Part shown: positions 1 through 54,893 of the stretch, one piece after another | Layout: each line of letters begins with the position of its first letter | How positions within the stretch are numbered: the first letter of the stretch is position 1 | DNA from: a virus | Lineage: Duplodnaviria; Heunggongvirae; Uroviricota; Caudoviricetes | Virus record (IMG/VR): IMGVR_UViG_2880378312_000013 | Length of the DNA: 54,893 bases | Direction: 5' to 3' (one strand) | The notes under the pieces: model-generated | What the model was told of the DNA's origin: nothing | What the model saw: the letters and a program-made list of their open reading frames with translations, nothing else | Database searches by the model: none | Translations under genes and position numbers: made by a program

Positions 1-900
1 ATGAAAATCGATCTTAATCTTTTACCCATTTTTATCGCGGTAGCAGAAGAGAGTAATTTTAGTAAAGCCGCCGCACGGCTGGGCGTTACCCGTTCAGCGG
101 TCAGTCAGGGAATAAGACGCCTTGAAGATGCATTCGGGACAATGCTTGTAATGCGGACCACGCGCTCAGTTAATTTGACAGAAGCGGGAGAACGGCTGCA
201 TAAATCGCTGTCATTACCTTTATCCGGTATTGAGGCAGCGTTCGAAGAGATGGTTTCTGACCATGTGCCACGCGGACTTCTCAGAATCGCGGTGACGTCA
301 ATAGCTGAAGAATTTCTTTCAGGTCCGCTAATCGCTTCGTTTGCAGCAGCCAATCCAGCCGTTACGCTTGATATTGTTGTCACGGATGAGGAATTCGATA
401 TCGTGGCCGCAGGTTACGATGCTGGCGTAAGGCTCGGAGAGGTCATTGAAAAAGACATGATTGCTGTGCCCCTTACCGGCAGGCAGCGTGAAATGGTCGT
501 TGCCTCTCCCTCCTATCTCGCAGCCAACAGCACACCTGTTCATCCGCGTGAACTTGTGAATCATAAGTGTATCGGCTGGCGTCAGTCCCCGGAGGTTGCG
601 CCTTATCGCTGGCCATTTGAAGAAAACGGGAGAGCTTTCGACCTTGCGATTGAACCGCAGATTACGACTAATGATCTGCGTCTGATGTTGAGGCTGGCTC
701 TTGCCGGCGGAGGAATAACAATTGCCACTCAGGAAACTTTCAGGCCGTATATTGAAAGCGGTAAGCTTGTATCTCTGCTTGATGACTTTCTTCCACAATT
801 TCCGGGCTTCTATCTGTATTTCCCACAGCGTCGCAATATTGCACCAAAGCTCCGCGCTCTGATTGACCACGTTAAGGAATGGCGGCAGCAATTGGCTTAA
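1..900 (+). CDS. LysR-family transcriptional regulator
   Basis: 299-aa ORF with N-terminal HTH typical of LysR regulators (LLPIFIAVAEESNFSKAAARLGVTRSAVSQ) and a C-terminal substrate-binding-like domain. Confidence 0.85.
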   Translation: MKIDLNLLPIFIAVAEESNFSKAAARLGVTRSAVSQGIRRLEDAFGTMLVMRTTRSVNLTEAGERLHKSLSLPLSGIEAAFEEMVSDHVPRGLLRIAVTSIAEEFLSGPLIASFAAANPAVTLDIVVTDEEFDIVAAGYDAGVRLGEVIEKDMIAVPLTGRQREMVVASPSYLAANSTPVHPRELVNHKCIGWRQSPEVAPYRWPFEENGRAFDLAIEPQITTNDLRLMLRLALAGGGITIATQETFRPYIESGKLVSLLDDFLPQFPGFYLYFPQRRNIAPKLRALIDHVKEWRQQLA

Positions 901-1026
901 ATGTCTGCACCTGCATTGCCTGATGTCAGAACAGTATTTTGATTAATTGCCAGGGTTACAATGGCACAAATGCGGCACAGGAGGAAACGTGGTGTATTTA
1001 AATATGGGGTAACTACTTGATTTAAA

Positions 1027-1042
1027 TGGTGCGATAATAGGA
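1027..1042. repeat. degenerate copy of the thrW 3' att core; candidate distal boundary of the P4-like island
   Basis: tggtgcgataatagga matches the tRNA-Thr 3' end tggtgccgataatagga with one deleted base; lies just beyond the primase end of the island. Confidence 0.4.
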
Positions 1043-1575
1043 ACCAATAATCGCCACCAACACAATGATTTTAATACATAAATTAAAATAGAAGATTTAA
1101 ACTACACACACCCCTATACACATTGGTGAAGGCGTTCGCTTTCCGCGCATTCTCAAGGCAGAAAAAACTTTTTTTGGGGGAAAACTGTTCATACTACTCA
1201 TTGTGTTTTTTTTCATTAATATTCAAAAAGATATGAAATTAACGATTGATAAGAAGTGAACACTTTACTGTTCACCTTGACTGATTAATAAGTGCATAAA
1301 AACCTAATTTTTGAGCACGGAAGGTATTTGTTCCTTACCCCATTTTTTCTCTTTAGTCCAGTACAACAAAAAATGCGCCCAACAGAAAACTGTTTTGAAT
1401 TTAAATGCAATCGCTTTGTAGTGATTGTAACGTAAGTTGATTTGATGGGTGCGATTTTGTTTAGCGATAATGGTATGTTGTAAAAATCATTTCGTTGCAA
1501 TAAAATTGCATCGCTACATTTTATAGACAATATCAATTAAATTTTAATACTCATTATTAATTTTGAGGCTAACAA

Positions 1576-2532
1576 GTGACTAGTTATTCAAACTTTTCCA
1601 ATCAAATAAAAGAAACCATCAATAATAAATTCGATCATGAAATTCATGATTGGGACATTATAAAAAACTCAATCACAACTTTAATAAATAAAAATATCCA
1701 TGGTGCAGGTAGAAATATCGTTGATTTTATAGATTTAGGTAACTGGGATTTTATTTCAAACTTTTCCTTTGATGACTCTACAAGAAGACTTGAATTAGAG
1801 TGGCACCCCAATGATAAATTCCATATATATATTGAGTCCGTTGTGTTTGTCGAGTTTAATGACACTATATATGCTTTCTTAAAGGGATACTATCACAATC
1901 AGTTATCTCTAAATAGAATATATAATACAAAATGCTCTTCATGTTCATTTGAAAACTCAGGTTCTTATATGGTAGACGTTTATAGAACGGTTAAAAGAGT
2001 AAATGAGACAATCCAGACCCCAAATATAAATTGCTATACTACATGTATTTTAACAAGGCCCGCAAATGGTCATGTTACATCTACAGGCTTCTCACGAAAC
2101 CTCATGGATGCGATAAATATTTCATTAGCAGAGCACAAAATAGCCTCTTTACATAATGAAGTCATGAGTATTGAGGAATATGATCGTGATTCTTTACAAG
2201 AGAAAGGAAATACTGCCAGGAGATATTTAGAATATATTCTCATGCTTGTTAATATTCGTATAATGCATTTAAACAACGTTCAATACCAAGAGCAAATGCT
2301 AGGTAGTTTAGTTTCTGTTATTGAGGCTCTGGACTATGAACCATTAATGAAAAATGATGTTGAAATTACAAAGGACATCCTTAATGCTTGCAGCCACCAC
2401 GGGGGGGTTAGAATTGAAAAGAAAGATGTAATTTTTTCTTTGGAAGTTATTGAAAACTTAATTAAAGCCATAAAGAAAACCGACATAAATAAATTACAAC
2501 TCGATGGGATGTTTAAATCAATTCAAAAATAA
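1576..2532 (+). CDS. hypothetical protein, AT-rich orphan ORF (candidate island cargo)
   Basis: 318-aa ORF (GTG start) with strongly AT-biased codon usage unlike flanking genes; sits between the alpha-like primase and the candidate att repeat; no motif recognised. Confidence 0.5.
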   Translation: MTSYSNFSNQIKETINNKFDHEIHDWDIIKNSITTLINKNIHGAGRNIVDFIDLGNWDFISNFSFDDSTRRLELEWHPNDKFHIYIESVVFVEFNDTIYAFLKGYYHNQLSLNRIYNTKCSSCSFENSGSYMVDVYRTVKRVNETIQTPNINCYTTCILTRPANGHVTSTGFSRNLMDAINISLAEHKIASLHNEVMSIEEYDRDSLQEKGNTARRYLEYILMLVNIRIMHLNNVQYQEQMLGSLVSVIEALDYEPLMKNDVEITKDILNACSHHGGVRIEKKDVIFSLEVIENLIKAIKKTDINKLQLDGMFKSIQK

Positions 2533-2664
2533 ACATCATCTAACAATGAATTAGATGCATTTTCCGCTGACGCCTTAGCATATAACTTTTAAATTTTATC
2601 GATATATATTTTGAGATAATTTCCTGTAGCGGATTTAAGACCGGCACAGCCGGTCTTAGGTCAG

Positions 2665-5055
2665 TTATTTCGCTGCAAACTCATCGCATTTTGGCAACCA
2701 GTCAGCATTGCTTTCCTCTCTTAGGGCCAGATTAGTCTGCATTCCTTGATTGGTCCGTCGTTTCTCATACTGCAGCCCATATTCCTTGAGCATTAACGGT
2801 AGCCCCTTGCCAAACATGGTCAGACTGAGCGTATTTTTATAGCCGTTAGCCTCCATGTAGACCAGATAGGCATGGTAGAGGTAAGTTCGAGGCTGACGTG
2901 GAACAATATTAGCGTTCCCCATAAACATGCCCGTGGTGTCAGGTAGGACCTCAAGGTAGCCGCAAAAATCAAAAGCTGAATCAGCATCACGTTTGATGGT
3001 GAGCGCTTCATCGGAGTTCTGCTGTGACTGAAGCAATGTCCTGGCACTCATTGGGTCGCTGAAACGCTGCATAAGCTGGCGAACAATCACCGCTAGCTCA
3101 CTGGCAATTTTCTCTTTGAGCTGGGTATCGCGTTCCTCCGGGGCTATCTGGTCGGGGAAATGCAGGATCACCCTTCGGCGTGAAACTCCACCACTACGAT
3201 CAGTGAAGCGCATCGGATTATTGTTCACAGCCAGGATGACCGCCGGGATGTGGGTTGAATAGGCGTTCTGATATTTGGGATCAACGGATACCGCATCGCC
3301 GCCAGTGATGGCTTTTAGTCCGGCCCCGTCACCGCTCCACTTTTCCTGGTCGGGAAGTCGAATCAGTGAAAAACCTATTAACGCAGCTCGTTCTCTTGGC
3401 GACTCAAGCATTTCAATGGTTGCCGAGGTCGCGTTATCTTCACCCGCCAGCATGGTTGCTATTTCAGCAAGAATACTCTTTCCACTTCCGCCAGGGCCAG
3501 TGACCTCCAGAAACAGCTGCCAGTCATAACGGTTAGCCAGCACCATAAACAATGCAGCCAGAATAATGTCCCGTTTTTCAGGATTAAAACCTGCGGCACG
3601 ATCCAGCCAGCGCCAGAATGCCGGGGCATGGGTTTCCAGTGACTCACCGTCAACGGGCTGCGTGTAATCCACCTCGCACAGCGTACGTAACCAGTGCTTC
3701 TTATCGTGCGGGCTGAACAATCCTGTCCGGGTATCGAGCACACCGTTGCGAAATCCGATAAGTTGCCGCGCCGGATTCTGCTGTTGCGGAACGATCAGTT
3801 TGAGGGTTTCCACGAGAGACGCAATTTTCGCGGATGAAAAAGGTGCGTCGAGGCGCTGAAACAGCGCAGCGACATCACGGGCAAAATCGGCGTAATAGAT
3901 AACTTTCCAGGCCCCCGCCTCATAGCGTGAAAGGAGCTGCCCGTTCGGGTCTACTGCCAGTGAATTTTTATAGTGATCCACTACCCTCTGCGCTTTTTCG
4001 CTGACGCTCAGCGCGGTAAATTCAGCTTCGCTCATTGTGTCGAAGGGGCTGGCAACAGCTGGTTTTATTACTTCATGAATTGCATGCCGGGTGGCTTCTT
4101 CGCCGTTTTGCGTGAATGCATCGTTCCAGTCACCAAACACAGGCGGGAGCGCCATTGTGCAATTGCAGGCCCCGGTAACAGCTGCGCCCCTTGTTTGCCC
4201 CGCACCGTTGAGATCGCGGTCAGCAGCAATAATTATCTGGTGCGTTGGGTACTCACTGCAGGCAATGCTCGCCAGGGAAAGGAAATTGACGGACGAAAAG
4301 GCCACCATGACAGCATCGCCAGTCAGATAGTTGATAGTAAGTGCGGTGGCATATCCTTCCGCTATCCAGAGCCGTTTGGCTGCTTTGGCAGTACCTTCAA
4401 CCAGGTAAAAGGCATTCTTAACCTGACCGCCTTTAAGGAAGCATTTGCCCCCATTAGCGTTGATTAACTGCAGATTTACCAGCTCTCCATCTGCATACAA
4501 TGGAACGACAAGATCTCCCGCGCGAAATGCCACACCACCGACTTTATGCATAGCGGTTAATTCCCGGCAAGGCAGTGCAGGAAACCCTTTACTCGTCAGA
4601 TAGGCATTGCCAGTGGTCTGGCGGGACTTATCAAACAAACGGGCAGCCAGCACTGCTGCAGCTTTTCTCCCGTCCTCTTTTTCAGGAGAACCAGATTCAA
4701 GCATTCCCTGAGATACTGGCAGCAGGTTTCCGATAATGCCGTTTATTCTGTCTGCCGCTTCACTAATGCCTACATCCAGTACTTTACTTACAAGCGCCAG
4801 GCCATCACCTGCCCCGCACTGGTTACAGAACCACGTTCCCCGCCCTTCCTGGTCATCAAATCGAAAGCGGTCTTTCCCGGCACAGACCGGGCAGGGCTGG
4901 TGCCGATTTTTCAGTACATTTACGCCCAGCGCAGGTAAAATTCTTGACCAGTGACCCCGAGCTGCTTTCTCAGCCTGGCTAACTTTCATTCCTGACATTG
5001 TGCGGCCCTCCTTAGTGCAGCGCTGGTTTGTTGAGGTGACGGGAACAAAGTTCAT
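2665..5055 (-). CDS. P4 alpha-like primase/helicase (zinc-binding primase + D5-type NTPase)
   Basis: CxxC...CxxC zinc motif ([10 protein letters not shown]...CNQCGAGDG) and P-loop GPGGSGKS; true start may be the internal Met (MSGMKVSQ) about 57 nt downstream of the ORF start. Confidence 0.8.
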
Positions 5056-5335
5056 CCATGACCGTCATTCCGAGCAGTGAGAGAACCGGACAGGCTTTAA
5101 GCGGCCCCGACTCCATCAGATCCGAAAGCAACGCGCAGGCAATTTCCAGCCCTCTTTGCTGCCCATGCTGGCGCAGATAGAACCCTTCCAGCTCGCGGGC
5201 TATGGCATCTTCAAGTTCAGCGAGCGTCAGGCCGGAATAACGTTCCTGATGATTGCTTAGAGCCAGCCAGGCACAGGCAACGGCACGGCGATACAGAGCG
5301 GCACGAAGTGCCAGAAGAGATTCACAGCATATCAT
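5012..5335 (-). CDS. hypothetical protein (satellite early region)
   Basis: 107-aa ORF co-oriented and nearly contiguous with the primase gene. Confidence 0.4.
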
Positions 5336-5556
5336 CAGGCCACCTCCGCATTCATCAGGTCGTCATGGCAGCGTTGCACCACTCCATCCAGTTGCTCTGT
5401 CATCAGATAAATGAGGGAAACCAGTTGTTCGCATTGGGCACCTGCTGGCTTTTCATAACAGTCCTGCAGGGCTGCCATGCCAGTTACATACTCACCCACA
5501 TTGCGTAAATGTTTCAGCCTTACAACATCGTCGTAGGAAATCTCAAACTGGTTCAT
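5335..5556 (-). CDS. hypothetical protein (satellite early region)
   Basis: 73-aa ORF in operon-like arrangement. Confidence 0.4.
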
Positions 5557-6110
5557 AGCGTCACCTCCCCGGCAGGCAGCCGTGCAGAAAGGGAGAGTAC
5601 ATAATCTCGGACTAGCAAACGGCGCGCGGAACGCTCATCGCAGGAGACAGTGCGAAGCATACAGATGCGGGGGTGAGTGTCAGCACGGCGGATTGCGGCA
5701 AACACAAAGACATATTGCGGGTGTGACGGGGTGAGGATTGTAGCCATGATGGCAGCCTCCAATAAGTAGCGGTTATTGCTACCACCGGAAACGCCAATTT
5801 CACTGGTGGCAGCCCGAACGGGGTTGGCGTAACCGGCCTTATTGGAAACCGGCCAGCCCGAAGGCTGCCCCGCCCGGACTACCATTATCTCGATAGAACC
5901 ATGGTGTAAGCATAAACACCACAGCCCTGAAAATGGTTGTGCCTGAGCTACGACGTAAAAAAAGACGCAAGGGGCGTCAATTGTCGCCAATAAGTTATAC
6001 GGAACGCCAATTCCGGCTGCCGATTTTGCGACAGCGGAAAAACTATACCTGGAAATGACGACAGTAAGCAAGCCAGAATAAAGGTATTTAATGTATGCAG
6101 GTATCATCAT
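5553..6110 (-). CDS. hypothetical protein; real gene probably only the 3' third
   Basis: 185-aa ORF whose N-terminal part is low-complexity; a likely internal start at [11 protein letters not shown] would give about 64 aa. Confidence 0.3.
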
Positions 6111-6367
6111 GCATCACATCCCCGCCCACGGGCGCTGATGCGGTCCGCCATCCATGCGCTGACCTCAGACTGTGCCCAGGCGACATTTTTACCGCCAAGC
6201 GGGATCTGCTTCGGAAACGCATCGCGGCTGATCAGGTCGTAAACGGTCGAACGGGACAACCCGCATAAGTGCATCACCTCAGGCAGGCGTAAAAATCGCT
6301 CATGATGGTTCGATACAGGAAATAATGGCGCAGCAGGAGCTGGCGCAGACACAGAAATATTACGCAT
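6107..6367 (-). CDS. AlpA-family phage transcriptional regulator
   Basis: Small HTH protein with [20 protein letters not shown] motif characteristic of AlpA/prophage regulatory proteins. Confidence 0.7.
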
Positions 6368-7212
6368 TTATCTACCCTCTTTAATTTCCACAACAGTCCG
6401 GATGAATTTATCCGGGTTCAGGTAGTTCCTTATTATGTGTATATAAACCACCTGCGCACGCATTTTTTATTTAGCGTCACATATTGATTTTATGGAATTT
6501 AAAGCCCGATTAAACCATATAAAATGACATAATAAATACCATGCCTGCGGACTATAAATACAGGAGCATTAATAGGAACTACCATTCACCCAGGGTTTAC
6601 TATCCTATGGGTCATTGCACCTGATAGTGCTAACCCCACCGCCAATACAGCAAGGCAGTACAACTTCTACACGAGGCCTTGCATTGCAGGCCCCAATTTC
6701 CGGGCATATTTTTGAATCGCATCCAACTTATAAACATTGGGCCTGCATAAAAACCTTGATATTAAATAACATCACCTTAAATCGTAAAATATATCCGAAT
6801 GAATCCATAAAGAACCGGACAGATCTAGTTTTATAAAAATCAGTATGAAATGCAACACCATGGCCAGAGGCGAAAATGTTATTCCCCGGCAAAAACATGC
6901 AGTCTATTTATGTGCCTGTTGAATACTCCTGAATAAGGGTGAATAGTGGTGAGGAGCAAAAAACAAATAGCTACGAGGAATAAAAAAACCACCCATTATG
7001 AAAAAATACCATAAATAATTTTATTCCCATGTGAACAGTTATGAACAGTCGATGAATACTGCCATGCCAACCCTTCACCTTATAACCTTCTGTATTACCT
7101 ATTTTTTTTACCTAAGTGAATAGTAGTGAATAGTTAAGGTAAGTCTGAAACAGCCTTAGTTAAACGAGGCCTTTTCTGGCTAGCCAAAAGAGGTCCGGGG
7201 CGGTTCAGTCTT

Positions 7213-7230
7213 TGTCTTGTCGCTCGCACA
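7213..7230 (+). promoter_or_regulatory. TGT-N12-ACA dyad, candidate Ogr/delta-dependent late promoter element
   Basis: tgtcttgtcgctcgcaca about 70-90 nt upstream of the sid-like start; matches the P2/P4 late-promoter activator-site pattern. Confidence 0.45.
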
Positions 7231-7300
7231 ATGGCGTTCAATGGCAGCTTTGTATGCATCACAGCACAATTGACACCACGACAAACCACTAGGTGCTGAC

Positions 7301-8053
7301 ATGACAATCCCAGAACAGAACAATAACCCGATCGTTGAAATTTCTATCCCTGTTTCGACGCAACAGGCGCTTGAGAAAGTGAATGCCACCAAATCTGCAT
7401 GGCTTGAAGCACGTCGTCAGCAAAAAGCGGCAGCGGATAATATTGCGACAATCCGCCAGCGCCGCGCTGAAATGGAAGCCACGACGAACGCCCTGAATGA
7501 GGAGTGGCGCACGCTATTTCGTGAAAGTCAGGGCGTAGTCTCAAAGGAAATGAAAAAACTGCGCACGGAAATTGCGCTGGGACGAGAAACGCTTGAGGAT
7601 TTTGATGAGCTGCTGGCGGCTCAGGAAAGCGAAAATGCACTTTTGCCGCAGGAGGCTGCGGAATTAGCCGGAAAGTATATCCACGCGCACGACACCCTTG
7701 TGGGTATTCGCGCAAAACAAATCTGGGAAGATTTTATGCAGTCGCATGGAAAAGCACTAATCCAGACACTAAGCCTGCTCAAATCAACAATGGGCAGGGA
7801 AGCCAGCGCAGTTGTCGGTGTGGTGCATTCAGTTAATGACCCGGACACACTGCTGAAAGATTTTATTCATAAACATATCACCAGACCGGCTCTGACTAAC
7901 GATGCGATGCCCGAACAGGACCCCGTGTTTAAACTGGCGGGAGTTGCCCCGGATTATGCGGCCCGTCTGGATTTCAGTAATAAACTCTCTCCAGCAGCTA
8001 TGCATAAAATGAAGGTTCGTCAGGAACGTGCTGAGAAGGAGAAAGCAGTATGA
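7301..8053 (+). CDS. Sid-like capsid size determination protein (putative)
   Basis: 250-aa helical/coiled-coil protein first in a sid-psu-delta-like operon; similarity to P4 Sid is from recollection only. Confidence 0.45.
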   Translation: MTIPEQNNNPIVEISIPVSTQQALEKVNATKSAWLEARRQQKAAADNIATIRQRRAEMEATTNALNEEWRTLFRESQGVVSKEMKKLRTEIALGRETLEDFDELLAAQESENALLPQEAAELAGKYIHAHDTLVGIRAKQIWEDFMQSHGKALIQTLSLLKSTMGREASAVVGVVHSVNDPDTLLKDFIHKHITRPALTNDAMPEQDPVFKLAGVAPDYAARLDFSNKLSPAAMHKMKVRQERAEKEKAV

Positions 8054-8601
8054 TGGCCCGAGTCACTCCAGACCAAGCGCTTATCAGTTTTAGAAATGCC
8101 CGTATTCTGTGGGCTGGACATAGTGAGAGCCGAAAAGCCGTTGAACAACAGATAGAATCACTCCTCACTGCCATGGAAAAACCAGCAGATTATGCTCGAC
8201 AGCTCGAATTACAGCGGGAACATCTGGATGTGCTGAAATGGCAAATTAACTGTGCTGCGCGCGAATGCATTTACTCGCAGCATCAACTGATGGAGGCCTG
8301 CACAGAAGACGCTCTCAGCAATTTTATGCAGGCGAATGGAGCAGCCCTGACATCTGCACTGGCTCCGTTCCTGAAGGGGCGCGGAGGGGTTGACGTTGCG
8401 TCCCGTATATTACGCAATGCTCTGGTTCGCCAGCTGGCAATAACACCGCCTGAAATTGCCGGGGATTATCGTATGATTCTGGATGAATCCGGTGTGATGC
8501 CTGACCCCATGATGGTTCGTGATTGCCAGAGCTCTTACACCCCTGCACAACAACTGCGCTTTCAGCAACGTCTGGATTACATTAACGGCATGCAGGAGTA
8601 A
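8050..8601 (+). CDS. Psu-like polarity suppression protein (putative)
   Basis: 183 aa, overlaps the upstream gene by 4 nt; segment FMQANGAALTSALAPFL resembles P4 Psu as I recall it. Confidence 0.5.
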   Translation: MMARVTPDQALISFRNARILWAGHSESRKAVEQQIESLLTAMEKPADYARQLELQREHLDVLKWQINCAARECIYSQHQLMEACTEDALSNFMQANGAALTSALAPFLKGRGGVDVASRILRNALVRQLAITPPEIAGDYRMILDESGVMPDPMMVRDCQSSYTPAQQLRFQQRLDYINGMQE

Positions 8602-8606
8602 TATTA

Positions 8607-8879
8607 ATGGCACTTAAATGTCCCGAATGCGGTACGACGGCACACGCCAGAACCTCCGCCTATGAAGCACCATCGGTTAAACGCTCATGGTATCAGTGCC
8701 AGAATCTTGAATGTTCCTACACATTTACCGCACTGGAAAGTGTGGATACGATAATCATGAAGCCCCGGCGCAATGAACAGGAATCAGAGAAAGCACAAAT
8801 GCCGGAAAAACAACAGCAAACTCTCAATCGCTATGGCTCCGCGTCAAAGCTGTCAAGCCGTCAGCAAATTCCTGTCTGA
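8607..8879 (+). CDS. Ogr/Delta-family zinc-finger late-gene activator
   Basis: CPECG...HARTS...YQCQNLECSYTF pattern matches the Ogr/Delta C4 zinc finger. Confidence 0.75.
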   Translation: MALKCPECGTTAHARTSAYEAPSVKRSWYQCQNLECSYTFTALESVDTIIMKPRRNEQESEKAQMPEKQQQTLNRYGSASKLSSRQQIPV

Positions 8880-8900
8880 TTAGCAAAAAAAGCCCACGTA

Positions 8901-8927
8901 ATCCCGGTCCAGTACTGGGATTTTTTA
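8901..8927 (+). terminator. possible intrinsic terminator after the delta-like gene
   Basis: Short hairpin (atccc...gggat around palindrome ccagtactgg) followed by a T6 run; weak stem. Confidence 0.35.
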
Positions 8928-9288
8928 CGCCTTTTCCCTGGCTGGCCTGAGAGCGCATGAGTGCATGTCTATAGCGCATGAAAACGCATGATTCTCATGC
9001 ACCATTTTTGACGCGAAAGCCCTTGTGTGGTGGCTTCTGAGACGATTTGCGGAATGCATGAAAACCAGTCTGTTAAGCGAAGCGAGCAGGCGTGGGGGGC
9101 TGCGCGCGCTAAGGGGTTAGATTATAAAATATCAAACGCCGGTGAGATCCATTATTGTGGAACCACCCGAAGGAAGTGTAGAGGCGAAAGTACCCAAAAT
9201 AATTTTGCAAATTATTTAGAAATGAACTGAGCGCTCGAAACGAAATATAATTTCGAGCACCCCAATTAGCAGTTATATTTTTAATGTA

Positions 9289-9855
9289 TTAAACAGGATA
9301 AAAACCAGAGCTTCCATTCTTATTTAAGTTATGGATTTTATTTGCATCATTAATTTTTATTTGGAACGTCGGACCTTTATTCTCAAGAATTACAATCTGG
9401 AAATTATAGTCCCTTTTGATTAATGCGTGATAAAATGAATCACTGAGACTGACGCTATTAACATCCGATAGAGAACCCCCTCTATCTTTATCAAAGTGCG
9501 TCACTAATGGACTATCAAGCACAACAAATCCAATGAATGGATTCCCTTTTCTTGATAAAAATTCCGCAAAGCAAATGGTAAATATAGCATGCATTACTGC
9601 ACGGGTACCTTTACCAAACATTCCTCGGCGTTTCCCATTGATATTAAAGTCATATGTATCTTCGTCAAATCGCACTTTGTTATCTTTAGAATTTTCAAAA
9701 TTTATATCATTCAAAAAGTCTTGCATCGCTATTTCTATATCATACAAATCAGCTACTGTTAAGGAGTCAAAGTCCTCGGCGGAGTATTTAAGTTCGTCAA
9801 CATCATCTTCTTTATCTTGTAATGAAGATAGAATGCTATGTTTTGTGTGATCCAT
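9289..9855 (-). CDS. C-terminal head segment of an SMC-like ABC ATPase (Walker B-like region)
   Basis: 188 aa; hydrophobic strand followed by Asp (FIGFVVLDSPL) resembling Walker B but without the canonical Glu; start overlaps the upstream stop as TAATG. Confidence 0.55.
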   Translation of the reverse strand: MDHTKHSILSSLQDKEDDVDELKYSAEDFDSLTVADLYDIEIAMQDFLNDINFENSKDNKVRFDEDTYDFNINGKRRGMFGKGTRAVMHAIFTICFAEFLSRKGNPFIGFVVLDSPLVTHFDKDRGGSLSDVNSVSLSDSFYHALIKRDYNFQIVILENKGPTFQIKINDANKIHNLNKNGSSGFYPV

Positions 9856-10445
9856 TAAAAGATTGTCTTTATATTCATAAAGTGATTCAAGAGATGAATG
9901 TATTGTTTTATATTTTTATCTTCTAACGTCTTAAAATCACTTTTTTCTGATTGATAAATTTCATTAACATCATTTTTTCTTAACATAATTAATTCATGTT
10001 CGCGAACATTAGATCCGATTGATTCAATTAATCCTTTCAGCTGGCTTTTGATTTTCAATTTTTCTGCATTACACGACAAAAAACAATCATCATATGATAT
10101 TTCATTTTCTTTTTTTTGCGGTGTATTACAGAACTCACAATAAATATCTGCAAAATTATTTAAATAGAAATTCGCCTGTGATACAACATCTATTCTTTGT
10201 AGATCTATAAAGTATTGGTCTTTAAGAAGACTAAATCTTTCAATGAGTAATGATAAGTATTTTTCCCTGTCACTGATTGAATATAATTCATCACTTAACT
10301 CTTTTAATAATTGCTTCTTATCATCAAGTGCATCAACAATACCTTTCAATATATCTTTCGATGATTCAATATCTTGCTCTACTTTCTCAAGTTCTCTTGA
10401 AACAATGACTTGATCATATTCAGGATAAATTAATTGCGCTTTCAA
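9855..10445 (-). CDS. coiled-coil middle segment of the SMC-like ABC ATPase
   Basis: 196 aa, highly charged heptad-like sequence, TTG start; in the same frame as the upstream ORF and separated from it by a single TAA. Confidence 0.55.
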   Translation of the reverse strand: MKAQLIYPEYDQVIVSRELEKVEQDIESSKDILKGIVDALDDKKQLLKELSDELYSISDREKYLSLLIERFSLLKDQYFIDLQRIDVVSQANFYLNNFADIYCEFCNTPQKKENEISYDDCFLSCNAEKLKIKSQLKGLIESIGSNVREHELIMLRKNDVNEIYQSEKSDFKTLEDKNIKQYIHLLNHFMNIKTIF

Positions 10446-10475
10446 TTCCTCATAAATATTTGCAATTTGATTTTT

Positions 10476-11135
10476 TTAAAAATATCTTGCTTTTTTATTT
10501 GGTTTTTCTGCTAAGGAGTTAGTATCATCTCTCTGAGTTAAAAGGAATTTAAATTCAGACTTTCTTTTTGTCTCCTCGCTAGGAATATCAGAAAGAATTA
10601 ACGACTTCTCAGTTAACACTCTTAATTCATCAATACAAAAAAATTCAAAAACATTATTAAGATTAAATTTATGAAGAGTATTACTTAAGTTTGTTCTTAC
10701 TTTAGCCTCTTTGAAATTCAACCTACCATAAAAGTATGATGAAAAACTCTTTTTAGACGAAGCACTTTTGGAAAAAACCATCAACAGATTAGCTTCACTA
10801 ACATTTTCAATGCTCGAATCATATAATCTGTAATGGGCGCTATCCTGAAGAGACCTCTCAATTGTCATTACCCTACCTTGAAAATTAAATTCCAGATAGG
10901 CTAAATCATAACCTTGAGCATGATCGATATCTTTATTTTTTAGTTTTTCACTCCCTAATAAATATCGAATCAAATAATATATGTATGTTTTTCCAGAGTC
11001 AGAACCACCATATAAAATAGTCAATTTAGAACCAAATTCAATTATAGCATCTAATTTATTGAATCCGGTTACCTTTATTTTTCTGAACGTAAAAAAATTG
11101 TCATTCATAATTAAATTCCATATCATATTTGCCAA
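10476..11135 (-). CDS. N-terminal head segment of the SMC-like ABC ATPase (Walker A)
   Basis: FRKIKVTGFNKLDAIIEFGSKLTILYGGSDSGKTYI matches the N-terminal strand plus P-loop of SMC/Rad50/RecF-like ATPases; likely true start at MNDNFF. Confidence 0.65.
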   Translation of the reverse strand: MANMIWNLIMNDNFFTFRKIKVTGFNKLDAIIEFGSKLTILYGGSDSGKTYIYYLIRYLLGSEKLKNKDIDHAQGYDLAYLEFNFQGRVMTIERSLQDSAHYRLYDSSIENVSEANLLMVFSKSASSKKSFSSYFYGRLNFKEAKVRTNLSNTLHKFNLNNVFEFFCIDELRVLTEKSLILSDIPSEETKRKSEFKFLLTQRDDTNSLAEKPNKKARYF

Positions 11136-11574
11136 TTTTATTTTTTATAATTGATTGCAACTGCTCATCAGGAATATCACTATATAACTTAACCACCAAA
11201 TTTATATTATGCTCCATCTGCGCAACATATTCATTATGTAGAGAATTTGTAAATGCATATGTTTTTTCAGAAGCTTTATATACAAAACCACGATGTGTAT
11301 AAATTTTTGAGGCTAGTTCATAGCCTTGCAACAAAGCCAATGATTCTAAAACAATCTCTCGTTTTAGGGCTAACTGAGCATCTCTACGGGGTATTGGAGG
11401 ATGAAGACTAATCTCTTCAGGTAAAAAATCCTTAAGATTTACTAAAATAAAATCAAAACAAATAAGCCGTTCAAGGCTTAATGAAGAAGGATAAATAGCG
11501 ACGAGCACTTTCGCCATTCGACATGCCACTTCTAAACTTGAATTATAAATTCTAACCATTATCTCACCGTCCAA
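11101..11574 (-). CDS. small helical protein, candidate middle component of a three-gene defence cassette
   Basis: 157 aa, TTG start, overlaps both neighbours; position matches LmuC/ABC-3C middle components. Confidence 0.45.
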   Translation of the reverse strand: MDGEIMVRIYNSSLEVACRMAKVLVAIYPSSLSLERLICFDFILVNLKDFLPEEISLHPPIPRRDAQLALKREIVLESLALLQGYELASKIYTHRGFVYKASEKTYAFTNSLHNEYVAQMEHNINLVVKLYSDIPDEQLQSIIKNKIGKYDMEFNYE

Positions 11575-12176
11575 ATTACTTCACCATCATTAACCAAATG
11601 ATGGCATATTCCTTTTTTATCATTTGCTTCACATATTTTTGATAGTACTGAATGTGCAATTGGTGTCAGAACAGCCTGCTTCAAGACTGCATTACACCTA
11701 ATAAATGCATAATTATGGTCTTCATAAAAGACGGGTTCAATTGAAGATGAAATGTAACATTTCAATGCTTTGAATACATCATCTTTAAATACTTCGCGGA
11801 CAAAAACCTCAAGCGAAGATGCAAAATAAAAATCATTTCTACTATTATTAAAGTGTCGTCTGTATGGATCATCAAGCTCTAAGAAAGAACTATAAGTTTT
11901 ATTTCCATGCTCTGAATAGGCTTGAAGCAGTGCATTAACATATACAGACTCTTTTTTTGAATTGTATGTTGGAATTTCATTTGGAGGGATTCTCACGACA
12001 TACAGCTCGTTAAAGTACTTAAAATAAAGGTGTGTATTTGCAATATCATTTAAAATCAATGATAAGGGTAGAGAGTAAAAAATACTAAAATCAAAATCCT
12101 CAATATATTTTTTTATTTCATCATCTAATGGAATATCAATCTTTTTAGTTATTTTTTTGAAATTGCTGAATCCCAT
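11559..12176 (-). CDS. C-terminal part of the candidate effector protein (frameshifted relative to the upstream ORF)
   Basis: 205 aa; overlaps the upstream ORF by 28 nt in another frame across an A7 tract. Confidence 0.5.
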   Translation of the reverse strand: MGFSNFKKITKKIDIPLDDEIKKYIEDFDFSIFYSLPLSLILNDIANTHLYFKYFNELYVVRIPPNEIPTYNSKKESVYVNALLQAYSEHGNKTYSSFLELDDPYRRHFNNSRNDFYFASSLEVFVREVFKDDVFKALKCYISSSIEPVFYEDHNYAFIRCNAVLKQAVLTPIAHSVLSKICEANDKKGICHHLVNDGEVIWTVR

Positions 12177-12565
12177 GAATCAAGGACTGCTTTTTTAAGC
12201 TCGTTTTTATTTTTCAATAAATTAGAAAATGTAGTAGATAAATCATAGGGTGCCACAAAAAAGTACTTCTGAGGGATGGGATAATCACCATTCAGAGTAA
12301 AATAGATAAGTTTTCCAAACTCAACTACAACATCAGAGAACCCTAAACTTTTTTTGTACAGTTTGCATTGATAATTATCCCAAGAATAACCTTCTACGTT
12401 AGGATCCGATTTATATCCAACAACGTCTCTACCTTTATCTCCAGCTCCTCCCAAACGTTCGCTCCACGGGTAATCATCTGATTTACAGACAATAAGCCAA
12501 TCATGGACAAATACCTCCCATTGTTCATCATCCCATGTCAATATTTCCGAAAGTGGTTGAGACAC
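12149..12565 (-). CDS. N-terminal part of the candidate effector, PD-(D/E)xK / Mrr-like nuclease-fold motifs
   Basis: 138 aa, GTG start; GAGDKGRDVVGY followed by YQCK resembles the D...(E/Q)xK core of restriction-endonuclease-like folds; assignment is tentative. Confidence 0.45.
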   Translation of the reverse strand: MSQPLSEILTWDDEQWEVFVHDWLIVCKSDDYPWSERLGGAGDKGRDVVGYKSDPNVEGYSWDNYQCKLYKKSLGFSDVVVEFGKLIYFTLNGDYPIPQKYFFVAPYDLSTTFSNLLKNKNELKKAVLDSWDSAISKK

Positions 12566-12568
12566 AAA

Positions 12569-13801
12569 TTAACTCCTTTTTAGTCTTTCAAATATCAAAT
12601 TACTGTACCAGTCCATCATAGACTTCCTTCCACTAAAATATTGAGCATGGTTATAAGTCCCCCTAATAGAATTTTTATCTACATGAGCCAACTGGATTTC
12701 AATCCAAGCACTCTCAAAACCTTGCTCATGCAGGATTGTAGAAAGGGTATGACGAAAACCATGTCCAGTGACTTTTCCTCCATACCCAATACGCTTAATG
12801 GCTTGATTTATACTCGCTTCGCTCATTGGCCTATTCGGATCGTTCCGCCCTGGAAAAACATAACGATAGTTCCCTGTCATGATCTTGAGTTCATTGAGTA
12901 AATCTACCGCTTGAGATGATAAGGGCACAAGATGTGGCCTACGCATTTTCATCCTTTCAGCAGGAATTTCCCAAATAGCGTTATCCAGATCAAATTCTTG
13001 CCATAATGCCGCGCGTAATTCGATGGTTCTCACACCCGTAATCATCAGTAATTTCGTGGCTATCTGGACAAGCTTACTCCCGGAGTAACCCTCTAAGGCA
13101 CGTAGAAAATCAGGTATCTCATCAGCTTTTAGGAATGGGAAATGATTGGATTGGTGTACTTCGAGAGCGCTGGAGAGATCAGCCGCAGGATTGTACTCCG
13201 CCCTACCCGTTGCAATTGCGTAGCGAAACACTTCGGAGCAACGCTGCCGCACTTTGCGCATTTTCTCCAACGCACCACGTTTCTCAATTTTACGCAGAAC
13301 GTTCAGCAGCTCTAGCGGTTTAATCTCTCCCACAGGCCTTGTTCCGACATAAGGAAAAATGTCGTTCTTAAACGCTTCCATGATGTCTGATGCATATCCC
13401 GCCGACCATTTAGCAGATTTAAGTTGATGCCACTCTCTGGCTATCTTTTCGAAGGCGTTCTCTGACTCTGTTTGCATAGCTAGCTTTTGCTCTTTTCGAA
13501 CCTCACTAGGGTTCTTTCCTTCTGCCACAAGTTTTCGAGCTTCATCACGACGGGAACGAGCATCGGCAAGGGTGATCGTTGGGTAAACACCAAGCGAGAT
13601 CATTTTGGGTTTGCCGGCATAGCGATAGCGGAACCGCCAACTCTTGCTTCCATTAGGTTCTATAAGTAATGACAACCCTAGCCCATCTCCAAATGTATAG
13701 GCTTTAGCTTCAGGCTTAGCGCGGCGAATCTGCATATCGTTTAAAGGCATGTGTATAGGAATCCAGACCGAACAGGAACATATACACAATCCTATACACA
13801 T
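12569..13801 (-). CDS. P4-type tyrosine integrase
   Basis: 410-aa ORF with C-terminal catalytic region (HGFRHT...Y); sits next to the partial tRNA-Thr repeat, co-oriented with it; probable start at MPLNDMQ. Confidence 0.9.
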   Translation of the reverse strand: MCIGLCICSCSVWIPIHMPLNDMQIRRAKPEAKAYTFGDGLGLSLLIEPNGSKSWRFRYRYAGKPKMISLGVYPTITLADARSRRDEARKLVAEGKNPSEVRKEQKLAMQTESENAFEKIAREWHQLKSAKWSAGYASDIMEAFKNDIFPYVGTRPVGEIKPLELLNVLRKIEKRGALEKMRKVRQRCSEVFRYAIATGRAEYNPAADLSSALEVHQSNHFPFLKADEIPDFLRALEGYSGSKLVQIATKLLMITGVRTIELRAALWQEFDLDNAIWEIPAERMKMRRPHLVPLSSQAVDLLNELKIMTGNYRYVFPGRNDPNRPMSEASINQAIKRIGYGGKVTGHGFRHTLSTILHEQGFESAWIEIQLAHVDKNSIRGTYNHAQYFSGRKSMMDWYSNLIFERLKRS

Positions 13802-13912
13802 TCAGTACCGGATTCTACTGGATGGTTACGGACTACTATGGACTTAAAAGAATAAAAAATGTTATAAATCAGAGATTTTATGGACTAATACGGACGTTTG
13901 AGGAAGTTGAGA

Positions 13913-13958
13913 TGGTGCCGATAATAGGAGTCGAACCTACGACCTTCGCATTACGAAT
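13913..13958 (-). repeat. 46-bp direct repeat of the thrW 3' end (att site shared by both elements)
   Basis: tggtgccgataataggagtcgaacctacgaccttcgcattacgaat is identical to the 3' part of the intact tRNA-Thr at 53450-53495, then diverges. Confidence 0.8.
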
Positions 13959-14233
13959 TATAAGAATCCGCTTCTAATTCAAAGCATTACCCCATCAACA
14001 CTGCGCTCACACGTCCCACCACATCAAAACATGTAAAGCCTTGCAAGCCATTGCGAGGCCTTATGTGTCTCAGTTTTGTCCCACCTTGTATTACGACTTG
14101 CATAGCCAATGAAGATAAACGTGACGACAAACGGCGCAGCAGTCTTCTTTTCTTTCACGACTTCTCCAGCATGCATACCTTTCTGCCATGACTGAAGTGA
14201 ATGCCTGTTATGAGCGAGGATTGGCCCAGATGA

Positions 14234-14671
14234 ATCGCCCTGGACTGTTGCGATCGTGAAGCCATAGACTGGGCCGCAAGCACGGGAGGTTACGATAAAG
14301 CGACAGTGCAGGATGTCATGTTAGGAGCGATAGAAAAACGCTTTGGCGATAAAGTACCGGAACAGTCCATCCAGTGGCTGACAGATAACGGTTCAGCGTA
14401 TAGAGCGCATGAAACACGGCAGTTCGCCAGAGAGTTGAATCTGGAGCCCTGCACAACGGCAATCAGCAGTCCTCAGAGTAATGGAATTGCAGAAAGGTTC
14501 GTGAAAACGATGAAGGAAGACTATATCGCGTTCATGCCGAAACCGAATGTAAGAACGGCATTGCATAATCTTGCAGTGGCGATCGAACATTACAATGAAA
14601 ACCATCCGCACAGTGCGTTGGGTTATCGCTCTCCGCGAGAATATCGACGTCAGCGGGTAACGTTAACTTAA
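14234..14671 (+). pseudogene. IS2-like (IS3 family) transposase orfB remnant
   Basis: Translation [23 protein letters not shown]...[14 protein letters not shown]...[14 protein letters not shown] matches the integrase-core C-terminus of IS2 InsD as I recall it; in-frame stop upstream and no orfA. Confidence 0.6.
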
Positions 14672-14712
14672 GATACACCCCCTGTCTGGAAATAAGGGGG
14701 CAAGAACAATGA

Positions 14713-15465
14713 TCAGATTCCCTGGTGAGTAAGAATTTTACTTTCTGAACTCCTCTGAGAGTATTGACTTGGAGAAACACCAAAATAACGTCTAAATACA
14801 TAAGTAAAGTATGAGACACTGGCATAACCACAGACCTTAGCTACTTTACTAATAGGATAACAACGAGTGCTGAGTAAATATTCAGCCATTTGCATCCTCT
14901 CATCAAGTATGATCTTACTGAATGATACCCCCTCTTCTTTCAATTTCCTCTTTAGTAAACTTTCGCTGAGATATAATCTTGATGATATATCCTTAAGACG
15001 CCATGGTGCAGATAAATCCGTATGAATAATCGTTTTAACTTTAGCCCCTGTGCTTTTCAAACATCCAAACAGAAATACTCCAAATTGTTTTTCAGAAGAA
15101 AATGCAGAGAGACATGTAAAAGCAATAGACTCATCAAAAATTTCTATGTATTCAGCACAGTGATTAGCCCAACTAATTAATCCTTTAATTAAACTGAAGT
15201 CAGCAAAGTTTATTTTTAAATAAGATGGATATTCCCTACAATCAGAAATATCCCTTAAGTTATTAGCTTTCAAATAGCGACTAATAAACTCAGCGCCAAA
15301 ATCCGCCACTATCACTCTTTCAGGATATGTCAGGAAAAAATCTCTAGAGCTAGAGTCGACAAGTACAGATGAACCTCTCTCCAGAAACACACTCTCTTTT
15401 CCGAAATAAACATCAAAGGACTCCAAAATCAATATAACTGAACATGTAGTTGCCATATCATCCAC
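14713..15465 (-). CDS. AraC-family transcriptional regulator
   Basis: 250 aa, C-terminal AraC-type HTH (ISKVAKVCGYASVSYFTYVFRRYFGVSPSQY); gene is markedly AT-rich. Confidence 0.8.
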   Translation of the reverse strand: MDDMATTCSVILILESFDVYFGKESVFLERGSSVLVDSSSRDFFLTYPERVIVADFGAEFISRYLKANNLRDISDCREYPSYLKINFADFSLIKGLISWANHCAEYIEIFDESIAFTCLSAFSSEKQFGVFLFGCLKSTGAKVKTIIHTDLSAPWRLKDISSRLYLSESLLKRKLKEEGVSFSKIILDERMQMAEYLLSTRCYPISKVAKVCGYASVSYFTYVFRRYFGVSPSQYSQRSSESKILTHQGI

Positions 15466-16038
15466 CCAATTTAACTGAAACCAGGATGAAGTATATGTAT
15501 ATAAAGTTCACTTTGCCAAACTTCAGTATAAAAAACCACTAAAAATAGGGTGTGATAAAAAATACCGTAACAATAAAGCAAAGGATTATAAATTCCGTTA
15601 CAGTTACAAATGATACTCAAGAAACAATTCCTTAGGAAAAACTTATTTACAGCCAATAAGTAAGACACTTATATGATATCAAGTTTTCATAAAACATAAC
15701 TAGGCTAAATAGCTGCGCCTAATACCGCTACACTTTTGCCAGCCCATGTTTGCCTCCGGGTATTGACCCCTTCTCTACGCAACTTCAGTTCCCACCACCA
15801 ACTTTGCGGCAGCTTTGTAGGATCAATGTCTAAAAGAATAATGGTGACCGATAAGAAAACGACTGAATAACTGCAGATTTTCGCTCGAAACCTTCCTGTC
15901 AGATCCATAGCGAATCAAGTGCTGAATGTCACAGTATCGAACAGAAAACAGTGACGATCTAACCCTTCAAGAATATTCTACGATTGTTCTGTTTAGGAAA
16001 AGCAAGGCGGGAAGTCGGGAGATAAGTCATTGATAAAG

Positions 16039-16104
16039 TGGCGGAGAGAGGGGGATTTGCCCCCCCGGTAGAGTTGCCCCTACTCCGGTTTTCGAGACCG
16101 GTCC
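16039..16104 (-). other. partial tRNA-Ser(CGA)-like 3' fragment (relic att site)
   Basis: Reverse complement reads ggaccggtctcgaaaaccggagtaggggcaactctaccggggg..caaatccccctctctccgcca, the anticodon-to-3'-end part of a serU-type tRNA; 5' third absent. Confidence 0.6.
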
Positions 16105-16184
16105 AATCATCAAACGAAACATAAAATTAATTCACATTATGAGGAAAAGTATCTTTTTTGTACTATGTAAATTCAAAGACTTAG

Positions 16185-17054
<870 letters not shown>

Positions 17055-17114
17055 GTCTTTAAGTGATAAGCATAAACCGCAGCACGATCTTCTTGCATAC
17101 GACGTGCTACGGTT

Positions 17115-17714
17115 TCATTTATCTCCGACCGGAAACTTCTTATACAGTGTCGATATACCAACATCATAGATGATCGCCACCTTTTGGCGAGGAACGCCTG
17201 ATGCAATTAATCGCCCGGCCTGCGCCCATTGTTCTGGTGTAAGTTTGGGACGACGTCCACCAATTCGTCCCTGTGCGCGAGCTGCTTCCAGTCCAGCTTT
17301 TGTTCGTTCAACAATCAGTTCACGCTCCATTTCAGCCAGGGCACCCATCACATGAAAGAAAAAGCGCCCCATTGGGGTACTGGTATCAATTGAATCCGTC
17401 AGACTACGAAAGTTGATGCCTCGTTCGCGCAACTCCTCCACCAGCACGACAAGATGCCGCATACTGCGCCCCAGTCGGTCCAGTTTCCAGACCACCAGCG
17501 TGTCACCTGCCGATAATGTCCTGAGCAGCTTTTTCAGTCCTGGTCTGTCGGACTTTGTACCGCTTATCTTGTCTTCAAAAATCAGCTCACATCCTGCACA
17601 CTCCAGCGCATTACGCTGTAATTCCGTATTCTGGTTATTTGTTGATACGCGGACATAGCCAATAAGCATGAGCATTCCCCTGAGTAAAAACCGGGGATGA
17701 TGCCAGTTAGCCAT
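17115..17714 (-). CDS. serine DNA invertase (Gin/Pin/Hin/Cin family)
   Basis: MLIGYVRVSTNNQNTELQ...LVVWKLDRLGRS...GRIGGRRPKLT are hallmark resolvase/invertase motifs; real start at the internal MLIGYV. Confidence 0.9.
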   Translation of the reverse strand: MANWHHPRFLLRGMLMLIGYVRVSTNNQNTELQRNALECAGCELIFEDKISGTKSDRPGLKKLLRTLSAGDTLVVWKLDRLGRSMRHLVVLVEELRERGINFRSLTDSIDTSTPMGRFFFHVMGALAEMERELIVERTKAGLEAARAQGRIGGRRPKLTPEQWAQAGRLIASGVPRQKVAIIYDVGISTLYKKFPVGDK

Positions 17715-18218
17715 AATCTCTGCATTTTCTTAAACGTTGGTTTGGGAGAAGGCTCTGCATTACCTGTTGGTGTGCCTGTTCCATGGCCTTCAGCCACACC
17801 GCCAACAGGCTGGCTGAAATGCAACGGTGCGGCTTTTTCTGCTGAAGAATACCCGGAACTGGCAAAGGCTTATCCGACAAATAAATTGCCTGATTTACGT
17901 GGTGAGTTTATTCGTGGCTGGGATGACGGGCGCGGTATTGATGCAGGACGTGTTTTATTGAGCATTCAGACAGGGATGCTGGAAAAACACCGCCATATTG
18001 TTGTTGCCAATGATGGTTACGACACAAAAGATGAATGGGAACTGGCTACGATTTTCAAAAAGACATACACACAAGGACGGGGACTTGATGCCACAAATAC
18101 AGGAGGGAGTCTGATCCCATCACCGACACTTCATTCACGAGGGAGTATCGGTAATACTGGCGGGAGTGAAACCCGTCCACGAAATATTGCATTTAACTAT
18201 ATCGTGAGGGCTGCATAA
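17697..18218 (+). CDS. alternative tail fibre C-terminal segment (silent orientation, no own start)
   Basis: Encodes LPVGVPVPWPSATPPTGWLKCNGAAFS...; begins at the crossover site and would fuse to the constant fibre N-terminus after inversion. Confidence 0.7.
   Translation: MMPVSHNLCIFLNVGLGEGSALPVGVPVPWPSATPPTGWLKCNGAAFSAEEYPELAKAYPTNKLPDLRGEFIRGWDDGRGIDAGRVLLSIQTGMLEKHRHIVVANDGYDTKDEWELATIFKKTYTQGRGLDATNTGGSLIPSPTLHSRGSIGNTGGSETRPRNIAFNYIVRAA
17731..17751. repeat. invertase crossover site (right inverted repeat)
   Basis: aaacgttggtttgggagaagg is the inverse complement, with one mismatch, of cttctcccaaaccaaggtttt at 19615-19635. Confidence 0.55.
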
Positions 18219-18820
18219 TGGATAACGCCGTATTAAATAGCGAGCTTATTGCCACGAAGGCGGGGAATATTACCGTCTATAACTATGATGGTAAAACTCG
18301 GGAATATATTTCTACTTCAAATGAATATCTTGCCATTGGTGTCGGTATCCCTGCATATTCCTGTCTGGATGAACCTGGTATACATAAGGCGGGTTATGCT
18401 ATCTGCCGTTCGATGGATTTAAACTCATGGGAATATGTGCCAGACCATCGCGGTGAAATCGTCTATAACACCGAAACGGGAGACGCCAAAGAAATCACAG
18501 CTCCGGGTGATTATCCTGAAAATACAACCACTATCGCCCCGTTAACGCCATTCGATAAATGGGATGGTGAAAAATGGGTGACAGATACTGAGGCACAACA
18601 CGGTGCCGCAGTAGAAGCGGCAGAAGCACAGCGCCAGTCACTGATTGATGCAGCAATGGCTTCCATCAGTCTGATTCAACTGAAATTGCAGGCCGGACGT
18701 AAACCGACGCAGGCAGAAACAACCAGACTTAACGCTGTGCTGGATTACATTGACGCGGTGACGGCAACAGATACCAGCACCGCGCCGGATGTCATCTGGC
18801 CTGAACTGCCGGAGGCGTAG
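18218..18820 (+). CDS. tail fibre assembly protein (alternative orientation)
   Basis: 200 aa; C-terminal region (AVLDYIDAVTATDTSTAPDVIWPELPEA) parallels the other assembly protein on the opposite strand. Confidence 0.7.
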   Translation: MDNAVLNSELIATKAGNITVYNYDGKTREYISTSNEYLAIGVGIPAYSCLDEPGIHKAGYAICRSMDLNSWEYVPDHRGEIVYNTETGDAKEITAPGDYPENTTTIAPLTPFDKWDGEKWVTDTEAQHGAAVEAAEAQRQSLIDAAMASISLIQLKLQAGRKPTQAETTRLNAVLDYIDAVTATDTSTAPDVIWPELPEA

Positions 18821-19244
18821 GCCATTCAATATCTGGCGCACTGGAGGTATCAACCAGCTCCAGTGCATCCAGATAATCCAGCCACAAATTATATTGCGCC
18901 AGTTCCTCACCTTTCAGACGACCAATAGCGGCTTTACCGGGCCATTGTTTACTGTTCATGTATTCGTTGGCCTGGTTAATTAGTAGCTGTCTTTCTGATT
19001 CAGTAATTTCAATAAGTTCTTCATGCGTGGGTGGAGGAATATCTGCCCACGCAGGCAGCCCATCATCTCCGGCAATACGGATTTTTCCTTGTGGCGGTTC
19101 AGCCATAAACTCACTGATAATATTTTGATTTACTTCCTTAGCGTCTGATAAATCCCATCCCTCTGATTTATATTTATCAATCATATCCACAGGGAAAAAA
19201 GCATTATGCCTTGCGCTATAAACATATTCATTCATATAAATCAC
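18792..19244 (-). CDS. tail fibre assembly protein (expressed orientation)
   Basis: 150 aa immediately downstream of the fibre gene; ends LWLDYLDALELVDTSSAPDIEWPTPP. Confidence 0.7.
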   Translation of the reverse strand: MIYMNEYVYSARHNAFFPVDMIDKYKSEGWDLSDAKEVNQNIISEFMAEPPQGKIRIAGDDGLPAWADIPPPTHEELIEITESERQLLINQANEYMNSKQWPGKAAIGRLKGEELAQYNLWLDYLDALELVDTSSAPDIEWPTPPAVQAR

Positions 19245-19255
19245 CCTGAATAAAA

Positions 19256-19918
19256 TTACTCACCAACAGCCCACCAACTGTAATTCATCGATACCGTGTC
19301 GCTGGTTGATGACGTTCTGTAAGCAGAATTAAAGCCGGTTAACGTTGGGCCTTCTGCAGTCATCACGAACCCTCGCCCAGCGCCTAAAGGCGCACCGCCA
19401 TCACCAGAATGAGTAAGCATGGCGCAGTCCGCTTTTTTGGAGAAAGGGATGCTGAATGTAATTCTCATTGTTTGCGTCGATAATGTCGGCGTAACCGCAC
19501 CACGACCATATTGCAGGATTTTCCCGTTGGGTAATTTCATCCATCCATCACCACTGGCAAAAGAGGCCATGTCCGGTATCTGATTTTCCCCTGTCCCCAC
19601 ATCCCGTTTTGCCGCTTCTCCCAAACCAAGGTTTTCGAGAGCCGTTTGCACAGTGCCATCCGATTTGATATCGCCAAACGGATTCTTGCGGCTTAACAGC
19701 AGCGCGCGAAGTGCGGTAAGTAACTGGTCGTGCCGCCCCTTCTCCAGGCTGGCACCGGATGCCTCCACCACGCTGCAAAGTTCCTCCTGCAACATGTCAA
19801 AGTAGTCATCATCCAGATCGGTGGCAGGCGTGCCGGTCTGGGGGTTACCACGGGTAAAACCGTTCTTACCCGCGCCGAACTTATCCTTCTGCGCGGTTTT
19901 CGTGTCTATACGATGCAT
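19256..19918 (-). CDS. tail fibre protein (constant N-terminus fused to variable C-terminus)
   Basis: 220 aa; the crossover site lies inside the gene at the codons for NLGLGE, as in Mu S / e14 fibre genes. Confidence 0.7.
19615..19635. repeat. invertase crossover site (left inverted repeat, inside the fibre gene)
   Basis: cttctcccaaaccaaggtttt; partner at 17731-17751. Confidence 0.55.
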
Positions 19919-19921
19919 GGA

Positions 19922-20506
19922 TTACTCCGGATATTTAAAAATTACGTAGGTTTGCGACGGGCAGAGTTTGTTAAGCACACACTCGACAACGGTGTCACCC
20001 CAGATACGCAGTGCGGAATCACAGGGATCGCCACATGTCATCCAGGTGGAGTTGGTGGTGGCTGGCATGTTGACCTGCCAGTAATACCGCCATTCCGGCG
20101 CATTCACCGCGTCAGTACAGGCCGATGAGCAGGTGAAAGTGCTTTTGTCGTATCGCGTGATGGTGGCATCTGGTCTGCCCAGGGCAGCAAGCTGTGCAAG
20201 ATAAAAATCCTCGTTGATGCCGCCCGCCAGGTTAACCTTCGCATCCAGCCGTTGCTGACGCTGGCGAAGGGTCTGCGTTCCCGCCGGAATACATTCATCC
20301 GGCAGACCGCACAGACGCTCCCAGCGGTTTATCAGTTCAGTGGTGGTGCGAGGATCCAGCTCCCGCATCAGGGCATCCGCACGCTGATGAACACGGGTTA
20401 ATGACGGTGCCGCACCGGCAATCGCCGGATCGCTGGCTGACCACGCCGGACCGGGCGGCAACAGTGCCGATAACAGGCGGATGTAATCATCGTTTGTCAC
20501 GTCCAT
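19922..20506 (-). CDS. Mu gp48-like tail/baseplate protein
   Basis: Position between baseplate J and fibre genes; 194 aa. Confidence 0.55.
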
Positions 20507-21555
20507 GAAATCGTCCCCAGTACCGCCAGTTCGTTTTTCGCAATGGAGATATTGTCCACCGGTGCAAGCAACTGATGGCTGTATTCCCCGTTCGCACCGG
20601 AAATCGCCTCACTGATACGCGATACCTTGAGTTCTCCCTGCGGATAACCATCACGCAGCAGGAACGAACGCAACTCCGCGGTAATGGCAGCCCGTATTTC
20701 CGGTGTGTCCGGCGTCACGCGGATATGAAAATCCACTTTATGCGCCACCGGCCTGAATACATACAAATCAGAGCCTGCCACCGGGGCCAGTGGCTCAATG
20801 TGTTGTCTTGCCGCCGTTTCCGTTGATTCTTCCGGAATGGGATTAATCAGGTCACTGCTGGCAATCATCACACCGACAGTTCCCGTTCCCATCCAGTGAC
20901 GGTATGTCCATGCGCGGGTAATGCCGGGCACTTCTTTAGCCCAGACAACATAGTCCCCGTCAGCCCCGCCCTGAGGCGTCCAGTAATACCGCTCAATGAC
21001 GCGGGCGCGCCACGTTTCCAGATCTTCAGTATCGAATCCGCCAGTCAGGGTATCTGCAACACCGGAAGACGGCAGACCATTCACCGGCGTGACCAGGATT
21101 AATGCCGTACCGTCGTCAGCGTTACCGACCGCGCCTGCACTTGAGCAGGCGATCGGCACGCGCAGGACACCACCGGAGCTGGTTGCATCAGCAGTTGCCG
21201 TGTACTGAACCAGGTCATCGCGCTGAATCACGCTCCCGGCGGTCACCTTCAGGCCATCGCTGACACCTTCCCAGCGCATATACCCGCTGGCAGCCGTGGC
21301 CCCCTTGCGCGGACACCGTTTCATCGCAGCATGTCGCGCCAGCCAGGACTCATCGCACAGGTCAGGCAGCATGTTCATTGCCAGATAATCGATGTAACCG
21401 TAAACCGTATGCAGCGCCGCCGCATACACCTTTGCCCGCACGTCTTCATCCATGCGCCGGAGCGTGTCGCTGACGTCCAGCCTGGCGAATAAATCGTTAC
21501 GGAGCATACTGATATTTTCTGCCAGCGTCGGGCGCTGAAATTCACTGTCCGCCAT
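20497..21555 (-). CDS. baseplate J-like protein
   Basis: 352 aa in conserved Mu-like baseplate gene order. Confidence 0.65.
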
Positions 21556-21970
21556 GCGTTATCGCACTCCACAGATCATCAAAAGAAATCATTACCGGTC
21601 CGTCACGACGCCAGAGGGTGATACTGTTACCCAGCTCATTAATCCCGGTGCGGCGGATATCCAGATCAATACGGGACACCACGCCGTCATCAATCATCCA
21701 TTGCAGGCATTCGCGGATATACCCCCTTACTGTCTGCACCAGCTGATTGGTCAGTTTGCTGCGCTGAAGCAGCCACAGTCGTGAGCCGTAACGGTCATTC
21801 TGTACCGCAGGCCAGGTATCCCCCCACCATCCCATCGGGACGTCGGCGTTGTCATCAGGCTCCGCCCGCCGCCAGGTAAACAGGGAAATCACCACGGCGC
21901 GGGTCAGCGGATCCAGCGGTGCGCTGGCGCAGGTGCGTTTACCGTTCACCGTCAGCCACAGTTCCATCAT
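21542..21970 (-). CDS. Mu gp46-like baseplate protein
   Basis: 142 aa; order and size. Confidence 0.5.
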   Translation of the reverse strand: MMELWLTVNGKRTCASAPLDPLTRAVVISLFTWRRAEPDDNADVPMGWWGDTWPAVQNDRYGSRLWLLQRSKLTNQLVQTVRGYIRECLQWMIDDGVVSRIDLDIRRTGINELGNSITLWRRDGPVMISFDDLWSAITHGGQ

Positions 21971-22515
21971 GCCTCCATCGCTTTATCCGGTTTGTCGGTG
22001 TTACTGCCCTGACCGTTCTCTCTGTGACGATGCCCGTTATAGGCAAGCCGCATCGCTGACATGGTAGTGCCGCTGGAGTCGCACAGGTCTTTCACCTGTC
22101 CTGTCACTTCCAGGTCCATTTCAAAACGTGCTTTAGGTGAATTGCGAAACGTGATCGTTTTACCTGCACCGTCCACCACGATCCCCTCCCGGGTCAGCGT
22201 CACAGACTGCCCCTGATCGTCATAGACAGCCACCTCACCCGTCTGCAACCCTTTCAGGCGGTAGCGCCGGTCCGACACCGTAACAACCACCGCATGAGAA
22301 CGGTCGCCATCCGGAAACAACACCACCGCTTCCGCGCCGCTGTTTGCCCTTGCGGTAAAACCGTAGGGTTCAAGATGTTCAACCCCGGCTTTGGGTTCAC
22401 CGGCAATCAGGGACACATCCACGGTCTGACATTTCGTGGCGGCACTGATGCTTTTCACCACTGCCCGCGCAATCAGGCCGAGAAGTTGTCGCTGCATGGC
22501 TTCAATCGTCCTCAT
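21967..22515 (-). CDS. baseplate assembly protein (gpV / Mu gp45-like)
   Basis: 182 aa; order and size. Confidence 0.55.
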   Translation of the reverse strand: MRTIEAMQRQLLGLIARAVVKSISAATKCQTVDVSLIAGEPKAGVEHLEPYGFTARANSGAEAVVLFPDGDRSHAVVVTVSDRRYRLKGLQTGEVAVYDDQGQSVTLTREGIVVDGAGKTITFRNSPKARFEMDLEVTGQVKDLCDSSGTTMSAMRLAYNGHRHRENGQGSNTDKPDKAMEA

Positions 22516-23594
22516 CAGAACGGGTCCTCCTGTACTCTGGCTTTTTTCTTTTTCCGCGCGCCGGGGGCTTCGGGTTCAGGCAGATAAGCATCAGGCGGGC
22601 CGACACGGATTTCCGTCAGGGTGCCGTTCTGGTCCTGAGTAAACGTGACTTCCGAGACAAGCAGTTCGGTATTGTCGAAACCACAGACTGGATCGAAGAC
22701 AATCACCCGCTGGTTGGGCTGCCACAGCGTACCGTTACCCTGTCGCCAGCCCTGCACCACATAGGTGGTTTCATCCGTCCGCGCCGCCCGTTGTCGGGCT
22801 TCAAAGTCAGCACGCGCAATACAGCCTGCCCCCGTGGCCTGCCCTGTCTGCCTGATATACATCGGACGGTAACGGGCAATAAATGCGTCCTCTGTGCGGG
22901 CCCGCAGCGCGGTGGTGGTGACCTCACCGAAATCATCGTCGTTTCCGGCACGCTGCCCCGCCACCTGGTAAACAGAAAACCGCTCCCGGATACTCTTCTC
23001 CGTATCACAGGAAAGGATGTTTTCCCCAAGTACCAGCGCGGTATGTGCCCGCGTTGAGCCAATACCGCCAATCACCAGCCTGCCGTGCGGATCGTCGTAA
23101 GCCAGCGCCTGCTGCTGACCGAGTATTTTGTTGATAACCTCAATCACCGTTTCACCGTGATCAGGCTGAACATCAGGAATAACACCCGACGGCGCACCGC
23201 TGTTCACCACCTCAATGCCGAAAGGCGCAGCAAGCGCCTGCGCAATCTGCACCAGCGAGCGTCCGTTAAACTGTGTCGGTTCGGCTGCACAGTCAATCAG
23301 GTCAGCCGTCAGACTACGTCCGGCAATACCGGTGCTGACCGAACGGGCATCGTAACGAACGGGAGTCGCCTCCACCCAGCCGGTGATCACCAGCTCATCA
23401 CCAATCAGCACTTCCACTTTTGAACCGTTTTTAATGCGCGGCTGAAGCGTGGTGATACCCTCATCTCCCGGCCACTGGCGAGTGATCTCCACACTGAAAT
23501 CCCGCGCCAGCCGTTCAATACCGGCACCGATGCGCACCGATGTCCAGCCATTCCACTCCCGGCCATTTACCCGTAGCGTGACATTGTCGTTCAT
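22515..23594 (-). CDS. Mu P-like tail protein
   Basis: 359 aa immediately downstream of the DNA circularisation gene. Confidence 0.65.
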   Translation of the reverse strand: MNDNVTLRVNGREWNGWTSVRIGAGIERLARDFSVEITRQWPGDEGITTLQPRIKNGSKVEVLIGDELVITGWVEATPVRYDARSVSTGIAGRSLTADLIDCAAEPTQFNGRSLVQIAQALAAPFGIEVVNSGAPSGVIPDVQPDHGETVIEVINKILGQQQALAYDDPHGRLVIGGIGSTRAHTALVLGENILSCDTEKSIRERFSVYQVAGQRAGNDDDFGEVTTTALRARTEDAFIARYRPMYIRQTGQATGAGCIARADFEARQRAARTDETTYVVQGWRQGNGTLWQPNQRVIVFDPVCGFDNTELLVSEVTFTQDQNGTLTEIRVGPPDAYLPEPEAPGARKKKKARVQEDPF

Positions 23595-24961
23595 TGCACT
23601 GGCACCTTCAGAGGGATCACCGGCACAAAGCCGGGATGCGTAATGGCATTACGCCGGATAATGTCCGCGTCACGCGCCGCGTTATCAAACCAGGTCGCCG
23701 CCAGCACCAGCGCGGGTAAAACCTCATCCGGCGTGCGCTGAATGATCCGTGCAGACTGTTCAAGGCGCGTGTTGATATCCGCATTCAGATCTGCTTTCAC
23801 CCGGCGCAGCGCCAGAAACAGCGCATCACTGGTTGTACGGGACAACTCCTTATCAATTGCCGTATTCAGTGTGTCGCGAATGTCGGTCAGTTCTTCCCAC
23901 GTTGGCAGGTCAACCGTGTTTTTCACCGCCGGTGCATTGTTCAGTGCCGGATGCGTGACAGAAGGCCAGCCGGTGCTCTGCGCGGGTGTTGTTGACTGCC
24001 CTACTGTGGCATTCTGCATCACCGCGGAAGTTGTGGGCGCAGGCAATCGTGTGACGGCATACGCCGCTTCGCTGATTGCAGTCGTACGAAGGGTGCTGGC
24101 AACCACGTTACGCTGCTGCGTCGCCGTGGCGGTAGTTTTACTGTCCGTTTTCCAGACGCCGCGCGGTTGCAGATCGCTGCCGAGGCTGACACCGGAAAGC
24201 GTTTTGATCATGGTGACCAGGTCGCTGGCGTTACCATAAAGGCGTTTCCCGGTACGCCACATTTTCTGCACCTGCTCAACGAAATTTTTGCCTGACGATG
24301 GTGGCGGCAGAAGTACCGAGATATCCCCCTGCAACAGCCTGGCGGCATCCGATACGGCAGAATCCACCACTTTCATCGCATCAGAAACATACCCAAGCAT
24401 TGTGCTGGCATTACCGACGACGTCGTTCTGCACAAAATCTGCCACGCCATCGATACTGAAACCACTGAAGCTGTCACTGATGCAGTCATCCAGTGCAGAA
24501 CAGGATGACATCAGCGTCTGCGCCGTCGCCGCACCTGAAGTGGGGTAAGAGAGTTCTCCCGCTTCGACAAACTTCAGGTCAAAGCGGACAATACGCCCTT
24601 CACTCTTCGATGTGCTGACCCGAACTTCCCCGTCAACACAGACTTTCAGCTCACCGTAAGTCGGATGGACAAGCGTGCCGGGACCGGGTTTATTCAGCGC
24701 GTCAATCAGGCGATCGCGCTGGTCAAAGCAGTCATCTCCCACCACATAAGCTGTGATGGACGGGCGGAAAGTGATTTTCCCCAGGTCTTCGGTATAGGGT
24801 TTGTCGCGGTTCGGGTATTCGTGCGTTTCCACACGACGACCGGTTCCCGCACTTTCTTCTTCAACCTTAAACGGCACACCGCGAAATGACGCGTCCTGAA
24901 GTCTGTCTTTCCACGTCATATAAACTCCGTACATAAAAAATCCCACCGGAGTGGGACTCAT
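23591..24961 (-). CDS. Mu N-like DNA circularisation protein
   Basis: 456-aa ORF after the tape-measure gene; N-terminal region resembles Mu N. Confidence 0.7.
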   Translation of the reverse strand: MSPTPVGFFMYGVYMTWKDRLQDASFRGVPFKVEEESAGTGRRVETHEYPNRDKPYTEDLGKITFRPSITAYVVGDDCFDQRDRLIDALNKPGPGTLVHPTYGELKVCVDGEVRVSTSKSEGRIVRFDLKFVEAGELSYPTSGAATAQTLMSSCSALDDCISDSFSGFSIDGVADFVQNDVVGNASTMLGYVSDAMKVVDSAVSDAARLLQGDISVLLPPPSSGKNFVEQVQKMWRTGKRLYGNASDLVTMIKTLSGVSLGSDLQPRGVWKTDSKTTATATQQRNVVASTLRTTAISEAAYAVTRLPAPTTSAVMQNATVGQSTTPAQSTGWPSVTHPALNNAPAVKNTVDLPTWEELTDIRDTLNTAIDKELSRTTSDALFLALRRVKADLNADINTRLEQSARIIQRTPDEVLPALVLAATWFDNAARDADIIRRNAITHPGFVPVIPLKVPVQ

Positions 24962-24979
24962 TAACAGATTAATTTTTCA

Positions 24980-26815
24980 TTACCTGCCAAAGCGCGTATA
25001 GCCAACATCATGGCTGACATCAAAACCGCTGGATCGCGTTTCCATAACCCGCATACCCGGAGGCGAATTCACAAAAGAGACCTTGATCTCACCATCAACT
25101 TTTGGCGCAGAAGCTTTGTTAATCATGAAGGGATTCGGGCCTGTGGCACCGGAGGCGTTGTTTGACTGAGCCGGATCTACCGCCTGATAAGGTGTGTATC
25201 CCCGTGCCGGTATTCCCGTCCCATAAGCATCATAAGCACCCGCGCCCCACTGCGCAGAGTTAATGGCATCGACCGTGTCACCGGAACTGTCGGTAAACCA
25301 CTCAATAATTGGCTTCAGTTTGTCCCACATATCCTGAAACCACTTAACAACCGGTCCCCAGTTATTGATTACCATCCCCAGCGGCGACCAGGCAAAAACC
25401 TTCTTCAGAAGTTCCCAGCCAGCCTCAAAATAAGGACCAATGGTTTCCCAGAGCTTCTTGAAATAAGGTCCGACAACATCCCAGTTAGTGATAATTAATC
25501 CCGCAGCCAGGGCTATCGCCGTCGCAATCATTCCAATCGGCGTCATCGACATGATCCTGCTGACAATACTGATGGCACCGCCAACGCCCATCAATCCCAG
25601 TTTCAGAATCGCAAGACCGGCAGCAAGCCCGACGACGCCGCGAATAACCCGGGGATTTTCATCCGCAAACTTCGTGAATTTTTCCCCTAACTCCCCCAGC
25701 CATTGCGTGATATTTTTGGCGTCACCAGAAAATGCGCCGCCAATAGCCGCAAGGCCGTTAGTTGCGGTCCCCGTCATTGCCTCCCACAGGTTGGACAGCG
25801 TACCAAGCTGGGCCTGAACACGTTTATTCAGGCTGGCCTGTTTATTCATCTTCTGCTGGATCTGATCGTAGCCATCCTTTCCTTTATCGATTAGTGCATT
25901 GACCACCTGAAGGGTTTCGGCATCATCACCAAATATTGCCTTAAGTACACCTGTTCGCTTAACGTCGGTCAGTTTTCGCAGCTTTGCCAGTTGCCTGAAC
26001 ATGTTATCAAGACCGCCAAAACTTCCTTTGCCGTCAGTAAAATCGAGCTGTACCCCGAGTTTCTGGCGGGCCATGATTTTATTGACGTCCCTGATTTTCT
26101 TAACGCTTAATCCGGACTGGATAACTTTTCGCAGGGCGTTACCTGCCGACTCCCCGTTCATCCCCATCTGATCCATCATGACGCTGATGGGGGCAAGGCT
26201 CTGTGCAGCCTGAAGACCGTCCTTGTTCACCATCTTCAGAACAGAGCTGGTTTTAGTGAAGAAGGACAACATGTTGGTATCGTCAACACCCAGATAAAAC
26301 GCCTTCTGGATAGTGTCGAACAGCCCCATCATGTCTTCTGACGCCGTTCCGGTAGCATCCTGCATCTTTGCAGCAAACTCAGCAGCCGCTTCCGGTGTTT
26401 TTTTCAGTTGTACCGCAAGATAAGCTGTCGCTTTACCCACACCGCCAAGAATGTTTTCTGCCGGGATCCCCTGACGCACCAGCATCTGCATCATGTTCTG
26501 GAAATCAGCCGTTGTACCGGGTAGCTGGTTACCCAGGCCAATAGCCAGTTTATTGATGTCCTGAAAGCTCTTTCCAACCTCGCCGTTCGCATCCATCATG
26601 GCGACTTTCAGCCCGGTGGCGGCGTTTTCCTGATCGGCATAAGATTTCAGGGAAAGCGTCAGACCCGCTGCCAGTCCGCCACCAAGCGCCAGCCCACCCT
26701 GTGACGCTTCTTCCGCCTGGCGTTTAAATCCCCGGATTTTCTTTTGCATTTTCGACAGCGCGGGAGAAAGCCTGTCGACACCGGTGATCAACGCCTTAAG
26801 CTCAAATTCCGCCAT
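24980..26815 (-). CDS. tail tape measure protein
   Basis: 611 aa, Ala/Gly-rich helical protein with hydrophobic central segment, downstream of a chaperone pair. Confidence 0.75.
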   Translation of the reverse strand: MAEFELKALITGVDRLSPALSKMQKKIRGFKRQAEEASQGGLALGGGLAAGLTLSLKSYADQENAATGLKVAMMDANGEVGKSFQDINKLAIGLGNQLPGTTADFQNMMQMLVRQGIPAENILGGVGKATAYLAVQLKKTPEAAAEFAAKMQDATGTASEDMMGLFDTIQKAFYLGVDDTNMLSFFTKTSSVLKMVNKDGLQAAQSLAPISVMMDQMGMNGESAGNALRKVIQSGLSVKKIRDVNKIMARQKLGVQLDFTDGKGSFGGLDNMFRQLAKLRKLTDVKRTGVLKAIFGDDAETLQVVNALIDKGKDGYDQIQQKMNKQASLNKRVQAQLGTLSNLWEAMTGTATNGLAAIGGAFSGDAKNITQWLGELGEKFTKFADENPRVIRGVVGLAAGLAILKLGLMGVGGAISIVSRIMSMTPIGMIATAIALAAGLIITNWDVVGPYFKKLWETIGPYFEAGWELLKKVFAWSPLGMVINNWGPVVKWFQDMWDKLKPIIEWFTDSSGDTVDAINSAQWGAGAYDAYGTGIPARGYTPYQAVDPAQSNNASGATGPNPFMINKASAPKVDGEIKVSFVNSPPGMRVMETRSSGFDVSHDVGYTRFGR

Positions 26816-27226
26816 GTGTGCGTTTCTCCTGCTCTATCCTGTTTGCCTGACTGACCAGCAAGGGAATTTCACTGATCGGCATATTCAGCAATTCGAAAGG
26901 ATTAATGCGCCAGTAGCTGGCGCAGTCAAAGAAGCGATCAGTGAGGTATTCAGCCGTCAGGCCTGGAGGAAAAAACCAGCCACAAGCCACGCCGCTGCAT
27001 TCAGGTCTGCCGGAGACATCTGGTCGACAGAGCTTTGCGGCACTTTCGCCAGCCGCACAATGTATTTCGACACCACATGCGCCAGAAGTCTGACTGACTC
27101 ATCCTGATTCATCTGGTAGGGATACCCCAGCTCGCGGACATCCTTCCCGGTGGGTTCATCAAACTCCAGTACGGAGAGTGTCTCGCCATGAGCAGTAATC
27201 GGTTTCTTTAACTCAAGCTCTTTCAT
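26802..27226 (-). CDS. tail assembly chaperone pair with candidate -1 frameshift extension
   Basis: 89-aa ORF (26957-27226) and overlapping 62-aa ORF (26802-26990) in the -1 frame; T_TTT_TTC heptamer lies in the overlap. Confidence 0.55.
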
Positions 27227-27582
27227 TACTGGTAATCCCCTTCTTCACCGTGGAACTCAAGATCAACCGTGCCTTCTTCGGCATTATGGTTCGCTTCGCC
27301 GTGCAGCCAGGCAGACGACAGTACATAGACCTGACCGTTCGCCAGCTCGGCAGTGATGGTCATCTCATCAGACGAGGTGATTTTGCTTACCGGAAAATTC
27401 TTCGGCACCTTGAAGGTCCCTTTGACATAAGGCGCACGGTGAGTTTCCTTGCGGTCCACTGAACCGTCCAGGCCGATGATGTCATCGTTAACCGTTTTGT
27501 TCATGGGCACCTCAATGCCGCCGGTCAGCGATAGCTGCTGACCGTCAATTTTGAAATAACAGGTTCCCCCGATACGGGCCAT
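27226..27582 (-). CDS. tail tube protein (Mu gpM-like)
   Basis: 118 aa directly downstream of the sheath gene. Confidence 0.7.
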   Translation of the reverse strand: MARIGGTCYFKIDGQQLSLTGGIEVPMNKTVNDDIIGLDGSVDRKETHRAPYVKGTFKVPKNFPVSKITSSDEMTITAELANGQVYVLSSAWLHGEANHNAEEGTVDLEFHGEEGDYQ

Positions 27583-29078
27583 TATGCAGACTCCTCTGAA
27601 TACTGAAGACGGAACTGATTAACCACGGCAAAGACACGCAGCTGGTTAACATAGTCAGGCGGGAACAGCGTGTTCAGGCGGTTCGGATCGCTGGCATCAC
27701 GCTCCACAACCAGGTACTGCTTAAACAGTTCGTAGTTTTCCACGATCCCCGCACGCTCAAGCTGACGGTAGGTTGCCAGCAGTTCCCCTTTGATCACCGC
27801 CGGGGTGACAATCGCCTGACCGGGACCAAAGCGGGTACCGTCACTGGCAAGCTTGTGACGCCCGTACTTACTGGTAATGACGGATTTCAGTTTGCGCAGT
27901 ACATACGCGCTGGTATGCAGCGTCTCACTGTCGAGGTAACTGTTATCCGCAACCCCGTAAGCGTTTTTCCTGTACGTGGTGACATCACGCTGAATGCGTA
28001 GTACCCCGCTTTCGACATACGCCGTTGCCACGCCATGAGACAGCAGGGTCTGTTGTTCGGTCATCGTGAACCGTTTCCCCTTCGGCGCAGGCAGCATACC
28101 CACCAGCTCACCGGTCTGCGTGGGACGTGCCGGATCGTTGCGGATAAACACCGCTGCGCGGGCGGTACGGCTTGCCGCCAGCTCGTCGGCAGGCGTCTGG
28201 GTCTCTTTTTCGTACCCCGCCAGGGTAATGTGCTGCTGGTTAAACTGGTCACCTGCGGTCACCAGTTCTGACAGCGTGCCGATCTTTGCCGTATACACAT
28301 GACCATACAGCTGACGCGCATAGCTCCAGCGACCGCTGGTATCGTTCATCTCGGTCACCAGCGTGTTAACGGAGGCCGTGTCGTTGAACGGCAGGCCGAT
28401 ATAATCAAACGGCTCATCCGCCATTGCAGCCACCGCGCCGGTGAGAACCGGAGCACCCGTTCCGGCGGTACCCGTCGCCACGGCAATCTGTACGCCCGCT
28501 GGCAGCACTTCGCCCCCACCAAAGCCGTAGTAATTGAGGCTGACAGGAATTTCATTCCCACAAAGCCCCTTATGACGCGCGGTCAGTGTGACCACGCCTG
28601 CCAAAGATGAAGCCGTAAACGGCAGGGTCGGAACGGCATTGATGGCATCCTGGATACTGCTGGCAATCATCGTGACGTTATCGCCGTTAGTCACCGGTGC
28701 CTGCACGCGGGTACGTCCTACATACACATTCACCGTGCCGGTTTCGGTTGCCGCCCCGGTCACCGTCAGCGTAACTGTTGCCGCCGCACCTGTGGATTCA
28801 GGAACGGCAATCACATACAGCTCGCCAAACGGGTCAGTCTGGCGATAAGCCTCGACCATACGCGCCAGCTGACTTCCCGCACCACAAATCTGGCGTGCAT
28901 AGTCTGCCGACGACATCAGTACCAGACTGTTGGCAACAATCTCTGCACCGTTATTGGCATGACCAATCAGCAGCGATGCTCCGCTGTCCTGTGCAGTATT
29001 CGCCGCCTGGTTATCCATTTCCGCATAAAACAACGGAACCAGCGTATTCGACGGAATGGTGTTAAAGCTTATCGTCAT
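27582..29078 (-). CDS. contractile tail sheath protein (Mu gpL-like)
   Basis: 498 aa; size, position and sequence character typical of myovirus sheath. Confidence 0.8.
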   Translation of the reverse strand: MTISFNTIPSNTLVPLFYAEMDNQAANTAQDSGASLLIGHANNGAEIVANSLVLMSSADYARQICGAGSQLARMVEAYRQTDPFGELYVIAVPESTGAAATVTLTVTGAATETGTVNVYVGRTRVQAPVTNGDNVTMIASSIQDAINAVPTLPFTASSLAGVVTLTARHKGLCGNEIPVSLNYYGFGGGEVLPAGVQIAVATGTAGTGAPVLTGAVAAMADEPFDYIGLPFNDTASVNTLVTEMNDTSGRWSYARQLYGHVYTAKIGTLSELVTAGDQFNQQHITLAGYEKETQTPADELAASRTARAAVFIRNDPARPTQTGELVGMLPAPKGKRFTMTEQQTLLSHGVATAYVESGVLRIQRDVTTYRKNAYGVADNSYLDSETLHTSAYVLRKLKSVITSKYGRHKLASDGTRFGPGQAIVTPAVIKGELLATYRQLERAGIVENYELFKQYLVVERDASDPNRLNTLFPPDYVNQLRVFAVVNQFRLQYSEESA

Positions 29079-29097
29079 CGGTGTTCACCTTTTTATT

Positions 29098-29232
29098 CAC
29101 GCGCCGGATATCACCCGCTGCTTCACGGCGCAGCCAGTAGTTGTTCTCGTCAACATTTCGCCCTTCGGCGGGCAAAAGGTCGCCGCGGGCAGGGTCAGGC
29201 ACTGACCGCCCTTTAACAGGTTTGACAAACAT
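29098..29232 (-). CDS. small conserved phage protein (about 44 aa)
   Basis: ATG-initiated short ORF between head-tail joining genes and sheath, below the ORF-track size cutoff. Confidence 0.3.
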
Positions 29233-29240
29233 GAGGATCC

Positions 29241-29801
29241 TCAGGAAGGAAGGGTTATTTCGGTGTGATGTTCGATATCGCCGTCAGGCCCGTTACCGGG
29301 CTCGAGATAATCAACATCAATCGCCAGCGTTTGCAGTTCATCCAGACTGTTCAGATCATCCTGCTGGCGGGTATCGTCTTCAGTCAGCTCGCTGATGACC
29401 GAAAAATCGAACTGATAAATCAGCTCATGACGATTCAGATCCAGCAGCGTGCCGCCGTCATAGGTAATCGGGTTACCGCACGCTTCCGGGTTCCAGCCCA
29501 GCAAGGCCTTAAAGAGCATCTGCCGGACATCGTCCACCACATCATACGAAGCAAACTGACCGAGCTCATCACGCCCGTTACTCAGTATGACAACCACGGA
29601 GAAGCCCTCTTTCAGCTCCTGCCAGTAGTCGGTCTGGCTTTTGTTTTCTCCCGGAGAGTCATCACCCGGTACCACATACGCCGCCGGGAGTCTCAGCTTT
29701 CCGACCTCCGGCAGATTTTTGAACTGTGCCGCGCCTGCCACCCGGTTTTCAAAATACGGGCAGCGGGCACGCAGCGCAGCAATAACAGGCGTCAGTTTCA
29801 T
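29241..29801 (-). CDS. phage structural protein (tail completion-like)
   Basis: 186 aa in the head-tail joining block. Confidence 0.45.
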   Translation of the reverse strand: MKLTPVIAALRARCPYFENRVAGAAQFKNLPEVGKLRLPAAYVVPGDDSPGENKSQTDYWQELKEGFSVVVILSNGRDELGQFASYDVVDDVRQMLFKALLGWNPEACGNPITYDGGTLLDLNRHELIYQFDFSVISELTEDDTRQQDDLNSLDELQTLAIDVDYLEPGNGPDGDIEHHTEITLPS

Positions 29802-30304
29802 CTGCGTCGTCGCTCAGGCTTCAGTGATTTACGTAATTCTCGCGCCAGAAAATAGCGTGTCCAGCTGCGGTTCTTTTCAAGCGTTTCCACCATAAAGTTA
29901 TTACGTGGAGCCAGCCGCCAGCCGCTGCCACCGGATGCACCACGATGATGACTACGACGACGTTTTGCTCCTCCCCGGACACCAAAAAACAGAAACGCCG
30001 GATAGAAGTCACCAGAGATCATCCGGTTCCCCTTCCCGTTGCGCTGGTTAGGGGCAATGCGTGTCATAAAACCGGCTCGCTTTTTACTGGCTCTCGGCAC
30101 CATGTAACCAATCGAACGAGCCAGGCGTCCGGTCTGATAACCGGGGTTTTCACCCGGTGCCGACCGCGCACGGCGCATCACCAGCCGACGGGCATCACGC
30201 ATATGACGCTGCCCAATCGTGACAAACGCCCGCCGGACACGGGCGCGGTTAAAGCGCATCTCGGCGGGCTGCTGAACATCAACGTGAAAAAAGGGAGTCG
30301 CCAT
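29798..30304 (-). CDS. HK97 gp10-like head-tail joining protein
   Basis: 168 aa, Arg-rich; position. Confidence 0.5.
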   Translation of the reverse strand: MATPFFHVDVQQPAEMRFNRARVRRAFVTIGQRHMRDARRLVMRRARSAPGENPGYQTGRLARSIGYMVPRASKKRAGFMTRIAPNQRNGKGNRMISGDFYPAFLFFGVRGGAKRRRSHHRGASGGSGWRLAPRNNFMVETLEKNRSWTRYFLARELRKSLKPERRRR

Positions 30305-30689
30305 TGCTGCCTCCGTGACTCTGCGTAAATTCGCCCAGTTCCGTACACTCCAGCAGCAGAAAGCGCCGCGCCCCGTTCAGATCGCGCTGACGTTTCACCC
30401 GGTACACACTGTCATCACAGACCACCTCATAATCAGCAGTGATCCCGCGGCGGTAGCGAATGGTGATGTAATGGGTGATGGCGTCCCCGGTCTGCGCGGT
30501 TTCCTGCCAGGTGGTGGCACTGGTCTGGATAACCTTCGCCCATGCCCGGAACGCAACCGGGTATTGAGGCTCCACGCCAAAGTTATCCGCGGGCATATCC
30601 ACCCGCTGGCGGATCAGGACGCGTTTATTCAGTTCGCCGGGGTCCGGCAGTATGTAGGTTGCGCTGGTCTGCGCCTGACGAATTTTCAT
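30279..30689 (-). CDS. head closure / head-tail adaptor protein
   Basis: 136 aa; position. Confidence 0.5.
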   Translation of the reverse strand: MKIRQAQTSATYILPDPGELNKRVLIRQRVDMPADNFGVEPQYPVAFRAWAKVIQTSATTWQETAQTGDAITHYITIRYRRGITADYEVVCDDSVYRVKRQRDLNGARRFLLLECTELGEFTQSHGGSNGDSLFSR

Positions 30690-31054
30690 AGTGGTATAAG
30701 GCGATAAGGAGCAACCAACCAGTTAAAACTCATTGGCAACTCCATTTTCTCAACGTCTGTAACCGTTGAGCGGTTTTCGTAGAAATGGCTGACAAGTAGC
30801 AGAAGTGCCAGCTTCACATCATCAGATATCACAAGCCCATCAGGATCATCCGCAGGCCTGTCATCTGCGGTTGCATACAACTTACGGTTAAGGAAGTTTT
30901 CCGTACGACTCTGAGCGGCCTTACCAAGCAGTTCAAGCAACTCATCTTCATCAGAGAAATCATCATCCAGACGGAGCTGAAGCTTAATCTCTTCCATTTT
31001 TAACAGCATAAAACCTCCTGTGCCCGCCAGAACGCGGGCACAAAAAAACCGCAT
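30686..31054 (-). CDS. gp6-like head-tail connector protein
   Basis: 122 aa acidic protein immediately after the capsid gene. Confidence 0.5.
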   Translation of the reverse strand: MRFFCARVLAGTGGFMLLKMEEIKLQLRLDDDFSDEDELLELLGKAAQSRTENFLNRKLYATADDRPADDPDGLVISDDVKLALLLLVSHFYENRSTVTDVEKMELPMSFNWLVAPYRLIPL

Positions 31055-31087
31055 TACGCGGCGTGCTGTATTACGTAAAAAGACTAA

Positions 31088-32317
31088 TCAACCACCAACG
31101 CTACCTTTCCCCACCAGCGCTTTAATGGCAGAGGTGTCTTCCAGGATACAGTCAAAACGATGGAAGGCCAGAAAACCGGTCTGATCATATTCCGCGTAAC
31201 GCTCAACCAGACGTTTAAGAATCATGTATCGCACACGACGGATAATGAAGCGATCAAAGTCACCACAGAACATGAATTTTTTACCCGCCCCGATATCATC
31301 AATTTCCTGATCAATGACATACGGTACATTCAACACTGAAGCAGGTGCCACACCAACAATATCCGGCAACCATAAAGGGCGTCCCTGACCGTCTTCCATC
31401 TCACTGATCAGTTTCAGCGTATTATCGTTAAACGCCAGGCGGAATTTCGGTCCGCGACGATATGCAGGATCAATGCTGTGTTTCAGAGCCAGAATTTCCT
31501 GCCACTTCACCGTATTTGCCGCGGCAGTCTGTGTTGTGCCGGTCACAGATGCGACCAGCCCTTTGGGTTGTTTAGGCGTACCAGCACCAGTTCCCTGAAT
31601 CAGATAACGGGCTTCACCACGACCAATACGTTCAGCAATGCGACGGGCAAGATAAGCTTCCATATCGATCGCACTGTCCTGCAGCAACTCATTAGACACA
31701 CGAATTATTTTCGATGTCATTTTGAGCGCCCCAAGGCTTCCCATACCGAAATCGGTGTCTTCTTCACCGGCTTCTTCATTTTCGCCCAGCAGAACACCAA
31801 CTTCGGAAGTACCATCAGCTGTTGCCCACTCCATAGTGCGACCGTCAGAAGTGGTAAGAATCTGCGCCACACTGGCGATGCCACCGTAGGATTTCATCTT
31901 CTCAACAACTTTCGCCAGGAATGTTTCTGGTACGGTATATCCGCCCTTTTCATCCTGAGCTACGCCCTGGGCACGAAGTTCACGCAACGCCTTTCGTTCT
32001 TCTGATGTCAGCTCACTGGCACCGTGACGCATCCACTTATCAAAAACCTGAGCTCGTTTCTCATCCTGTTGTGGATTGTTTTCCGGATCAAGATTCTGAC
32101 GCTGCTCTTCCTCATTGCTTTCAATGTACGCCTGATCCTGACGACGCAGTTCTTCTTCGCGTGCAATTCGTTCATCAAGCGCTTCCAGTTCGGATTTTGC
32201 TTTGTTCCACTCAGTGCGCTGCTCTTCCGTCCATGCGTTATCACCAATTTTTTCATTCAGGGCGCGCATGTCAGTTGCGATAGTATTACGTTTCTGTTTC
32301 AGTTCATGCAGTTTCAT
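31088..32317 (-). CDS. major capsid protein, HK97 family
   Basis: 409 aa with N-terminal coiled-coil delta domain followed by capsid fold region; follows the protease gene. Confidence 0.85.
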   Translation of the reverse strand: MKLHELKQKRNTIATDMRALNEKIGDNAWTEEQRTEWNKAKSELEALDERIAREEELRRQDQAYIESNEEEQRQNLDPENNPQQDEKRAQVFDKWMRHGASELTSEERKALRELRAQGVAQDEKGGYTVPETFLAKVVEKMKSYGGIASVAQILTTSDGRTMEWATADGTSEVGVLLGENEEAGEEDTDFGMGSLGALKMTSKIIRVSNELLQDSAIDMEAYLARRIAERIGRGEARYLIQGTGAGTPKQPKGLVASVTGTTQTAAANTVKWQEILALKHSIDPAYRRGPKFRLAFNDNTLKLISEMEDGQGRPLWLPDIVGVAPASVLNVPYVIDQEIDDIGAGKKFMFCGDFDRFIIRRVRYMILKRLVERYAEYDQTGFLAFHRFDCILEDTSAIKALVGKGSVGG

Positions 32318-32327
32318 GATGTTTCCT

Positions 32328-32930
32328 TTACGCGTTAAGAAGGGTCAGGACGCGTTCACGCGCCATACGTTGATTAATGGCTTTCTGTAGCGCGCCGCTG
32401 TTGCGCGCCTCCTGCCATGCTTTCATGGAGCGAACAGCCGAGTCAGCCTCCTGATAGGCAGGATATGTCACAGGACTGACATCCAGCAGACGGGAAAAGC
32501 GGGTTATCTCGCGAATAACAACCCCGTCCTCATCCTGATACCACTCCTCGCCGTCACGGGCGACACGGAAAGCAAAAGATGACTGGTTAATATCTCCACG
32601 TTGCATCGGGGCCAGCACCAGATCACGAATGGTCTGTGTCTCCGGAGCCTGGATGTCATAGCGCAATCCGCGCTCATCAACTGAAAGATTCAGCGTGCCT
32701 GCTGCACTACGCCCAAGAATAAAATTAGGATCGTGGTTAAACAGTGCGCGTACATCATCACCAAGCACATCGTCAAAAGCGCCGGGCCGGATGATTTCGC
32801 GGAATGAACCAAATATCAGCTCAGAACGACAGTCAAACACCGATCCATAACCGATAATGTGCGCAGGGTTATCGTCATGCCGCTCAGCACGCACCTCACC
32901 GCTGTAACAACGGATTTCACGGTCATTCAT
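32328..32930 (-). CDS. prohead protease (HK97 family)
   Basis: Track ORF 32328-32987; likely start at the internal Met (MNDREIRCYSGEV); position between portal and capsid. Confidence 0.75.
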   Translation of the reverse strand: MNDREIRCYSGEVRAERHDDNPAHIIGYGSVFDCRSELIFGSFREIIRPGAFDDVLGDDVRALFNHDPNFILGRSAAGTLNLSVDERGLRYDIQAPETQTIRDLVLAPMQRGDINQSSFAFRVARDGEEWYQDEDGVVIREITRFSRLLDVSPVTYPAYQEADSAVRSMKAWQEARNSGALQKAINQRMARERVLTLLNA

Positions 32931-34149
32931 TGGTTTTTCCCTCATCATTTTTTGGGGGCTTAAAATCTCCTGCCGGGTTAGCAGCATTCACGCTTACCAG
33001 CATCTCATCCAGCCCTTCAACCGGATTCATATCCTCGAATGCGCGGGCTTCATTACGGCTCATCCATCCATCGGTAATAGCGAAGTGATAGAATTGCGCG
33101 CGCTCCTGCGGAGTTCCGCGTAAAAGCCCCGTCAGATTGAACCTAACGTAATACCCGGCGGCTAACTCAGCGCGGGTAAACAAGCGACGGTTAAGCTCCT
33201 GCTCCCAGTTCGTTACCCACGGCATCATCGTGTAGCGGACAAACTGAATCGCCTGCGCAGAAATATTGGAGAAGGTGGCTTTTTCGAGGTCATTAATCAT
33301 GTGCGCAGGAATATTGAAAATACCGGCAATCATTGAACGGTTCAGTTTCATCATGTCAATGATCTGAGCGTCAACTGGCGACACAGTCAGTGCCTTGTAA
33401 TCCAGATCGGCTGGCAGCAGCATGGTTTTGTTTTCCTGGCTGCGTAACGCCTGCGATGCCTTCTGCCACTGATCTTTAAGCCAGCCCCAGCTGTCCTTAT
33501 TGAGTCCGCTTTTAACGGATACTATCCCCGCCGGACGGGCATTACCGCTGAAGAAGCTTTCTGTGTATTTCTGACCGCTCATCCCCATGCCTATTGTTTC
33601 GGCATGTTGCATAATCGGACTCAGCCCCATCTTCTGATTATTACCCAGCGCACGGATGTGGATCATATCGTCGGGGCTGATCGCAAACGCCCCATATTCG
33701 TTGTACAAACCGTAGGTATATCGGCCACCAGTATTCATCAGCGTCGTTTCCCACGGCATACAGCAATCCAGGGATATGACTTCACCGCGACGATTACGTT
33801 TCACCCAGGTATACCCATTCCCCCAGCCAAGGATGTGACGTTGCTTCAGTTCGCGCCATTTGTAACTGGTTTGCCAGGTATTGGGCTCATCATGAACCAG
33901 ATAAAACGCCGGATGATCGCGTGCGGGCTCAACCTTCCCATTGTGCCTGCGCATAACATGCAACGGCATCTGGGCAAGGCTGGAAGACAGGACATAGATA
34001 CAGGAATACACCGCAGCCAGTTTCATCGCAGTTTCAGGACTGACATAAACGTCTGTCCGGAACAGCCCATCAGTATCAACGGCATCCCCGGTTATCGGGG
34101 TGGAAGGATTCTCCAGTGATTTACTTCTGAACAGAGCATCAAGCAGCAC
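32923..34149 (-). CDS. portal protein, HK97 family
   Basis: 408 aa downstream of large terminase. Confidence 0.85.
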   Translation of the reverse strand: MLLDALFRSKSLENPSTPITGDAVDTDGLFRTDVYVSPETAMKLAAVYSCIYVLSSSLAQMPLHVMRRHNGKVEPARDHPAFYLVHDEPNTWQTSYKWRELKQRHILGWGNGYTWVKRNRRGEVISLDCCMPWETTLMNTGGRYTYGLYNEYGAFAISPDDMIHIRALGNNQKMGLSPIMQHAETIGMGMSGQKYTESFFSGNARPAGIVSVKSGLNKDSWGWLKDQWQKASQALRSQENKTMLLPADLDYKALTVSPVDAQIIDMMKLNRSMIAGIFNIPAHMINDLEKATFSNISAQAIQFVRYTMMPWVTNWEQELNRRLFTRAELAAGYYVRFNLTGLLRGTPQERAQFYHFAITDGWMSRNEARAFEDMNPVEGLDEMLVSVNAANPAGDFKPPKNDEGKTNE

Positions 34150-34296
34150 GCGTCCCCCTTCTGGCCATAGCCAGTGCGCCCACCAGCAGTAAACCGCCGG
34201 ACAGCATCAGAGCCGGAGCCATACCAAACTGCAGGTAAAACCCGCACGTAAGCAGGCCAAAACCAGCCAGCCCGATAACATCAGCAATTAGTGATT

Positions 34297-36030
34297 TCAT
34301 AGAATTAAGAGAGCATCGTCCGGATCAAGAGATGAGAGGAAATCGTCGGGTTCTTTGAGCATTGCCCGACCGATCGCCATAATCAGCGCAACCGCACCAT
34401 CGATTTTGTTTTCCGCCTGCTCCTTGACAGGCTTCACCACATCATCGTTACCCGGAATGGTTTTGCCGACCACGTTGCCGATACACCAGGTCATGATGGG
34501 ATTGCCGTCATGATGAAAGCGCCCCGATTCAATCGCCGCTTCCAGCTCTTTCATCGGATCGGACATGTTGGTGTAGTTCTGAATGATGGTGATGGGGTTC
34601 AGGTCTTCATCAGCAAGGTCATGCGACAGCCCGGTCGCCCCGAAGGGGTCGATGGGTGACTCACTGACCGGGCTGATTTTGTTCGCCGCTTTGGCCTCCT
34701 CGAGGATGTACCGATAATCCACCTCCGCACCAGCGGTAACAGTCAGAACGCCCATTTCCACCCATTTCTGAAAGCGTTCGGCTGTCCGGCGATCTTCATT
34801 TTTCTCGACGCTGTACACCGTGTCATACGGTACCCAGAAACGCGGGGCCACACTGTAGTAATGCGTTTTACCGTCAATCTCGCGGGTATAAAGTCGCGCC
34901 ATGCTGTTCATATCCAGCTTACGCGCCAGGTCAAAGGCCAGAATGCACGGCTGCCCCTCGAACTGCTCAAGGGTCAGTGATTTATCCTCGCAGCTCTGCC
35001 AGCTCACCAGGTTGAAATACGCCGAACGCGCCGACACCCAGATATTGAGGTGTTTTGTTTTAAAGACGTTTGCCAGACGGGCGTTATTTTTCGCACGCTG
35101 CTGCTGACTTAACAAAAATTCGCGATAAACCGACACGCCAATATTTGGATTGGCTTTTTCCAGCACCTGCGGGTCGATCCAGTCGTCACCTTCATCAACG
35201 GTATAGATGATCCCGAACAGTTCATCGTTGGGTACCGAACCGTTGAGCATCTCGATAACTTCCCGCCGCTTGTCGTAGCACGGCCCCTCAATGTTGTACC
35301 CGGCGGTGGTGATGGCCCACATCAGTGGCTGACGTCGCGCCCCCATCCCGGTAAGCATCGTGGTATAAAGCGCATCGGTGGCGTGCTCGTGATATTCATC
35401 CACCACCGCACAGTGGGGTGATGAACCATCACCAGGGTTACCGATCAGCGGTTCAAACCGCGCACCATCCTCCGGACGGTTCATGTTTGAGGCGTTAACC
35501 TCAATCCCGAACGCTTCCGTCAGCATGGGTGTGCGTTTACACATCAGTCGTGCCGGACGAAAGACTTCCCATGCCTGTTTCTCCGTCGTGGCACCGGAAT
35601 ACACTTCCGCGCCGAACTCGTTATCACAGGCAAAACAATACAGGGCGACACCGGCAGAGATTGCCGATTTGCCGTTCTTACGGGGGATTTCGGTATACAC
35701 CTCCCGGAAGCGGCGCAGCCGGGAGCCTTTATTGACCCAGCCAAACGCGCAGCAGATCACAAAGAGCTGCCACGGCTCCAGCGTGATGGGCATCCGTTTG
35801 AATGCCCACTCACCCTTGGTGTGCGGCAACAGCTGAATAAATTTCGCGGCCCGTTCAGCCAGGTCCTTGTCGAAGCGGTAACGAAACGACTTACTTTTTT
35901 CCGCCATCAGGTCATCAAGATGGCGCTGGCAGGCCTGAATCACAAACTGGCAGGCCACAATCTTTCCGCGCACGACATCACGGGCATACTGATTTGCAGC
36001 ATTTACGTTGGGGTAAGATTTCCGGCTCAT
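34297..36030 (-). CDS. terminase large subunit
   Basis: 577 aa with ATPase region and C-terminal nuclease region. Confidence 0.9.
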
Positions 36031-36530
36031 GATTCGATAATTTTCAGAAACGGGTTAGTGGCTTTCTTCTGCCCCGCCAGGCCAATCAGACGCTGGCGGC
36101 TGCTGGGGTCGAGTCCGAGCATTGCCCCCGTACTGCTCATCTCGGACTCCTGTTCTTTTTTGGCGGTCAGCTCCGGATTTTTGACCATGCCGCCCATTGC
36201 ACCGGTGATGGTGTTGCCCTGTCTGGCAATATTTTTCACGGCACGTCGCCAGAACTCATAGGCCACGCACCACCGCTCAAGCACCGCGAGGTCAGTCACG
36301 CACAGCAGGCCCTGACCGCAGAGTTCTTTGGTTGTCAGTTGCCACATGATCGTGGCGAGAGGGAGATCTTCTTCAGCGAACCACTCCGGTGGCTCAACAC
36401 CTTTGATGGGCGTAAAAACAGGTTCATCTTTGTTCAGGGCTCGCTTGCCGGGGTTTCCGGCCAGCGCCTTGCGCGCCGTTGGCTTGGGGCGACGCCCGGA
36501 ACGCCCCGCCGTTCCAGCCATATGCGGCAC
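36027..36530 (-). CDS. terminase small subunit
   Basis: 167 aa immediately upstream of and overlapping the large subunit gene. Confidence 0.7.
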
Positions 36531-36646
36531 TCCTGGTTAAATTTCATTTTTCGCGGGTATAAAAAAACGATGGGGCGGGCAGTCCGGAAGACGTCAGGTC
36601 ACAGGGATTTGACCCGCCCCTCCCCTCTGGCAGTGGGAACTGGTTC

Positions 36647-37000
36647 TTACTTCAGCCGTTCACGGGCCGTCTTCGCCTTATGACACGGCCAGCACAGGCT
36701 CTGCAGATTGCTGTCGGCATCAGTGCCGCCATGCGCTTTAGGGATGATGTGGTCAACGGTTTTCGCCTCGCGCACCACACCGGCACGCAAACACAACTGA
36801 CACAGGCCTTTGTCACGCTTTAGTACACGCCCCCGGATAACATCCCATTTCGAACCATAACCGCGCTGGTGTCGGGACTGGCCTGGCTTGTATTGCTTCC
36901 AGCCCTCGCTTTTGTGGCTTTCGCAATAACCTGACGGGTCAGTCGTGGTATGGCGGCAGCCGCGAACTCGGCAGGCTTTTGGGGTTCGTGGTGGCATATG
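36647..37000 (-). CDS. HNH endonuclease (terminase-associated)
   Basis: CxxC...H-N-H...CxxC pattern (CQLCLRAG...DHIIPKAHGGTDADSNLQSLCWPCH); likely start MPPRTPKA. Confidence 0.8.
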   Translation of the reverse strand, partial: HMPPRTPKACRVRGCRHTTTDPSGYCESHKSEGWKQYKPGQSRHQRGYGSKWDVIRGRVLKRDKGLCQLCLRAGVVREAKTVDHIIPKAHGGTDADSNLQSLCWPCHKAKTARERLK

Positions 37001-37522
37001 TACTCCAATGAAGAAGCTACCGACATAGCCTCCTCCATTCGTCGTGAAACTATTTTCATCTACCCAGTAATGAATTCTTTGAAGAGTTGTAATCAATACA
37101 ACTCGCTAATGGAGAGGCTTGTCTCACACGTGAGACAAGCTTCCTGTTTGATTTACTGGACACTATAGAAGGACAGAATGCCTTCCTCACTCGAATCACA
37201 TCAATTAAGGAGGTTCAACATGTTTCATTCCACAAGTCATCAGGCTGTAATTATGGCAGCATCAGTTTGTGCCACAGACCTTTTCCGCTTCACTTTGAGC
37301 CTGATTCATTTCTACCTGACCGGCTCGCCTCTATCTTTTTAATCCCCGCTTTATCCAAATTGCATTGCCAGAATGCCGACAACAGACTGACATTCAAATC
37401 CTGACTACCTCCAATAGTCTGACCGTACACCTATATAGTTTTAATTTTCATCAATCCATTTAACTATCGTTTAATTGTTGTCACATAGGATTCTGCCGTT
37501 TTTAACAATGCAGGATAATAAG

Positions 37523-37816
37523 ATGAAAAAAATGTTATTTTCTGCCGCTCTGGCAATGCTTATTACAGGATGTGCTCAACAGACGTTTACTGTTGGAAAC
37601 AAACCGACAGCAGTAACACCAAAGGAAACCATCACCCATCATTTCTTCGTTTCGGGAATTGGACAGGAGAAAACTGTTGATGCAGCCAAAATTTGTGGCG
37701 GCGCAGAAAATGTGGTTAAAACAGAAACCCAGCAAACATTCGTAAATGGATTGCTCGGTTTTATTACTTTAGGCATTTATACTCCGCTGGAAGCGCGGGT
37801 GTATTGCTCACAATAA
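37523..37816 (+). CDS. bor: Bor lipoprotein (serum-resistance family)
   Basis: MKKMLFSAALAMLITGCAQQTF... with lipobox LITGC; near-identical to lambda Bor as I recall it; opposite strand to neighbours. Confidence 0.85.
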   Translation: MKKMLFSAALAMLITGCAQQTFTVGNKPTAVTPKETITHHFFVSGIGQEKTVDAAKICGGAENVVKTETQQTFVNGLLGFITLGIYTPLEARVYCSQ

Positions 37817-37847
37817 TTGCATGAGTTGCCCATCGATATGGGCAGCG

Positions 37848-38309
37848 CTATCTGCACTGCTCATTAATATACTTCTGGGTTCCTTCCAGTTGTTTTTGCA
37901 TAGTGATCAGCCTCTCTCTGAGGGTGAAATAATCCCGTTCAGCGGTGTCTGCCAGTCGGGGGGAGGCTGCATTATCCACGCCGGAGGCGGTGGTGGCTTC
38001 ACGCACTGACTGACAGACTGCTTTGATGTGCAACCGACGACGACCAGCGGCAACATCATCACGCAGAGCATCATTTTCAGCTTTCGCATCAGCTAACTCC
38101 TTCGTGTATTTTGCATCGAGCGCAGCAACATCACGCTGACGCATCTGCATGTCAGTAATTGTCGAGTTCGCCAGCTTCAGTTCTCTGGCATTTTTGTCGC
38201 GCTGGGCTTTGTAGGTAATGGCGTTATCGCGGTAATGATTAACAGCCCATGACAAGCAAACGATGATGCAGATAACCAGAGCGGAAATAATCGCGGTTAC
38301 TCTGCTCAT
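37848..38309 (-). CDS. Rz i-spanin
   Basis: 153 aa with N-terminal TM helix then coiled coil; follows the endolysin gene. Confidence 0.8.
37907..38089 (-). CDS. Rz1 o-spanin lipoprotein (embedded in Rz, +1 frame)
   Basis: 60 aa, lipobox VVGCTS and proline-rich segment, nested inside Rz. Confidence 0.8.
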
Positions 38310-38782
38310 ACCTCAATCTCTCTGACCGTTCCGCCTGCTTCTTTGAATTTTGCAATCAGGCTGTCAGCCTTATGCTCGAACTGACCGTAACCAGCGCCCG
38401 GCAACGAAGCCCAGATATTGCTGCAACGGTCGATAGCCTGACGAATATCACCACGATCAATCATCGGTAAAGCGCCACGTTCTTTAATCTGCTGCAATGC
38501 CACAGCGTCCTGGCTTTTGGGGGAGAAGTCTTTCAAACCAAGCTGTTTACGGTAAGCATCCCACCAACGTGAAAGAAGCTGGTAACGTCCGGCGGCTGTT
38601 GATTTGAGTTTGGGGTTTAGCGTGACAAGTTTGCGAGGGTGATCGGAGTAATCAGTGAAGAGTTCACCACCGACAATAACGTCATAACCGTGGTTACGTG
38701 TCGGTTGTCGTCCGTTATCCGTTCCTTCTGACCAAGCCACCATATCAAGGAAAGCTTTACGCTGGGAATTTAGTACCTGCAT
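38306..38782 (-). CDS. endolysin, lambda R-type lytic transglycosylase
   Basis: [34 protein letters not shown]... closely matches lambda R. Confidence 0.9.
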
Positions 38783-38785
38783 AAA

Positions 38786-39217
38786 TTACTCCTTAGAGCC
38801 ACCAAATTTGTTACCGATTACTCGCATTGCAGCCCCACGAATAGCATCGACACCGATCAGCCCCACCCCACCACCAATGGCAACAGAAAGTGATTTAGGC
38901 CATCCGACATACTCAAGAGCGGATGCAAAGGTCAGCGTCAGAGCGCCACATAGCAAAATCTCGAGCGTTTTTCGCTTCCAGCCACCACCACCGCCAAAAT
39001 AGGCGATGCGCAAACCAGCCATAACGATCGACATAATCACTGCACCCAGCGGTGTGTCTCCACGCCACCAGCTCTGAAACAACTCCAGCCAGTCCGGCCA
39101 GGTATTTGGGTTATGAGGCATTTCGTCATCTCTCACCTCGCGATATTTGCGGGTGCTGTGTTGGAAATAAAAAGGCCACGCAACGTGGCCACCAGAATTA
39201 TTTCCCCACCAGTTCAC
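38786..39217 (-). CDS. putative holin
   Basis: Membrane protein with 2-3 hydrophobic helices directly upstream of the endolysin; likely start at internal MPHNPN. Confidence 0.55.
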   Translation of the reverse strand: MNWWGNNSGGHVAWPFYFQHSTRKYREVRDDEMPHNPNTWPDWLELFQSWWRGDTPLGAVIMSIVMAGLRIAYFGGGGGWKRKTLEILLCGALTLTFASALEYVGWPKSLSVAIGGGVGLIGVDAIRGAAMRVIGNKFGGSKE

Positions 39218-39257
39218 TTACCTCTTTCACCGTCTGATTAAACCGCTCTGACTCAAG

Positions 39258-39572
39258 TTAAACACCTAACGCCCGACGCCCCAGCGCCATTGCTGCTTTT
39301 ATTGTGGAACCGAATCCCATAAAGAAATCAGCAACCAGATCACCAGGTCGACTACTGGCATTGATTATTTGCCTGAGCATATCCGCCGGTTTCTCGCACG
39401 GATGTTTACCCGGGTAGAACTGAACGGGCTTATGCGTCCTGACATCGGTATAAGGCACGGAGACTGATACGGAGAAATAGCGCCGGTGAGATTTAAACTC
39501 ATCCAGCAATTCAGAAGATTTGCAATTCAGTGAATCATGAGATACCACCAACTGGTGGTAGGATTGTCTCAA
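39258..39572 (-). pseudogene. DNA methyltransferase fragment (N6/N4 MTase C-terminal piece)
   Basis: 104 aa containing HPCEKPADMLRQII and DLVADFFMGFGSTIKAA motifs but lacking the rest of the enzyme. Confidence 0.6.
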
Positions 39573-39742
39573 CTAGTGAGCTTTATACATTTAAGTGCGA
39601 TGCACAGATAATAACCACGCCAATGGAATATCACACACAAAATTGATAGAACACTAACAATAAGCCACAAAATAATTCACAATTTATTTTTACAGTGGAT
39701 AAGTAGCAAAGTAGTGAATGTGAATAACGGCTAACTAAGATG

Positions 39743-39771
39743 AAACAAAAAGCCCCACAATATGTGGGGCT
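39743..39771 (-). terminator. intrinsic terminator closing the moron
   Basis: Hairpin gccccacaatatgtggggc followed on the minus strand by a U-run. Confidence 0.5.
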
Positions 39772-39829
39772 CCTTCGCGATTTATAGTAAAATAATCGAT
39801 TCTCTAGCTGAAAAAATCTTTAAAAATTA

Positions 39830-40063
39830 TCAGCAATACGCAAGTTTTTTACCGTCATCCGGTACTAGTTTGATCACTACACCAGGATTCTTACGCTCTA
39901 ACATCTGAGTTTGACTCCATGTAATACCAAAGGTTTCCATTGGAGATGCATTGCCAGCAAAGAGTTCGGCGACGACTTTAGCTGCCTCAATCTCTATCTG
40001 CTCATGATGTTTCATAAAAATCCCCTTGTTCAGCACTAAGCTGTAGTTGCTTCTTTGAAGCAT
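39830..40063 (-). CDS. hypothetical small protein (moron, second gene)
   Basis: 77-aa ORF (likely about 61 aa from MKHHEQ) between the GNAT-like gene and the terminator. Confidence 0.35.
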   Translation of the reverse strand: MLQRSNYSLVLNKGIFMKHHEQIEIEAAKVVAELFAGNASPMETFGITWSQTQMLERKNPGVVIKLVPDDGKKLAYC

Positions 40064-40206
40064 AAAGGCAACAAAGTTTGTTACCTGAAGATGTATAAAG
40101 TAAAGCGTAGTACATTTTGTGTGTGCTTTGTGTGGATCCAGATTGCATCAACTAAAAGAGGTTTTCAATACTTTTGTAATGATTCTGGAGAAATTAAGAA
40201 TCTAAC

Positions 40207-40749
40207 TCACACTGATTGGTTAGGTAAAACGCTCCTAAGCACCATTGCGCAACCACCTCGTTCGTAATCAGCAATGTACTCAAAACCACTTTCAGTATAG
40301 TATCTTATTGCCCCATCAACTGGACTAACTAAAGCTATCGAATCAATAGATTCACCCTGAAGGTTCAGAAATCGTGCATATGCAGAGAAGCAATCCAAAA
40401 CGATACCAAGCATCTGATGGTCTAGGTCTTCATGTGCATCATTACGTTTTTCCATCCAGCAAATATGCACCGCATTTTTCGGCTTACAGTAACACCCAAA
40501 TGCAAATCCAATAGGCTCCCCACGATAATAAACAACTAGTTTTATCGGGTGTTCTTCCATCATATCCATAAACACTCGCGACTTTAGTCCGGGATCCCAC
40601 CGCAGTTTATTGTTAGCCTTGAGGAACTCCATATCTTTTAGTACCAGCTCGTCGGCATATACGAGCCCTAACGACTTATGAGGGAAGCGCCCTTTTAAAT
40701 ACTCTGCAACATTTTTAAATACTGCTGTTTGGAAGGCTTGAAACATCAT
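40207..40749 (-). CDS. GNAT-fold acyltransferase-like protein (moron)
   Basis: 180 aa; LVVYYRGEPIGFAFG...AIRYYTESGFEYI resembles GNAT core motifs; AT-rich; located between Q and lysis genes. Confidence 0.5.
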   Translation of the reverse strand: MMFQAFQTAVFKNVAEYLKGRFPHKSLGLVYADELVLKDMEFLKANNKLRWDPGLKSRVFMDMMEEHPIKLVVYYRGEPIGFAFGCYCKPKNAVHICWMEKRNDAHEDLDHQMLGIVLDCFSAYARFLNLQGESIDSIALVSPVDGAIRYYTESGFEYIADYERGGCAMVLRSVLPNQSV

Positions 40750-40825
40750 GTCGATCCAGACGAGACGAAAGTTTAAATTCTACCTACTCGCCGAATACCA
40801 TTTCAATGCCACACATCTAAAATTC

Positions 40826-40852
40826 CGAAAAAAAACCCGCACATCAGCGGGT
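40826..40852 (-). terminator. tR'-like intrinsic terminator downstream of Q
   Basis: Hairpin cccgcacatcagcggg followed on the minus strand by U8. Confidence 0.5.
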
Positions 40853-40960
40853 TTTCTACTTTTTATTAAAGCCGGACACACAATGCCTATCATTGAGAAA
40901 ATATTATCCATTTTTTTTGAAAAATGCAAGCATCATGTCGCCATTTTCGTCGAAAATCAT

Positions 40961-41713
40961 TCATCTCGTCACTTTCCTCAATTGTGTCTCAGCATACGCT
41001 TCTTCCTGCCAGCACTTTGTAACCAGTTTATCAATGACATCTGCATATCCTTTGTACCACTGATAATCCGTCAGGTCTGGTACCAGCTTCTGGACATGAA
41101 GCCGCGCCAGTGTGGTTGGTAAACGGCTAAACCGGTTTCCATTGCAACGCCCACAAACCTTATAAACAGGCGTGCCATGAAGCCTGGTTCTTTTTTCATC
41201 CAGGACAATACCTTTACCCTTACACCCTCTGCACGCTGTGCTGACTTCTCCCTTACCATGACAATGCTGACACAGTTCCTTCACCCACTCTTCCTTGATA
41301 ACAGATTCCCCGCTTCTGGAGTGTTTCACCACCTCGCGCAATACATCATGAAATCCAGTACCAGCACAATGCTCACAGCGAGCCTTACTTGCCGCAGACC
41401 TGGAATAATCAGCAAAGGCAAAATTCACAAGGTAAGGAATGATCTGTAGCCGGGTTTCTTCACTCAATTTGTTCAATGTCGGGTTATCCAGTGCCATCGC
41501 GTAATTGAGCAGACCTTCAATCGCAAACTGAGGATCCTGAACACCAACTTTTGCCAGGAATAAGGCAAACCCAAGCGGTGCTTTCGACTGCACCATCCCC
41601 TGCGCAGCCATTACATCCGTAATTGTTAAACCACCAGAGCCTGTCGCCGGTGCGTCATCGCTCAATTTTGGAGATTTTGGGGAGTAATATTTCGGTAAGG
41701 CTTCAAAGTTCAT
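40961..41713 (-). CDS. antitermination protein Q (zinc-finger type)
   Basis: 250 aa with Cys clusters (CEHCAGTG...CQHCHGKG...CRGCKGKG...CGRCNG) at the lambdoid Q position. Confidence 0.65.
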   Translation of the reverse strand: MNFEALPKYYSPKSPKLSDDAPATGSGGLTITDVMAAQGMVQSKAPLGFALFLAKVGVQDPQFAIEGLLNYAMALDNPTLNKLSEETRLQIIPYLVNFAFADYSRSAASKARCEHCAGTGFHDVLREVVKHSRSGESVIKEEWVKELCQHCHGKGEVSTACRGCKGKGIVLDEKRTRLHGTPVYKVCGRCNGNRFSRLPTTLARLHVQKLVPDLTDYQWYKGYADVIDKLVTKCWQEEAYAETQLRKVTR

Positions 41714-41726
41714 GCTCGTTCTCCAC

Positions 41727-42722
41727 TTACGCCAGTACGCCTATTGCCAGCGCACGATCGATAAAACGAAATATCAGCTCCAGCTGGGAGCCATACTTCT
41801 CTTCAAATGCCACGGTATCCGCATGCAGCTCGTCGTGATGCTTTCTGCACAAAGGCAACACAAAGAGGTCATGCGCTTTTGTACCCATTCCTCCCTGACC
41901 GTGACCTATCAGGTGGTGGGGATCATCAGCAGGCTTTCCACAACATGCACACGGCTGTGTCTTAACCCAGCGCGTGTACTTTTCATTAACCCAGCGGCGA
42001 CGTTTTGGGCGTAACATAAAAGACTCCGGCGACTCAGGATCCACTTTCAGCGCCAGCACCTTTTTCGCTTTATCCTGGATGATGCTGGTGGCAGGAACCG
42101 AAGGCACAAGGTCACTTTCCCGGGTAACAGACGGCACAACAGGCTTCGGTAATCTAAGTGCCTTACGGGCTGCACTTTCCGGTAAGGCATCCGCCAGGTC
42201 ATTACGAATCAGCCACCAGCACAGTTCCGGCATTGTCACAACGTGACTGTCATCAAAACCGAGATCCCGACGCACAACAGACAACACCCAGCGGGCACAG
42301 TTATCCGTTGCCATTGATTCCAGCCGTTCCGTGAACTGATCGCGCAGCTGGTTATCGCAGTGCCAGCACAGACGGATTGCGCCCGGAGCGTGTCGCATTG
42401 TGGTCATGTTCTCGCTGTGCCAGTCGGAATGAGGCCACTGGCAGCCTTTTTCACGAAGTAACCAGCTTTCAAGACATTCCACGCCACCAGCACGACGGAT
42501 CACTGCCTCATTGCGGAACACGGCCCGAACGGCAGGATCATCCGCCAGCGGTTGTGATGCCGCCGGAACGGCACCACTGGCGAAAGATGAATAACGTTCC
42601 GGCTCAGGCTCCAGCAGGACACGCCCCTGCATAAACAGGGGCATCAGCTCTGAACCTGGCCTGAACAATACGATCCCCATACGCGGGGCAATTTCAGGAG
42701 TCAGTAGTGCTCTCACGGTCAC
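41727..42722 (-). CDS. DUF968-like phage protein
   Basis: 331 aa with C-terminal Cys/His cluster (CACCGKPADDPHHLIGHGQGGMGTKAHDLFVLPLCRKHHDELH). Confidence 0.55.
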   Translation of the reverse strand: MTVRALLTPEIAPRMGIVLFRPGSELMPLFMQGRVLLEPEPERYSSFASGAVPAASQPLADDPAVRAVFRNEAVIRRAGGVECLESWLLREKGCQWPHSDWHSENMTTMRHAPGAIRLCWHCDNQLRDQFTERLESMATDNCARWVLSVVRRDLGFDDSHVVTMPELCWWLIRNDLADALPESAARKALRLPKPVVPSVTRESDLVPSVPATSIIQDKAKKVLALKVDPESPESFMLRPKRRRWVNEKYTRWVKTQPCACCGKPADDPHHLIGHGQGGMGTKAHDLFVLPLCRKHHDELHADTVAFEEKYGSQLELIFRFIDRALAIGVLA

Positions 42723-42723
42723 C

Positions 42724-43533
42724 TCAATGAACGGTATCGAGCAGCTTTAACAGCTCAGGGAATCGGGATTCGAAGAAATGCGGCTGCGTCTCGCGCGGAT
42801 TTGCGGGACTGGTGATGTTCTTGCCGAACATGCAGCCTTTCGCTGTCAGCGACCAGAATTTTTTGATGTTGTTAATCGCAGTGCGGCTGTATCGTTCACG
42901 TTGTTCAACGATCCCCAGCTTCGCCATCTGGTGATATGCCTGATTAGCTGTCAGGCGGATACCATACTGCTTCAGCAGTGCACTCAATGATAGCGTGGGG
43001 CGGCTTGAGCCATCAGGCGCGTCAGCAGGAGCATCAATGGCATAGCGCGGTGCCAGATTCGGTAAGCCAACAGCCTCCTGGAGTTTCTGACAGGCACCAA
43101 GCACTGAAGAGTTAGACAGGTTTAACTCCCGGCGCATAAAGTCCAGCAGGATCACGCCAGCCTGCATCTTGTCAGCAGCCTGTCCGGATAATTTTTCCGG
43201 TGCGCTGGTTACCATATCGAAAGTACGGATCACCTTCAGATGGAATGACGGGCTGATCCACATTGCATAGGCATACACCAGTTCCTTGCAGACATACGTT
43301 CCCCGTTCATTTCCCCCATGAATCACACTCACCGGGTCAACACCCAAATTCTGGGTGTTGGTCAATTCATGAACAAGCTCAACAGTTTGTTGGCTGGAAA
43401 GAAACTTTCCCGGCTCCTTGGTTCTGGCATTTGCACCAGATGCTACTGCTGCGCGATGCAGATCGTTCAGGCTGTAACGCCCATAAGCATCACGACGAAC
43501 TTCAATACCATCAATGACCATCAGATTATTCAT
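42724..43533 (-). CDS. KilA-N domain protein (antirepressor-like)
   Basis: N-terminal region MVIDGIEVRRDAYGRYSLNDLHRAA resembles the KilA-N DNA-binding domain. Confidence 0.6.
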   Translation of the reverse strand: MNNLMVIDGIEVRRDAYGRYSLNDLHRAAVASGANARTKEPGKFLSSQQTVELVHELTNTQNLGVDPVSVIHGGNERGTYVCKELVYAYAMWISPSFHLKVIRTFDMVTSAPEKLSGQAADKMQAGVILLDFMRRELNLSNSSVLGACQKLQEAVGLPNLAPRYAIDAPADAPDGSSRPTLSLSALLKQYGIRLTANQAYHQMAKLGIVEQRERYSRTAINNIKKFWSLTAKGCMFGKNITSPANPRETQPHFFESRFPELLKLLDTVH

Positions 43534-43552
43534 ACTTCGTTTCTCCTCTTAA

Positions 43553-43942
43553 TCAGGCGGCTGCACCCGCCGTTTTCTCGTACTTACTGATAGTGATCTC
43601 GACCTTCCCTTCCGGGATAACCGGTCCCCACTCCACCAGCATTCTTTTCACCTGACTGTCGTCTTCCCACACACCCGCGTGGGTCAGGGCGTCAAACAGC
43701 GCCTTGTTATAGTTGTCCAGATCGCGGATCCGGTTATCCGGAGGAAACAACACGATCTCCACTGAAGCAGGTGCCGACGTTGGTTTCGGCAGACGACGTA
43801 ACTGCTCAACTATTGCTGCGCACGCCGCGCTCTGGAATTTTCGCCCCGCCGCGCTTATCAGGCTCTTACCAGCAAACGCCCCTTTGTTGGGGTGTCGCCA
43901 GTACGTGTTCACGCTGGGCGGAAAAGGCAGGATCAGCTTCAT
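43553..43942 (-). CDS. rusA: RusA-family Holliday junction resolvase
   Basis: 129 aa; LPFPPSVNTYWRH...D...D...E pattern typical of RusA. Confidence 0.8.
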   Translation of the reverse strand: MKLILPFPPSVNTYWRHPNKGAFAGKSLISAAGRKFQSAACAAIVEQLRRLPKPTSAPASVEIVLFPPDNRIRDLDNYNKALFDALTHAGVWEDDSQVKRMLVEWGPVIPEGKVEITISKYEKTAGAAA

Positions 43943-44265
43943 ACTTTCAGGTCCCTCTCATGTAACCAGTGGGTTGCACGCAGCCTTGCGTTTTCCTCAC
44001 CGGCAAGCAGTGCGCGGATAATCCCGACCGCCTCGCTGTCGTCGTCCTTCACCGCGATATGAAGCGTTATCCCCCGGGCCACGCCACGCTTTATCGTGAT
44101 GACGCCTTTTTTCTCCAGTGCGCGAAGATGCTCCACCGCTGCATTCACTGAACGGTATCCCAGCATGGTTGCCACCTCCTGATTGGTTGGCGGGAAGCCA
44201 CGTTCTTTCTGATAAGAAATCAGCATATCCAGCACCTGCTGCTGGCATTGAGTTAACGTCGTCAT
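43939..44265 (-). CDS. LexA-N-terminal-like DNA-binding protein
   Basis: LTQCQQQVLDMLISYQKERGFPPTNQEVATMLGYRSVNAAVEHLRALEKKGVI resembles the LexA winged HTH; no peptidase domain. Confidence 0.6.
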   Translation of the reverse strand: MTTLTQCQQQVLDMLISYQKERGFPPTNQEVATMLGYRSVNAAVEHLRALEKKGVITIKRGVARGITLHIAVKDDDSEAVGIIRALLAGEENARLRATHWLHERDLKV

Positions 44266-44948
44266 GCCGCCATCTCCCTGACCAGTTTTTCTGCCTGCTG
44301 GCGAACCTGCGCCAGAAAGGCCTCACCACATGCCTCAAGTTCATAGCGCCCGATGTAGCTGATTGCCGGTCCCTTCCAGGTCTTGTCGAAAACAGCAATA
44401 GCACCAGCGAAGAAAGCGCCTGTCGGCACCTGCTTCTCATCCTTCGGGATAAACCAGGCAGGCAGTTCAAAACCAATACGCCCGCGAATAAAAGCAATAT
44501 GATCTGCATCTTCCGGCCACCACACTTCGCTGGTGGCAGCTTTGATCAGGAAAACATAGCGCCCGCCTTTATCACGCATGGCACTGGCATGCTTCATGAT
44601 GTAACGCATGCCGGTGATGTATTGCCCCTCATGCTGACTGGCGCGGCTGTATGGGGGATTACCAAAGGCAGCACCTTTAAGCTCCGCAAGACGTTCTGAC
44701 CAGTCATGCGCCAGCGCGTTGTCTTCCGCAGTGTAATAAGCGGCACATTTGGCGTTATCACCGTCAGTGAACAGATCCAGAACAAACGGGCCAAACAGGG
44801 TGTTAATTCCCCAGAAAATGTTGTCCGGCGTGCGCCACTGATCGCCCACTTCCTTCAGTTCATGGGCTGGTTTGTTCCGCAGCTCCACCAGCGCCTGGCA
44901 ATATTTATTACTCATTAAGCCCCCACGTAATTCCCTGACAGATACCAC
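44262..44948 (-). CDS. phage N6-adenine DNA methyltransferase
   Basis: NPPY catalytic motif (AFGNPPYS) and upstream nucleotide-binding region. Confidence 0.8.
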   Translation of the reverse strand: MVSVRELRGGLMSNKYCQALVELRNKPAHELKEVGDQWRTPDNIFWGINTLFGPFVLDLFTDGDNAKCAAYYTAEDNALAHDWSERLAELKGAAFGNPPYSRASQHEGQYITGMRYIMKHASAMRDKGGRYVFLIKAATSEVWWPEDADHIAFIRGRIGFELPAWFIPKDEKQVPTGAFFAGAIAVFDKTWKGPAISYIGRYELEACGEAFLAQVRQQAEKLVREMAA

Positions 44949-45409
44949 TCTTCACCCGATACAGCGCGCTTGCTGCTTTTCCGTAAGCACCGCTCACAAC
45001 GCGCCAGAAAATTGTTTCGTTCTGGCTGGGAGTGGCTTTCACGGAATGCCGCCATCCACACCGTTGCAGCACGACGGTATAAGCCCCTGGACTCCAGTTC
45101 TTCAGCCTGGCGGGTCAGGCACAAAATCACCCGGGGATCGTTAGTGCCGACATAGAAATTGCGCACAGGTCTGGTTTCACGAACTGGTTGTGGTTCCGGC
45201 TCCTGCGCTCTCTCAGTCAGGCGCGGGAAATGTCTGCGTGTATCCCCTTCACAACGGTGAGCCACACGCCCACTCTGACGTAACTTGCTTGCAGACTGCA
45301 GAACGCGCTGCCGTGAGTAACCTGCAAAAGCATCCGCAATGTCTCCGGAAGTACAGCCCGGATGGGCTTCAATGAATTTCTGAACGTCATTCAAAAGACT
45401 CATGCTCAC
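44915..45409 (-). CDS. hypothetical protein (replication region)
   Basis: 164-aa ORF downstream of the initiator gene. Confidence 0.4.
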   Translation of the reverse strand: MSMSLLNDVQKFIEAHPGCTSGDIADAFAGYSRQRVLQSASKLRQSGRVAHRCEGDTRRHFPRLTERAQEPEPQPVRETRPVRNFYVGTNDPRVILCLTRQAEELESRGLYRRAATVWMAAFRESHSQPERNNFLARCERCLRKSSKRAVSGEEWYLSGNYVGA

Positions 45410-46347
45410 CCCCTGAATCCTGCCGGGATCTGGCTGTAGTCCACGTTGTCGTAACTGGCTTTGAAGTACGGGTCCTCGCGTTTTTCGGTGTACGTGCTGA
45501 CGGACGGCGATAAGCGCAGGGAAAGCTCATCCCATTTTTCCCGCAGCTTCGACGGGCTGAGCACGTTACGGCACCAGAACGGATCGCGACTGACGCGGCT
45601 GTACATCTCGCAGATTTGTTTATGAGTACGACCATCCTGCACACACATCAGGCGAATTTCGTTTGCCCAGGCTGTCCAGTTCGGTTCTTTGGGACGAACC
45701 ACCTCGCCGTCACATTCGGCGGCATGCTCGTACAGGGCGATGATTTTTTTCCAGAGCCACTGTGCACAGGTCAAATCATCCTGCGTCCCCCACTGGCGCT
45801 TTTTAGGGCTGAATACAACCGCATCAGGATGGCGAGTTAAAAAATCCTGTTCATCCGTCTGCGTGTCCGGTTGCGAAGCGTCCGGACGAGAAGGTTTTTT
45901 ATCTGACGGATCATGTTTTGATTTTACTGACGGATCCCCGCCAGATTCTGACGGGTGAAAACCCGCTTTTTTGCCAGATTTCGACGCATCAAATTTTGAC
46001 GGGTCAGATTTTGATGCGTCAGATTTTGACGGGTCAGAATCTGACAGTTGAGAAAATGCCGCTGCCTGAAGCTTCGCAACGTTAAGCTGATAAACATTCG
46101 ACGCATTGCGGTTACCCTGGCGACGCGCCTTACGCGTTAACCAGCCTTCTGCTTCCAGCCGTGCGATAGCCGTTCTGACGGTGCTCATCCCCGCGCCAAT
46201 CTGGCGGGCAATGGTTTCAATTGATGGCCAGCACACACCTTCGTCATTACTGAAATCAGCCAGGCGGGCCATAATTGCCACGCTGGATAACTTCATGCCT
46301 GACGCAGCGCAACCATCCCATACATAGCCGGTTAATTTAGTGCTCAT
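45406..46347 (-). CDS. replication initiator, lambda O-like (contains iterons)
   Basis: N-terminal HTH-like region, internal amino-acid repeats (DPSKSDASKSDPSKFDASKS) encoded by DNA iterons, acidic linker. Confidence 0.65.
   Translation of the reverse strand: MSTKLTGYVWDGCAASGMKLSSVAIMARLADFSNDEGVCWPSIETIARQIGAGMSTVRTAIARLEAEGWLTRKARRQGNRNASNVYQLNVAKLQAAAFSQLSDSDPSKSDASKSDPSKFDASKSGKKAGFHPSESGGDPSVKSKHDPSDKKPSRPDASQPDTQTDEQDFLTRHPDAVVFSPKKRQWGTQDDLTCAQWLWKKIIALYEHAAECDGEVVRPKEPNWTAWANEIRLMCVQDGRTHKQICEMYSRVSRDPFWCRNVLSPSKLREKWDELSLRLSPSVSTYTEKREDPYFKASYDNVDYSQIPAGFRG
45900..46050. repeat. iteron cluster (candidate replication origin) inside the O-like gene
   Basis: About six copies of GAT(T/C)TGACGG(G/A)TC-like repeats in direct and inverted orientation. 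Confidence 0.55.
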
Positions 46348-46356
46348 GACCGACCT

Positions 46357-46695
46357 CTATTTCCCTGAATTTACGACGAAACTGTTCGAGCGGGCTGAAG
46401 CACTCATGCTCATAGCCTTCGCGGAGGTAGATAACCCGTTGTGTTTCCGGTTCCCAACGAATGACTCTGACGGGCACTCCGTAGTGATCTTTGAACCAGC
46501 GGTTAACTTGTCGCAAAGGACTGTCTCCTTTTGCCTGTTGAAATCACCCACAGCCCACTCTGCAAAGCTGTGGGTTACAATTTCCCTGTCACCTGGTACA
46601 TTCACTGCATAGCAATACTCCACCTTCGCTTTTCCACCCGGTACAGGAAGTGCAATCAGTTGCGAGCGACGGTAGTGTGTTGTTAAACTGTTCAT
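46357..46695 (-). CDS. hypothetical protein
   Basis: 112-aa ORF between CII-like and O-like genes. Confidence 0.35.
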
Positions 46696-47243
46696 GCGTT
46701 AGTTTCTCCACAGTCACGACACGCCACGGCGCCCGGAGCTGCACACTCGCGGGCGTCATTACTTTCTGAAATGCAAAAAATTTTGTAGACCAGTGCTGCA
46801 TGCTCCTGCAGCTTCGAAATTGAGAGGTACAGCTCGTCGTTAATTGCTGTCTTCTCATGCGGTTCCACTACACCGTCTTCAATTGCTGAACGAATCTGTT
46901 TTGAATAACTGCCGATCTGTTCAATGACCTCCAGCAGGCGTTGGTTGATATCGGCGTTGTCCACATCCTCGACATCAGGAAGAGACACAAAGACGCCATT
47001 TGCAGACTGCGCCACAGCGTCAGCAATGAAGTGAGTTCCACCAGCACGTTGCAAAATCATTGCCCATCCCAGCGGGAAAATCTGATCGCCATCGGCACGA
47101 AGGCGGTTAAATAATGCGTTCTCTGTTACATCCAGCCAGTCAGCAGCTTCAGCGTACCCCCCCGGCAACGCTGCGATAGTTTTTCTGACAGCTTTCACGT
47201 ACCACTCAGGCTGTTTTTCTACTTTCCAGTGATGCTTACCCAC
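46692..47243 (-). CDS. phage regulatory protein (CII/YdaT-like)
   Basis: 183 aa immediately downstream of the cro-like gene. Confidence 0.45.
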
Positions 47244-47496
47244 GGTTCACCTCCTGTTCCTGTGGTTTAAACCCATTCTGGTTTTGGCTAGATTGAAAAC
47301 GTGCCGGATAAAGAATCTGCATTTCGCTGACTTCACCCTTAAAAAAATTGGCTAAACGTTCTGCAAGCTCGATAGATGGAATCTGCTCCAGCCTCTCAAT
47401 ACGACTCAACGTCGCTGGATTGACTTGAACACCCGCAGCAACATGCTGCAAAGTGAAACCATGCGCCTTACGCACATTTCGTAATGGTGATTGCAT
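47236..47496 (-). CDS. Cro-like HTH repressor
   Basis: 86 aa with XRE-type HTH (FTLQHVAAGVQVNPATLSRIERLEQIPS), divergent from the cI-like gene. Confidence 0.7.
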   Translation of the reverse strand: MQSPLRNVRKAHGFTLQHVAAGVQVNPATLSRIERLEQIPSIELAERLANFFKGEVSEMQILYPARFQSSQNQNGFKPQEQEVNRG

Positions 47497-47593
47497 ACGC
47501 CCTCCAAATATTGCGCGTTATGCATGTTATTTCACGCAATTATTTTGCGCAAGTTGATTTGCTTATCACGCAATAAAGAAATGTAATAAACGC
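47497..47593. promoter_or_regulatory. divergent promoter/operator region of the immunity switch
   Basis: Intergenic region between divergent cro-like and cI-like genes with repeated TCACGCAAT and palindromic TTGCGCAA motifs. Confidence 0.5.
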
Positions 47594-48286
47594 ATGAACA
47601 TAGGAAACCGAGTCAGACAACTTCGCCAAGCGAAGAACATGAAAATCGCCGATCTCGCTGAAGCGATAGGAGTAGATGCGGCGAACATCTCGCGCTTAGA
47701 AACGGGTAAGCAAAAACAATTTACCGAACAAACACTGAGTAATATTGCCAAGAGCTTAGGTGTTGATATTGCTGATCTCTTTACCTCTGCCCACAAAAGT
47801 AATACTGTATATAAAAACAGTAATAATGAGGATGTTGCGCAGGTGAAGGATGTGTTCCGTATTGAAATGCTGGATATCAGTGCCAGTGCGGGAAATGGCC
47901 TTATCCAGGGCGGTGATGTCATTGATGTGATTCATGCCATCGAATACAGAACTGATAATGCTGTATCAATGTTCGGCGGACGACCAGCCAATCACATCAA
48001 AGTTATCAACGTTCGTGGGGACAGTATGTGTCCAACCATTGAGCCAGGAGATCTCATCTTCGTTGATGTCAGCATCAATCAGTTTGATGGTGATGGTATA
48101 TATGTCTTTGGTTTTGATGACAAAATATACGTTAAAAGACTTCAAATGATTCCTGACAAACTGCTGGTGATTTCTGATAACCAGATTTACCGTGAATGGG
48201 GAATTACTAGCGAAAACGAACACCGATTCATGGTCTTTGGAAAGGTCTTAATCAGTCAGTCGCAAACCCTTAAGAGACATAATTAA
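47594..48286 (+). CDS. CI-like repressor (HTH + S24 LexA-type peptidase)
   Basis: N-terminal XRE HTH and C-terminal S24 domain with Ser (GDSMCPTI) and Lys (VKRL). Confidence 0.85.
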   Translation: MNIGNRVRQLRQAKNMKIADLAEAIGVDAANISRLETGKQKQFTEQTLSNIAKSLGVDIADLFTSAHKSNTVYKNSNNEDVAQVKDVFRIEMLDISASAGNGLIQGGDVIDVIHAIEYRTDNAVSMFGGRPANHIKVINVRGDSMCPTIEPGDLIFVDVSINQFDGDGIYVFGFDDKIYVKRLQMIPDKLLVISDNQIYREWGITSENEHRFMVFGKVLISQSQTLKRHN

Positions 48287-48563
48287 CCTCAATATCCCAT
48301 CCATCGGCCACCGAAAGGTGGCTTTTTATTACCTATAAATTTGCATATCTCGCAAATACCACTTGCATATCTCGCAATTTAATTTTATCTTTTATTCCAG
48401 ACCAACTACAGGATTACAACAAAATCTGGTTGCAACACGGTGCATGTGTCGTAAGCAGTCAGTAAATGTCAAAAACGAACAGGCAGGACGCCCACGAAGT
48501 AGCCGCCTGGGGCATATGAAGTCCAGGATGATTCGTTGAGTCATGTTGTGCCACTAGGCACTC

Positions 48564-48860
48564 ATGTTAAAGCAGGTGTATGAAATGAAAGTCCAGATTT
48601 TAAACAATAACTGTGAAGTCGTTTGGTCATACGACATAGCCGCCCCTGTAGATCAGAGCGGCGATAGCTGGACCAATGGGAAACATCAGATTATGGCTGG
48701 AGTTGTGTTCTCTTTACGCCGTGCTTTAGAACAGGCTGAAGTCTTTCCATCAGACCCTGAATGGAAATGGCCTTTTTCTATTTGTCCAAATTCGGAGAGT
48801 ACATTTCAGAAAATTGGTCAGAAAGTCGCACTCGAAGAGCATCAGCCAACTGTTTCCTGA
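48564..48860 (+). CDS. hypothetical protein
   Basis: 98-aa ORF downstream of cI. Confidence 0.35.
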   Translation: MLKQVYEMKVQILNNNCEVVWSYDIAAPVDQSGDSWTNGKHQIMAGVVFSLRRALEQAEVFPSDPEWKWPFSICPNSESTFQKIGQKVALEEHQPTVS

Positions 48861-48995
48861 TTTTTTCAGGTAACTCGTCGGCATCGCAGAAACAACAACG
48901 CTCGATCATGTTGAAAGCCGATTCGTAGAACTGTTTTTGCTGAGTGTCGCTGATGAACCGCCCCGGTTTTCCTGGAGAGTGTTTTATCTGTGAAC

Positions 48996-49883
48996 TCAGG
49001 CTGCCAGATCATCGTTTCTGATGGAAGCATAATAAGCTTTTTCTGCTTCTGCCGGAGGGATATGACCCAGCCTTCCCAGCAATCGTCGATTGTTATACCA
49101 GTCCACCCACGTGAGTGTGGCCAGTTCCACTTCTGCACGGTTTTTCCAGCTCTTACGGTGTATTACCTCCGCTTTGTAAAGACCATTGATGCTCTCCGCC
49201 ATCGCGTTGTCATACGAGTCACCTGTACTCCCTGTTGATGCCAGCAGTTTTGCTTCTTTTAGTCGCTCCGTATAGGCCAGTGATACATACTGAGAACCTT
49301 TATCACTGTGATGGACTGTGCCGGACGGCCGACGGGCCCACAACGCCTGCTCCAGTGCATCCAGCACGAATGTCGTTTCCATAGACGATGAGACTCGCCA
49401 CCCCACGATACATCCGGAAAACACATCAATGATGAACGCCACATAGACGAAGCCCTGCCATGTGCTGACGTAAGTAAAATCAGCCACCCACAGCTGGTCA
49501 GGACGTTCTGCCACGAACTGACGGTTTACGCGGTCGCCTGCGGAAACGGCTTTCCGGCTGACGGTAGTACGGACCTTTTTACCCCGGAGAACACCGGCAA
49601 GTCCCATAACCGCCATGAGGCGCGCCACTGTACATCTGGCCACCCTGATACCTTCGCGTAACAACTGGCGCCAGACTTTACGCACACCGTACACCTGATG
49701 ATTTTCATCGTATACGCGCTGTATCTCTCTCTTCAGCCAGTCATCGCGCTGCGCACGGGCACTGCGTTTATCCGGATGATGTCGCTGTTGCTGACAGTGG
49801 TAATACGTTGACGGGGCAATATGCAGTTCACTGCATACCGGTCCGACCCCGTACTGCTCACGCAGCTTATCCAGCAGCGGCAT
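48996..49883 (-). CDS. IS3-family transposase orfB (DDE integrase core)
   Basis: 295 aa with rve-type catalytic core. Confidence 0.9.
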   Translation of the reverse strand: MPLLDKLREQYGVGPVCSELHIAPSTYYHCQQQRHHPDKRSARAQRDDWLKREIQRVYDENHQVYGVRKVWRQLLREGIRVARCTVARLMAVMGLAGVLRGKKVRTTVSRKAVSAGDRVNRQFVAERPDQLWVADFTYVSTWQGFVYVAFIIDVFSGCIVGWRVSSSMETTFVLDALEQALWARRPSGTVHHSDKGSQYVSLAYTERLKEAKLLASTGSTGDSYDNAMAESINGLYKAEVIHRKSWKNRAEVELATLTWVDWYNNRRLLGRLGHIPPAEAEKAYYASIRNDDLAA

Positions 49884-50209
49884 TATTTTTTCCAGAGGCG
49901 GTCGAACTCCGCCTTCGCAAAATAAGCGGAAGCCTGGCGAAGGATATCGTTACTGCGGCGCAGTTCACGATTTTCACGTTCCAGCTCTTTCAGACGCTGA
50001 CGTTCAGCGGTGGTGAGTCCACCATCACCGCCCCCGGTATCCCGCTCATGCTGACGAACCCACACACGCAGAGTCTCTGGTGTACAGCCAATCTTTGGGG
50101 CAATGGAACAAATTGCCGCCCATTGTGAGTCATATTCGCCCTGACTTTCCAGAACCATACGGACTGCCCGTTGACGGACCTCGGGGGAAAAACGTGTATT
50201 TTTAGTCAT
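49883..50209 (-). CDS. IS3-family transposase orfA (HTH)
   Basis: 108 aa, [19 protein letters not shown]..., leucine-zipper-like C-terminus. Confidence 0.9.
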
Positions 50210-50823
50210 CCTGTTTACCTCTTTCTCAGGGAGTTTAGTCTCCAGGATTCCCGGGGCGGTTCACTGAGACAGGAAAAGAGCGACGTTACGATGATTTTAT
50301 TAATTGCATTATCAAGTTCTTTTTCATCAAAAGTCATTTGATTTTCCTTTTATGTATACGGGCTTAAAAGGATACCACCGAGCCTGAAGTGGTGAAAAGA
50401 CAGGCACATAACAGCTAAGTATTTTCAACCAGAGAGAATCCTTAGCGTTGTGGTGAATGCGGCTCAGCGCACGCGGGTTAAGGTTGAGGCTGACAGTCGA
50501 CCTTCTGTGGATACCCACCCGCCTGGTGTGCAACCTTCGCCAGGCACCGGGAGGCACCCGGCACCACAACTTTATGCTGTGTGTAGTCTTAGCGGTACCA
50601 GCTTGTACCCTTGCTTCCGGCTGGTACCGTCCTTTTTACAAAACAGAGAAGAGCATCACCGGACGACGGGCTCATAACCCAATCCATCCGGGCGGCTGCC
50701 ACCGCAGGTGTTCTTCTCTGTTTTGTGGAGAAACTAACCGCCCCTACGGGGGCATTTATGGAAATGTAATTGACTCAATAATCGCCGGACGGTGAGGGCT
50801 TCCTTTTACCCGAATTCAGCGCG

Positions 50824-51387
50824 GTGCAGCGCATATACGTGGAGAACAAAATGTCATTTATTAAAACTTTTTCCGGGAAGCATTTTTATTATGACAGGAT
50901 AAATAAAGACGACATCGTTATTAACGATATCGCGGTTTCCCTTTCAAATATCTGTCGCTTTGCAGGACATCTTTCACACTTCTACAGTGTCGCCCAACAT
51001 GCGGTGCTTTGCAGCCAGCTGGTGCCACAGGAATTTGCTTTTGAAGCTTTAATGCATGATGCAACAGAAGCATATTGCCAGGACATCCCCGCACCACTGA
51101 AACGACTTCTTCCTGACTATAAACGGATGGAAGAAAAAATAGACGCCGTAATACGTGAGAAATACGGGTTACCTCCTGTTATGAGCACGCCAGTGAAATA
51201 TGCCGATCTCATTATGCTGGCAACCGAACGCCGCGATCTCGGGCTTGATGATGGCTCTTTCTGGCCTGTACTGGAAGGTATCCCGGCAACAGAGATGTTC
51301 AAAGTGATTCCACAGGCACCGGGCCATGCCTACGGGATGTTTATGGAACGTTTTAACGAGTTATCGGAGTTACGCAAATGCGCATGA
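50824..51387 (+). CDS. HD-domain phosphohydrolase (YfdR-like)
   Basis: HD motif region (FAGHLSHFYSVAQHAVL...LMHDATEAY); likely start MSFIKTF. Confidence 0.8.
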   Translation: MQRIYVENKMSFIKTFSGKHFYYDRINKDDIVINDIAVSLSNICRFAGHLSHFYSVAQHAVLCSQLVPQEFAFEALMHDATEAYCQDIPAPLKRLLPDYKRMEEKIDAVIREKYGLPPVMSTPVKYADLIMLATERRDLGLDDGSFWPVLEGIPATEMFKVIPQAPGHAYGMFMERFNELSELRKCA

Positions 51388-51740
51388 ATGTTTTCGAAAT
51401 GGAAGGGTTTCTTCGTGGGAGATGTGTACCGCGAGATCTGAAAGTGAATGAAACAGATGCTGAATACCTGGTGCGTAAATTCGATGCGCTTGAAGCTAAA
51501 TGTGCAGCACAGGAAAACAAAGTAATACCAGTGTCAACTGAACTGCCACCAGCAAATGAAAGTGTTTTGTTATTCGATGCTAACGGAGAAGGCTGGCTAA
51601 TTGGCTGGCGTTCTCTCTGGTACACCTGGGGACAAAAAGAAACCGGAGAATGGCAGTGGACATTTCAGGTCGGGGACCTTGAAAACGTCAATATCACTCA
51701 CTGGGCAGTAATGCCAAAAGCACCGGAGGCTGGAGCATAA
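51378..51740 (+). CDS. DUF551-like phage protein
   Basis: 120 aa, Trp-rich C-terminus (WLIGWRSLWYTWGQKETGEWQW). Confidence 0.45.
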   Translation: MRMNVFEMEGFLRGRCVPRDLKVNETDAEYLVRKFDALEAKCAAQENKVIPVSTELPPANESVLLFDANGEGWLIGWRSLWYTWGQKETGEWQWTFQVGDLENVNITHWAVMPKAPEAGA

Positions 51741-52045
51741 TGACCACTTTTACCGACAAAGAACTGATTAAAGAAATTAAAGAGCGTATCAGCAGCCTTG
51801 ACGTGCGAGACGATATTGAGCGCCGTGCTTATGAAATCGCACTCCTATCTCTGGAAGTAGAACCAGATGAACGCGAAGCTTATGAATTATTCATGGAAAA
51901 GCGTTTCGGTGACTTAGTAGATCGTCGGAGAGCAAAAAACGGCGATAACGAATACATGGCATGGGATATGACTCTCGGTTGGATCGTCTGGCAGCAACGA
52001 GCAGGTATCCATTTTTCAACAATGTCACAACAAGAGGTGAAATAA
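51740..52045 (+). CDS. hypothetical protein
   Basis: 101-aa ORF translationally coupled (TAATG) to xis. Confidence 0.4.
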   Translation: MTTFTDKELIKEIKERISSLDVRDDIERRAYEIALLSLEVEPDEREAYELFMEKRFGDLVDRRRAKNGDNEYMAWDMTLGWIVWQQRAGIHFSTMSQQEVK

Positions 52046-52395
52046 TGGAGCCATACAGCCTCACACTCGATGAGGCCTGTCATTTTCTCAAGATATCCAG
52101 ACCGACTGCCATTAACTGGATACGCACAGGGCGTCTTCAGGCAACACGCAAAGATCCCACTAAGAATAAATCTCCTTACCTCACAACACGACAAGCCTGC
52201 ATTGCGGCTCTTCAGTCTCCGCTGCATACTGTCCAGGTGAGCGCGGGTGATGGCATAACAGAGGAAAGAAAATGTCACTCTTCCGCAGAGGTGAAATATG
52301 GTACGCCAGTTTCACATTGCCGAACGGTAAAAGATTTAAACAGTCTCTTGGAACAAAGGACAAAAGGCAGGCGACAGAACTCCATGACAAGCTAA
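52045..52395 (+). CDS. xis: excisionase (P22 Xis-like)
   Basis: [36 protein letters not shown]... HTH; overlaps int start. Confidence 0.7.
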
Positions 52396-53435
52396 AGGCT
52401 GAAGCATGGCGGGTCAGCAAACTTGGTGAAATACCTGATATAACGTTCGAGGAAGCGTGTGTCAGGTGGCTTGAAGAGAAAGCACATAAAAAATCGCTGG
52501 ACGATGACAAAAGCCGGATCGGATTCTGGCTTCAACATTTCGCAGGAATGCAACTAAGAGACATTACTGAATCAAAAATTTATTCAGCAATGCAGAAAAT
52601 GACGAACCGGCGTCATGAGGAAAACTGGAAACTCAGGGCAGAAGCATGCAGAAAAAAAGGGAAACCTGTTCCAGAATACACGCCAAAACCAGCGTCCGTT
52701 GCAACGAAGGCTACGCATCTTTCATTTATAAAGGCCCTACTAAGAGCCGCAGAGCGTGAATGGAAAATGCTGGATAAGGCACCAATTATTAAAGTGCCTC
52801 AACCAAAGAATAAACGGATCCGCTGGCTGGAGCCCCATGAAGCACAAAGGCTGATTGATGAATGTCCGGAGCCATTAAAGTCTGTTGTTGAATTTGCACT
52901 GGCAACAGGCTTAAGACGCTCGAACATCATCAACCTTGAATGGCAACAAATAGATATGCAGCGCCGGGTGGCATGGATAAACCCGGAAGAGAGTAAATCA
53001 AACCGCGCAATTGGCGTTGCGCTGAATGATACTGCATGTCGCGTATTGAAAAAACAAATCGGGAATCATCACCGTTGGGTATTTGTGTACAAGGAAAGCT
53101 GTACCAAACCAGACGGAACGAAAGCGCCAACAGTAAGGAAGATGCGGTATGACGCAAACACAGCCTGGAAAGCGGCGCTGAGACGGGCTGGTATTGATGA
53201 TTTCAGATTTCACGACTTGAGACACACCTGGGCAAGTTGGCTGGTTCAAGCCGGAGTCCCGTTGTCAGTGTTACAGGAAATGGGAGGCTGGGAGTCTATC
53301 GAAATGGTTCGTCGATATGCTCACCTTGCACCTAATCACCTTACCGAACACGCACGGCAAATAGACTCGATCCTGAACCCATCGGTCCCAAATTTGTCCC
53401 AGTCAAAAAATAAGGAAGGTACTAATGATGTGTAA
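52272..53435 (+). CDS. int: tyrosine integrase (P22-type)
   Basis: 387 aa ending in the catalytic box ([39 protein letters not shown]); stops 15 nt from the tRNA-Thr 3' end. Confidence 0.95.
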
Positions 53436-53449
53436 CTTATTGATTTTAA

Positions 53450-53525
53450 TGGTGCCGATAATAGGAGTCGAACCTACGACCTTCGCATTACGAATGCGCT
53501 GCTCTACCAACTGAGCTATATCGGC
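53450..53525 (-). tRNA. thrW: tRNA-Thr (anticodon CGU)
   Basis: Reverse complement gives GCCGATATAGCTCAGTTGGTAGAGCAGCGCATTCGTAATGCGAAGGTCGTAGGTTCGACTCCTATTATCGGCACCA with intact cloverleaf and CCA. Confidence 0.9.
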
Positions 53526-53639
53526 CCTGAAAGGACATGTTCACGAACGTGAATCACGGTGGACAAGGTTAAAACTAACCGGGCGATGCGTCAATGGCCT
53601 TGTGAATCAAACGGCTACTTTTGCATCACCCGGTTTTAT

Positions 53640-54893
53640 TTACGCACGAATGGTGTAATCACCAATGCCGATCCACTTGTAAGTGGTCAGTGCTTCCAGC
53701 CCCATTGGGCCACGCGCGTGGAGTTTTTGTGTGCTTACCGCCACTTCCGCACCCAGTCCAAACTGGCCGCCGTCGGTAAAACGCGTAGAGGCGTTAACGT
53801 AAACAGCGGACGAATCCACTTCGTTAACAAAACGCTGGGCGTTGCGCATATCGCGGGTCAGGATCGCATCGGAGTGTTGCGTGCCGTGTTCACGAATATG
53901 GGCGATGGCATCGTCAAGATCGCTGACGATTTTGACGTTCAAATCTAATGACAGAAACTCATCGTCATACTCTTCGGCTTTAACCGCCACCACCTTCGCA
54001 GGGCCTGTCTGCAACTGCGCCAGCGCAGATGCATCTGCGTGTAACGTCACGCCGCTTTCCGCCATTTGTTTGCTTAATGCGGGCAGGAAGCTATAGGCGA
54101 TGTTTTTATTCACCAGCAACGTTTCTACCGTATTACATGTGCTCGGACGCTGAGTTTTCGCATTGACGATTACTTTCAGGGCTTCAGCAATCTCTGCACT
54201 TTCATCAACATAAATATGGCATACGCCTATACCACCTGTGATCACCGGGATCGTCGACTGCTCGCGGCACAGTTTATGCAAACCAGCCCCGCCGCGCGGG
54301 ATCAGCATGTCGATGTATTTATCCATACGCAGCATTTCACTGACCAGCGCACGGTCAGGATTATCAATCGCCTGCACGGCACCCGCCGGTAAGCCACAGG
54401 ATTTCAGGGCGTCCTGAATCACCACCACCGTTGCCGCGTTAGTGCGACAGGTTTCTTTGCCACCACGCAGGATCACCGCGTTACCGGTTTTCAGGCACAG
54501 CGAAGCGACATCAACCGTCACGTTCGGGCGCGCTTCATAAATCACGCCAATAACCCCCAGCGGTACGCGACGACGCTCAAGACGCAGGCCGCTGTCCAGT
54601 ACGCCGCCATCGATTACCTGCCCCACTGGATCGGCGAGGTTGCACACCTGACGTACATCGTCGGCAATGCCTTTCAGCCGTGCGGGCGTCAGTGCCAGAC
54701 GGTCAAGCATCGCTTCGCTAAGGCCATTGGCTCGCGCGTCAGCAACATCCTGGGCGTTAGCGTTGAGGATGATTTCGCTTTGTGCTTCCAGTTCATCGGC
54801 GATTTTTTCCAGCACGCGATTTTTTTCGCGGCTGGAGAGTTGCGCTAATTTATACGAGGCTTGCTTCGCGGCAATGCCCATTTGTTCCAGCAT
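53640..54893 (-). CDS. proA: gamma-glutamyl phosphate reductase
   Basis: 417-aa ORF, aldehyde-dehydrogenase fold; conserved proA-thrW neighbourhood. Confidence 0.95.

Follow-up and report, generated by a model that had tools for sequence, protein, structure and literature searches.

The element at positions 1027-13958 of the window analysed here (54,893 nucleotides in full) is very probably the P4-like satellite Sp2 (12.9 kb), known from the E. coli O55:H7/O157:H7 lineage and located at the 3' end of thrW, with a complete SfV/SfIV-type phage (13959-53449) inserted between Sp2 and the tRNA gene, and it is now most likely quiescent and vertically inherited. Positions 1-14200 match E. coli O157:H7 Sakai at 100% identity throughout the 14.2 kb, and the Sakai record labels the segment corresponding to 1043-13929 "prophage Sp2, P4-like phage", adjoining "Sp1" (NC_002695.2, 310628-323514), with the same limits as the satellite described here and a resulting length of 12,887 bp. 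Both copies share the thrW/yagP position and the gene set, with no difference within the satellite; only the neighbour differs, which is a 39.5-kb intact SfV-type prophage in the window and a 10.6-kb Sp1 remnant in Sakai. The tandem feature is already known and ordinary, both element families (P4-like satellites and SfV-type phages) being well characterised, and we take Sp2 to be CP-933I of EDL933. Sp2 has been described as the P4-like prophage of Sakai (PMC2669165; PMC8046923), the Sp1/Sp2 arrangement of O157:H7 is published (PMC2669165) and the thrW arrangement has been termed a 'compound prophage' (PMC8190617). Boundaries and classification were both correctly obtained by a sequence-only reading of the window, and they carry little weight as a discovery, since the Sp1/Sp2 tandem at thrW is already annotated in the O157:H7 Sakai record.

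P4-like satellites have been defined by the co-localisation of int, psu, delta, sid, alpA, an 'epsilon' marker corresponding to PF10554, and alpha (PMC8628076). Using Pfam, Rfam and tblastn, we recovered the whole gene set that the sequence-only reading had named (int, AlpA, alpha and sid/psu/delta-like genes), together with the PF10554 marker and a cI-type antisense RNA. The P4-family tyrosine integrase (12569-13801, minus strand; start at window position 13750 in the Sakai annotation) carries the Arm-DNA-bind_3, Phage_int_M and Phage_integrase domains (PF00589, E=1.8e-25), including a P4-type arm-binding domain. The alpha primase-helicase (2665-5055, minus strand; Zn_Ribbon_Prim, Toprim_3, D5_N, DUF5906 and Pox_D5, the last at E=1.3e-17) shares 73% of its residues with P4 alpha across 771 aa (tblastn), and its start in the Sakai annotation, at window position 4998, gives a protein of 777 aa. 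The AlpA/Vis excisionase-regulator (6107-6367, minus strand; Phage_AlpA, PF05930, E=1.2e-19) is 66% identical to P4 orf88, which is annotated as excisionase in the P4 record. On the plus strand, the Sid-like capsid size determination protein (7301-8053) matched phrog_6165 (E=5e-96) and the Pfam Psu fold (E=7e-10), and could be aligned with P4 Sid over its full length at 23% identity (BLASTP, E=5e-12). It is followed by Psu, a capsid decoration protein and Rho inhibitor (8050-8601; PF07455, E=4.8e-42; 31% identical to P4 Psu), and by a single-domain Ogr/Delta zinc-finger late activator of 90 aa (8607-8879; PF04606, E=1e-16), which matches the N-terminal half of P4 delta at 41% identity and is called an ogr homologue in PMC2669165.

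The immunity region follows the P4 scheme with one replacement. The DUF5375 protein at 5012-5335 (minus strand; Pfam E=1.7e-49) is 71% identical to P4 orf106, which is named cnr in PMC8628076. Next to it, a 73-aa protein (5335-5556, minus strand; phrog_10110, E=3e-42) occupies the place of P4 epsilon/orf151 and, as judged by size and position, probably belongs to the ~75-aa family found in 61% of P4-like elements (PMC8628076). This ORF has neither similarity to P4 epsilon nor a Pfam family; P4 epsilon gave no tblastn match within positions 1-14200, and a true epsilon (PF25738, helper derepression) is absent from the satellite, the epsilon homologue of Sakai having been placed on Sp13 (PMC2669165). 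The PF10554 match (E=4.8e-30, profile positions 1-106 of 107) falls on the Phage_ASH ORF over the cI-type RNA (5553-6110, minus strand), which is 68% identical to the P4 'cI' ORF, and in P4 itself PF10554 matches the 'cI' ORF and not epsilon. For annotation purposes, the 'epsilon' marker of satellite-finding schemes (PF10554) is accordingly not true epsilon. The same region encodes a C4/cI antisense immunity RNA (5802-5889, minus strand; Rfam RF01695, 84 bits against a gathering score of 45, E=1e-15) and an IsrK-type leader RNA with a1/b1-type C4 target sequences (5958-6048, minus strand; RF01394, 71.9 bits against a gathering score of 50), the a1b1 target model RF03163 scoring 44.6 bits, slightly below its gathering score of 46.7.

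A late promoter of the form TGT-N12-ACA had also been proposed for the satellite. Such a dyad lies at 7213-7230 (plus strand), 71 nt upstream of the sid ATG, but the pattern in itself is not enriched (10 found versus 14 expected), and its significance at this position derives instead from its alignment with P4 Psid: it corresponds column for column to the P4 dyad and to that of the O169:H41 sister element. On this basis, we predict an Ogr/delta-dependent, Psid-type late promoter before sid that is homologous to P4 Psid. A motif scan against the annotated P4 repeats placed an ori-like cluster of type I octamers (GGTGAATA, TGTGAACA, TATGAACA and GTGAATA twice; 6937-7135) between alpA and sid, comparable to the P4 ori, which is annotated between orf88 and sid, and found a putative crr-like inverted pair of P4 'type I' alpha-binding octamers (GTGAACA ... 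TGTTCACC; 1256-1275) in the alpha-side arm; the replication functions of both are presumptive. A candidate divergent cos region (TGCATGAAAACC ... GGCGTGGGGGGCTGCGCGCGC; 9054-9112, plus strand) could be aligned weakly, though colinearly, with the P4 cos junction (score of 24 versus 18.9 ± 2.4 for shuffles). The block that carries it is conserved in the sister element up to 9054-9112, beyond which the sequences diverge, and the cos-like block of the sister element reads GGCGTGGCGGGG, from which that of Sp2 differs by an indel. The Sp2 sequence also differs from P2/P4 cos: the P2/P4 cos 19-mer had no match within 3 mismatches, and the cos-like sequence had none in phage records.

Compared with P4 (NC_001609), the overall order int - cargo hotspot - cos - late genes - Psid/ori - vis - cI RNA - cnr - alpha - crr - att is shared. 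In contrast, P4 integrates at leuX and Sp2 at thrW, with integrases only 38% identical; the late genes are arranged sid-psu-delta in Sp2 and sid-delta-psu in P4; and delta is a single Ogr-like domain here, whereas P4 delta is a double-domain protein of 166 aa. Sp2 furthermore lacks P4 epsilon and orf151, in whose place the 73-aa protein is found, as well as gop/beta/cII, whose hotspot is filled by a decayed Lamassu; it has an extra HEPN-like gene between alpha and att, and the cos 19-mer of P4 is not conserved. The sister thrW satellite of E. coli O169:H41 2014EL-1345-2 shares its insertion site, single-C distal repeat and core gene order with Sp2, to which it is about 96% identical in the int arm. 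Its hotspot, however, holds a UvrD-helicase and ATP-dependent nuclease pair (Gabija-like by annotation) and not Lamassu, and it lacks the 318-aa gene next to alpha.

Within the cargo of Sp2, LmuA, LmuC and LmuB are all recognisable, in the canonical order of Lamassu/ABC-3C systems and within the known P4 int-psu defence hotspot (PMC13586616; PMC8628076). The lmuA gene (11559-12565, minus strand; Pfam ABC-3C CTD6) is split by a frameshift into two ORFs (12149-12565 and 11559-12176), which match the PADLOC LmuA profile PDLC03852 at positions 10-140 and 141-333 of 336. It is followed by lmuC, the ABC-3C middle component 2 (11101-11574, minus strand; PADLOC LmuC E=2.5e-36, Pfam MC2 E=6e-30), and by the SMC-like ATPase gene lmuB (9289-11135, minus strand), which is annotated as a pseudogene in Sakai and is present in three pieces (10476-11135, 9855-10445 and 9289-9855) covering positions 3-199, 231-412 and 428-608 of the 610 in the PADLOC LmuB profile PDLC03863; the first two pieces are in the same frame with a stop between them, and the third is frameshifted. 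Since LmuA is in two pieces and LmuB in three, the Sp2 copy, unlike the Lamassu systems of the P4 hotspot, is a decayed member and not a working system. It documents the pseudogenisation of a defence system within a P4-like element; among the pseudogenes of P4-like satellites, fewer than 1% are reported to resemble defence genes (PMC13586616).

The second cargo gene, ECs_0304 (1576-2532, plus strand), is of low GC content and encodes a 318-aa protein with a beta-rich N-terminal domain and a HEPN-like helical C-terminal domain, in which the HEPN four-helix fold was found. The catalytic R-x(4-6)-H motif is absent from this ORF, and the invariant motif is L269-N-x-C-S-H274-H; an RNase activity would therefore be uncertain, leucine replacing the expected arginine. 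The gene is located in the minor defence hotspot between primase and att, and Proteus and Serratia have homologues in the form of stand-alone islets. We flag it as uncharacterised and consider it a candidate defence gene. It is a speculative and rather unlikely extension of this that Sp2 is kept in O55:H7/O157:H7 as an immobilised carrier of cargo, in which Lamassu decays and the rare, unannotated 318-aa protein stays intact, and that the latter could be a new single-gene anti-phage (abortive-infection) factor.

As for the functional state of the satellite, Sp2 would spread only with a P2-type helper supplying capsid, tail, terminase and lysis functions. In the presence of such a helper, delta/Ogr would turn on the late promoters, the capsid of the helper would be redirected by Sid to a small shell that Psu would decorate, and the divergent cos would be packaged. 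Circularization, replication and packaging of Sp2 were all negative in published work (PMC2669165 Table 2), which concerns strain Sakai and not the strain of this window, and Sp13, the only P2-like prophage reported in Sakai, is defective and without head genes (PMC2669165). Given the missing true epsilon, the headless Sp13, these negative results in Sakai and the decayed Lamassu, Sp2 today is most likely quiescent and passed on by vertical inheritance. Its core satellite genes are nevertheless all intact ORFs, so that quiescence may only reflect the lack of a suitable helper in these tests, and a P2-like helper might reside elsewhere in the genome, outside the window. It is possible, if doubtful, that Sp2 is fully competent and would be excised and packaged at high frequency given a compatible P2-like helper, its silence in Sakai being due to the missing helper: int, vis, alpha, sid, psu and delta are full-length, the immunity RNA scores far above the Rfam threshold, the satellite has a conserved Psid dyad as well as ori- and crr-like repeats, and its att form is normal for the family. 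Against full competence, no circular Sp2 was detected in Sakai with or without mitomycin C (PMC2669165), the epsilon/derepression protein is absent, the cos-like sequence departs from P2/P4 cos and carries the indel relative to the sister element, and the pseudogenised Lamassu, of a kind so rare among the pseudogenes of P4-like satellites, suggests a long residence without turnover.

On the other side of the satellite, the element at 13959-53449 is the 39.5-kb intact counterpart of the Sakai Sp1 remnant, to which the SfV/SfIV-type phage has decayed in that strain. It is 97.6% identical to SfV at the nucleotide level over 17 kb (head-tail module), and 100% identical copies are present in O157:H7 cattle strains. 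The HK97-like head and Mu-like tail recognised by the sequence-only reading, and its view that the neighbour is no P2-type helper, agree with this identity and with the PHROGs found (MCP, portal, TerL, sheath, baseplate and DNA circulation protein): the element contains an HK97-type head, HNH/TerS/TerL, a sheathed tail, a Mu-like baseplate, a Pin invertase and lambdoid CI and O genes, with an IS transposase in its early region (48996-49883). Its integrase (52272-53435, plus strand) is 100% identical to that of SfIV and 98.5% to that of SfV, and ends 14 nt from thrW. Both integrases had been thought to face the internal att repeat; this holds for that of the satellite, which faces the copy at 13913, whereas that of the prophage abuts the intact thrW at 53450. 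The intact thrW (tRNA-Thr(CGT); 53450-53525, minus strand) is the only tRNA that ARAGORN found in the window. The 46-mer TGGTGCCGATAATAGGAGTCGAACCTACGACCTTCGCATTACGAAT occurs exactly twice in the window, at 53450-53495 and, as an exact copy of the thrW 3' end and the distal att of the prophage, at 13913-13958, and never in 100 shuffles, in line with the exact repeat reported earlier. A 46-bp attP and integration at thrW are known for SfI, SfIV and SfV (PMC3851460), and the neighbour matches the Shigella phages SfV/SfIV/SfI/SfII in its Int, head-tail module and 46-bp thrW att, which flanks it as an exact repeat. Unlike this group, it lacks gtr O-antigen modification genes next to att: no gtr serotype-conversion gene was found among the ORFs of 13959-17100, which comprise an rve (IS) fragment, an AraC-family regulator and a GIY-YIG protein.

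Sp2 stands alone beside thrW in O55:H7 DEC5A and in the O157 strains 493/89, 2571 and F6321, and in O55:H7 the intact thrW occupies the position of 13913-13958. Because O55:H7 and some O157 strains carry Sp2 alone, Sp2 most likely integrated before the SfV-type phage, the order being assigned by parsimony; strains with Sp2 alone could in principle also have originated by precise excision of that phage. The satellite would thus have integrated first at thrW, and the SfV-type phage would later have recombined with the regenerated thrW, leaving the 46-bp repeat against the integrase arm of the satellite. We consider the reverse order very unlikely, in which the SfV-type phage came first and the 46-bp partial tRNA copy that it had displaced then served the satellite as a secondary attB. 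Either order yields the same final structure, and the 17-nt core of the satellite is contained in the 46-bp copy, 13913-13929 (its first 17 nt) being the tRNA-proximal att of the satellite; yet Sp2 lies directly against the intact thrW without the SfV-type phage in the strains named above, and of the 23 genomes in which the SfV-type distal arm adjoins the yagP flank directly, none of the 12 matches listed is O55:H7 or O157:H7. These 12 include a baboon isolate, O157:H16 and EC93.

That the neighbouring phage itself serves Sp2 as a non-P2 helper is highly improbable. The two elements are physically adjacent, and two TGT-N12-ACA matches (37120-37162) lie just upstream of the phage HNH/terminase genes; however, the first of these dyads forms an 11-bp hairpin stem, the pattern occurs at chance frequency, Sid, Psu and delta are parts of a P2-type hijacking system, the neighbour has an HK97-type head and an HNH/TerS/TerL packaging module unrelated to that of P2, and Sp2 occurs without the SfV-type phage in ancestral strains. 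With its HK97-type head, sheathed Mu-like tail/baseplate and lambdoid early genes, the neighbour is an SfV/SfIV-type phage and hence not a P2-type helper.

At the left end, the distal att copy of the satellite is the 16-mer TGGTGCGATAATAGGA (1027-1042), which occurs once in the window and reproduces the first 17 nt of the tRNA 3' end with one C missing. In 818 empty-site genomes, the yagP-side flank up to position 1026 is joined directly to thrW when the junctions are aligned, which fixes the left boundary of the ~12.9-kb element at the place claimed from the sequence alone; a different left junction was looked for in empty-site strains and none was seen. The reading of this short and imperfect repeat as fortuitous, with the true left end elsewhere, can practically be discarded, as it retains no other support after testing, the 16-mer was absent from 100 shuffles, the Sakai annotation sets the same limit, the junction is also present in independent species, and the empty-site genomes, which break exactly at 1027-1042, refute it.

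The distal copy had been called degenerate, and one C is indeed missing, but the single-C repeat is also found in O55:H7, O169:H41 and about 25 other Enterobacterales species, in nine of which an Sp2-like alpha gene lies 0.3-2.6 kb to the right. Its recurrence across so many species makes it a family-wide att form and not private decay, and by these comparisons the single-C distal repeat is the normal att form of this satellite family. It points to a strand exchange right at the thrW 3' end: as read from the junction sequences, the satellite would cross over at the extreme tRNA 3' end, at about ATGGTGC, and the distal copy would for that reason bear the element-borne single-C version. The single-C form also occurs in attP-like int-arm/core/alpha-arm junctions.

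Window 1-14200 matches E. coli O157:H7 Sakai with 100% identity, as it does ~300 other genomes, and the Sakai record labels the equivalent of window 1043-13929 (12,887 bp) 'prophage Sp2, P4-like phage'. Between Sp2 and thrW, the Sakai record places 'prophage Sp1, lambda-like phage' (10.6 kb), whereas the neighbour of Sp2 in the window measures 39.5 kb, so the window does not derive from Sakai itself. Sp2 is already known as a P4-like prophage of O157 (PMC2669165; PMC8046923), and a 'compound prophage' at thrW, the site of Sp1 and Sp2, has been described (PMC8190617). The tandem arrangement of a P4-like element and a prophage at thrW, which the sequence-only reading observed and interpreted correctly, is accordingly a rediscovery of a feature annotated and published before.

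The thrW gene, encoding tRNA-Thr(CGT) (53450-53525, -; ARAGORN), is the sole tRNA gene in the window. Its 3'-terminal 46 nt are present in exactly two copies (53450-53495 and 13913-13958; 0 in 100 shuffles), and the 16-mer TGGTGCGATAATAGGA, which equals the first 17 nt of the thrW 3' end minus one C, in a single copy at 1027-1042 (0 in shuffles). Because these copies were confirmed and are absent from the shuffles, the repeats and coordinates of the sequence-only reading are real. It had placed the left boundary at the 16-mer, to be checked against an uninterrupted locus, and this comparison bears the boundary out: a synthetic empty site (window 427-1026 joined to 53450-54049), searched in 5,426 complete E. 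coli genomes, is contiguous in 818 of them. In an alignment of two empty-site genomes to the window's three junctions, the native junction was found to read ...GGGGTAACTACTTGATTTAAA|TGGTGCCGATAATAGGAGTCG..., and therefore the sequence left of 1027 represents the native flank downstream of thrW; in the empty-site alignment, tRNA similarity ends at 1042.

A synthetic junction combining the Sp2 integrase arm, the complete thrW gene and proA is contiguous in 120 genomes, including O55:H7 DEC5A and the O157 strains 493/89, 2571 and F6321 at 99.8-100% identity. Formally, such Sp2-only strains could also have arisen via precise excision of the SfV-type phage that forms the neighbour. For the converse junction, which links the SfV-type distal arm to the yagP flank, 23 genomes show contiguity, and the 12 matches listed include no O55:H7 or O157:H7 strain. 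Since Sp2-only junctions occur in O55:H7 and O157, O55:H7 is ancestral to O157:H7, and neither is among the matches listed for the converse junction, the most parsimonious model has Sp2 integrating before the SfV-type phage, which then entered the regenerated thrW.

The single-C repeat, in which the thrW 3'-end copy lacks one C of the CC found in the tRNA gene, is also present in O55:H7 DEC5A and in the sister satellite, the thrW element of E. coli O169:H41 2014EL-1345-2, whose integrase arm is only ~96% identical and whose cargo is different. In a scan across bacteria using one genome per species, TGGTGCGATAATAGGAA was found in ~25 Enterobacterales species, nine of which, like Sp2, carry an Sp2-like alpha gene 0.3-2.6 kb rightward and on the other strand. 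The occurrence of the same form in both E. coli elements and in other species rules out the missing C as a private mutation. Several single-C loci (L059, L081, L088 and L127) have integrase-arm sequence at their left, and these integrase-arm/core/alpha-arm junctions appear attP-like, as would be anticipated where elements lie in tandem; the CC form is found at a few loci (L014, L049 and L076). From these junctions, we infer that the single-C version is carried by the element itself and that strand exchange would occur at or left of CC, within ~ATGGTGC at the extreme thrW 3' end. The distal junction would receive the single-C version of the element, and the tRNA gene would retain CC. The putative Sp2 attP has the layout GAAGTTGAGA-TGGTGC(C)GATAATAGGA-ACCAATAATC. 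This att-core detail is one of three loose ends of some value, the other two being a HEPN-like cargo gene (1576-2532) and a decayed Lamassu system.

The window has two nested att systems, and Sp2, read from its tRNA side, carries a P4-type set of parts. The P4-family integrase (12569-13801, -; Arm-DNA-bind_3, Phage_int_M and Phage_integrase domains) shares 38% identity with P4 Int, and a low-GC cargo block follows at 9289-12565. The late genes form a plus-strand operon made up of a Sid-like gene (7301-8053, +; 23% identity to P4 Sid across its entire length, E=5e-12), Psu (8050-8601, +; Pfam E=4.8e-42) and an Ogr/Delta zinc finger of 90 aa (8607-8879, +). Directly after delta, an intergenic hairpin followed by a T run can be read from the sequence, which the terminator scan did not return. 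At 7213-7230, a TGT-N12-ACA dyad can be aligned in every column with its counterparts in P4 Psid and in the sister satellite, and an AT-rich region with five variants of the P4 'type I' octamer (6937-7135) occupies the position of P4 ori. On the minus strand lie AlpA/Vis (6107-6367; 66% identity to the P4 orf88 excisionase) and a Phage_ASH (PF10554) ORF (5553-6110), which overlies the C4/cI antisense RNA of the immunity region (5802-5889, -; 84 Rfam bits against a gathering score of 45) as well as an IsrK-type leader (5958-6035, -; Rfam 71.9 bits). A 73-aa protein (5335-5556; phrog_10110) is, from its size and position, probably the ~75-aa family that occurs in 61% of P4-like elements (PMC8628076). 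Further leftward are an orf106/cnr homologue (5012-5335; DUF5375), the alpha primase-helicase (2665-5055; 73% identity to P4 alpha) and a crr-like inverted pair of type I octamers (1256-1275).

PF10554 is the marker named epsilon in PMC8628076, and all seven markers of the operational test used in that study are present in Sp2. In P4, this family matches the 'cI' ORF (8168-8584 of the P4 locus) over the cI RNA and not epsilon, the true form of which (PF25738, 'Derepression') is absent from Sp2. Despite the seven markers, Sp2 biologically lacks the helper-derepression function, and, as PF10554 matches the cI-overlying ORF, elements scored 'epsilon'-positive may similarly lack the helper-derepression protein. 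Likewise, PMC2669165 assigns the epsilon homologue to the P2-like Sp13 and credits Sp2 with an ogr homologue.

The P2/P4 cos 19-mer has no match within three mismatches in Sp2, and a search of phage records with the cos-like region of Sp2 returned no match. At 9054-9112, the sequence aligns weakly but colinearly with the P4 cos junction (score 24 versus 18.9+/-2.4 in shuffles), with GGCGTGGGGGGCTGCG as the candidate sequence of the cos-like block. The sister satellite is similar to Sp2 as far as this block and then diverges, a conservation break which fits a cos bordering the cargo hotspot.

Under the P4 paradigm, integrase and Vis would insert Sp2 into the thrW end and excise it again, the cI-type RNA would hold the leftward operon terminated, and alpha would replicate the excised circle from ori/crr. 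With an active P2-type helper, Ogr/delta-type activators would fire Psid, Sid would force small capsids that Psu would decorate, and the helper terminase would package Sp2 from cos. Among Sakai prophages, Sp13 alone has been reported as P2-like, and it is devoid of head genes. In Sakai, the strain tested rather than that of the window, no circularization, replication or packaging of Sp2 was seen, whether or not mitomycin C was added (PMC2669165). Given the lack of epsilon, the absence of Sp13 head genes and this inactivity in Sakai, Sp2 is likely quiescent at present.

Two low-GC blocks (28-34% GC versus ~50-55% in the core) mark acquired genes. The hotspot between integrase and delta (9289-12565, -) contains a Lamassu/ABC-3C system in which a frameshift divides LmuA between two ORFs (profile positions 10-140 and 141-333), LmuC (MC2) is seemingly intact, and one in-frame stop and one frameshift have broken LmuB into three pieces (3-199, 231-412 and 428-608 of 610). 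The Sakai annotation calls the Lamassu ATPase a pseudogene, and the O55:H7 DEC5A system (10478-13753 of its locus) is also broken, with slightly different, partly overlapping breaks. Defence-like genes account for <1% of pseudogenes found in P4-like satellites (PMC13586616), so a decayed Lamassu such as that of Sp2 is uncommon; its decay is consistent with a long stay of Sp2 without turnover. In the sister satellite, whose core genes are nearly alike, a UvrD-helicase and ATP-dependent nuclease pair (13460-17261 of its locus), Gabija-like by annotation, replaces Lamassu, providing an example of cargo swapping at a fixed chromosomal site. In some O157 strains, e.g. Xuzhou21 and NZRM3614, Sp2 is also interrupted by an IS1203-type element.

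The neighbour (13959-53449) encodes HNH, TerS, TerL, portal, HK97-type major capsid, tail sheath and tape measure proteins, together with Mu-like DNA-circulation and baseplate proteins and Pin invertase. Genes for lysis, O-like replication, a CI repressor and an IS transposase are also present. Its structural module is 97.6% identical to SfV across 17 kb, in agreement with the earlier description of an HK97-like head and a Mu-like tail. Its integrase (52272-53435) shares 100% identity with SfIV Int and 98.5% with SfV Int; SfI, SfIV and SfV have a 46-bp attP and integrate at thrW (PMC3851460). Identical copies of the 39.5-kb neighbour are found in cattle-associated O157:H7 strains (e.g. 119 with accession NZ_CP028662, M7638 and 21B8), and 66 genomes carry at least 80% of a 24.9-kb test segment. 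In contrast to the Shigella phages, the att-distal end (13959-17100) is devoid of the gtrA/gtrB/gtr(type) O-antigen modification (serotype-conversion) genes, in place of which we found an IS fragment, an AraC-family regulator (14713-15465) and a LEM-3-like GIY-YIG protein (16230-17054). The distal IS fragment carries an rve domain (14306-14671, +), and the early region has received an IS3-family transposase insertion (48996-49883, -).

The neighbour arm beside thrW (53430-53449, GTAACTTATTGATTTTAA) shows similarity to the native flank found downstream of thrW (1009-1026, GTAACTACTTGATTTAAA), and therefore the attP homology of this phage reaches imperfectly ~18 nt past the 46-bp core; a similar flank follows thrW at two Klebsiella loci (L087 and L125). 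Directly upstream of the HNH endonuclease and terminase genes, a hairpin with an 11-bp stem (37115-37142, GCTTGTCTCAC-AC-GTGAGACAAGC), which includes one chance TGT-N12-ACA match, may be a regulatory or cos-adjacent structure.

Follow-up and report, generated by a model that had tools for sequence, protein, structure and literature searches.

A short Lamassu cassette, very probably pseudogenised, in the P4-like prophage Sp2 of Escherichia coli O157:H7

The cassette lies in prophage Sp2 of E. coli O157:H7, a P4-like satellite (the Sakai record labels the element 'prophage Sp2, P4-like phage'), in the slot between ogr/delta and the integrase gene. Positions refer to the window, the whole stretch of 54,893 nucleotides that was analysed (Table 1). 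The slot holds six minus-strand ORFs, all overlapping or abutting their neighbours, at the coordinates and with the AT bias reported in a first-pass annotation: the GC content of 9289-12565 was 0.309 (31%, against 45-46% in the flanks), while int stood at 0.451, the remainder of Sp2 at 0.463 and the full window at 0.488. The motifs quoted there were all found, GAGDKGRD...YQCK in ORF1, GGSDSGKT in ORF4 and VVLDSP in ORF6. One border of the hotspot is the integrase gene, co-directional with lmuA and directly upstream of it; the other is a plus-strand block (7301..8879) of a sid-like gene, psu and ogr/delta. These flanks bear out the proposed P4 variable slot. A hairpin 27 nt 3' of the lmuB stop likely marks the 3' end of the operon, as judged from its terminator-like pattern.

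Table 1. Features of the Sp2 cassette and its flanks
Feature	Position	Strand	Description and basis
sid-like gene (Psu-fold)	7301-8053	+	Pfam Psu 7.1e-10
psu	8050-8601	+	Pfam Psu 4.8e-42
ogr/delta	8607-8879	+	Pfam Ogr_Delta 1e-16
Terminator-like hairpin	9229..9262	-	13-bp stem; consensus scan, pattern match only
lmuB pseudogene	9289..11108	-	Conceptual 606 aa, short-Lamassu SMC/Rad50-like ABC ATPase; profiles, orthologues, model
ORF6	9289-9855	-	188 aa
Walker B strand VVLDSP	9508..9525	-	Asp then Ser-Pro instead of Glu; D532, S533, P534 invariant in LmuB family
ORF5	9855-10445	-	196 aa
Lesion 3	9913..9917	-	-1 frameshift in lmuB poly-A run (5 A, needs 6 A), about codon 398; frame analysis
CxxC zinc hook	10128..10139	-	Cys324-Glu-Phe-Cys327, coiled-coil apex; C324 and C327 invariant
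ORF4	10476-11135	-	219 aa
Lesion 2	10476..10478	-	lmuB in-frame nonsense, Leu211 TTA>TAA, base 10477; Leu in close relatives (F-L-K)
Walker A/P-loop GGSDSGKT	10986..11009	-	Residues 34-41 (Lys40); G34, S36, G39, K40 invariant in LmuB family alignment
ORF3	11101-11574	-	157 aa
lmuC	11101..11559	-	152 aa from ATG at 11559, ABC-3C middle component 2; PADLOC, Pfam, PGAP
ORF2	11559-12176	-	205 aa
lmuA pseudogene	11559..12565	-	Conceptual product 335 aa, predicted Mrr-like PD-(D/E)xK domain and CTD6
ORF1 (lmuA fragment 1)	12149-12565	-	138 aa, predicted Mrr-like nuclease domain; alignment and model
Lesion 1	12152..12158	-	-1 frameshift in lmuA poly-A run (7 A, needs 8 A); frame analysis
P4-type tyrosine integrase	12569..13750	-	Pfam Arm-DNA-bind_3, Phage_int_M, Phage_integrase; intS in Sakai

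The six ORFs are three genes, which two frameshifts (both -1) and an in-frame TAA have split. The first, lmuA, starts with a GTG at 12565, 3 nt past the int stop and preceded by AAGGAG. With one A added, it encodes a 335-aa LmuA collinear with the intact 335-aa orthologues of three other loci (L003, L004 and L005). The PADLOC LmuA profile PDLC03852 was matched by ORF1 over positions 10-140 (E 9e-41) and by ORF2 over 141-333 (E 3.9e-44), and Pfam found CTD6 in the product (7.7e-30). Fragment 1 retains D43, D47, Q66, C67, K68, E82 and K85, invariant columns of a 36-sequence family alignment, and its AlphaFold model (pLDDT 92) has an alpha-beta-beta-beta-alpha-beta core. The best Foldseek matches of the nuclease-domain model, MspJI, FokI, Cap4 and AF1548, are restriction-endonuclease-like folds, matched weakly (E of at least 1e-3). 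Pfam Mrr_cat did not match the Sp2 LmuA protein itself, only 5 of the 36 family members (best 1.6e-6). The modelled fold and these transitive matches support the Mrr-like effector that had been suggested.

The middle gene, lmuC, is the sole intact one of the three. It overlaps both neighbours, its ATG with the stop of lmuA (TAATG) and its own stop with the start of lmuB (ATGAATGA). The product equals its L005 orthologue in length, matches the PADLOC LmuC profile PDLC03871 (2.5e-36) and Pfam MC2 (6e-30), and is named 'ABC-three component system middle component 2' by PGAP.

The third gene, lmuB, is carried as a pseudogene in the Sakai annotation. Its fragments match the PADLOC LmuB profile PDLC03863 over positions 3-199 (8.4e-50), 231-412 (1.6e-21) and 428-608 (5.1e-37). 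The repaired protein, in keeping with the ABC ATPase of about 600 aa announced by the first-pass annotation, is collinear with two intact 606-aa orthologues, P0001 (87% identity) and P0002 (75%), and has its head in two halves, one at each terminus, separated by an antiparallel coiled coil that bears CxxC at its apex. The model of P0001 shows the two head halves and two long helices, 233-317 and 339-439, joined by a loop that carries C324 and C327 at the CxxC apex; its nearest structures were the solved Lamassu LmuB chains 9uxh, 9hqu, 9hqx, 9ux7 and 9nyg, with Rad50/SMC next. The family profile likewise matched the solved DUF3732/LmuB 9hqu (3.6e-14). LmuB K40 mutants (V. cholerae K40A, Salmonella K40I) lose function (PMC12663957; 10.1101/2025.03.14.643221), zinc hooks are known for short LmuB (PMC12663957), and the Salmonella system requires its hook, K40 and head engagement (10.1101/2025.03.14.643221). 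The lack of Glu in Walker B had been taken as a sign of divergence or decay, a reading that did not survive: D-S-P is invariant in the family, 9hqu shows ILDQP where VVLDSP aligns, and the published short-Lamassu consensus is hhhhD[Q/S/T/E] (PMC12663957). The missing Glu is an ordinary trait of short Lamassu.

PADLOC Lamassu profiles, the search that had been recommended, matched all six ORFs, with E from 1.6e-21 to 8.4e-50, and the fragments tiled the profiles of LmuA and LmuB from one end to the other; the resemblance to Lamassu is far beyond chance expectation. Pfam assigned the ABC-3C families CTD6 and MC2 and, on LmuB, generic AAA_23; DUF3732 (23.2 bits against a 25-bit cut-off) and weak AAA_15 and SMC_N matches stayed sub-threshold. 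PGAP calls the cassette products 'ABC-three component system' proteins. PADLOC, Pfam and structural matches thus concur on short Lamassu, and the effector/middle/SMC-like layout likened to Lamassu or ABC-3C was confirmed. The statement that no described family could be assigned was not: the cassette belongs to short (type II) Lamassu of the Mrr type ('Lamassu-Mrr'; Millman et al. 2022; Haudiquet et al. 2025), alias ABC-3C with CTD6 and MC2 modules. As in Lamassu-Mrr, the genes run lmuA-lmuC-lmuB, the stop codon of one overlapping the start of the next, LmuC is small, and LmuA is made of an N-terminal nuclease domain and a C-terminal tethering domain. Like short Lamassu, it has an LmuB of about 600 aa whose coiled coil is short and carries a single CxxC zinc hook, with Walker A reading GxxxxGK[ST] and Walker B hhhhD[Q/S/T/E] (here VVLDS). 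Unlike Lamassu-Mrr, the Sp2 copy has two of its three genes inactivated by three lesions. Altogether, we consider it very probable that the psu/delta-int hotspot of Sp2 carries as cargo a pseudogenised anti-phage Lamassu/ABC-3C system of the short kind (type II, lmuA-lmuC-lmuB), whose effector was an Mrr-type nuclease.

That the satellite carries instead a non-defence module, with a partition, conjugation or DNA-repair ABC/SMC ATPase, has a vanishingly small probability. The LmuB fold is indeed common to Rad50/SbcC and SMC, as echoed by the generic AAA_23 and sub-threshold AAA_15/SMC_N matches, but the top profile and structure matches are specifically Lamassu LmuB, the partner genes belong to the ABC-3C-specific CTD6 and MC2 families, and a Mre11/SbcD, kleisin or ParB-like partner is absent from the cassette. 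Moreover, the cassette occupies the P4 defence hotspot, an established location for such cargo (PMC9122126), and Lamassu-Mrr has been validated as anti-phage (bioRxiv 10.1101/2022.05.11.491447).

The solved structures are those of V. cholerae DdmABC (LmuACB, Cap4 effector) and Salmonella enterica LmuACB (9ny5/9nyg/9uxh, 9hqu/9hqx). The Sp2 system shares with them the LmuB architecture and fold at about 14% identity in structural alignments, the Walker A Lys40, the variant Walker B without Glu, and the three-component logic of sequestering, sensing DNA ends, releasing and oligomerising; the PD-(D/E)xK catalytic Lys is K68 in both Salmonella and Sp2 LmuA. In contrast, the Sp2 LmuA and LmuC showed no detectable sequence relationship to the solved LmuA and LmuC, the effector domain is Mrr-like rather than Cap4/DUF4297, and the V. 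cholerae LmuB lacks the zinc hook found in the Sp2 LmuB family (PMC12663957). Rad50-Mre11/SbcCD, the proposed evolutionary ancestor of Lamassu (PMC12663957), has the same separated ABC head halves, antiparallel coiled coil, CxxC zinc hook and recognition of DNA ends. Lamassu differs from it in having no Mre11/SbcD partner, a much shorter coiled coil, a Walker B without Glu, and an ATPase paired with LmuC and a releasable toxic effector.

By analogy with the solved and tested Cap4-type Lamassu systems (PMC12663957; 10.1101/2025.03.14.643221; 10.1101/2025.06.23.660979), the intact form most likely worked as follows. Two LmuB protomers, joined by their coiled coils and CxxC zinc hook, would with LmuC keep one LmuA monomer inactive via its C-terminal domain (here CTD6). 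The trigger would be an invading phage or plasmid whose DNA ends or replication intermediates come into contact with the LmuB heads and LmuC, and ATP binding followed by hydrolysis, proposed to be slow because Walker B lacks Glu, would release LmuA. Freed LmuA would oligomerise via its C-terminal domain, uniting PD-(D/E)xK domains (D43/D47...Q66-x-K68) that would cut DNA indiscriminately, so that the infected cell would die (abortive infection). In tested Lamassu systems, including Lamassu-Mrr, an ATPase mutant, an effector mutant and an lmuC deletion each abolish defence (bioRxiv 10.1101/2022.05.11.491447). A sequence search returned no counterpart of the CTD6/MC2 subtype among solved structures.

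Lesions were defined against the intact 335/152/606-aa orthologues. Satellites of Pantoea (L004, L005) and Serratia (L009) carry these in the same slot, int-lmuACB-delta(-psu), the Serratia slot having no Psu-annotated gene, and this same-slot comparison, also recommended in the first-pass annotation, exposed three lesions. The first makes a TAA at 12149-12151, where intact orthologues continue ...DSWDSAISKKISKK... uninterrupted, and separates the nuclease domain from CTD6. The other two break lmuB, one past Walker A but short of the coiled coil, the other ahead of the signature/Walker B half; past lesion 3, frame 0 reads KYKTIHSSLESLYEYKDNLLMDH, corresponding to KKYKKIHLLLESLYEYKDNLLMDY of P0001. 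With lmuA split and lmuB in three pieces, assembly of a working Lamassu is impossible in this window. Of the two earlier options, a divergent variant or a decaying copy, only the latter stood. Since two of the three genes are broken, the cassette is most likely a dead remnant, and the system is an already known, ordinary and decaying one.

We surveyed 309 cassette records in 308 complete E. coli genomes. The repaired lmuA A8 allele had an exact match in 0/309 records, all falling in the 95-99% identity band, and the repaired lmuB A6 allele had none in the 308 genomes. The TTA (Leu211) allele was present in 10 records (eight O55:H7-type, O157 strain 493/89 and LSU61); the remaining 299 were not identical to it, consistent with TAA. 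O55:H7 DEC5D carries TTA, and the nonsense codon is lacking in O55:H7 and in early O157 lineages. The least-decayed state is that of 493/89, with two frameshifts only. O55:H7 has an extra 1-nt deletion beyond the shared frameshifts, and elsewhere we found lmuB with an inserted IS1203, while strains 4276 and F3113 show partial deletions. Between O157 and O55, seven substitutions were non-synonymous (including the nonsense one) and one synonymous. Cassette identity was at least 99% in all records, and almost all O55:H7/O157:H7 genomes have preserved it at over 99% identity and free of deletion; such conservation of a broken cassette counts against the remnant reading.

The lengths of the A runs bear on a phase-variable Lamassu, in which poly-A slippage would sometimes restore full-length LmuA and LmuB and give low-dose or bistable abortive infection. 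Each of the shared frameshifts, like the additional one of O55:H7, is the loss of 1 nt from an A run (5-7 nt), the cassette has 21 A/T runs of at least 6 nt, and in 493/89 and O55:H7 every lesion lies within such runs. However, true phase-variable tracts vary in length between isolates, and the 'ON' length was seen at neither tract in the 308 genomes. Slippage is inefficient at A7 and A5, two or three independent slips would be required simultaneously, and the TAA nonsense of typical O157:H7 is beyond rescue by slippage. We hold this reading to be highly improbable.

A functional fragmented system, whose pieces (a free Mrr-like nuclease domain, the CTD6 fragment, LmuC and two or three LmuB fragments) would be translated separately and assemble or act as a weak anti-phage system, is improbable too, if less so. 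The fragments preserve every nuclease catalytic residue and both ATPase half-sites, the overlap of the ORF6 ATG with the ORF5 stop makes translation of the fragments conceivable, Rad50 heads split into halves can reassemble in vitro, and about 300 genomes retain the locus. Yet CTD6 has to tether and oligomerise the effector domain, from which its fragment is now detached; the sole start available to ORF5 is a TTG 30 nt past the stop; and clonal descent accounts for the retention. The breaks also vary by sublineage (O55:H7 has an extra deletion, O157:H7 the nonsense codon, other strains an IS or deletions), as predicted by drift and not by a selected architecture.

The O55:H7 allele of this locus is already published as 'Lamassu-var' (Domainator, NAR 2024, PMC11754643), where it was presented as an abundant and active variant, made up of '3 to 9 CDSs' and previously undescribed; it is cluster 1 there, with 259 E. 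coli hotspots. The allele of O55:H7 TB182A (CP038295:4116517-4120474), once cloned, gave smaller plaques for the T-even phages T2, T4 and T6 and for RB69, an observation that favours a functional fragmented system. This phenotype was weak and seen at the highest dilutions only, the text reports no catalytic-mutant control, and the cloned insert started at the lmuA start codon 'without any promoters', the natural upstream being the integrase gene (PMC11754643). The words frameshift, pseudogene and truncation were not found in the Domainator main text (PMC11754643). The cloned locus (L007) carries both shared frameshifts plus a third; it has the same psu/delta and int flanks as the Sp2 cassette, and shares with O157 records WP_001303996.1 (CTD6 fragment), WP_001185340.1 (ogr/delta) and WP_000968317.1 (psu). 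The allele aligned to the window was that of DEC5D, closely related and with the same annotated proteins as L007; it differed by 8 substitutions and 1 indel across 3451 bases. The O157:H7 allele of the window has a nonsense codon absent from the cloned O55:H7 one, which has its own extra 1-nt deletion. Lamassu-var is, as far as these alignments go, an ordinary three-gene Lamassu in a frameshifted copy. Its database abundance is due only to heavy sequencing of the O55:H7/O157:H7 clone, and the most fitting reading of the locus is a remnant on its way to loss; if the plaque effect is real and specific, the fragmented cassette would retain some activity.

The stretch around the cassette (9200-12650) was found at 100% identity in E. 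coli O157:H7 Sakai, in EDL933, and in about 300 other complete genomes. In the Sakai annotation, the cassette lies inside a region named "prophage Sp2, P4-like phage", which is integrated in tandem with the lambda-like prophage Sp1. The six minus-strand ORFs listed in the first-pass annotation were recovered and fill the interval. Their AT-richness was confirmed at 30.9% GC; the remainder of Sp2 has 46.3% and int 45.1%. The sequence motifs quoted for them were also all present. The tRNA-Thr(CGU) is one that we take to be thrW, from its position beside proBA. Pfam placed Psu, a Psu-fold sid-like protein, and Ogr_Delta on one border of the cassette and the integrase on the other, as had been proposed for the delta/Ogr-like gene and the P4-type integrase, and a primase and regulators are annotated upstream in the Sakai Sp2 region. 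This placement is that of the hotspot between psu(/delta) and int of P4-core elements (PMC9122126). The Psu protein found here is about 31% identical to P4 Psu, and the Domainator authors consider these elements not to be P4-like proper (PMC11754643).

Several features were observed nearby. At the Sp2/Sp1 junction, an ORF runs through an apparent partial tRNA-like copy of the attachment site. Just outside Sp2 lies a partial IS3-family transposase, annotated in Sakai as an ISEc48 fragment, and beside it an AT-rich gene (about 35% GC) encoding 250 aa and annotated as a transcription regulator. In the searches of E. coli genomes, one of about 310 cassette copies came from a plasmid-typed record, and in one genome the cassette occurred in two places, which could be misassembly or real transposition or duplication.

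Coordinates of the features of the cassette, its surroundings, and the compared loci
Feature	Sequence	Position	Strand	Remark
Prophage Sp2	window	about 1043-13929		Sakai annotation
Psu-fold sid-like gene, psu, ogr/delta	window	7301-8879	+	one flank of cassette
Cassette, six ORFs	window	9289-12565	-	
lmuB frameshift	window	9913-9917	-	run of 5 A, 6 needed; downstream frame KYKTIHSSLESLYEYKDNLLMDH matches Proteus protein
lmuB nonsense	window	10476-10478	-	codon 211 TAA; Leu in close relatives, TTA in O55:H7
lmuA frameshift	window	12152-12158	-	run of 7 A, 8 needed; orthologues read ...DSWDSAISKKISKK... through
P4-type integrase (int)	window	12569-13750	-	other flank; stop codon 12569-12571
ORF through partial attachment-site copy	window	13822-13977		Sp2/Sp1 junction
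Partial IS3-family transposase	window	14306-14671		ISEc48 fragment
AT-rich 250-aa gene	window	14713-15465		transcription regulator in Sakai
tRNA-Thr(CGU)	window	53450-53525		far end of window
IS1203/IS629 insertion	O157:H7 M1300706002 (L011)	1827-3040		about window 10600-10650
Integrase 3' end remnant	Proteus mirabilis (L003)	8300-8540		
Called LmuA gene	Proteus mirabilis (L003)	9113-9550		full frame starts at about 8543
Called LmuA gene	Pantoea alhagi (L004)	8945-9550		full frame starts at about 8543
Lamassu operon	Salmonella enterica (L008)	5546-8830		

The fragments were then compared with PADLOC profiles. ORF1 and ORF2 matched LmuA (PDLC03852) at positions 10-140 (E 9e-41) and 141-333 (E 3.9e-44), ORF3 matched LmuC (PDLC03871, E 2.5e-36), and ORF4, ORF5, and ORF6 matched LmuB (PDLC03863) at positions 3-199, 231-412, and 428-608 (E 8.4e-50, 1.6e-21, and 5.1e-37). 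Since the fragments tile single profiles, the six ORFs are three genes, lmuA-lmuC-lmuB. Together with Pfam matches to CTD6 on LmuA (7.7e-30) and MC2 on LmuC (6e-30, above the gathering score), this bears out the resemblance to Lamassu or ABC-3C systems noted earlier. DUF3732, also put forward for a profile check, was matched on the last LmuB fragment, at 23.2 bits and thus under the 25-bit cut-off, and the LmuB family profile matches solved DUF3732 proteins. LmuA consists of an N-terminal effector domain and a conserved C-terminal domain, a fusion that is severed by the frameshift in the window. LmuB, about 600 aa long, has the layout of an ABC ATPase of the SMC/Rad50 type: it contains a Walker A and a coiled-coil insert, and its C-terminal head half is of the DUF3732 type. 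Between them, lmuC is intact and encodes 152 aa. The junctions are coupled, TAATG for lmuA/lmuC and ATGAATGA for lmuC/lmuB. Two CDSs are already named "ABC-three component system" proteins in RefSeq, and the ATPase gene (lmuB) is flagged as a pseudogene in the Sakai record. Altogether, these results indicate that the cassette is a short, or type II, Lamassu (ABC-3C) of a known kind, already annotated and published. Only lmuC is whole, lmuA carrying a -1 frameshift and lmuB a nonsense mutation and a -1 frameshift; given these three lesions and the pseudogene flag, it is a Lamassu in origin but incomplete as a system.

An Mrr-like effector had been proposed from the motif. The structural model of the 138-aa N-terminal fragment of LmuA, made from the window's own sequence, has a pLDDT of 92 and an alpha-beta-beta-beta-alpha-beta core (H-E-E-E-H-E). 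Its best PDB neighbours in Foldseek were MspJI, FokI, Cap4, AF1548, and EndoMS, all of the PD-(D/E)xK superfamily, with weak scores (E of at least 1e-3, TM about 0.5) and probabilities of 0.93-1.00 for the top matches. The residues D43, D47, Q66, C67, and K68, which form a D...(E/Q)xK motif, are invariant in 36 homologues and kept in the window. Searched against Pfam, including Mrr_cat (PF04471), the domain gave no match even at E <= 10, so the Mrr assignment had to rest on relatives and fold. Mrr_cat was matched by 5 of the 36 aligned homologues at E <= 0.01 (best 1.6e-6), and a precomputed PF04471 assignment is present on three database relatives. Motif, relatives, and predicted fold thus support an Mrr-like domain, short of strict Pfam membership. 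Sequence searches of the PDB with LmuA, as a single sequence or as a 36-sequence profile, and with LmuC returned noise only; for neither protein is a solved homologue detectable by sequence.

For LmuB, the Walker B lacking the usual Glu had been read as a sign of divergence or decay, and this did not hold. The VVLDS strand fits the short-Lamassu consensus hhhhD[Q/S/T/E] (Haudiquet et al., PMC12663957), and D532, S533, and P534 are invariant in alignments of 14 and of 28 sequences. The corresponding stretch of the solved Salmonella LmuB reads ILDQP, and the study of the Salmonella system, which describes the same variant motif, measured slow, DNA-stimulated ATP hydrolysis (10.1101/2025.03.14.643221). 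Among the aligned proteins, a Walker B without Glu is the norm of the family. The invariant C324-x-x-C327 at the apex of the coiled coil is a zinc hook, as described for many short LmuB proteins (PMC12663957). In the model of the intact Proteus LmuB (pLDDT 86), the two head halves are joined via helices 233-317 and 339-439, and the model matched the solved Lamassu LmuB structures 9uxh, 9hqu, 9hqx, 9ux7, and 9nyg before any Rad50 or SMC protein.

Mending the three lesions gives proteins of exactly 335 aa (LmuA) and 606 aa (LmuB). A position near the ORF5 stop, at a T run around 9857, was considered for the lmuB frameshift and rejected, since alignment with the intact 606-aa Proteus LmuB places it on the A run at 9913-9917. 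Homopolymer sequencing error was likewise rejected, as the same alleles are found in 308 complete genomes, among them Sakai and EDL933, whose reference records were annotated independently. Searches with short stretches of the repaired alleles detected neither a repaired lmuA nor a repaired lmuB frameshift in any of these 308 E. coli genomes. The Leu211 codon, on the other hand, is intact in 10 records, namely eight O55:H7-type genomes, the sorbitol-fermenting O157 strain 493/89, and LSU61; the remaining 299 records differ from the TTA allele, consistent with TAA. Among the broken copies, that of strain 493/89 is the least decayed: it has no lesion besides the two frameshifts, and its N-terminal LmuB fragment is 417 aa long. 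Further damage was lineage-specific: in O55:H7 DEC5D, one more nucleotide is deleted, at 9941, and the annotated fragments of TB182A follow the same pattern; three O157:H7 strains (M1300706002, 6535NalR, and 6535WT) have IS1203/IS629 inserted in the N-terminal fragment of lmuB; and part or most of the cassette is lost in strains 4276 and F3113. The substitutions between the O157 and O55 cassettes (6 missense, 1 nonsense, and 1 synonymous), though few, fit relaxed constraint. Over its 3.3 kb, the cassette has 21 homopolymers of A or T that are 6 nt or longer, and the three 1-nt deletions of the lineage all lie in tracts of this kind; in AT-rich defence genes acquired horizontally, frameshift hazards are built in and numerous. 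The two frameshifts are older than the O55:H7/O157:H7 split, and the nonsense mutation, the IS insertion, and the deletions came later in sublineages. Lesions accumulating by lineage on top of two shared ones argue for a pseudogene and not for a selected split architecture. The first-pass annotation, which left open a divergent variant or a decaying copy, was thus essentially right in its observation and interpretation, and the cassette is decaying rather than divergent.

Intact copies were obtained by protein search only. A distant blastn search of 5,426 E. coli genomes found nothing outside the clone of at least 99% identity and no intact E. coli copy. With the repaired LmuB as query, intact 606-aa relatives were found, 87% identical in Proteus mirabilis and 75% identical in Pantoea alhagi; a further clade, from Salmonella, Serratia, Klebsiella, Citrobacter, Yersinia, and Aeromonas, is about 45% identical. 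The comparison with related islands showed the intact operon in the same slot: two Pantoea loci read proBA - int - lmuA - lmuC - lmuB - ogr/delta - psu - sid-like - alpA - ash - primase, and a Serratia locus has the same layout from int to ogr/delta, with no gene annotated as Psu. In each of the three closest loci, LmuA is encoded by a single open frame of 335 aa that starts from GTG. In Proteus mirabilis and Pantoea alhagi, it is annotated as 145 or 201 aa instead; the gene callers missed the GTG start, which makes the Mrr-like domain invisible in these annotations. Upstream of the Proteus operon, only a stop-riddled remnant of the 3' end of a P4-type integrase was observed, and an rve-family transposase lies downstream. 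The Proteus locus is a defective satellite retaining an intact defence operon, the pattern opposite to that of O157:H7. In Salmonella enterica, a Lamassu-Mrr/CTD6/MC2 operon of the 45%-identity clade was seen in an island whose other genes include a member of the Antirestrict family, DUF932, a CbeA antitoxin, AlpA, and an integrase of a different kind. As this is outside P4-like satellites, the operon moves between element types.

One Lamassu-Mrr has been validated in E. coli, where defence depended on each of ATPase, effector, and lmuC (10.1101/2022.05.11.491447). By transfer from Cap4-type systems, a mechanism can be proposed for the intact ancestor. A LmuB dimer and LmuC would hold monomeric LmuA by its C-terminal domain, and the LmuB heads with LmuC would sense DNA ends or replication intermediates. 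An ATP-dependent rearrangement would free LmuA, which would oligomerise and cleave DNA non-specifically, aborting the infection. With the effector severed from its tether and LmuB cut twice, such a machine could not assemble in the window. As for expression, the GTG start of lmuA was found 3 nt past the int stop (12565-12571), with an AAGGAG Shine-Dalgarno sequence within the 3' end of int, so that the cassette looks co-transcribed with int or driven from inside it. A promoter scan gave 22 sigma-70-like sites against 19.9 +/- 4.3 in shuffled sequence; with no excess, it brings no usable evidence on expression. A consensus scan detected a hairpin 3' of lmuB.

The locus has been described before. 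In the Domainator study (NAR 2024), the hotspot formed the cluster found most often, with 259 loci of "3 to 9 CDSs", and its system, "Lamassu-var", was presented as related to type II Lamassu and not described before; a clone of CP038295:4116517-4120474 was reported to reduce plaque size for T-even phages (PMC11754643). This segment is the same locus as carried by O55:H7 TB182A, its ORFs fragmented in the same way, and the main text of that study nowhere mentions frameshifts or pseudogenes. The weak plaque phenotype of the O55:H7 allele is the main evidence against a dead remnant. It would be accounted for if the cassette kept a residual or stochastic anti-phage activity, either because the free 138-aa Mrr-like nuclease domain acts alone without its CTD6 tether, or because rare poly-A slippage yields full-length LmuA and LmuB again, at a low dose. 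We hold this to be very improbable. The cloned insert began at the lmuA start codon without a promoter, thus without any native upstream region, and the main text describes no catalytic-mutant controls (PMC11754643); the weak phenotype is therefore not strong evidence for function. If residual activity did exist, the locus would be a natural split or phase-variable SMC-based immune system. We also considered whether the "O157:H7 FRIK944" system, reported as inactive by Rousset et al., was this cassette, and rejected it, since Table S2B gives a cytidine deaminase in another P4 element.

Taking the cassette as a decayed remnant, the value of these results is mainly corrective. "Lamassu-var" is a Lamassu-Mrr of the ordinary three-gene type that frameshifts have broken, abundant because the O55:H7/O157:H7 clone is heavily sequenced, and its weak phenotype merits re-examination with repaired and catalytic-mutant controls. 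For annotation, a "missing" Walker B Glu in Lamassu ATPases should not be taken as degeneration, and in about 300 O157:H7 RefSeq genomes the six CDSs labelled "hypothetical" or "AAA ATPase" should be merged into pseudogenes. A 2026 NAR study found that less than 1% of the pseudogenes detected in P4 satellites resemble defence genes and argued that defence systems are swapped before they decay; as a dated case of satellite defence decay, the O157:H7 cassette is a conspicuous counter-example. Finally, the intact orthologues of Pantoea, Serratia, Proteus, and Salmonella are ready material to test the Mrr plus CTD6/MC2 subtype, which has no solved structure.

Follow-up and report, generated by a model that had tools for sequence, protein, structure and literature searches.

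The minus strand of this locus carries two open reading frames, ORFs 10476-11135 and 9855-10445, that lie in a common frame. The locus raises the question of whether they are two genes or one gene interrupted by a TAA codon, and of whether such a TAA is a mutation or an error of sequencing. All positions given here are those of the window, by which we mean the whole stretch of 54,893 nucleotides analysed. The reading that we favour, with a probability of roughly 95%, is that a nonsense TAA lies in lmuB, a gene of a Lamassu cassette carried by the P4-like satellite Sp2, and that it is a later lesion in a pseudogene that was already inactive.

The TAA codon and the lmuB reading frame

Translation of 11135..9855 in a single frame yields one internal stop only (...KKARYF*KNQIANIYEELKAQL...). 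The initial annotation had described a single in-frame TAA splitting an SMC-like ATPase gene, and this description is borne out. The stretch 10500..10440 of the minus strand reads ...AAA GCA AGA TAT TTT TAA AAA AAT CAA..., ending ...GAG GAA TTG AAA..., and the three bases of the stop (T at 10478, A at 10477, A at 10476) are located at the junction of a T5 run with an A7 run. Ten sense codons (KNQIANIYEE) separate the TAA from the TTG at 10445..10443, where the downstream ORF had been said to begin. This TTG is indeed the first possible start past the TAA under a mechanical ORF rule, but it is merely an internal Leu codon of lmuB. The true start of lmuB is the ATG at 11108..11106 (MNDNFF...) and not the TTG at 11135, in agreement with both the orthologues and RefSeq.

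The same annotation took the two ORFs for one long gene rather than two, and orthologous cassettes do encode a single protein of 606 aa. The proposal was nevertheless incomplete, as the next ORF (9289-9855), which had been missed, also belongs to the gene. Taken together, the three ORFs span single 606-aa proteins from one end to the other in alignment, so that their belonging together is not a matter of chance. When the three ORFs were fused and used as a query, 23 homologues of 594-612 aa were retrieved, each covering 96-99% of the query. The best were those of Proteus mirabilis (P0001, 606 aa, 86% identity) and Pantoea alhagi (P0002, 606 aa, 73%). Two single-nucleotide repairs are sufficient to restore an lmuB ORF of 606 aa that is 87.8% identical to Proteus LmuB. 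On these alignments the gene comes in three pieces, not two, as follows.

9289..11108, minus strand: whole lmuB pseudogene, 1820 nt, SMC/Rad50-like ABC ATPase of Lamassu
10479..11108, minus strand: lmuB fragment 1, codons 1-210, N-terminal ATPase head (Pfam AAA_23, 2.2e-7)
10476..10478, minus strand: in-frame TAA nonsense codon, codon 211 of lmuB, ancestral state TTA (Leu); junction residues YF-x-KNQIANIYEELK
9855..10475, minus strand: lmuB fragment 2, predicted coiled-coil arm, in the same frame as fragment 1, ending at the TAA 9857..9855
9289..9912, minus strand: lmuB fragment 3, read in the -1 frame and encoding the C-terminal ATPase head; ATG 9855 is the start given in the ORF list

Fragment 1 (ORF 10476-11135) contains a Walker A motif, GGSDSGKT, at residues 34-41, which fits Gx4GK[ST]; its Pfam matches to AAA_15 and SMC_N are weaker than that to AAA_23. 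Fragment 2 contains a CxxC zinc-hook motif, CEFC, at residues 324-327, and is out of frame downstream of 9913. The Walker B motif, FVVLDS, corresponds to residues 528-533 of the repaired LmuB and is carried by ORF 9289-9855. Fragments 1 and 3 match the N- and C-terminal parts, respectively, of the PADLOC LmuB model PDLC03863, fragment 3 mapping to positions 428-608 of the 610-position model; in Pfam, fragment 3 shows a weak match to DUF3732. The frame of fragment 3 is open 5' of ATG 9855 (KYKTIHSSLESLYEYKDNLLM), and the residues encoded there match the orthologues.

The existing annotations of this gene differ. In RefSeq, Sakai positions 313449-315268 (window 9289-11108) are a single pseudogene, ECs_0293, 'AAA family ATPase'. 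PGAP gives three CDSs of 210, 196 and 188 aa in EDL933 and most other strains; fragment 1 is the RefSeq CDS WP_000999326.1, 'AAA family ATPase'. The three CDSs could be taken to represent two or three separate functional genes, that is, a naturally split LmuB whose parts assemble into the ATPase. The TAATG stop/start overlap at which the second and third ORFs (9855-10445 and 9289-9855) meet resembles translational coupling and would agree with such an arrangement. However, all 23 full-length homologues are single ORFs, none of them encoded as two proteins divided at the stop, and E. coli strains of the ancestral type lack the stop altogether. Moreover, the 20 codons upstream of ATG 9855 (KYKTIHSSLESLYEYKDNLL) align with orthologue residues in the C-terminal frame, so this ATG is internal and the TAATG overlap fortuitous. 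Finally, the middle piece possesses no start other than the internal TTG, and the further breaks in the gene differ between lineages. We therefore regard a natural split as very improbable and retain the reading of one lmuB gene.

Origin of the TAA in the O55:H7/O157:H7 lineage

Over the 3.4 kb of 9200-12600, the window shows 100% identity to E. coli O157:H7 Sakai, to EDL933 and to hundreds of further O157:H7 chromosomes. This region occurs in 305 of the 5,426 complete E. coli genomes compared (306 records), always with at least 99% identity. Of the 305 records, 292 carry an exact copy of the 71-mer centred on the TAA; the other 13 deviate from it. Twelve of these 13 are named here: ten O55:H7-type records (CB9615, RM12579, DEC5A/B/D/E, TB182A, USDA5905, 2013C-4465 and FDAARGOS_946), the O157 strain 493/89 and the O157:H7 strain LSU61. 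Base-by-base alignment places a T at 10477, hence TTA, in five strains (O55:H7 CB9615, O55:H7 RM12579, 2013C-4465, 493/89 and LSU61) and an A in the window and in Sakai; the other seven records were assigned to TTA through their common 71-mer class. Strain 493/89 has fragments 1 and 2 joined in a continuous ORF of 417 aa that runs across codon 211. Under the stepwise-emergence model, we take these TTA strains to be ancestral or early-branching members of the O55:H7-to-O157:H7 lineage.

The initial annotation had asked whether orthologous cassettes carry a sense codon at the stop, and the alignments confirm that they do. The orthologues read ...ARYFLKNQI..., with Leu in place of the stop. Proteus uses TTA for codon 211 and Pantoea CTG, and all 19 homologues aligned have L211. 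A Leu codon in the orthologues, together with TTA in the closest E. coli relatives, marks the TAA as a true nonsense mutation, a T-to-A transversion that turned Leu211 from TTA into TAA and the tract from T6A6 into T5A7. On the records compared, the TAA is a derived, inherited state fixed within a lineage and carried by 292 of the 305 cassette-bearing records. The TTA/TAA difference at 10477 separates these 292 records from the twelve TTA records and may serve as a lineage marker.

Two explanations of the stop had originally been offered side by side, and only the nonsense mutation survives. The other, a sequencing or assembly error in a genome that really has a sense codon, seems to us next to impossible. 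The T5A7 homopolymer junction is the kind of context that is error-prone in some sequencing chemistries. However, the change is a substitution and not a change in run length, and the TTA allele occurs only in the O55:H7 strains, in 493/89 and in LSU61, which is the pattern of an inherited allele. The identical 71-mer in the 292 records, obtained in many laboratories and on many platforms, excludes a sequencing error.

Older frameshifts and decay of the cassette

The nonsense mutation is accompanied by two further lesions, one in lmuB and one in its partner gene lmuA.

9913..9917, minus strand: A5 homopolymer with one base missing, -1 frameshift at lmuB codon 398; junction residues TLEDKKYKTIH
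11559..12565, minus strand: lmuA pseudogene, N-terminal effector domain and CTD6, 335 aa if intact
12152..12158, minus strand: A7 run in lmuA with a -1 frameshift, zero frame TC A_AAA_AAA TAA; junction residues AISKKITKKIDIPL

At the lmuB site the window reads GAT AAAAA TAT, compared with GGT AAA AAA TAT in Proteus, the run being six bases long in the orthologues. This gap is the only indel between the window and either the Proteus or the Pantoea gene over 1821 nt. A search with the repaired A6 sequence found an exact match in none of the 305 E. coli records, so that the frameshift at 9913-9917 is common to every E. coli copy examined and predates the TAA. The lmuB gene was therefore already broken when the TAA arose. 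The lmuA gene of the window lacks one base relative to the uninterrupted 1008-nt ORFs of Proteus and Pantoea, and is split into ORFs 12149-12565 and 11559-12176, which overlap by 28 nt. Identity over this frameshift region (12120-12195) is 99% or more in every one of the 305 E. coli records. Both frameshifts are common to every cassette record, and the TAA came later. The lmuA frameshift had also escaped the initial annotation.

Decay of the cassette has gone further in individual strains, through independent lesions of the kind to be expected once selection is relaxed. The T7 run at 10637-10643 has become T8 in CB9615 and 2013C-4465, and the A6 run at 9941-9946 is A5 in the aligned O55:H7-type strains and A7 in LSU61. 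An IS1203 element is inserted in lmuB fragment 1 in three O157:H7 strains, and a deletion joins LmuC to the middle LmuB fragment in P0024.

The recurrence of these lesions in homopolymers bears on the idea of programmed recoding, in which stop-codon readthrough, or slippage of the ribosome or during transcription at T5A7, would produce full-length LmuB, possibly serving regulation or phase variation. The stop does lie within homopolymers, and all indel lesions of the cassette lie in A/T runs of at least 5 bases. In addition, the base lost from lmuA leaves A_AAA_AAA directly before a TAA; this is a canonical -1 slippery heptamer and, if used, would be expected to restore full-length LmuA. However, slippage offers no way past a TAA that lies in frame, and after a +1 or -1 shift here stops follow within a few codons. 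The stop and its context are not conserved either, the orthologues and the ancestral-type E. coli strains having Leu codons. Full-length LmuB would require readthrough at codon 211 plus a -1 shift at the A5 run (U AAA AAU), which is non-canonical. Finally, a run of 5-7 bases is on the short side for phase variation, and the changes are fixed within lineages. We consider recoding of lmuB highly unlikely and retain the nonsense mutation as the explanation of the stop. It is conceivable, though improbable, that the A_AAA_AAA-TAA sequence in lmuA still permits low-level -1 frameshifting to full-length LmuA.

The time scale of the inactivation was approached through substitutions polarised with Pantoea. 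The E. coli branch shows 38 synonymous and 11 non-synonymous changes, compared with 36 and 17 on the Proteus branch; one codon was mis-repaired in the sequence used for these counts. The comparison indicates that purifying selection acted over most of the E. coli branch, and that the inactivation is recent on that time scale. Taken alone, branch counts no worse than those of Proteus are compatible with residual function. Two other observations speak against a full loss: lmuC is undamaged, and each of the three LmuB fragments retains a long open frame.

The head of an ABC/SMC ATPase consists of an N-terminal half with Walker A and a C-terminal half with Walker B, which must join through the coiled coil. 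The lmuB gene encodes the SMC/Rad50-like ATPase sensor of the Lamassu cassette. The TAA cuts this protein after the Walker A head, at codon 211, and the second cut, before the Walker B head at codon 398, detaches its C-terminal head. LmuA is split between its effector domain and CTD6. Since LmuB is cut at codons 211 and 398 and LmuA is split, we infer from the lesions that the system is probably non-functional. It would have been inactive before the TAA arose, the frameshifts in lmuB and lmuA having come first. The TAA would thus be a late, selectively neutral lesion rather than the event that killed the system.

Systems of the Lamassu/DdmABC type act against plasmids and replicating phages. 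It is conceivable, though we think it improbable, that inactivation of the cassette was adaptive in the common ancestor of O55:H7 and O157:H7. If the cassette had such activity, its loss could have eased the uptake of plasmids and of the unusually large load of lambdoid prophages, including Stx prophages.

The Lamassu cassette, its satellite and known systems

The cassette and the flanking genes of the satellite are arranged as follows, together with lmuB and lmuA described above.

11101..11559, minus strand: lmuC, ABC-3C middle component 2, 152 aa, apparently intact (PF20288 MC2, 6e-30, in ORF 11101-11574; also annotated in RefSeq)
12569..13750, minus strand: P4-type tyrosine integrase (intS), bordering the hotspot; gene order the same in Pantoea
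8607-8879, plus strand: ogr/delta, P4-like core
8050-8601, plus strand: psu, P4-like core; flank the same in Pantoea (L010/L011)
7301-8053, plus strand: sid-like gene, P4-like core, on the other side of the hotspot

Judged by its protein models and gene order, the cassette is predicted to be a short three-gene Lamassu (ABC-3C) defence system of the order lmuA-lmuC-lmuB. The intact orthologues, with LmuA of 335, LmuC of 152 and LmuB of 606 aa in both Proteus and Pantoea, match the corresponding PADLOC models: Proteus P0001 matches LmuB model PDLC03863 at 3.4e-117 (protein 6-605, model 3-608 of 610), Pantoea LmuA matches PDLC03852 at 5.7e-85 over its full length, and the Pantoea LmuC orthologue matches PDLC03871 at 5.4e-35, also over its full length. 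In the window, CTD6 (PF20282) is found at 7.7e-30 in ORF 11559-12176. The N-terminal fragment of LmuA shows Mrr_cat at a sub-threshold E value of 0.2 in Pfam, and a D47...Q66-x-K68 motif was read there by eye.

None of the three intact proteins was matched by any NCBIfam model, and a PDB search at the phmmer level with intact LmuB and LmuA retrieved no similar solved chain. A profile of 19 LmuB sequences gave weak matches to SMC/Rad50 heads in the PDB (E about 0.003-0.008), which fit the fold class and are no help in deciding membership of the family. Short Lamassu systems are described as having a Walker A of the form Gx4GK[ST], a Walker B of the form hhhhD[Q/S/T/E] in the C-terminal head and an LmuB of about 600 aa whose coiled coil is short and may or may not bear a CxxC zinc hook (PMC12663957). 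The cassette has Walker A, an hhhhDS Walker B, CxxC, an LmuB of this size, an adjacent LmuC and an LmuA in which an N-terminal effector domain is fused to a CTD.

In Sakai, the region falls inside 'prophage Sp2, P4-like phage' (RefSeq), together with int, ogr/delta, psu and the capsid-size-determination gene. The cassette lies between the integrase and the delta/psu genes, which is the cargo hotspot of the satellite. The cassette has 28-34% GC and its flanks about 50%, a difference that swapped-in cargo would be expected to show. A search of 13000-15000 for a tRNA gene beside the integrase was negative.

Part of this picture is already known: the gene family has been described, the genome is a reference genome and one RefSeq annotation carries the pseudogene flag. 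The locus is an ordinary pseudogene. A literature search on the old locus tags (ECs0293-0295, Z0312/Z0313) found nothing on the gene. The present analysis adds what the codon originally was and in which lineage it was altered, where exactly the frameshifts lie and in what order the events occurred, as well as the pseudogene status of lmuA and the assignment of the cassette to Lamassu. The result bears chiefly on annotation. In most O157:H7 genomes, what PGAP presents as an 'AAA family ATPase', two 'hypothetical proteins' and two LmuA pieces would really be two pseudogenes of one dead Lamassu, and censuses of defence systems in EHEC should not count the cassette as functional.

According to a 2026 survey, less than 1% of the pseudogenes of P4-like satellites are recognisable as defence genes, so that such cases are rare (PMC13586616). 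The present locus offers a documented case of a defence system decayed in place in a P4-like hotspot. Compared with other cargo of such hotspots, this cassette has decayed in place in every O55:H7/O157:H7 record that carries it. It is a modestly unusual, but not surprising, example of decayed defence cargo.

The closest known relatives of the cassette differ in their surroundings. In Pantoea alhagi (CP019706, L010/L011) the context is P4-like, as in the window, with the order int, cassette, delta/psu/sid-like. In contrast, the Proteus mirabilis locus (L008/L009) lacks delta and psu and has an integrase fragment at its far end. Both cassettes, unlike that of the window, carry a sense codon at position 211 and no frameshifts.

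In the Lamassu systems studied so far, an LmuB dimer and LmuC (LmuB2-LmuC) hold monomeric LmuA and sense DNA ends or phage replication, upon which LmuA is released and oligomerises into an active nuclease (PMC12663957). The present cassette resembles DdmABC of Vibrio cholerae (Lamassu Vc-Cap4) in its gene set and order (lmuA, lmuC, lmuB), in its Walker motifs and in its single CxxC, and departs from it in an effector that is not Cap4-like by Pfam. Unlike a working Lamassu, the copy in the window carries a nonsense mutation and two frameshifts that disable it.

The second lesion in lmuB and other changes in the gene

The in-frame TAA at codon 211 of lmuB, the SMC/Rad50-like ATPase gene of the Lamassu cassette, is not the only lesion in this gene. 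A second one affects the C-terminal head.

9913-9917, minus strand: -1 frameshift in lmuB at an A5 run; separates ORF 9289-9855, the C-terminal head with Walker B, from the rest of the gene

This frameshift is older than the TAA, and the repaired 9913-9917 sequence was matched by no E. coli record. The TAATG overlap at 9853-9857, 'coupling'-like in appearance, is fortuitous.

Further changes in lmuB were observed among lineages. The T7 run at 10637-10643 is T8 in CB9615 and 2013C-4465, and the A6 run at 9941-9946 is A5 in the aligned O55:H7-type strains and A7 in LSU61. All indels of the cassette are located in A/T runs that are 5 bases long or longer. Besides the substitution at 10477 that created the TAA, only one lmuB substitution sets the window and Sakai apart from all five early-branching strains aligned: position 9826, the third position of codon 10 of ORF 9289-9855, is T in the former and C in the latter. 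Moreover, the N-terminal lmuB fragment is interrupted by IS1203, an IS3-family element, in three O157:H7 strains (M1300706002, 6535NalR and 6535WT).

2275-3488 of locus L012 (O157:H7 M1300706002): IS1203 insertion in the N-terminal lmuB fragment

Finally, protein P0024 (344 aa, from Logan assemblies) corresponds to a deletion variant where the first ~137 residues of LmuC continue in frame into the middle lmuB fragment. In window terms, about 11140 is joined to about 10470, with loss of the first lmuB fragment and of the TAA. The junction (...SIIKN|QIANIY...) is located at a short A-rich stretch common to lmuC and lmuB.

Composition, copies and surroundings of Sp2

The GC content of the Lamassu cassette (window 9500-12500) is 28-34%, compared to about 45-50% in the adjoining P4-like core genes, which fits horizontally transferred cargo. 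In the E. coli complete-genome collection, the region is present twice in one genome, and one of its matches falls on a record that bears a plasmid label. In the same collection, the 71-mer centred on the stop revealed 13 records that differ from the window, 12 of which were identified.

No tRNA gene was found beside the integrase gene in window 13000-15000. Two features lie beyond the integrase.

14306-14671: ORF, IS3-family transposase fragment (partial ISEc48 in the Sakai annotation)
14713-15465: transcription-regulator gene

Their Sakai counterparts are part of the adjacent lambda-like prophage Sp1. Therefore Sp2 abuts another prophage.

The lmuA effector gene

The effector gene lmuA, whose intact product has 335 residues, is also split by a frameshift, common to all E. 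coli records carrying the cassette (305/305).

12152-12158, minus strand: -1 frameshift at an A7 run, splitting lmuA into two ORFs (12149-12565 and 11559-12176)

In the zero frame the mutated gene reads TC A_AAA_AAA TAA, a canonical -1 slippery heptamer immediately followed by a stop. A -1 shift at this predicted slippery site would yield exactly full-length LmuA. A Pfam search with the N-terminal domain (12149-12565, minus strand) gave no significant match, with only a sub-threshold hit to Mrr_cat (E=0.2). This domain carries a D47...Q66-x-K68 motif, which at the sequence level suggests a PD-(D/E)xK nuclease.

Follow-up and report, generated by a model that had tools for sequence, protein, structure and literature searches.

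The A7 run at the junction of the two overlapping open reading frames most probably arose by a single-base deletion, from A8 to A7, that has become fixed and has left lmuA as a pseudogene within a decaying Lamassu operon (probability about 0.9). The window, which is the whole stretch of 54,893 nucleotides that was analysed, is 100% identical to Escherichia coli O157:H7 strains Sakai and EDL933. The earlier note, made from the letters alone, had offered a programmed -1 frameshift, phase variation and a simple homopolymer indel as three readings of this junction. It is the simple indel that is favoured, by the single-ORF orthologues, by the record of an A8 product elsewhere and by the fixation of A7. 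The features of the operon and its lesions are listed in Table 1.

Table 1. Positions in the window of the lmuA fragments, their junction and the neighbouring genes and lesions.
Feature	Position	Strand	Basis and description
Terminator-like hairpin after lmuB, operon end	9229..9262	-	
lmuB, SMC/Rad50-like ABC ATPase pseudogene	9289..11108	-	PADLOC LmuB profile, three fragments
A5 run in lmuB, second single-A deletion, near codon 398	9913..9917	-	Ancestral GAT AAA AAA TAT (D K K Y)
Nonsense codon (TAA, in frame) in lmuB, codon 211	10476..10478	-	TTA in relatives
lmuC, ABC-3C middle component 2	11101..11559	-	152 codons, intact; Pfam MC2 E 6e-30; PADLOC LmuC E 2.5e-36; RefSeq
lmuA 3' fragment = ORF B, -1 frame	11559..12176	-	205 codons; aligned by tblastn with residues 138-335 of Xenorhabdus LmuA
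TAA stop codon ending the upstream frame	12149..12151	-	Direct sequence reading
A7 run, A_AAA_AAA in the upstream frame	12152..12158	-	Direct sequence reading
lmuA 5' fragment = ORF A	12149..12565	-	GTG start, 138 codons; aligned by tblastn with residues 3-138 of Xenorhabdus LmuA
P4-type tyrosine integrase intS of Sp2	12569..13750	-	Pfam Arm-DNA-bind_3, Phage_int_M, Phage_integrase; annotation

ORF A has the Shine-Dalgarno sequence AAGGAG 9 nt upstream of its GTG and ends ...GCA ATT TCA AAA AAA TAA, while ORF B reads the same A7 run in the -1 frame as TTC AAA AAA ATA ACT. The two ORFs overlap by 28 nt (12149..12176), in agreement with the coordinates at which the earlier note had placed a split effector gene, and its account of an upstream frame ending in tca aaa aaa TAA with a -1 continuation through the same A7 was accurate in every detail. 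Direct reading found no Shine-Dalgarno sequence ahead of the ATG of ORF B at 12176 and no restart codon close after the TAA; this ATG is incidental. The heptamer A_AAA_AAA at the junction has the form X_XXY_YYZ in the zero frame and the -1 frame is open downstream. The letters at this site suggest that the A7 run is the place where one A dropped from an ancestral A8, in which TCA AAA AAA ATA would have encoded S K K I. The stop codon stands right behind the A run because the loss of one A turns TCA AAA AAA ATA ACT into TCA AAA AAA TAA.

Joining ORF A to ORF B by adding one A (A8) gave a fused product of 335 aa, in which the junction stretch, ..SWDSAISKKITKKIDIPLDD.., is flanked by lysines. The fused product matched the PADLOC LmuA profile with an E value of 8e-89, residues 3-333 aligning to positions 10-333 of 336 and so covering the whole profile, and the C-terminal domain CTD6 (Pfam PF20282, ABC-3C C-terminal domain 6) was located at fused residues 206-332 (E 2e-29). 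The label of effector gene that had been given to the split ORFs was therefore apt. The N-terminal part contains the motif GAGDKGRD...QCK, which is of the PD-(D/E)xK type, and residues G40, G42, D43, G45, R46, D47, Q66, C67 and K68 are invariant in the LmuA alignment (A1). Judged by these matches, ORF A is predicted to encode a nuclease domain of the PD-(D/E)xK type and ORF B the Lamassu/ABC-3C CTD6, and the two ORFs together make up lmuA, which in a short (type II) Lamassu (ABC-3C) system is the gene for the nuclease effector.

The genes follow one another in the order lmuA-lmuC-lmuB with overlapping stops and starts. The locus contained a LmuA with an effector domain and CTD6 and, adjoining it, the genes for LmuC and LmuB, as in Lamassu systems, but the components were not all intact ORFs, lmuA being frameshifted at residue 138 and lmuB being broken. 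The same gene order with overlapping stops and starts is found in the Vibrio cholerae Lamassu Vc-Cap4 (PMC12663957). Short Lamassu systems with a PD-(D/E)xK (Cap4/Mrr-like) LmuA, of which Vc-Cap4 is an example, also share the N-terminal nuclease joined to CTD6, the MC2 type of LmuC and the SMC/Rad50-like ATPase of about 606 aa as LmuB. Unlike Vc-Cap4, the operon described here has a frameshifted lmuA and an lmuB with both a nonsense codon and a frameshift, and is a relic. A phmmer search returned no solved structure at E <= 0.01, sequence similarity to the solved Lamassu proteins being below this threshold, and a literature search on ECs0290-0293 found nothing. In characterised Lamassu the C-terminal domain of LmuA serves both to dock the protein onto LmuB2-LmuC and to bring about the activating tetramerisation, LmuA alone without LmuBC has no detectable nuclease activity, and over-expressed effectors are toxic (PMC12663957).

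When the LmuA of Xenorhabdus bovienii (335 aa, 67% identity) was compared with the locus by tblastn, the alignment was colinear throughout, and the frame changed only once, exactly at residue 138. lmuA was a single uninterrupted ORF in all 87 orthologous loci examined, which comprised 82 orthologous loci and five closer relatives. One frame ran through the junction in 82/82 of the orthologous loci, the longest A run at the site was 1-6 bases in 81 of these 82, and the A run at the junction is not conserved among orthologues. Chryseobacterium hispalense (L020, ~4400) carries an in-frame A9 (GAA AAA AAA ATT) at the homologous position with the gene intact. Long A runs recur at this site because of a conserved Lys-Lys-Ile motif.

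The five closer relatives have intact lmuA (335 codons), lmuC (152) and lmuB (606), with amino acid identities of 92.5% for the Proteus-type copies and 86.6% for the Pantoea-type copies. Their junction codons are TCA AAG AAA ATA (S K K I) in the Pantoea-type and TCC AAT AAA ATA in the Proteus-type copies. Since the relatives keep single-frame codons at this site, the E. coli allele is most simply derived from TCA AAA AAA ATA (A8) by the loss of one A. All three Pantoea-type copies lie in the same P4-like hotspot slot, adjoining proBA. A tblastn search of plasmids gave no close relative, only a misassembled O157 contig and distant homologues, and a search of phages gave nothing close.

There is also a record elsewhere of the intact allele. 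The exact 335-aa A8 product (P0123) was present on 434 contigs in a collection of 15 billion proteins. A partial protein of identical sequence from Salmonella enterica serovar Brandenburg, ..AISKKITKKIDI, reads through the junction, and the A9-type LmuA product likewise came from Salmonella Brandenburg. The 434 contigs with intact LmuA behave like a stable lineage allele. They probably come from Salmonella or other hosts and are not O157 revertants, judging from the named cluster members and from the count of 0/297 among complete E. coli genomes. The named members of P0123, P0129, P0168 and P0216 point to Salmonella enterica (serovar Brandenburg and others). A stand-alone 188-aa C-terminal LmuB ORF is also present in Salmonella, which suggests that the frameshift in lmuB may be older than that in lmuA and that the element moved between genera. 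Uninterrupted orthologues with a tract of different length had been named by the earlier note as the pattern that would tell against its proposals; that part of its expectation was borne out, by the 87/87 uninterrupted loci together with an intact allele elsewhere that requires A8.

The second broken gene of the operon, lmuB, now consists of three ORFs, 210, 196 and 188 codons long, which give 606 codons once repaired and cover the PADLOC LmuB profile at positions 3-199, 231-412 and 428-608. O55:H7 CB9615 and locus L092 have TTA (Leu) in place of the TAA of lmuB, and the residue aligned to it is Leu in the Klebsiella aerogenes and Xenorhabdus proteins. The frame switch was placed by tblastn between residues 401 and 414 of Xenorhabdus LmuB. 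Restoring an A at the A5 run gave ..LEDKKYKTIHSSLESLYEYKDNLL.., matching ..LEDKKYKTIHSFLESLYEYKDNLL.. of K. aerogenes P0159, and the repaired junction ..EDKKYKTIHS.. agrees with the intact K. aerogenes LmuB. Intact 606-aa LmuB relatives were identified (P0159, P0180 and P0181), with the same length in Klebsiella, Proteus and Pantoea. The exact sequence of the repaired 606-aa LmuB was absent from the protein collection; both repairs are confirmed by the 606-aa K. aerogenes LmuB in the same 90% cluster. In Sakai, lmuB (ECs_0293) had already been recorded as a pseudogene.

The A7 lesion of lmuA and the A5 lesion of lmuB are common to O55:H7 and O157:H7, and are therefore older than the split between them. 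Other lesions are specific to lineages, with the lmuB TAA in O157:H7 and a +T at 10644 and a -A at 9946 in O55:H7 CB9615. Several O157 strains have a change from A8 to A7 at window position 10117 (run 10110-10117), one O157:H7 sublineage has a 1313-bp IS insertion (IS1203/IS3-type) at ~10676, and a 670-bp deletion at ~11146 in an O157:H7 sublineage fuses lmuC to lmuB; these sublineage lesions in lmuB or lmuC were seen in loci L089-L091, L096, L094 and L109. The decay of the Lamassu operon is continuing. The lmuA fragments have almost no further lesions in O157, which is to be expected of so young a clone and is no positive evidence of lmuA decay. With one switch at residue 138, an A8 product on record and further lesions in lmuB and in the sublineages, lmuA has the features of a frameshift pseudogene.

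The distribution of tract lengths bears on two further readings of the run. lmuA was present at an identity of at least 99% in ~297 complete E. coli genomes, all of them of O157:H7 or the O55:H7 progenitor lineage. A 208-nt query carrying A8 never gave a best identity above 99.5% in these, and none of the ~297 genomes therefore has A8. A7 was also read in the 14 draft, viral-contig and metagenome copies examined. A gapped-pattern search returned nothing but A7 copies and the noisy L103 from viral contigs, and nothing but A7 copies from metagenomes; L103 is an IMG/VR copy that reads A8 among ~30 homopolymer indels of a noisy assembly. Loci found through LmuC, which for the Sp2 element occurs in ~15,000 blocks of the protein collection, were O157-type split loci only, and the split lmuA ORFs occurred on >1000 contigs. 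It is highly improbable that the A7/A8 run is a contingency switch through which a costly abortive-infection effector is turned off or on within the population, as in the phase variation that had been proposed, although the A7 (split) and A8 (intact) alleles of an identical protein are both in public data, A6 and A9 variants occur too, and Lamassu effectors are toxic on over-expression. Exact product look-up gave A6 on 15 contigs and A9 on 1 at the junction run; the other A7 run of this ORF, serving as the control run, gave A8 on 5 contigs and A6 on 24. As the junction variants are as rare as those at the control run, switching is no commoner than ordinary indel noise, and the tract polymorphism well above background that marks a phase-variable contingency locus was not found. 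The count of 0/~297 for A8 and these background levels of +/-1 variants speak against phase variation, as does the O55:H7-type allele, seen in split form on 262 contigs and in fused form on 1, a level similar to the +/-1 noise at other runs. Those A8 and A9 members that carry a name come from Salmonella, in keeping with an allele that is stable within a lineage, and lmuB is dead, so an lmuA that was switched on would restore nothing. The locus resembles the contingency loci of Neisseria, Haemophilus and Campylobacter in having a coding-region homopolymer whose length sets the frame, but it differs from them in lacking above-background polymorphism and in its short tract; in E. coli, which is proficient in mismatch repair, a contingency tract would be expected to be longer than A7-A8. 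An error of sequencing or assembly in the homopolymer has a practically negligible probability and was rejected. Homopolymer indels are common in some assemblies, and the pAR-0428-2 and L103 copies are riddled with them, but A7 is identical in ~297 independent complete assemblies of differing technologies, including the Sanger-era Sakai and EDL933, the split ORFs recur on the >1000 contigs, and even the error-ridden pAR-0428-2 copy keeps A7 at the lmuA junction. That copy (L087, NZ_CP044147.1, 29270-38271) belongs to a linear 'plasmid' recorded for O157 strain AR-0428, 46.9 kb in size, that duplicates this chromosomal region, with one-base homopolymer deletions at the window equivalents of 12114, 11958, 11097 and 10117; rather than a true plasmid, it seems to be an artefact of assembly.

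Recoding at the run, programmed or as a 'saviour' of the broken gene, would take the form of a -1 ribosomal slip with TAA in the A site or of a polymerase adding an A, with a low, regulated amount of LmuA being used; we consider this very unlikely. The heptamer is canonical and in the right frame, the -1 product matches the intact orthologues in length and sequence, and frameshifting at AAA-AAA runs is a known event in E. coli (PMC1851650; PMC4066793), C-AAA-AAA in pDEST17 giving 25-60% -1 frameshifting in overexpressing cells (PMC1851650). A/T runs also permit transcriptional slippage (PMC4066793). With a stop codon occupying the A site, slippage in the P site could be promoted at the lmuA run, and some full-length LmuA is probably made from the A7 allele. 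Against this, the run and the split are absent from 87/87 orthologous loci, and the 112 nt downstream gave a folding energy of -10.6 kcal/mol with z = +0.74 relative to shuffles, with no hairpin, pseudoknot or other stimulatory RNA structure. Rfam returned no match and no frameshift element, and direct reading upstream found at best a weak Shine-Dalgarno-like GGGA 15 nt away. Neither a conserved heptamer with a two-frame layout nor a stimulatory element was thus present, and heptamers without stimulators shift only 2-10x a background of ~0.05% (PMC4066793). The motif itself is not beyond chance expectation. lmuA has 33% G+C and 8.6% lysine in an operon of 30-33% G+C, and the repaired gene contains three in-frame A_AAA_AAA heptamers (12158, 12114 and 11958) as well as eight A/T runs that are 6 or more bases long. 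Runs of 7 or more bases occur at 2.44 per kb in the operon and 0.35 per kb elsewhere in the window (7x). The two other heptamers, at 12108-12114 and 11952-11958 (minus strand) in the CTD6-coding part of lmuA, are in frame and involve no frame change, which also counts against recoding at the first. A recoded LmuA would be inactive without LmuBC (PMC12663957), and lmuB would need stop readthrough and another frameshift at a non-slippery site. The programmed -1 frameshift put forward earlier is accordingly disfavoured by the lack of conservation of the site, the z score, the lack of an Rfam element and the two breaks in lmuB. Full-length LmuA is unlikely to be made in any useful amount, and any trace of trans-frame LmuA that may be made would be without a partner. 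There is only a slight chance that a leaky 'saviour' A7 trickles out LmuA in O157:H7, or that an ancestral A8/A7 switch, with lmuB intact, limited Lamassu autoimmunity. The -1 frameshifting of E. coli dnaX and of IS elements (A_AAA_AAG or A_AAA_AAA with stimulators) likewise involves a lysine heptamer in frame with a -1 continuation, but lmuA has neither a suitably spaced Shine-Dalgarno sequence nor a hairpin or pseudoknot, its site is not conserved, and its zero-frame product is a useless truncation and not a second functional isoform. In Citrobacter rodentium the indel-interrupted gene tssM is reportedly rescued by transcriptional slippage, and poly(A) tracts in Buchnera allow interrupted genes to be rescued in the same way. 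Like these genes, lmuA is interrupted at a poly(A) tract that is open to partial rescue by polymerase slippage. The tracts of the slippage-rescued genes are longer than A7 and their pathways are otherwise intact, whereas lmuA has no more than A7 and its partner in the pathway, lmuB, has been independently destroyed. A functional split gene, in which the nuclease and CTD6 domains would be two cooperating polypeptides with a restart at the ATG at 12176, is extremely improbable and was rejected. Both ORFs stay open and are separate proteins in RefSeq, but the ATG has no ribosome-binding site, no restart codon lies near the TAA, every homologue is a single chain and lmuB is broken. In addition, the C-terminal domain must be covalently linked to place the nuclease domains in the active tetramer (PMC12663957).

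The lmuA operon lies within the P4-like satellite Sp2 at thrW, between the P4-type integrase and delta(ogr)/psu/sid, and the stop codon of intS is 3 nt ahead of the lmuA GTG. The region is labelled 'prophage Sp2, P4-like phage' in Sakai, and the integrase, psu, sid, delta, alpA and primase genes flank the operon. In P4-like satellites the slot between psu/delta and the integrase is known as a hotspot for defence genes (Rousset et al. 2022, PMC9122126; PMC13586616). Sp2 is like other P4-like elements in carrying its cargo in this slot, and it is there that the intact relatives lie in Pantoea-type P4-like elements. Recognisable defence pseudogenes make up <1% of the pseudogenes in P4-like satellites (PMC13586616). 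Compared with the usual cargo, the Sp2 Lamassu is an uncommon decayed one that is fixed in a whole pathogenic clade, and the hotspot (window 7301-13750) is a clade-wide counter-example to the reported rarity of defence pseudogenes (PMC13586616). The lambda-like prophage Sp1, also at thrW (window ~13930-24500, Sakai 300042-310627), is heavily degraded: it contains a partial IS3, and its integrase gene intD and its genes O and P for replication bear pseudogene annotations. Taken as a whole, the thrW island is a graveyard of mobile elements. Patches of low G+C (31-40%) were also seen outside the operon, at window positions 1001-3000, 15001-16000 and 40001-41000.

The history of the locus can be proposed as follows. 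One A would have been lost from the A8 of lmuA, by replication slippage as the likely mechanism, so that the N-terminal 138 aa, with the PD-(D/E)xK nuclease domain, were parted from the CTD6 at the C-terminus. The normal translation product of lmuA would then be a truncated, non-functional nuclease domain, because CTD6, the docking and tetramerisation domain, has been cut off. The lesion in lmuA dates from before the split of O55:H7 and O157:H7 and has become fixed in the clade. lmuB has suffered a second, clade-wide single-A deletion and, in O157:H7, the TAA, with sublineages gaining deletions and an IS.

For the organism the biological weight of the finding is small: O157:H7 and O55:H7 carry a dead Lamassu in Sp2, and for this reason defence-system finders should not count the Sp2 Lamassu as active. 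The locus also provides a caution for genome scans, since in AT-rich, lysine-rich cargo a slippery heptamer followed by a stop codon is the expected scar of a one-base deletion and not a sign of recoding. What is mildly unusual is that a defence pseudogene has persisted, while still decaying, through the O55:H7 to O157:H7 radiation, as such relics have been reported to be rare (PMC13586616).

Follow-up and report, generated by a model that had tools for sequence, protein, structure and literature searches.

Lambda bio and lambda gal owe their origin to aberrant excision, which carries an att junction together with adjacent host DNA, and in the serotype-converting Shigella phages SfIV, SfII, SfI and SfV the cargo consists of gtr O-antigen modification genes. 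Fragments of tRNA genes of the attR type are a well-known by-product of integration (bioRxiv 10.1101/2022.07.05.498093). At serU, which encodes tRNA-Ser(CGA) in E. coli, they are found at native attRs, such as the pseudo-tRNA-Ser by yodB in SerU-LTIIb (KU052038) and the attR of Sp14/CP-933U in O157. Sp14 lies at serU, between yodB and tRNA-Ser(cga), and thrW is occupied by Sp1 and the P4-like Sp2, or by a 'compound prophage' (PMC8190617, PMC2669165). PatE (z0321, O-island 8) is a prophage-encoded regulator of acid resistance and of the LEE (PMC10877973).

The locus described here shares with the native serU attRs the same serU, the same sublocation and the same host flank, and like them it has the form of a tyrosine-integrase junction in which identity starts at the anticodon stem and extends to the 3′ end. 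Unlike them, it does not lie at an element border, has neither an intact serU partner nor a cognate integrase, and is nested in a thrW prophage; its host flank, too, differs from theirs, being only 278 bp long and ending in an IS remnant. The fragment thus belongs to a known type, the attR scar, whose native counterpart in prophage SerU-LTIIb is annotated as pseudo-tRNA-Ser, but its placement is unusual and previously undescribed. What is unusual is the displacement: the piece derives from a tRNA other than the prophage's own site and travels in viable phages within a cargo cassette. No description of a displaced serU scar was found in the searchable literature.

The serU relic, its host flank and the native junction

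The window, by which we mean the whole stretch of 54,893 nucleotides that was analysed (IMG/VR record IMGVR_UViG_2880378312_000013), is chromosome of E. coli O157:H7 and is 100% identical to many O157 genomes. A perfect direct repeat of the thrW 3′ half, 47 nt long (13912-13958 and 53449-53495), brackets a 39.5-kb myovirus prophage with a P27-type terminase, an HK97-type capsid, sheath and tube, a baseplate, and invertible tail fibres with pinE. Its integrase is 100% identical to SfIV Int, 98.5-99.5% identical to the integrases of SfII, SfI and SfV, and 90% identical to those of P22-like phages, and the thrW repeat fits the known target of the SfIV/SfV/P22-type integrase family. With SfIV, SfII, SfI and SfV the resident prophage has in common, besides an integrase at 98.5-100%, integration at thrW with the 47-nt repeat and the position of its cargo between the tail-fibre end and attP. 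It differs from the Sf phages in that this cargo is an AraC cassette, a serU scar and a GIY-YIG gene, not gtr, and in that its late region is collinear with a serU-integrating E. coli prophage. A P4-like satellite lies left of the repeat at 13912-13958, which its integrase (12569-13801) abuts. The serU relic sits inside the thrW prophage, at the attR-proximal end, where the order is thrW fragment, P arm, IS3 fragment, AraC gene, 249 bp, IS630 remnant, spacer, serU relic, 16105-16280, GIY-YIG gene, pinE and tail fibres. The features to which we refer are as follows:

13912-13958, minus strand: 47-nt repeat of the thrW 3′ part (with 53449-53495), at once the true attR of the resident prophage and, for the P4-like satellite, the attL side
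13959-14234, no strand: thrW-type P arm of the resident prophage, 93.6% identical to the thrW-adjacent arm in F138 (L007 3308-3619) and found in many other genomes
14235-14710, plus strand: IS3-family (ISEc48-like) transposase fragment, left edge of the cassette, with the boundary at 14235 common to ev099 and mEp332
14713-15456, minus strand: AraC-family regulator, cargo of the cassette (Pfam HTH_AraC and HTH_18; RefSeq annotation)
15706-15760, no strand: what is left of the end of an IS630-family element (matches at 93% to regions annotated as IS630-family transposase)
15761-16038, minus strand: host chromosome, the yodB-serU intergenic spacer (B′ flank), 278 bp; at the native locus of K-12 and of 5401/5426 genomes the identity is 97%
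16039-16104, minus strand: relic of the serU 3′ 66 nt (64/66 to K-12 serU; no ARAGORN or Rfam call)
16083-16100, no strand: core overlap, the 18-bp anticodon stem-loop of serU, covered both by the cassette block on the left and by the GIY-YIG-arm block on the right
16105-16280, no strand: serU-type phage P arm, the region upstream of the GIY-YIG gene; an arm that in MB15 and RMDEC332, at the native locus, runs on into the serU fragment, the full spacer and yodB
16281-17054, plus strand: LEM-3-like GIY-YIG domain gene, the last phage gene before the old attR (Pfam PF22945)
52272-53435, plus strand: resident integrase of 387 aa, of the SfIV/SfII/SfI/SfV/P22 type, a thrW-specific family (by sequence identity)
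53450-53525, minus strand: intact thrW, tRNA-Thr(CGT), the attL of the resident prophage (ARAGORN, Rfam and the 47-nt repeat)

We took the serU reference sequence from the E. coli K-12 record (L002 3279-3368, tRNA-Ser(CGA)). The relic, on the minus strand at 16039-16104, matches the 3′ 66 nt of K-12 serU (nt 25-90) at 64 of 66 positions and reads GGACCGGTCTCGAAAACCGGAGTAGGGGCAACTCTACCGGGGGGGCAAATCCCCCTCTCTCCGCCA in the tRNA sense, with identity that runs from G25, immediately 5′ to the anticodon stem, to the terminal CCA and takes in the CGA anticodon loop, the long variable arm, the T-arm and the 3′ strand of the acceptor. Both mismatches fall side by side in the T-loop, where GGGGGTTCAAATCCCCC is replaced by GGGGGGGCAAATCCCCC (TT to GG in the tRNA sense), so that T54 and Psi55 are GG. 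Past 16104 the 5′ half of the tRNA is absent, the window having AATCA where serU has GTTCA. When the window was searched with up to three mismatches a single site was returned, versus an expectation of 0 from 100 shuffles, which excludes a chance match to serU. Neither ARAGORN nor Rfam at its gathering threshold called a tRNA at the relic, and a permissive mode gave only a sub-threshold tRNA-Sec match (21.5 bits, E 0.12), a weak match that is expected because the relic is half a gene. Judged by full cloverleaf, acceptor stem, conserved T-loop and finder call, the relic is no functional tRNA gene. The first-pass annotation had described about 66 nt of a serU-type tRNA (CGA), from anticodon to acceptor, with a small T-arm change and no 5′ part, in the cargo region of a prophage. 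The alignments to host serU and to serU-integrating phages that it proposed came out positive, and its description agrees with ours throughout, the relic lying inside the 47-nt repeats, between the tail-fibre/pin end and the thrW attR.

Of 5426 complete E. coli genomes, 5401, K-12 among them, have a serU locus to which the 344-bp block at 15761-16104 is ~97% identical. The serU locus of K-12 has no prophage, yet the 278-bp spacer is there, directly downstream of serU and towards yodB. As the tRNA piece is joined to host DNA on its 3′ side, it represents the B′ side of an attR (P-O-B′) and not an attP. For the phage side we built a synthetic chimera, in which the yodB end of K-12, the full spacer and the serU fragment were joined to window positions 16105-16500. 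It matched MB15 and RMDEC332 end to end in one piece, with 100% coverage and 98.9% identity, and the native serU attR of both strains has exactly the window's junction, ...GAGACCGGTCC|AATCATC.... In MB15 the native order is zinT, yodB, spacer, serU fragment, GIY-YIG gene, pinE and tail fibres, and on to the terminase. Its attL end begins with an intact, regenerated serU, after which the sequence diverges at once from the host into phage-specific sequence, followed by three cargo genes and a 328-aa integrase. This divergence indicates that the attP of the phage has the 66-nt tRNA block and not the spacer; the 66 nt of the relic are the attP/attB identity block of a serU-integrating myovirus lineage. 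Since the spacer is absent from the attP of this serU-integrating sibling, the spacer in the window is host-derived.

Several traits of an attR are thus found at the relic: identity to the tRNA 3′ part from the anticodon stem to the 3′ end, continuation on the 3′ side into the DNA that normally follows serU (278 bp at 97%), and, on the 5′ side, a phage arm that is seen at the native attR of an integrated phage (MB15, RMDEC332). The other end of the element lacks an intact serU in the same orientation with a cognate integrase and has thrW and the SfIV-type integrase instead; no intact serU gene lies elsewhere in the window, and no serU-type integrase is encoded in it. With this partner and this integrase missing, the junction is displaced and is not a current att site. 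The attP of a serU phage would have the core with a P′ arm and an adjacent integrase and no host flank, whereas the flank here is the host spacer. As judged from these sequence comparisons, the relic is a displaced attR junction of phage arm, core and host side, and not an attP core. Of the initial view that the fragment is an att-site footprint, the att origin stood, but the attP/attB core gave way to an attR-type junction (P-O-B′), since the 3′ side is host spacer.

The suggestion that the module was acquired from, or once belonged to, an element integrating at tRNA-Ser is supported by the identical junction at native serU in MB15 and RMDEC332, and it can be extended beyond the cargo module to the whole backbone of the prophage. 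The MB15 prophage is a myovirus of the same type, integrated at serU, and the window prophage follows it collinearly over positions 15761 to ~51731, with 90-98% identity. The integrases of the two (387 aa in the window, 328 aa in MB15) are essentially unrelated, with 31% identity over 58 aa, and the difference between the prophages is their integrase/att end, thrW with the SfIV-type integrase versus serU with the 328-aa integrase. A collinear backbone with a different integrase end points to a phage of the serU lineage with a thrW-type module, in which the old attR was kept as an internal scar. We had also considered phi458 as a clean, relic-free comparator and dropped it, as its att-proximal region is rearranged by IS1.

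Tandem arrays of elements at one tRNA gene, which leave behind repeated tRNA fragments, are a known arrangement and the window has one at thrW, but the serU piece comes from another tRNA and is therefore not explained by tandem integration at thrW. The possibility that the relic is the attL of the P4-like satellite, minus the 5′ half, was rejected, as the satellite integrase abuts the thrW fragment at 13912-13958 and not serU.

At its outer end the captured spacer is cut at a TA by the IS630 remnant (GGGTA|TTGAC in the window versus AATTA|TTGAA in K-12). Preference for TA targets is a trait of the IS630 family, which the position of the cut fits. The junction of IS630 remnant and spacer was found beside an intact serU in 0 of 5426 complete genomes, and the absence of this donor configuration from complete genomes points to insertion and truncation in a phage or in an unsampled host.

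The AraC cassette, its phage arms and its decay

The relic forms the end of a cassette of 1866 bp (14235-16100) that comprises the IS3 fragment, the AraC gene, the IS630 end, the spacer and the serU fragment. The AraC gene is probably that of PatE (Z0321, O-island 8). The cassette is ~99% identical in ev099 and mEp332, two virion-derived lambdoid phages whose b region holds it, flanked by the tail fibres on one side and by their own attP-int on the other, and it is also present in an argW-associated lambdoid prophage of strain EC19; in PhiR70_1 we found the block of spacer and serU fragment, and for this phage that block alone is shown. Host DNA with an att junction in a packaged genome, a trait of specialised transduction, is therefore seen in this block in virion-derived ev099, mEp332 and PhiR70_1. 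As in lambda bio and lambda gal, host DNA is contiguous with P-O-B′ in a phage genome, the original integrase side is gone or has given way to another, and the product is packaged in viable phages (ev099, mEp332). The differences from lambda bio/gal are that only a non-coding spacer is carried, that the outer breakpoint is an IS630-family end, and that the att module was later replaced by one of another specificity.

The homology of the cassette to ev099 and mEp332 stops at 16098-16100, and the homology of the GIY-YIG arm to p11A, F138 and SL124 begins at 16083. Past the tRNA core, ev099 and mEp332 continue into a lambdoid serU-type arm (...GAGACCG|ATGATACAG...), which is related to the native attR arms of SerU-LTIIb and Sp14. 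Scanning IMG/VR with the diagnostic junction of IS630 remnant and spacer, we obtained 34 loci, 33 of which could be evaluated: the cassette was joined to an arm of the MB15 type in 15, of the GF130 type in nine and of the lambdoid type in eight, and in the one remaining copy the T-loop was interrupted by an insertion. Every copy of the cassette, whatever its arm, has one and the same spacer haplotype, distinct from the native haplotypes of K-12, O157, MB15 and GF130, and in some strains this haplotype is the native allele (99.6% identity). The most economical reading of these sequences would be that a host with this type of allele was the source of a single capture, after which arms were exchanged at least twice within 15892-16100. 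No SNP right of 15891 distinguishes the cassette spacer from the native one, so that the crossover of the arm exchange is placed no more finely than this interval, and an exchange anywhere in 15892-16100 fits capture in a myovirus and in a lambdoid lineage alike. The same cassette carries different arm alleles in two O157 lineages, and the relic is kept in at least 409 complete genomes as well as in viable phages. As longer-flank intermediates we considered GF130, PM4 and Q5 and rejected them, since GF130 turned out to be a native serU locus whose yodB region differs.

Diverse prophages carry the GIY-YIG gene, which occurs in 849 of 5426 E. coli genomes. This widespread moron always adjoins the tail-fibre end of lambdoid or myovirus prophages and has other cargo beside it, for instance a lipase or, in ST131, an R-M system at ssrA. 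In SL124 (L005 4978-5003) and in p11A and F138 (L006, L007 4979-5003) the GIY-YIG arm carries only 16-19 nt of the serU anticodon arm and is fused at CT(N)CGG to a homolog of the lambda b region (lambda 24162-24340, the ea47-ea31 interval). With this fusion the same att core has a hybrid junction of a second kind, independent of the first. Taking the arm in F138, p11A and SL124 for an unrecombined attP (P-O-P′) was rejected, because the left arm is lambda b region, no integrase is near and only 16-19 nt are tRNA-derived. When viral contigs were scanned by exact pattern for a free attP with the GIY-YIG arm, only copies of the scar were returned.

Among the 33 evaluable IMG/VR copies of the cassette the T-loop is wild type in 20, CC in eight, changed from A to C in two, deleted for a C in two and interrupted by an insertion in one. 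FORC_082 has an additional T-loop variant, and one cassette copy has a change in the anticodon loop. All native attR copies, on the other hand, have a wild-type T-loop, and the contrast with the ectopic copies, some of them mutated, is consistent with native-site copies that stem recently from the host gene and with neutral decay of the ectopic ones. In the scanned region 15400-16400 no promoter-like or terminator-like sites flank the relic, the only promoter-like site there being at 15519-15490 on the minus strand, where it is placed for the AraC gene. A T-loop decayed in at least four ways, together with the lack of a promoter and of a tRNA call, marks the relic as non-functional, and to judge from its letters it has no detectable function at present.

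The T-loop variants also form a series. At 16059-16066 and in the IMG/VR loci L019-L054 the sequence goes from GAACCCCC to GACCCCCC to GCCCCCCC, with a C-run that grows stepwise, and single-C deletions and one insertion (L026 and L054) are found at the same spot, which suggests a local mutational hotspot within the relic.

Proposed history and alternative readings

We consider it very probable that the relic is a displaced, non-functional attR scar of an old serU integration, which was captured with host spacer and now lies inside the thrW prophage. The history that we propose builds on what the comparisons established, namely the segment identities, the junction at the native locus, the collinearity with the sibling, the swap of the integrase, the single origin of the cassette, its multiple arms and its decay. 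A temperate phage would have been placed into the anticodon-loop region of serU by tyrosine-integrase recombination, and this integration would have created a junction of phage P arm, core, serU 3′ part, host spacer and yodB, the counterpart of which is seen in MB15. The junction and 278 bp of adjoining spacer would then have been captured into a phage genome, possibly when a prophage excised aberrantly, as in lambda bio, or through illegitimate recombination associated with an IS. The IS630-family end would mark the outer breakpoint of the capture, and its position there suggests that an IS was involved. The captured piece would have become the end of the 1.87-kb cassette, with one origin and later exchange between phages through tRNA and spacer homology, by a homologous or an integrase-mediated route. 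Capture may have taken place in the myovirus lineage, or else in a lambdoid one with later recombination to the attP or attR of the myovirus, in which case the scar would have recombined through the 62-66-nt tRNA block or through the spacer. Finally, a P27/SfV-like myovirus of the serU lineage would have obtained an SfIV-type integrase/attP module and settled at thrW, leaving a serU piece that would border nothing, would not be expressed as a tRNA and would be decaying.

A doubtful alternative is that the relic still works as a recombination site, used by a serU-type integrase (of Sp14/CP-933U, which resides in the same O157 genome, or of an incoming MB15-like phage) or by homologous recombination with serU, with arm or cargo swaps, ectopic integration or a chromosome rearrangement between thrW and serU as the outcome. 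In its favor, three different phage arms meet a single cassette haplotype exactly at the tRNA core, the same cassette has different arm alleles in two O157 lineages, a second hybrid junction occurs at the same core in F138, SL124 and p11A, and Sp14, with an apparently intact integrase, is located at serU in O157 (PMC2669165, PMC8190617). Yet there is no direct evidence of ongoing recombination, the P arm of the relic is unlike that of Sp14, the resident phage has no serU-type integrase, and rare historical homologous crossovers in ~200 bp of invariant sequence explain all the exchanges. The one-haplotype, three-arm pattern suggests a related, tentative idea, in which the scar might serve as a portable recombination handle for the exchange of arms, cargo or att modules between unrelated phages, for instance lambdoid siphoviruses and P27/SfV-like myoviruses, or with chromosomal serU, as the same 66-340 bp are present in every E. 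coli chromosome and in every serU-integrating phage. If this unlikely idea were true, it would account for both the one haplotype on three arm types and the retargeting from serU to thrW, and rearrangements between thrW and serU driven by the Sp14 integrase or by homology would be possible in O157.

The remaining explanations seem to us far less probable. An unrecombined or secondary attP of a serU-integrating element, nested in the prophage with a phage-borne tRNA copy, could be imagined because serU-integrating phages do carry the 66-nt serU 3′ block in their attP (the MB15 attL regenerates the tRNA) and because tRNA piece and spacer are found in the sequenced virions ev099 and mEp332. We regard it as highly improbable, as host spacer lies 3′ of the tRNA piece in place of a P′ arm or an integrase gene, the block in ev099 and mEp332 is in the b region, far from their own int-attP, the window has no serU-type integrase, and the spacer is cut by an IS end. 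That the relic yields a functional tRNA-derived RNA (a decoy or substrate mimic for an anticodon nuclease, or a small regulatory RNA) or acts as a cis element of the AraC or GIY-YIG gene has just as slim a chance: the anticodon, variable and T arms could still fold, and viable phages as well as at least 409 complete genomes have kept the piece, but linkage to the cassette explains this retention, the 5′ half and the acceptor stem are missing, ARAGORN and Rfam are negative, no promoter-like site lies upstream on the minus strand and no terminator was found, and universally conserved T-loop bases are altered in four independent ways, an insertion among them, beside one change in the anticodon loop. 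Least credible of all is the idea that, in place of a phage-borne capture, the O157 lineage had its chromosome rearranged, for instance by inversion or translocation between the serU and thrW prophages. O157 is rich in recombining prophages and its thrW holds a 'compound prophage' (PMC8190617), but the same cassette with the same breakpoints is found in virion-derived lambdoid genomes and in unrelated strains at argW and elsewhere, an ordinary Sp14 attR is still at native serU in O157, and both thrW att repeats of the prophage are intact.

Under the preferred reading, that of a displaced attR scar, the retention of the old attR is direct evidence that a swap of the integrase/att module took a P27/SfV-like myovirus lineage from serU to thrW. 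The scar is also the mark of a single capture of host DNA that travels with an AraC regulator, and can serve as a lineage marker for the cassette in lambdoid and myovirus prophages; in EHEC, acid resistance and LEE genes are under the control of PatE, the probable identity of this regulator. Annotators should label the fragment an att relic and not a tRNA, a pseudo-tRNA gene or a prophage boundary, and programs that call boundaries by pairing tRNA fragments could mis-delimit the compound thrW island. The scar reveals no new mechanism, and its value lies in the history of the phages.

Other elements of the thrW array

The array at thrW consists, in tandem, of thrW (53449-53525), the myovirus, the 47-nt thrW fragment (13912-13958), the P4-like, Sp2-like satellite and, at 1026-1042, a third, degenerate thrW 3′ part (ATGGTG-CGATAATAGGA), which may be the far att site of the satellite. 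By the satellite integrase, at 9289-12565 on the minus strand, RefSeq annotates 'ABC-three component system' genes (middle component 2 and another) and an AAA ATPase, one of these genes being frameshifted; the set looks like anti-phage defence cargo in a variable hotspot. Rfam reported a C4 antisense RNA and the Hfq-binding RNA isrK on the minus strand of the satellite (5802-5889 and 5958-6035), presumably its immunity RNA region. Within the myovirus, the early region is interrupted by an IS3-family element (48953-50261) with an ALIL frameshift pseudoknot (49812-49928, minus strand), an insertion that the MB15 sibling lacks. Five tandem 15-bp iteron-like repeats of the CAGATTTTGACGGGT type (45975-46049) lie within the minus-strand ORF at 45406-46347 and are likely the prophage replication origin, located within the initiator gene.

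Follow-up and report, generated by a model that had tools for sequence, protein, structure and literature searches.

The question raised by this locus is whether the approximately 1.9 kb lying between the constant part of a tail fibre gene and a DNA invertase gene can be inverted to exchange the tip of the fibre and, if so, by which enzyme and with what consequence. The window (the whole stretch of DNA that was analysed, 54,893 nt) was found to belong to a full-length prophage of approximately 37 kb situated at thrW of an E. coli O157:H7-type chromosome, with genes for integrase, repressor, replication, lysis, head and tail. The original prediction, made from the letters of the window, had proposed an invertible fibre segment controlled by a Gin/Pin-family invertase and acting as a host-range switch of the Mu G-segment type.

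Crossover sites and fibre cassettes

The features of the locus are as follows (window positions, strand, feature, with Pfam matches in brackets).

17115-17669, minus strand: pinE-type serine DNA invertase, 184 aa (Resolvase, 1.2e-51; HTH_7, 5.7e-13)
17580-17651, minus strand: presumed recombinational enhancer (Fis-binding region), nt 19-90 of the invertase gene
17725-17750, no strand: invertase-proximal crossover site (pix), TTTTCTTAAACG-TT-GGTTTGGGAGAA, core dinucleotide 17737-17738
17752-18218, plus strand: silent alternative fibre C-terminus (Sv'), phage tail Collar domain (Collar, 1.2e-15)
18218-18820, plus strand: tfaE, tail fibre assembly chaperone of the silent cassette (Caudo_TAP, 4.8e-32)
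18792-19244, minus strand: tail fibre assembly chaperone of the expressed cassette, RefSeq start at 19236 (Caudo_TAP, 2e-31)
19256-19615, minus strand: currently expressed variable fibre C-terminus (Sv, gp53-like) (Gp53-like_C, 3.1e-11)
19616-19641, no strand: crossover site inside the expressed fibre gene, TTCTCCCAAACC-AA-GGTTTTCGAGAG, core 19628-19629
19630-19918, minus strand: constant fibre N-terminus (Sc, approximately 100 aa), common to both cassettes
19922-20506, minus strand: Mu gp48-like YmfQ (Phage_Mu_Gp48, 1.5e-25), directly upstream of the fibre gene
20497-21555, minus strand: baseplate J/gp47 (Baseplate_J, 2.7e-53), upstream of the fibre gene

The predicted pair of inverted repeats of approximately 21 bp, identical at 19 of 20 positions, was recovered as two arms of 20 nt (17732-17751 and 19615-19634) that are 95% complementary, with 1863 nt in between. 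These arms make up what two 26-bp sites in inverted orientation have in common (the 19/20 core repeat), and the central dinucleotides of the sites (TT and AA) are complementary, as needed for inverted sites. Both 26-bp sites could be aligned with gix and cix, the AAAC..GGT positions included, and their 19-nt cores were found to be identical to the pinE-proximal site (for 17725-17750) and the stfP site (for 19616-19641) of e14. The 19-nt site pattern, with up to three mismatches allowed, was found at just two places in the 54.9-kb window, compared to 0.01 in shuffled sequences, and these pattern searches gave no third crossover site in the window of the kind belonging to a shufflon or multi-inversion system. 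A direct-repeat match, D3 (16087-16102), was considered as a site and rejected, since it comes from the anticodon arm of a tRNA-Ser-like fragment.

The site at 19616-19641 encodes ENLGLGE on the minus strand, and the site at 17725-17750, which adjoins the invertase gene, is located at the NVGLGE codons of the silent cassette. The fibre gene site does lie at the NLGLGE codons, where the constant and variable parts are joined, as had been predicted; it had been described as the left site, but is the right-hand one (19616-19641) in window coordinates. The predicted content of the segment, approximately 1.9 kb with alternative fibre C-termini and their assembly proteins on opposite strands, was borne out by Gp53-like_C and Caudo_TAP domains on the minus strand and Collar and Caudo_TAP domains on the plus strand. 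Each cassette is trailed by its own Caudo_TAP gene, and the constant part fuses in frame with either; inversion in silico at the central dinucleotide replaced the present 220-aa fibre with an in-frame fibre of 256 aa, which is the tail fiber protein WP_000554706.1 in the annotation of E. coli strain 117.

Sc shares 100% amino acid identity with residues 1-101 of K-12 StfP, and the stretch from ymfQ to Sc (window 20600-19606) shares 99.5% nucleotide identity with e14. Sv departs from K-12 StfP directly past the site, nucleotide similarity to e14 ending at 19606, while tfaE shows 88.6% nucleotide identity to the tfaE region of e14. The order of genes (baseplate J, gp48, S, U, U', S', invertase) is Mu-like. 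At the level of sequence, each testable feature of the predicted invertase-driven fibre segment was found.

The invertase, its presumed enhancer and the proposed mechanism

Membership of the invertase in the Gin/Pin family, as predicted, was supported by its Resolvase and HTH_7 domains, by amino acid identities of 95% to K-12 PinE, 79% to Mu Gin and 84% to Cin, and by a match to the Gin structures 3UJ3/4M6F at 1e-93, with the catalytic Ser9 present (VRVST, Ser9 aligned to Gin). Transcription of the gene leads outwards from the segment, as with gin in Mu. A longer ORF extends to 17714, the upstream ATG of which is not used by RefSeq, where pinE is WP_000905124.1. Alignment with the Hin DNA-binding domain (1HCR) placed Pin Q150, R153 and L154 opposite Hin Q151, R154 and L155, the residues by which Hin contacts Fis (PMC3798978), and Pin K46, K47 and R50 correspond to the basic helix-B positions 47, 48 and 51 of Hin, with a numbering offset to Hin of our own. 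The window Pin carries Asn12 at a position occupied by Asp12 in PinE, Gin and Cin.

A recombinational enhancer with Fis binding is presumed at 17580-17651, a region homologous in position to the annotated 72-bp enhancer of P1 cin and identical to it at 56 of 72 nt (78%), within which GTATCAACAAAT and GCAGGATG form two blocks that do not vary among pin, pinE, gin and cin. Synonymous-site conservation among these four genes was not above that of the rest of the gene (6/19 versus 19/101, p=0.23), and the enhancer is therefore presumed by homology only. A consensus scan for a promoter of pin, or of the leader ORF considered below, found nothing at the expected place. Several features of Fis/enhancer-dependent invertases were found together at this locus, namely a small serine recombinase, inverted 26-bp sites with matching 2-bp cores, Fis-contact and basic helix-B residues and the occurrence of both orientations, with breakpoints at the sites.

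The locus can with high confidence be taken as the P-segment/Pin tail fibre switch of an e14-family prophage, presumably inverted by the adjacent PinE and serving a putative host-range bet-hedging. In the mechanism proposed, PinE dimers would bind the two inverted 26-bp sites; their activation, on the model of Hin, Gin and Cin, would come from an enhancer that binds Fis and lies within the 5' end of the invertase gene itself. Both sites would then be cut at the central 2-bp core, half of the complex rotated by 180 degrees and the ends religated, which would turn around the 1889 bp between the cores. The constant 5' part of the fibre gene (approximately 100 codons, to NLGLGE) would stay behind the late tail operon. 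In the window state it would be joined to the gp53-like C-terminus, followed by its own chaperone, to give the 220-aa fibre, and in the flipped state to the Collar-domain C-terminus, followed by tfaE, to give the 256-aa fibre. A lysogen population would carry both receptor-binding tips, and switching may be expected, from homology, to alter host range. We infer the dependence on Fis and the enhancer, the chemistry of cutting and religation and the role of the local PinE as the responsible enzyme.

Orientation of the segment among genomes and alternative explanations

The orientation seen in the window was matched perfectly in 28 complete O157:H7-type genomes (bits 5542), and the form flipped in silico was matched base for base over 3001 nt in 26 others of the same type. 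Rather than a single orientation, at which the original prediction would have had to be given up, the two were found to be about equally common, with 76 and 83 complete genomes at a colinear coverage of at least 80%. Among near-identical cattle isolates (strains 113-150), ten possess the window form and nine the flipped form at the same coordinate, and flipping 17739-19627 leaves not one difference between strain 117 and the window across 23,001 nt, which shows a precise inversion in a related genome. Both forms matching genomes perfectly, and strain 117 differing by an exact inversion only, indicate at the level of assembled sequence that the switch is active. Two assemblies showed small deletions confined to the segment, as expected of reads of mixed orientation, an effect on assembly that has also been reported elsewhere (PMC4134206). 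The variants annotated with 'stfP' fragments (HB6, Z1835) were examined as other cassette arrangements and rejected, as they have the same sequence with small deletions within the segment only.

One alternative accepts the switch as real and places its main present role in a free protein, made from a leader ORF and the cassette beside it, that blocks receptors against other phages, rather than in the host range of the virion. The leader begins beside pin (ATG at 17697/17700, MMPVSHNLCIFLNVGLGE...) and runs onto the silent cassette as an ORF of 172-173 aa. It is annotated as a CDS by PGAP in both states (with 172 aa in the window state and 136 aa after the flip) and has a homologue in K-12 e14, where the inverted state is reported to make StfE2 and to block T2 adsorption (PMC12529663). 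However, the consensus scan gave no promoter-like site upstream of the leader ORF, and its sole Shine-Dalgarno-like run (GGGG) is separated from the ATGs by 0-3 nt, too short a distance. Neither can the T2 result be transferred, as the cassette that would form the StfE2 equivalent differs from K-12 StfP past the site, and the prophage looks complete, so a virion role stays plausible. This main role is considered unlikely, and so is an additional function in this O157:H7 lineage as an orientation-dependent anti-phage device in which the leader would express the off-fibre cassette as a free receptor-masking protein. If true, the set of excluded phages would be another one, the gp53-like cassette here differing from that of e14.

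It was also considered whether inversion is the work of a trans-acting invertase or of homologous recombination across the repeats, with the local PinE as a passenger or impaired by its Asn12, the product of a D12N substitution. Gin, Cin, Pin and Hin are classically known to complement one another, and distant invertases encoded elsewhere in the genome may contribute in trans. In K-12 the e14 segment is inverted by PinQ of another prophage, which has 38% identity to PinE (PMC12529663), and Phi4 of strain EC958 inverts with a truncated invertase (PMC4134206). Against this, the invertase gene of the window is intact as regards Ser9, the HTH and the Fis-contact residues, and genomes with a single megablast place, whichever their orientation, carry the protein WP_000905124.1. 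Such a single place for the query was found in many genomes, which therefore have no close second pin copy. As for homologous recombination, the 15 bp of perfect identity between the repeats are, as general knowledge holds, too short for efficient recombination by RecA. The outer half-site mismatch also keeps its side after inversion, and exchange therefore took place between 17736 and 17751, around the core. Action in trans or by homology is judged very unlikely.

The notion of a fossil locus that no longer inverts, with the orientation differences in databases being assembly artefacts, gains something from the visibly error-laden state of some assemblies of the region, but is extremely improbable and, as far as sequence data allow, already refuted, given the exactly flipped sequence over 3001 nt in 26 independent complete genomes (in one of them over 23 kb), the confinement of errors to the segment, itself pointing to mixed orientations in the sequenced culture, and the detection of both orientations of the orthologous e14 segment by PCR and qPCR (PMC4272514, PMC12529663).

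The PinE-driven fibre switch, as the preferred reading, has practical value for annotation and assembly and carries little weight as a discovery. As the 1.9-kb segment appears to flip freely in O157:H7 cultures, differences in orientation between isolates are uninformative for phylogeny. Frameshifts that cluster within the segment alone are probably polishing artefacts, and the 'extra' short fibre CDSs should be read as silent cassettes and not as separate genes.

Comparison with known inversion systems

The fibre switches of Mu (Gin), P1 (Cin) and e14 (Pin) are textbook systems, and the Pin/P-segment system has been known from E. coli K-12 since the 1980s. Tail fibre inversion of this kind is already published, and the published inversions probably include that of this thrW prophage. 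Prophage tail gene inversions have been noted in long-read assemblies of O157:H7 and ST131 (PMC8190617, PMC4134206). Among O157:H7 outbreak isolates, a 1739-bp inversion of two tail genes was described in a compound thrW prophage, 'prophage 2' (PMC8190617), which is probably the locus of the window. Prophages Phi1, Phi2 and Phi4 of EC958 show inversions of 2-3 kb, with 26-bp sites and a DNA invertase gene alongside; both orientations are mixed in one culture and cause clustered assembly errors (PMC4134206). Unlike the window, these are P2-like or other prophages, with fibres that carry Phage_fibre_2 repeats in the constant part.

The Cin of P1 is 84% identical to the window invertase, the annotated P1 enhancer shares 56/72 nt with the window, and the cix outer half-site TTCTCTTAAACC with core AA is very close to the window sites. 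However, cin is transcribed towards its segment, with cixL at its 3' end, which is opposite to the window, and the C segment of 4.2 kb and S fibre of approximately 988 aa contrast with a segment of 1.9 kb here.

The likeness to the Mu G segment extends to the order baseplate J, gp48, S(c), Sv, U, U', S'v and invertase, to outward transcription of the invertase gene, to a Gin that is 79% identical and to 26-bp sites of the same architecture. The Mu segment, in contrast, is 3 kb long and belongs to a much longer fibre (504 aa), and gix has TC/GA at its core as opposed to TT/AA; moreover, Mu is a transposing phage, whereas the window phage is lambdoid with an integrase. The original assignment to the Mu G-segment type was correct as to an invertible fibre segment, the locus being more exactly an orthologue of the P segment/PinE of e14.

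With e14 the gene order ymfQ-stfP-tfaP-tfaE-stfE-pinE is identical, as are the 19-nt site cores, and identity reaches 95% for PinE, 100% for the constant fibre protein and 99.5% for the DNA from ymfQ to Sc. The cassette of tfaE and the Collar domain is 89-90% identical to its e14 counterparts, both prophages show a 29-bp overlap of their two tfa genes, and e14 of K-12 has a homologous short leader ORF beside pin. This system has recently been studied anew, with PinE-dependent inversion described at the same repeats and both orientations of the orthologous segment confirmed by PCR and qPCR (PMC12529663, PMC4272514). Differences were found in the cassette facing the constant part, which in the window consists of another gp53-like C-terminus and chaperone without DNA similarity to stfP/tfaP past the site, in the spacing of the repeats (1863 bp versus 1797 in e14), and in the presence of a GIY-YIG gene downstream of pin in place of mcrA. 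Identity with e14 thus held for the pix sites, PinE orthology and gene order, but not for the cassette pair or the element itself (icd, mcrA), and by sequence comparison the window prophage is a relative of e14 and not e14. As e14 is a defective 15-kb remnant at icd and the window copy a full-length prophage of approximately 37 kb at thrW, the locus offers an intact, full-length relative of e14 in which host-range function can be tested.

Crossover sites and gene layout of the invertible segment

Many E. coli O157:H7-type genomes match the window at 100%, which identifies it as chromosome of that type, and the element is a full-length lambdoid prophage adjoining the tRNA-Thr thrW. It possesses an integrase, repressor, replication genes, antiterminator and lysis genes; its terminase is of the P27 type, its head of the HK97 type and its contractile tail of the Mu type.

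Genes of the segment and its flanks
20497-21555 (-), baseplate J, a tail gene
19922-20506 (-), YmfQ, Mu gp48-like, a tail gene following baseplate J
19256-19918 (-), fibre gene of 220 aa with a Gp53-like C-terminal domain, following YmfQ
18792-19244 (-), Caudo_TAP chaperone, following the fibre gene
18218-18820 (+), tfaE, a second Caudo_TAP chaperone, opposing the minus-strand tail genes
17752-18218 (+), Collar-domain fibre C-terminus, with a short leader ORF from 17697
17115-17669 (-), invertase gene (pin; Resolvase and HTH_7), just beyond the left site

The original prediction of alternative fibre C-termini and their assembly proteins on opposite strands was borne out, with a Caudo_TAP gene for each cassette. 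The predicted inverted repeat is likewise real, consisting of 20-nt arms (17732-17751 and 19615-19634) that are 95% complementary and 1863 nt apart. Searched across the 54.9-kb window, a 19-nt site pattern (up to three mismatches) gave exactly two hits, compared to 0.01 in shuffles. Read in register, this repeat is the common part of two 26-bp sites, each composed of two 12-bp half-sites flanking a 2-bp core and matching one another at 21 of 26 positions.

Crossover sites (half-site, core, half-site)
17725-17750, left site: TTTTCTTAAACG, TT, GGTTTGGGAGAA
19616-19641, right site: TTCTCCCAAACC, AA, GGTTTTCGAGAG

Both sites could be aligned with Mu gix and P1 cix, the invariant AAAC..GGT positions included. 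The only amendment to the original prediction concerns the side of the site within the expressed fibre gene: the NLGLGE codons named are correct (ENLGLGE), but they hold the right site, the left being located at NVGLGE of the silent cassette. Inversion in silico of 17739-19627, at the core dinucleotides, placed the constant part in frame with the Collar cassette, giving a fibre of 256 aa. The two arrangements are in-frame alternative fusions with cognate chaperones, and the two tips would be expected to confer different host ranges.

The invertase, its candidate enhancer and the leader ORF

The invertase has the catalytic serine and matched crystal structures of Gin at 1e-93; its identity is 79% to Mu Gin and 84% to P1 Cin. 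Codon 12 (17634-17636) encodes Asn, compared to Asp12 in K-12 PinE, Gin and Cin. This alignment position is unconserved in resolvases, to judge by the gamma-delta resolvase sequence. The change seems to be tolerated, as the Asn12 protein was found in genomes of both orientations. By alignment, the Hin counterparts of Q150, R153 and L154 are Q151, R154 and L155, and those of K46, K47 and R50 are the basic positions 47, 48 and 51 (our own numbering offset); Hin-type residues at these positions set Fis/enhancer-dependent invertases apart from resolvases (PMC3798978).

In the P1 record, nt 19-90 of cin are annotated as the Cin enhancer. The homologous stretch of pin (window 17651-17580) agrees with it at 56 of 72 bases and contains two blocks invariant across all four invertase genes compared. 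Synonymous sites there were not conserved beyond the level of the remaining gene (p=0.23), so we only infer an enhancer within pin. By analogy with the Hin/Gin family (PMC3798978 and classical work), an invertasome would assemble with a Fis-bound enhancer on supercoiled DNA, the core would be cut as a double-strand break with 2-nt overhangs, and the subunits would rotate prior to religation. Inversion is presumably the work of the neighbouring PinE and not of a distant paralogue. A trans-acting invertase may be responsible instead, in the manner of PinQ, which inverts the e14 segment in K-12, but many of the genomes were found to have only one megablast place for the query.

Starting beside pin, a short leader ORF (MMPVSHNLCIFLNVGLGE; 17697-17751, +) extends into the left site, and the 'silent' cassette therefore always lies in an annotated free-standing CDS. 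In K-12 e14, the homologous leader forms the beginning of the StfE2 chimera, which has been claimed to prevent T2 adsorption. A defence role for such a free-standing, StfE2-like leader-cassette protein is possible but tenuous: the ORF is present in both orientation states, but no promoter-like site was found and its ribosome-binding spacing is poor.

Precise inversion in nature

Across 5,426 complete E. coli genomes, the search with the window form gave 28 perfect matches of 3001 nt and 76 genomes with colinear coverage of 80% or more; for the flipped form the numbers were 26 and 83, respectively. Among near-identical cattle isolates (strains 113-150), whose genome lengths differ by a few bases and which carry the locus at the same coordinate, ten are in the window orientation and nine are flipped. 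Strain 120 equals the window across the 3,000 nt aligned (17001-20000), while strain 117, over 23,001 nt, differs only within 17752-19614, with zero differences after the in-silico flip. The lone outer-half-site mismatch (G at 17736 versus C of the right site, inverted register) keeps its side, confining the exchange to the stretch around the core, between 17736 and 17751. Homologous recombination between the repeats is an unlikely source of these inversions because the repeats' perfect identity extends over only 15 bp. A fossil or artefact is excluded by the flipped-form genome matches and the strain 117 flip identity. As both orientations, rather than one only, were found among complete genomes, the switch is, on this genomic evidence, active.

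The complete assemblies of strains HB6 (NZ_CP040305.1) and Z1835 (NZ_CP062700.1) differ from the window only by 49 and about ten deletions of 1-3 bases, respectively, all within 17739-19627 with none in the flanks, due to which PGAP labels the cassette genes 'frameshifted'. These look like a polishing artefact of mixed-orientation reads, as described for EC958 (PMC4134206), and not real pseudogenes.

Neighbouring cargo and relationship to known switches

Just downstream of pin lies a LEM-3-like GIY-YIG domain gene (16230-17054, +), in the slot filled in e14 by the McrA restriction enzyme, a different nuclease-type cargo. The 3' half of a tRNA-Ser(CGA)-like sequence (16030-16117, -), uncalled by ARAGORN and containing a weak antisense Rfam match (RF04351, 16042-16093), is probably an attachment-site remnant at the pin-side end of the prophage; its direct-repeat match to the right crossover site was dismissed as chance. 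Between its terminase and lysis genes the prophage also has an iss/bor-type serum-survival lipoprotein gene, and it contains a truncated DNA methyltransferase gene as well (L001 40524-40817 and 42256-42570; window about 37520-37820 and 39260-39570, L001 offset +3001). It is adjoined by a P4-like satellite (window about 2600-13800; L001 5667-16751) with integrase, primase-helicase, Psu polarity suppressor, ogr/delta and Icd-like genes, and a cluster annotated 'ABC-three component system' with an AAA ATPase as candidate defence cargo, followed by an IS3 transposase fragment (14306-14671) and an AraC regulator (14713-15465).

Mu (gp47-gp48-S-U-U'-S'-gin) and K-12 e14 (ymfQ-stfP-tfaP-tfaE-stfE-pinE) share the gene order of this locus. 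Against e14, DNA identity is 99.5% from ymfQ through the constant fibre part up to the site, fibre residues 1-101 are 100% identical to StfP, PinE is 95% identical and the tfaE/Collar cassette 89-90%. Each site has the same 19-nt core as its e14 counterpart, and of the published P-segment repeats (TTGGTTTGGGAGAAGG and CCTTCTCCCAAACCAA; PMC12529663) the left is identical and the right differs at the outermost base only. In contrast, K-12 stfP/tfaP and the cassette now on the constant part have no DNA similarity and only weak protein similarity. Judged by these comparisons, the locus is the e14 Pin/P-segment switch in an intact e14 relative with one cassette exchanged, such mosaic cassettes being common to P2-like, SfIV-like and HK97-like phages. 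It is chiefly useful as a warning when genomes are compared and annotated. Nothing here falls outside known kinds: the e14 switch was described in the 1980s (cited in PMC4272514 and PMC12529663), and PMC8190617 had previously reported an inversion of two tail genes in the compound prophage at thrW among outbreak isolates of O157:H7.
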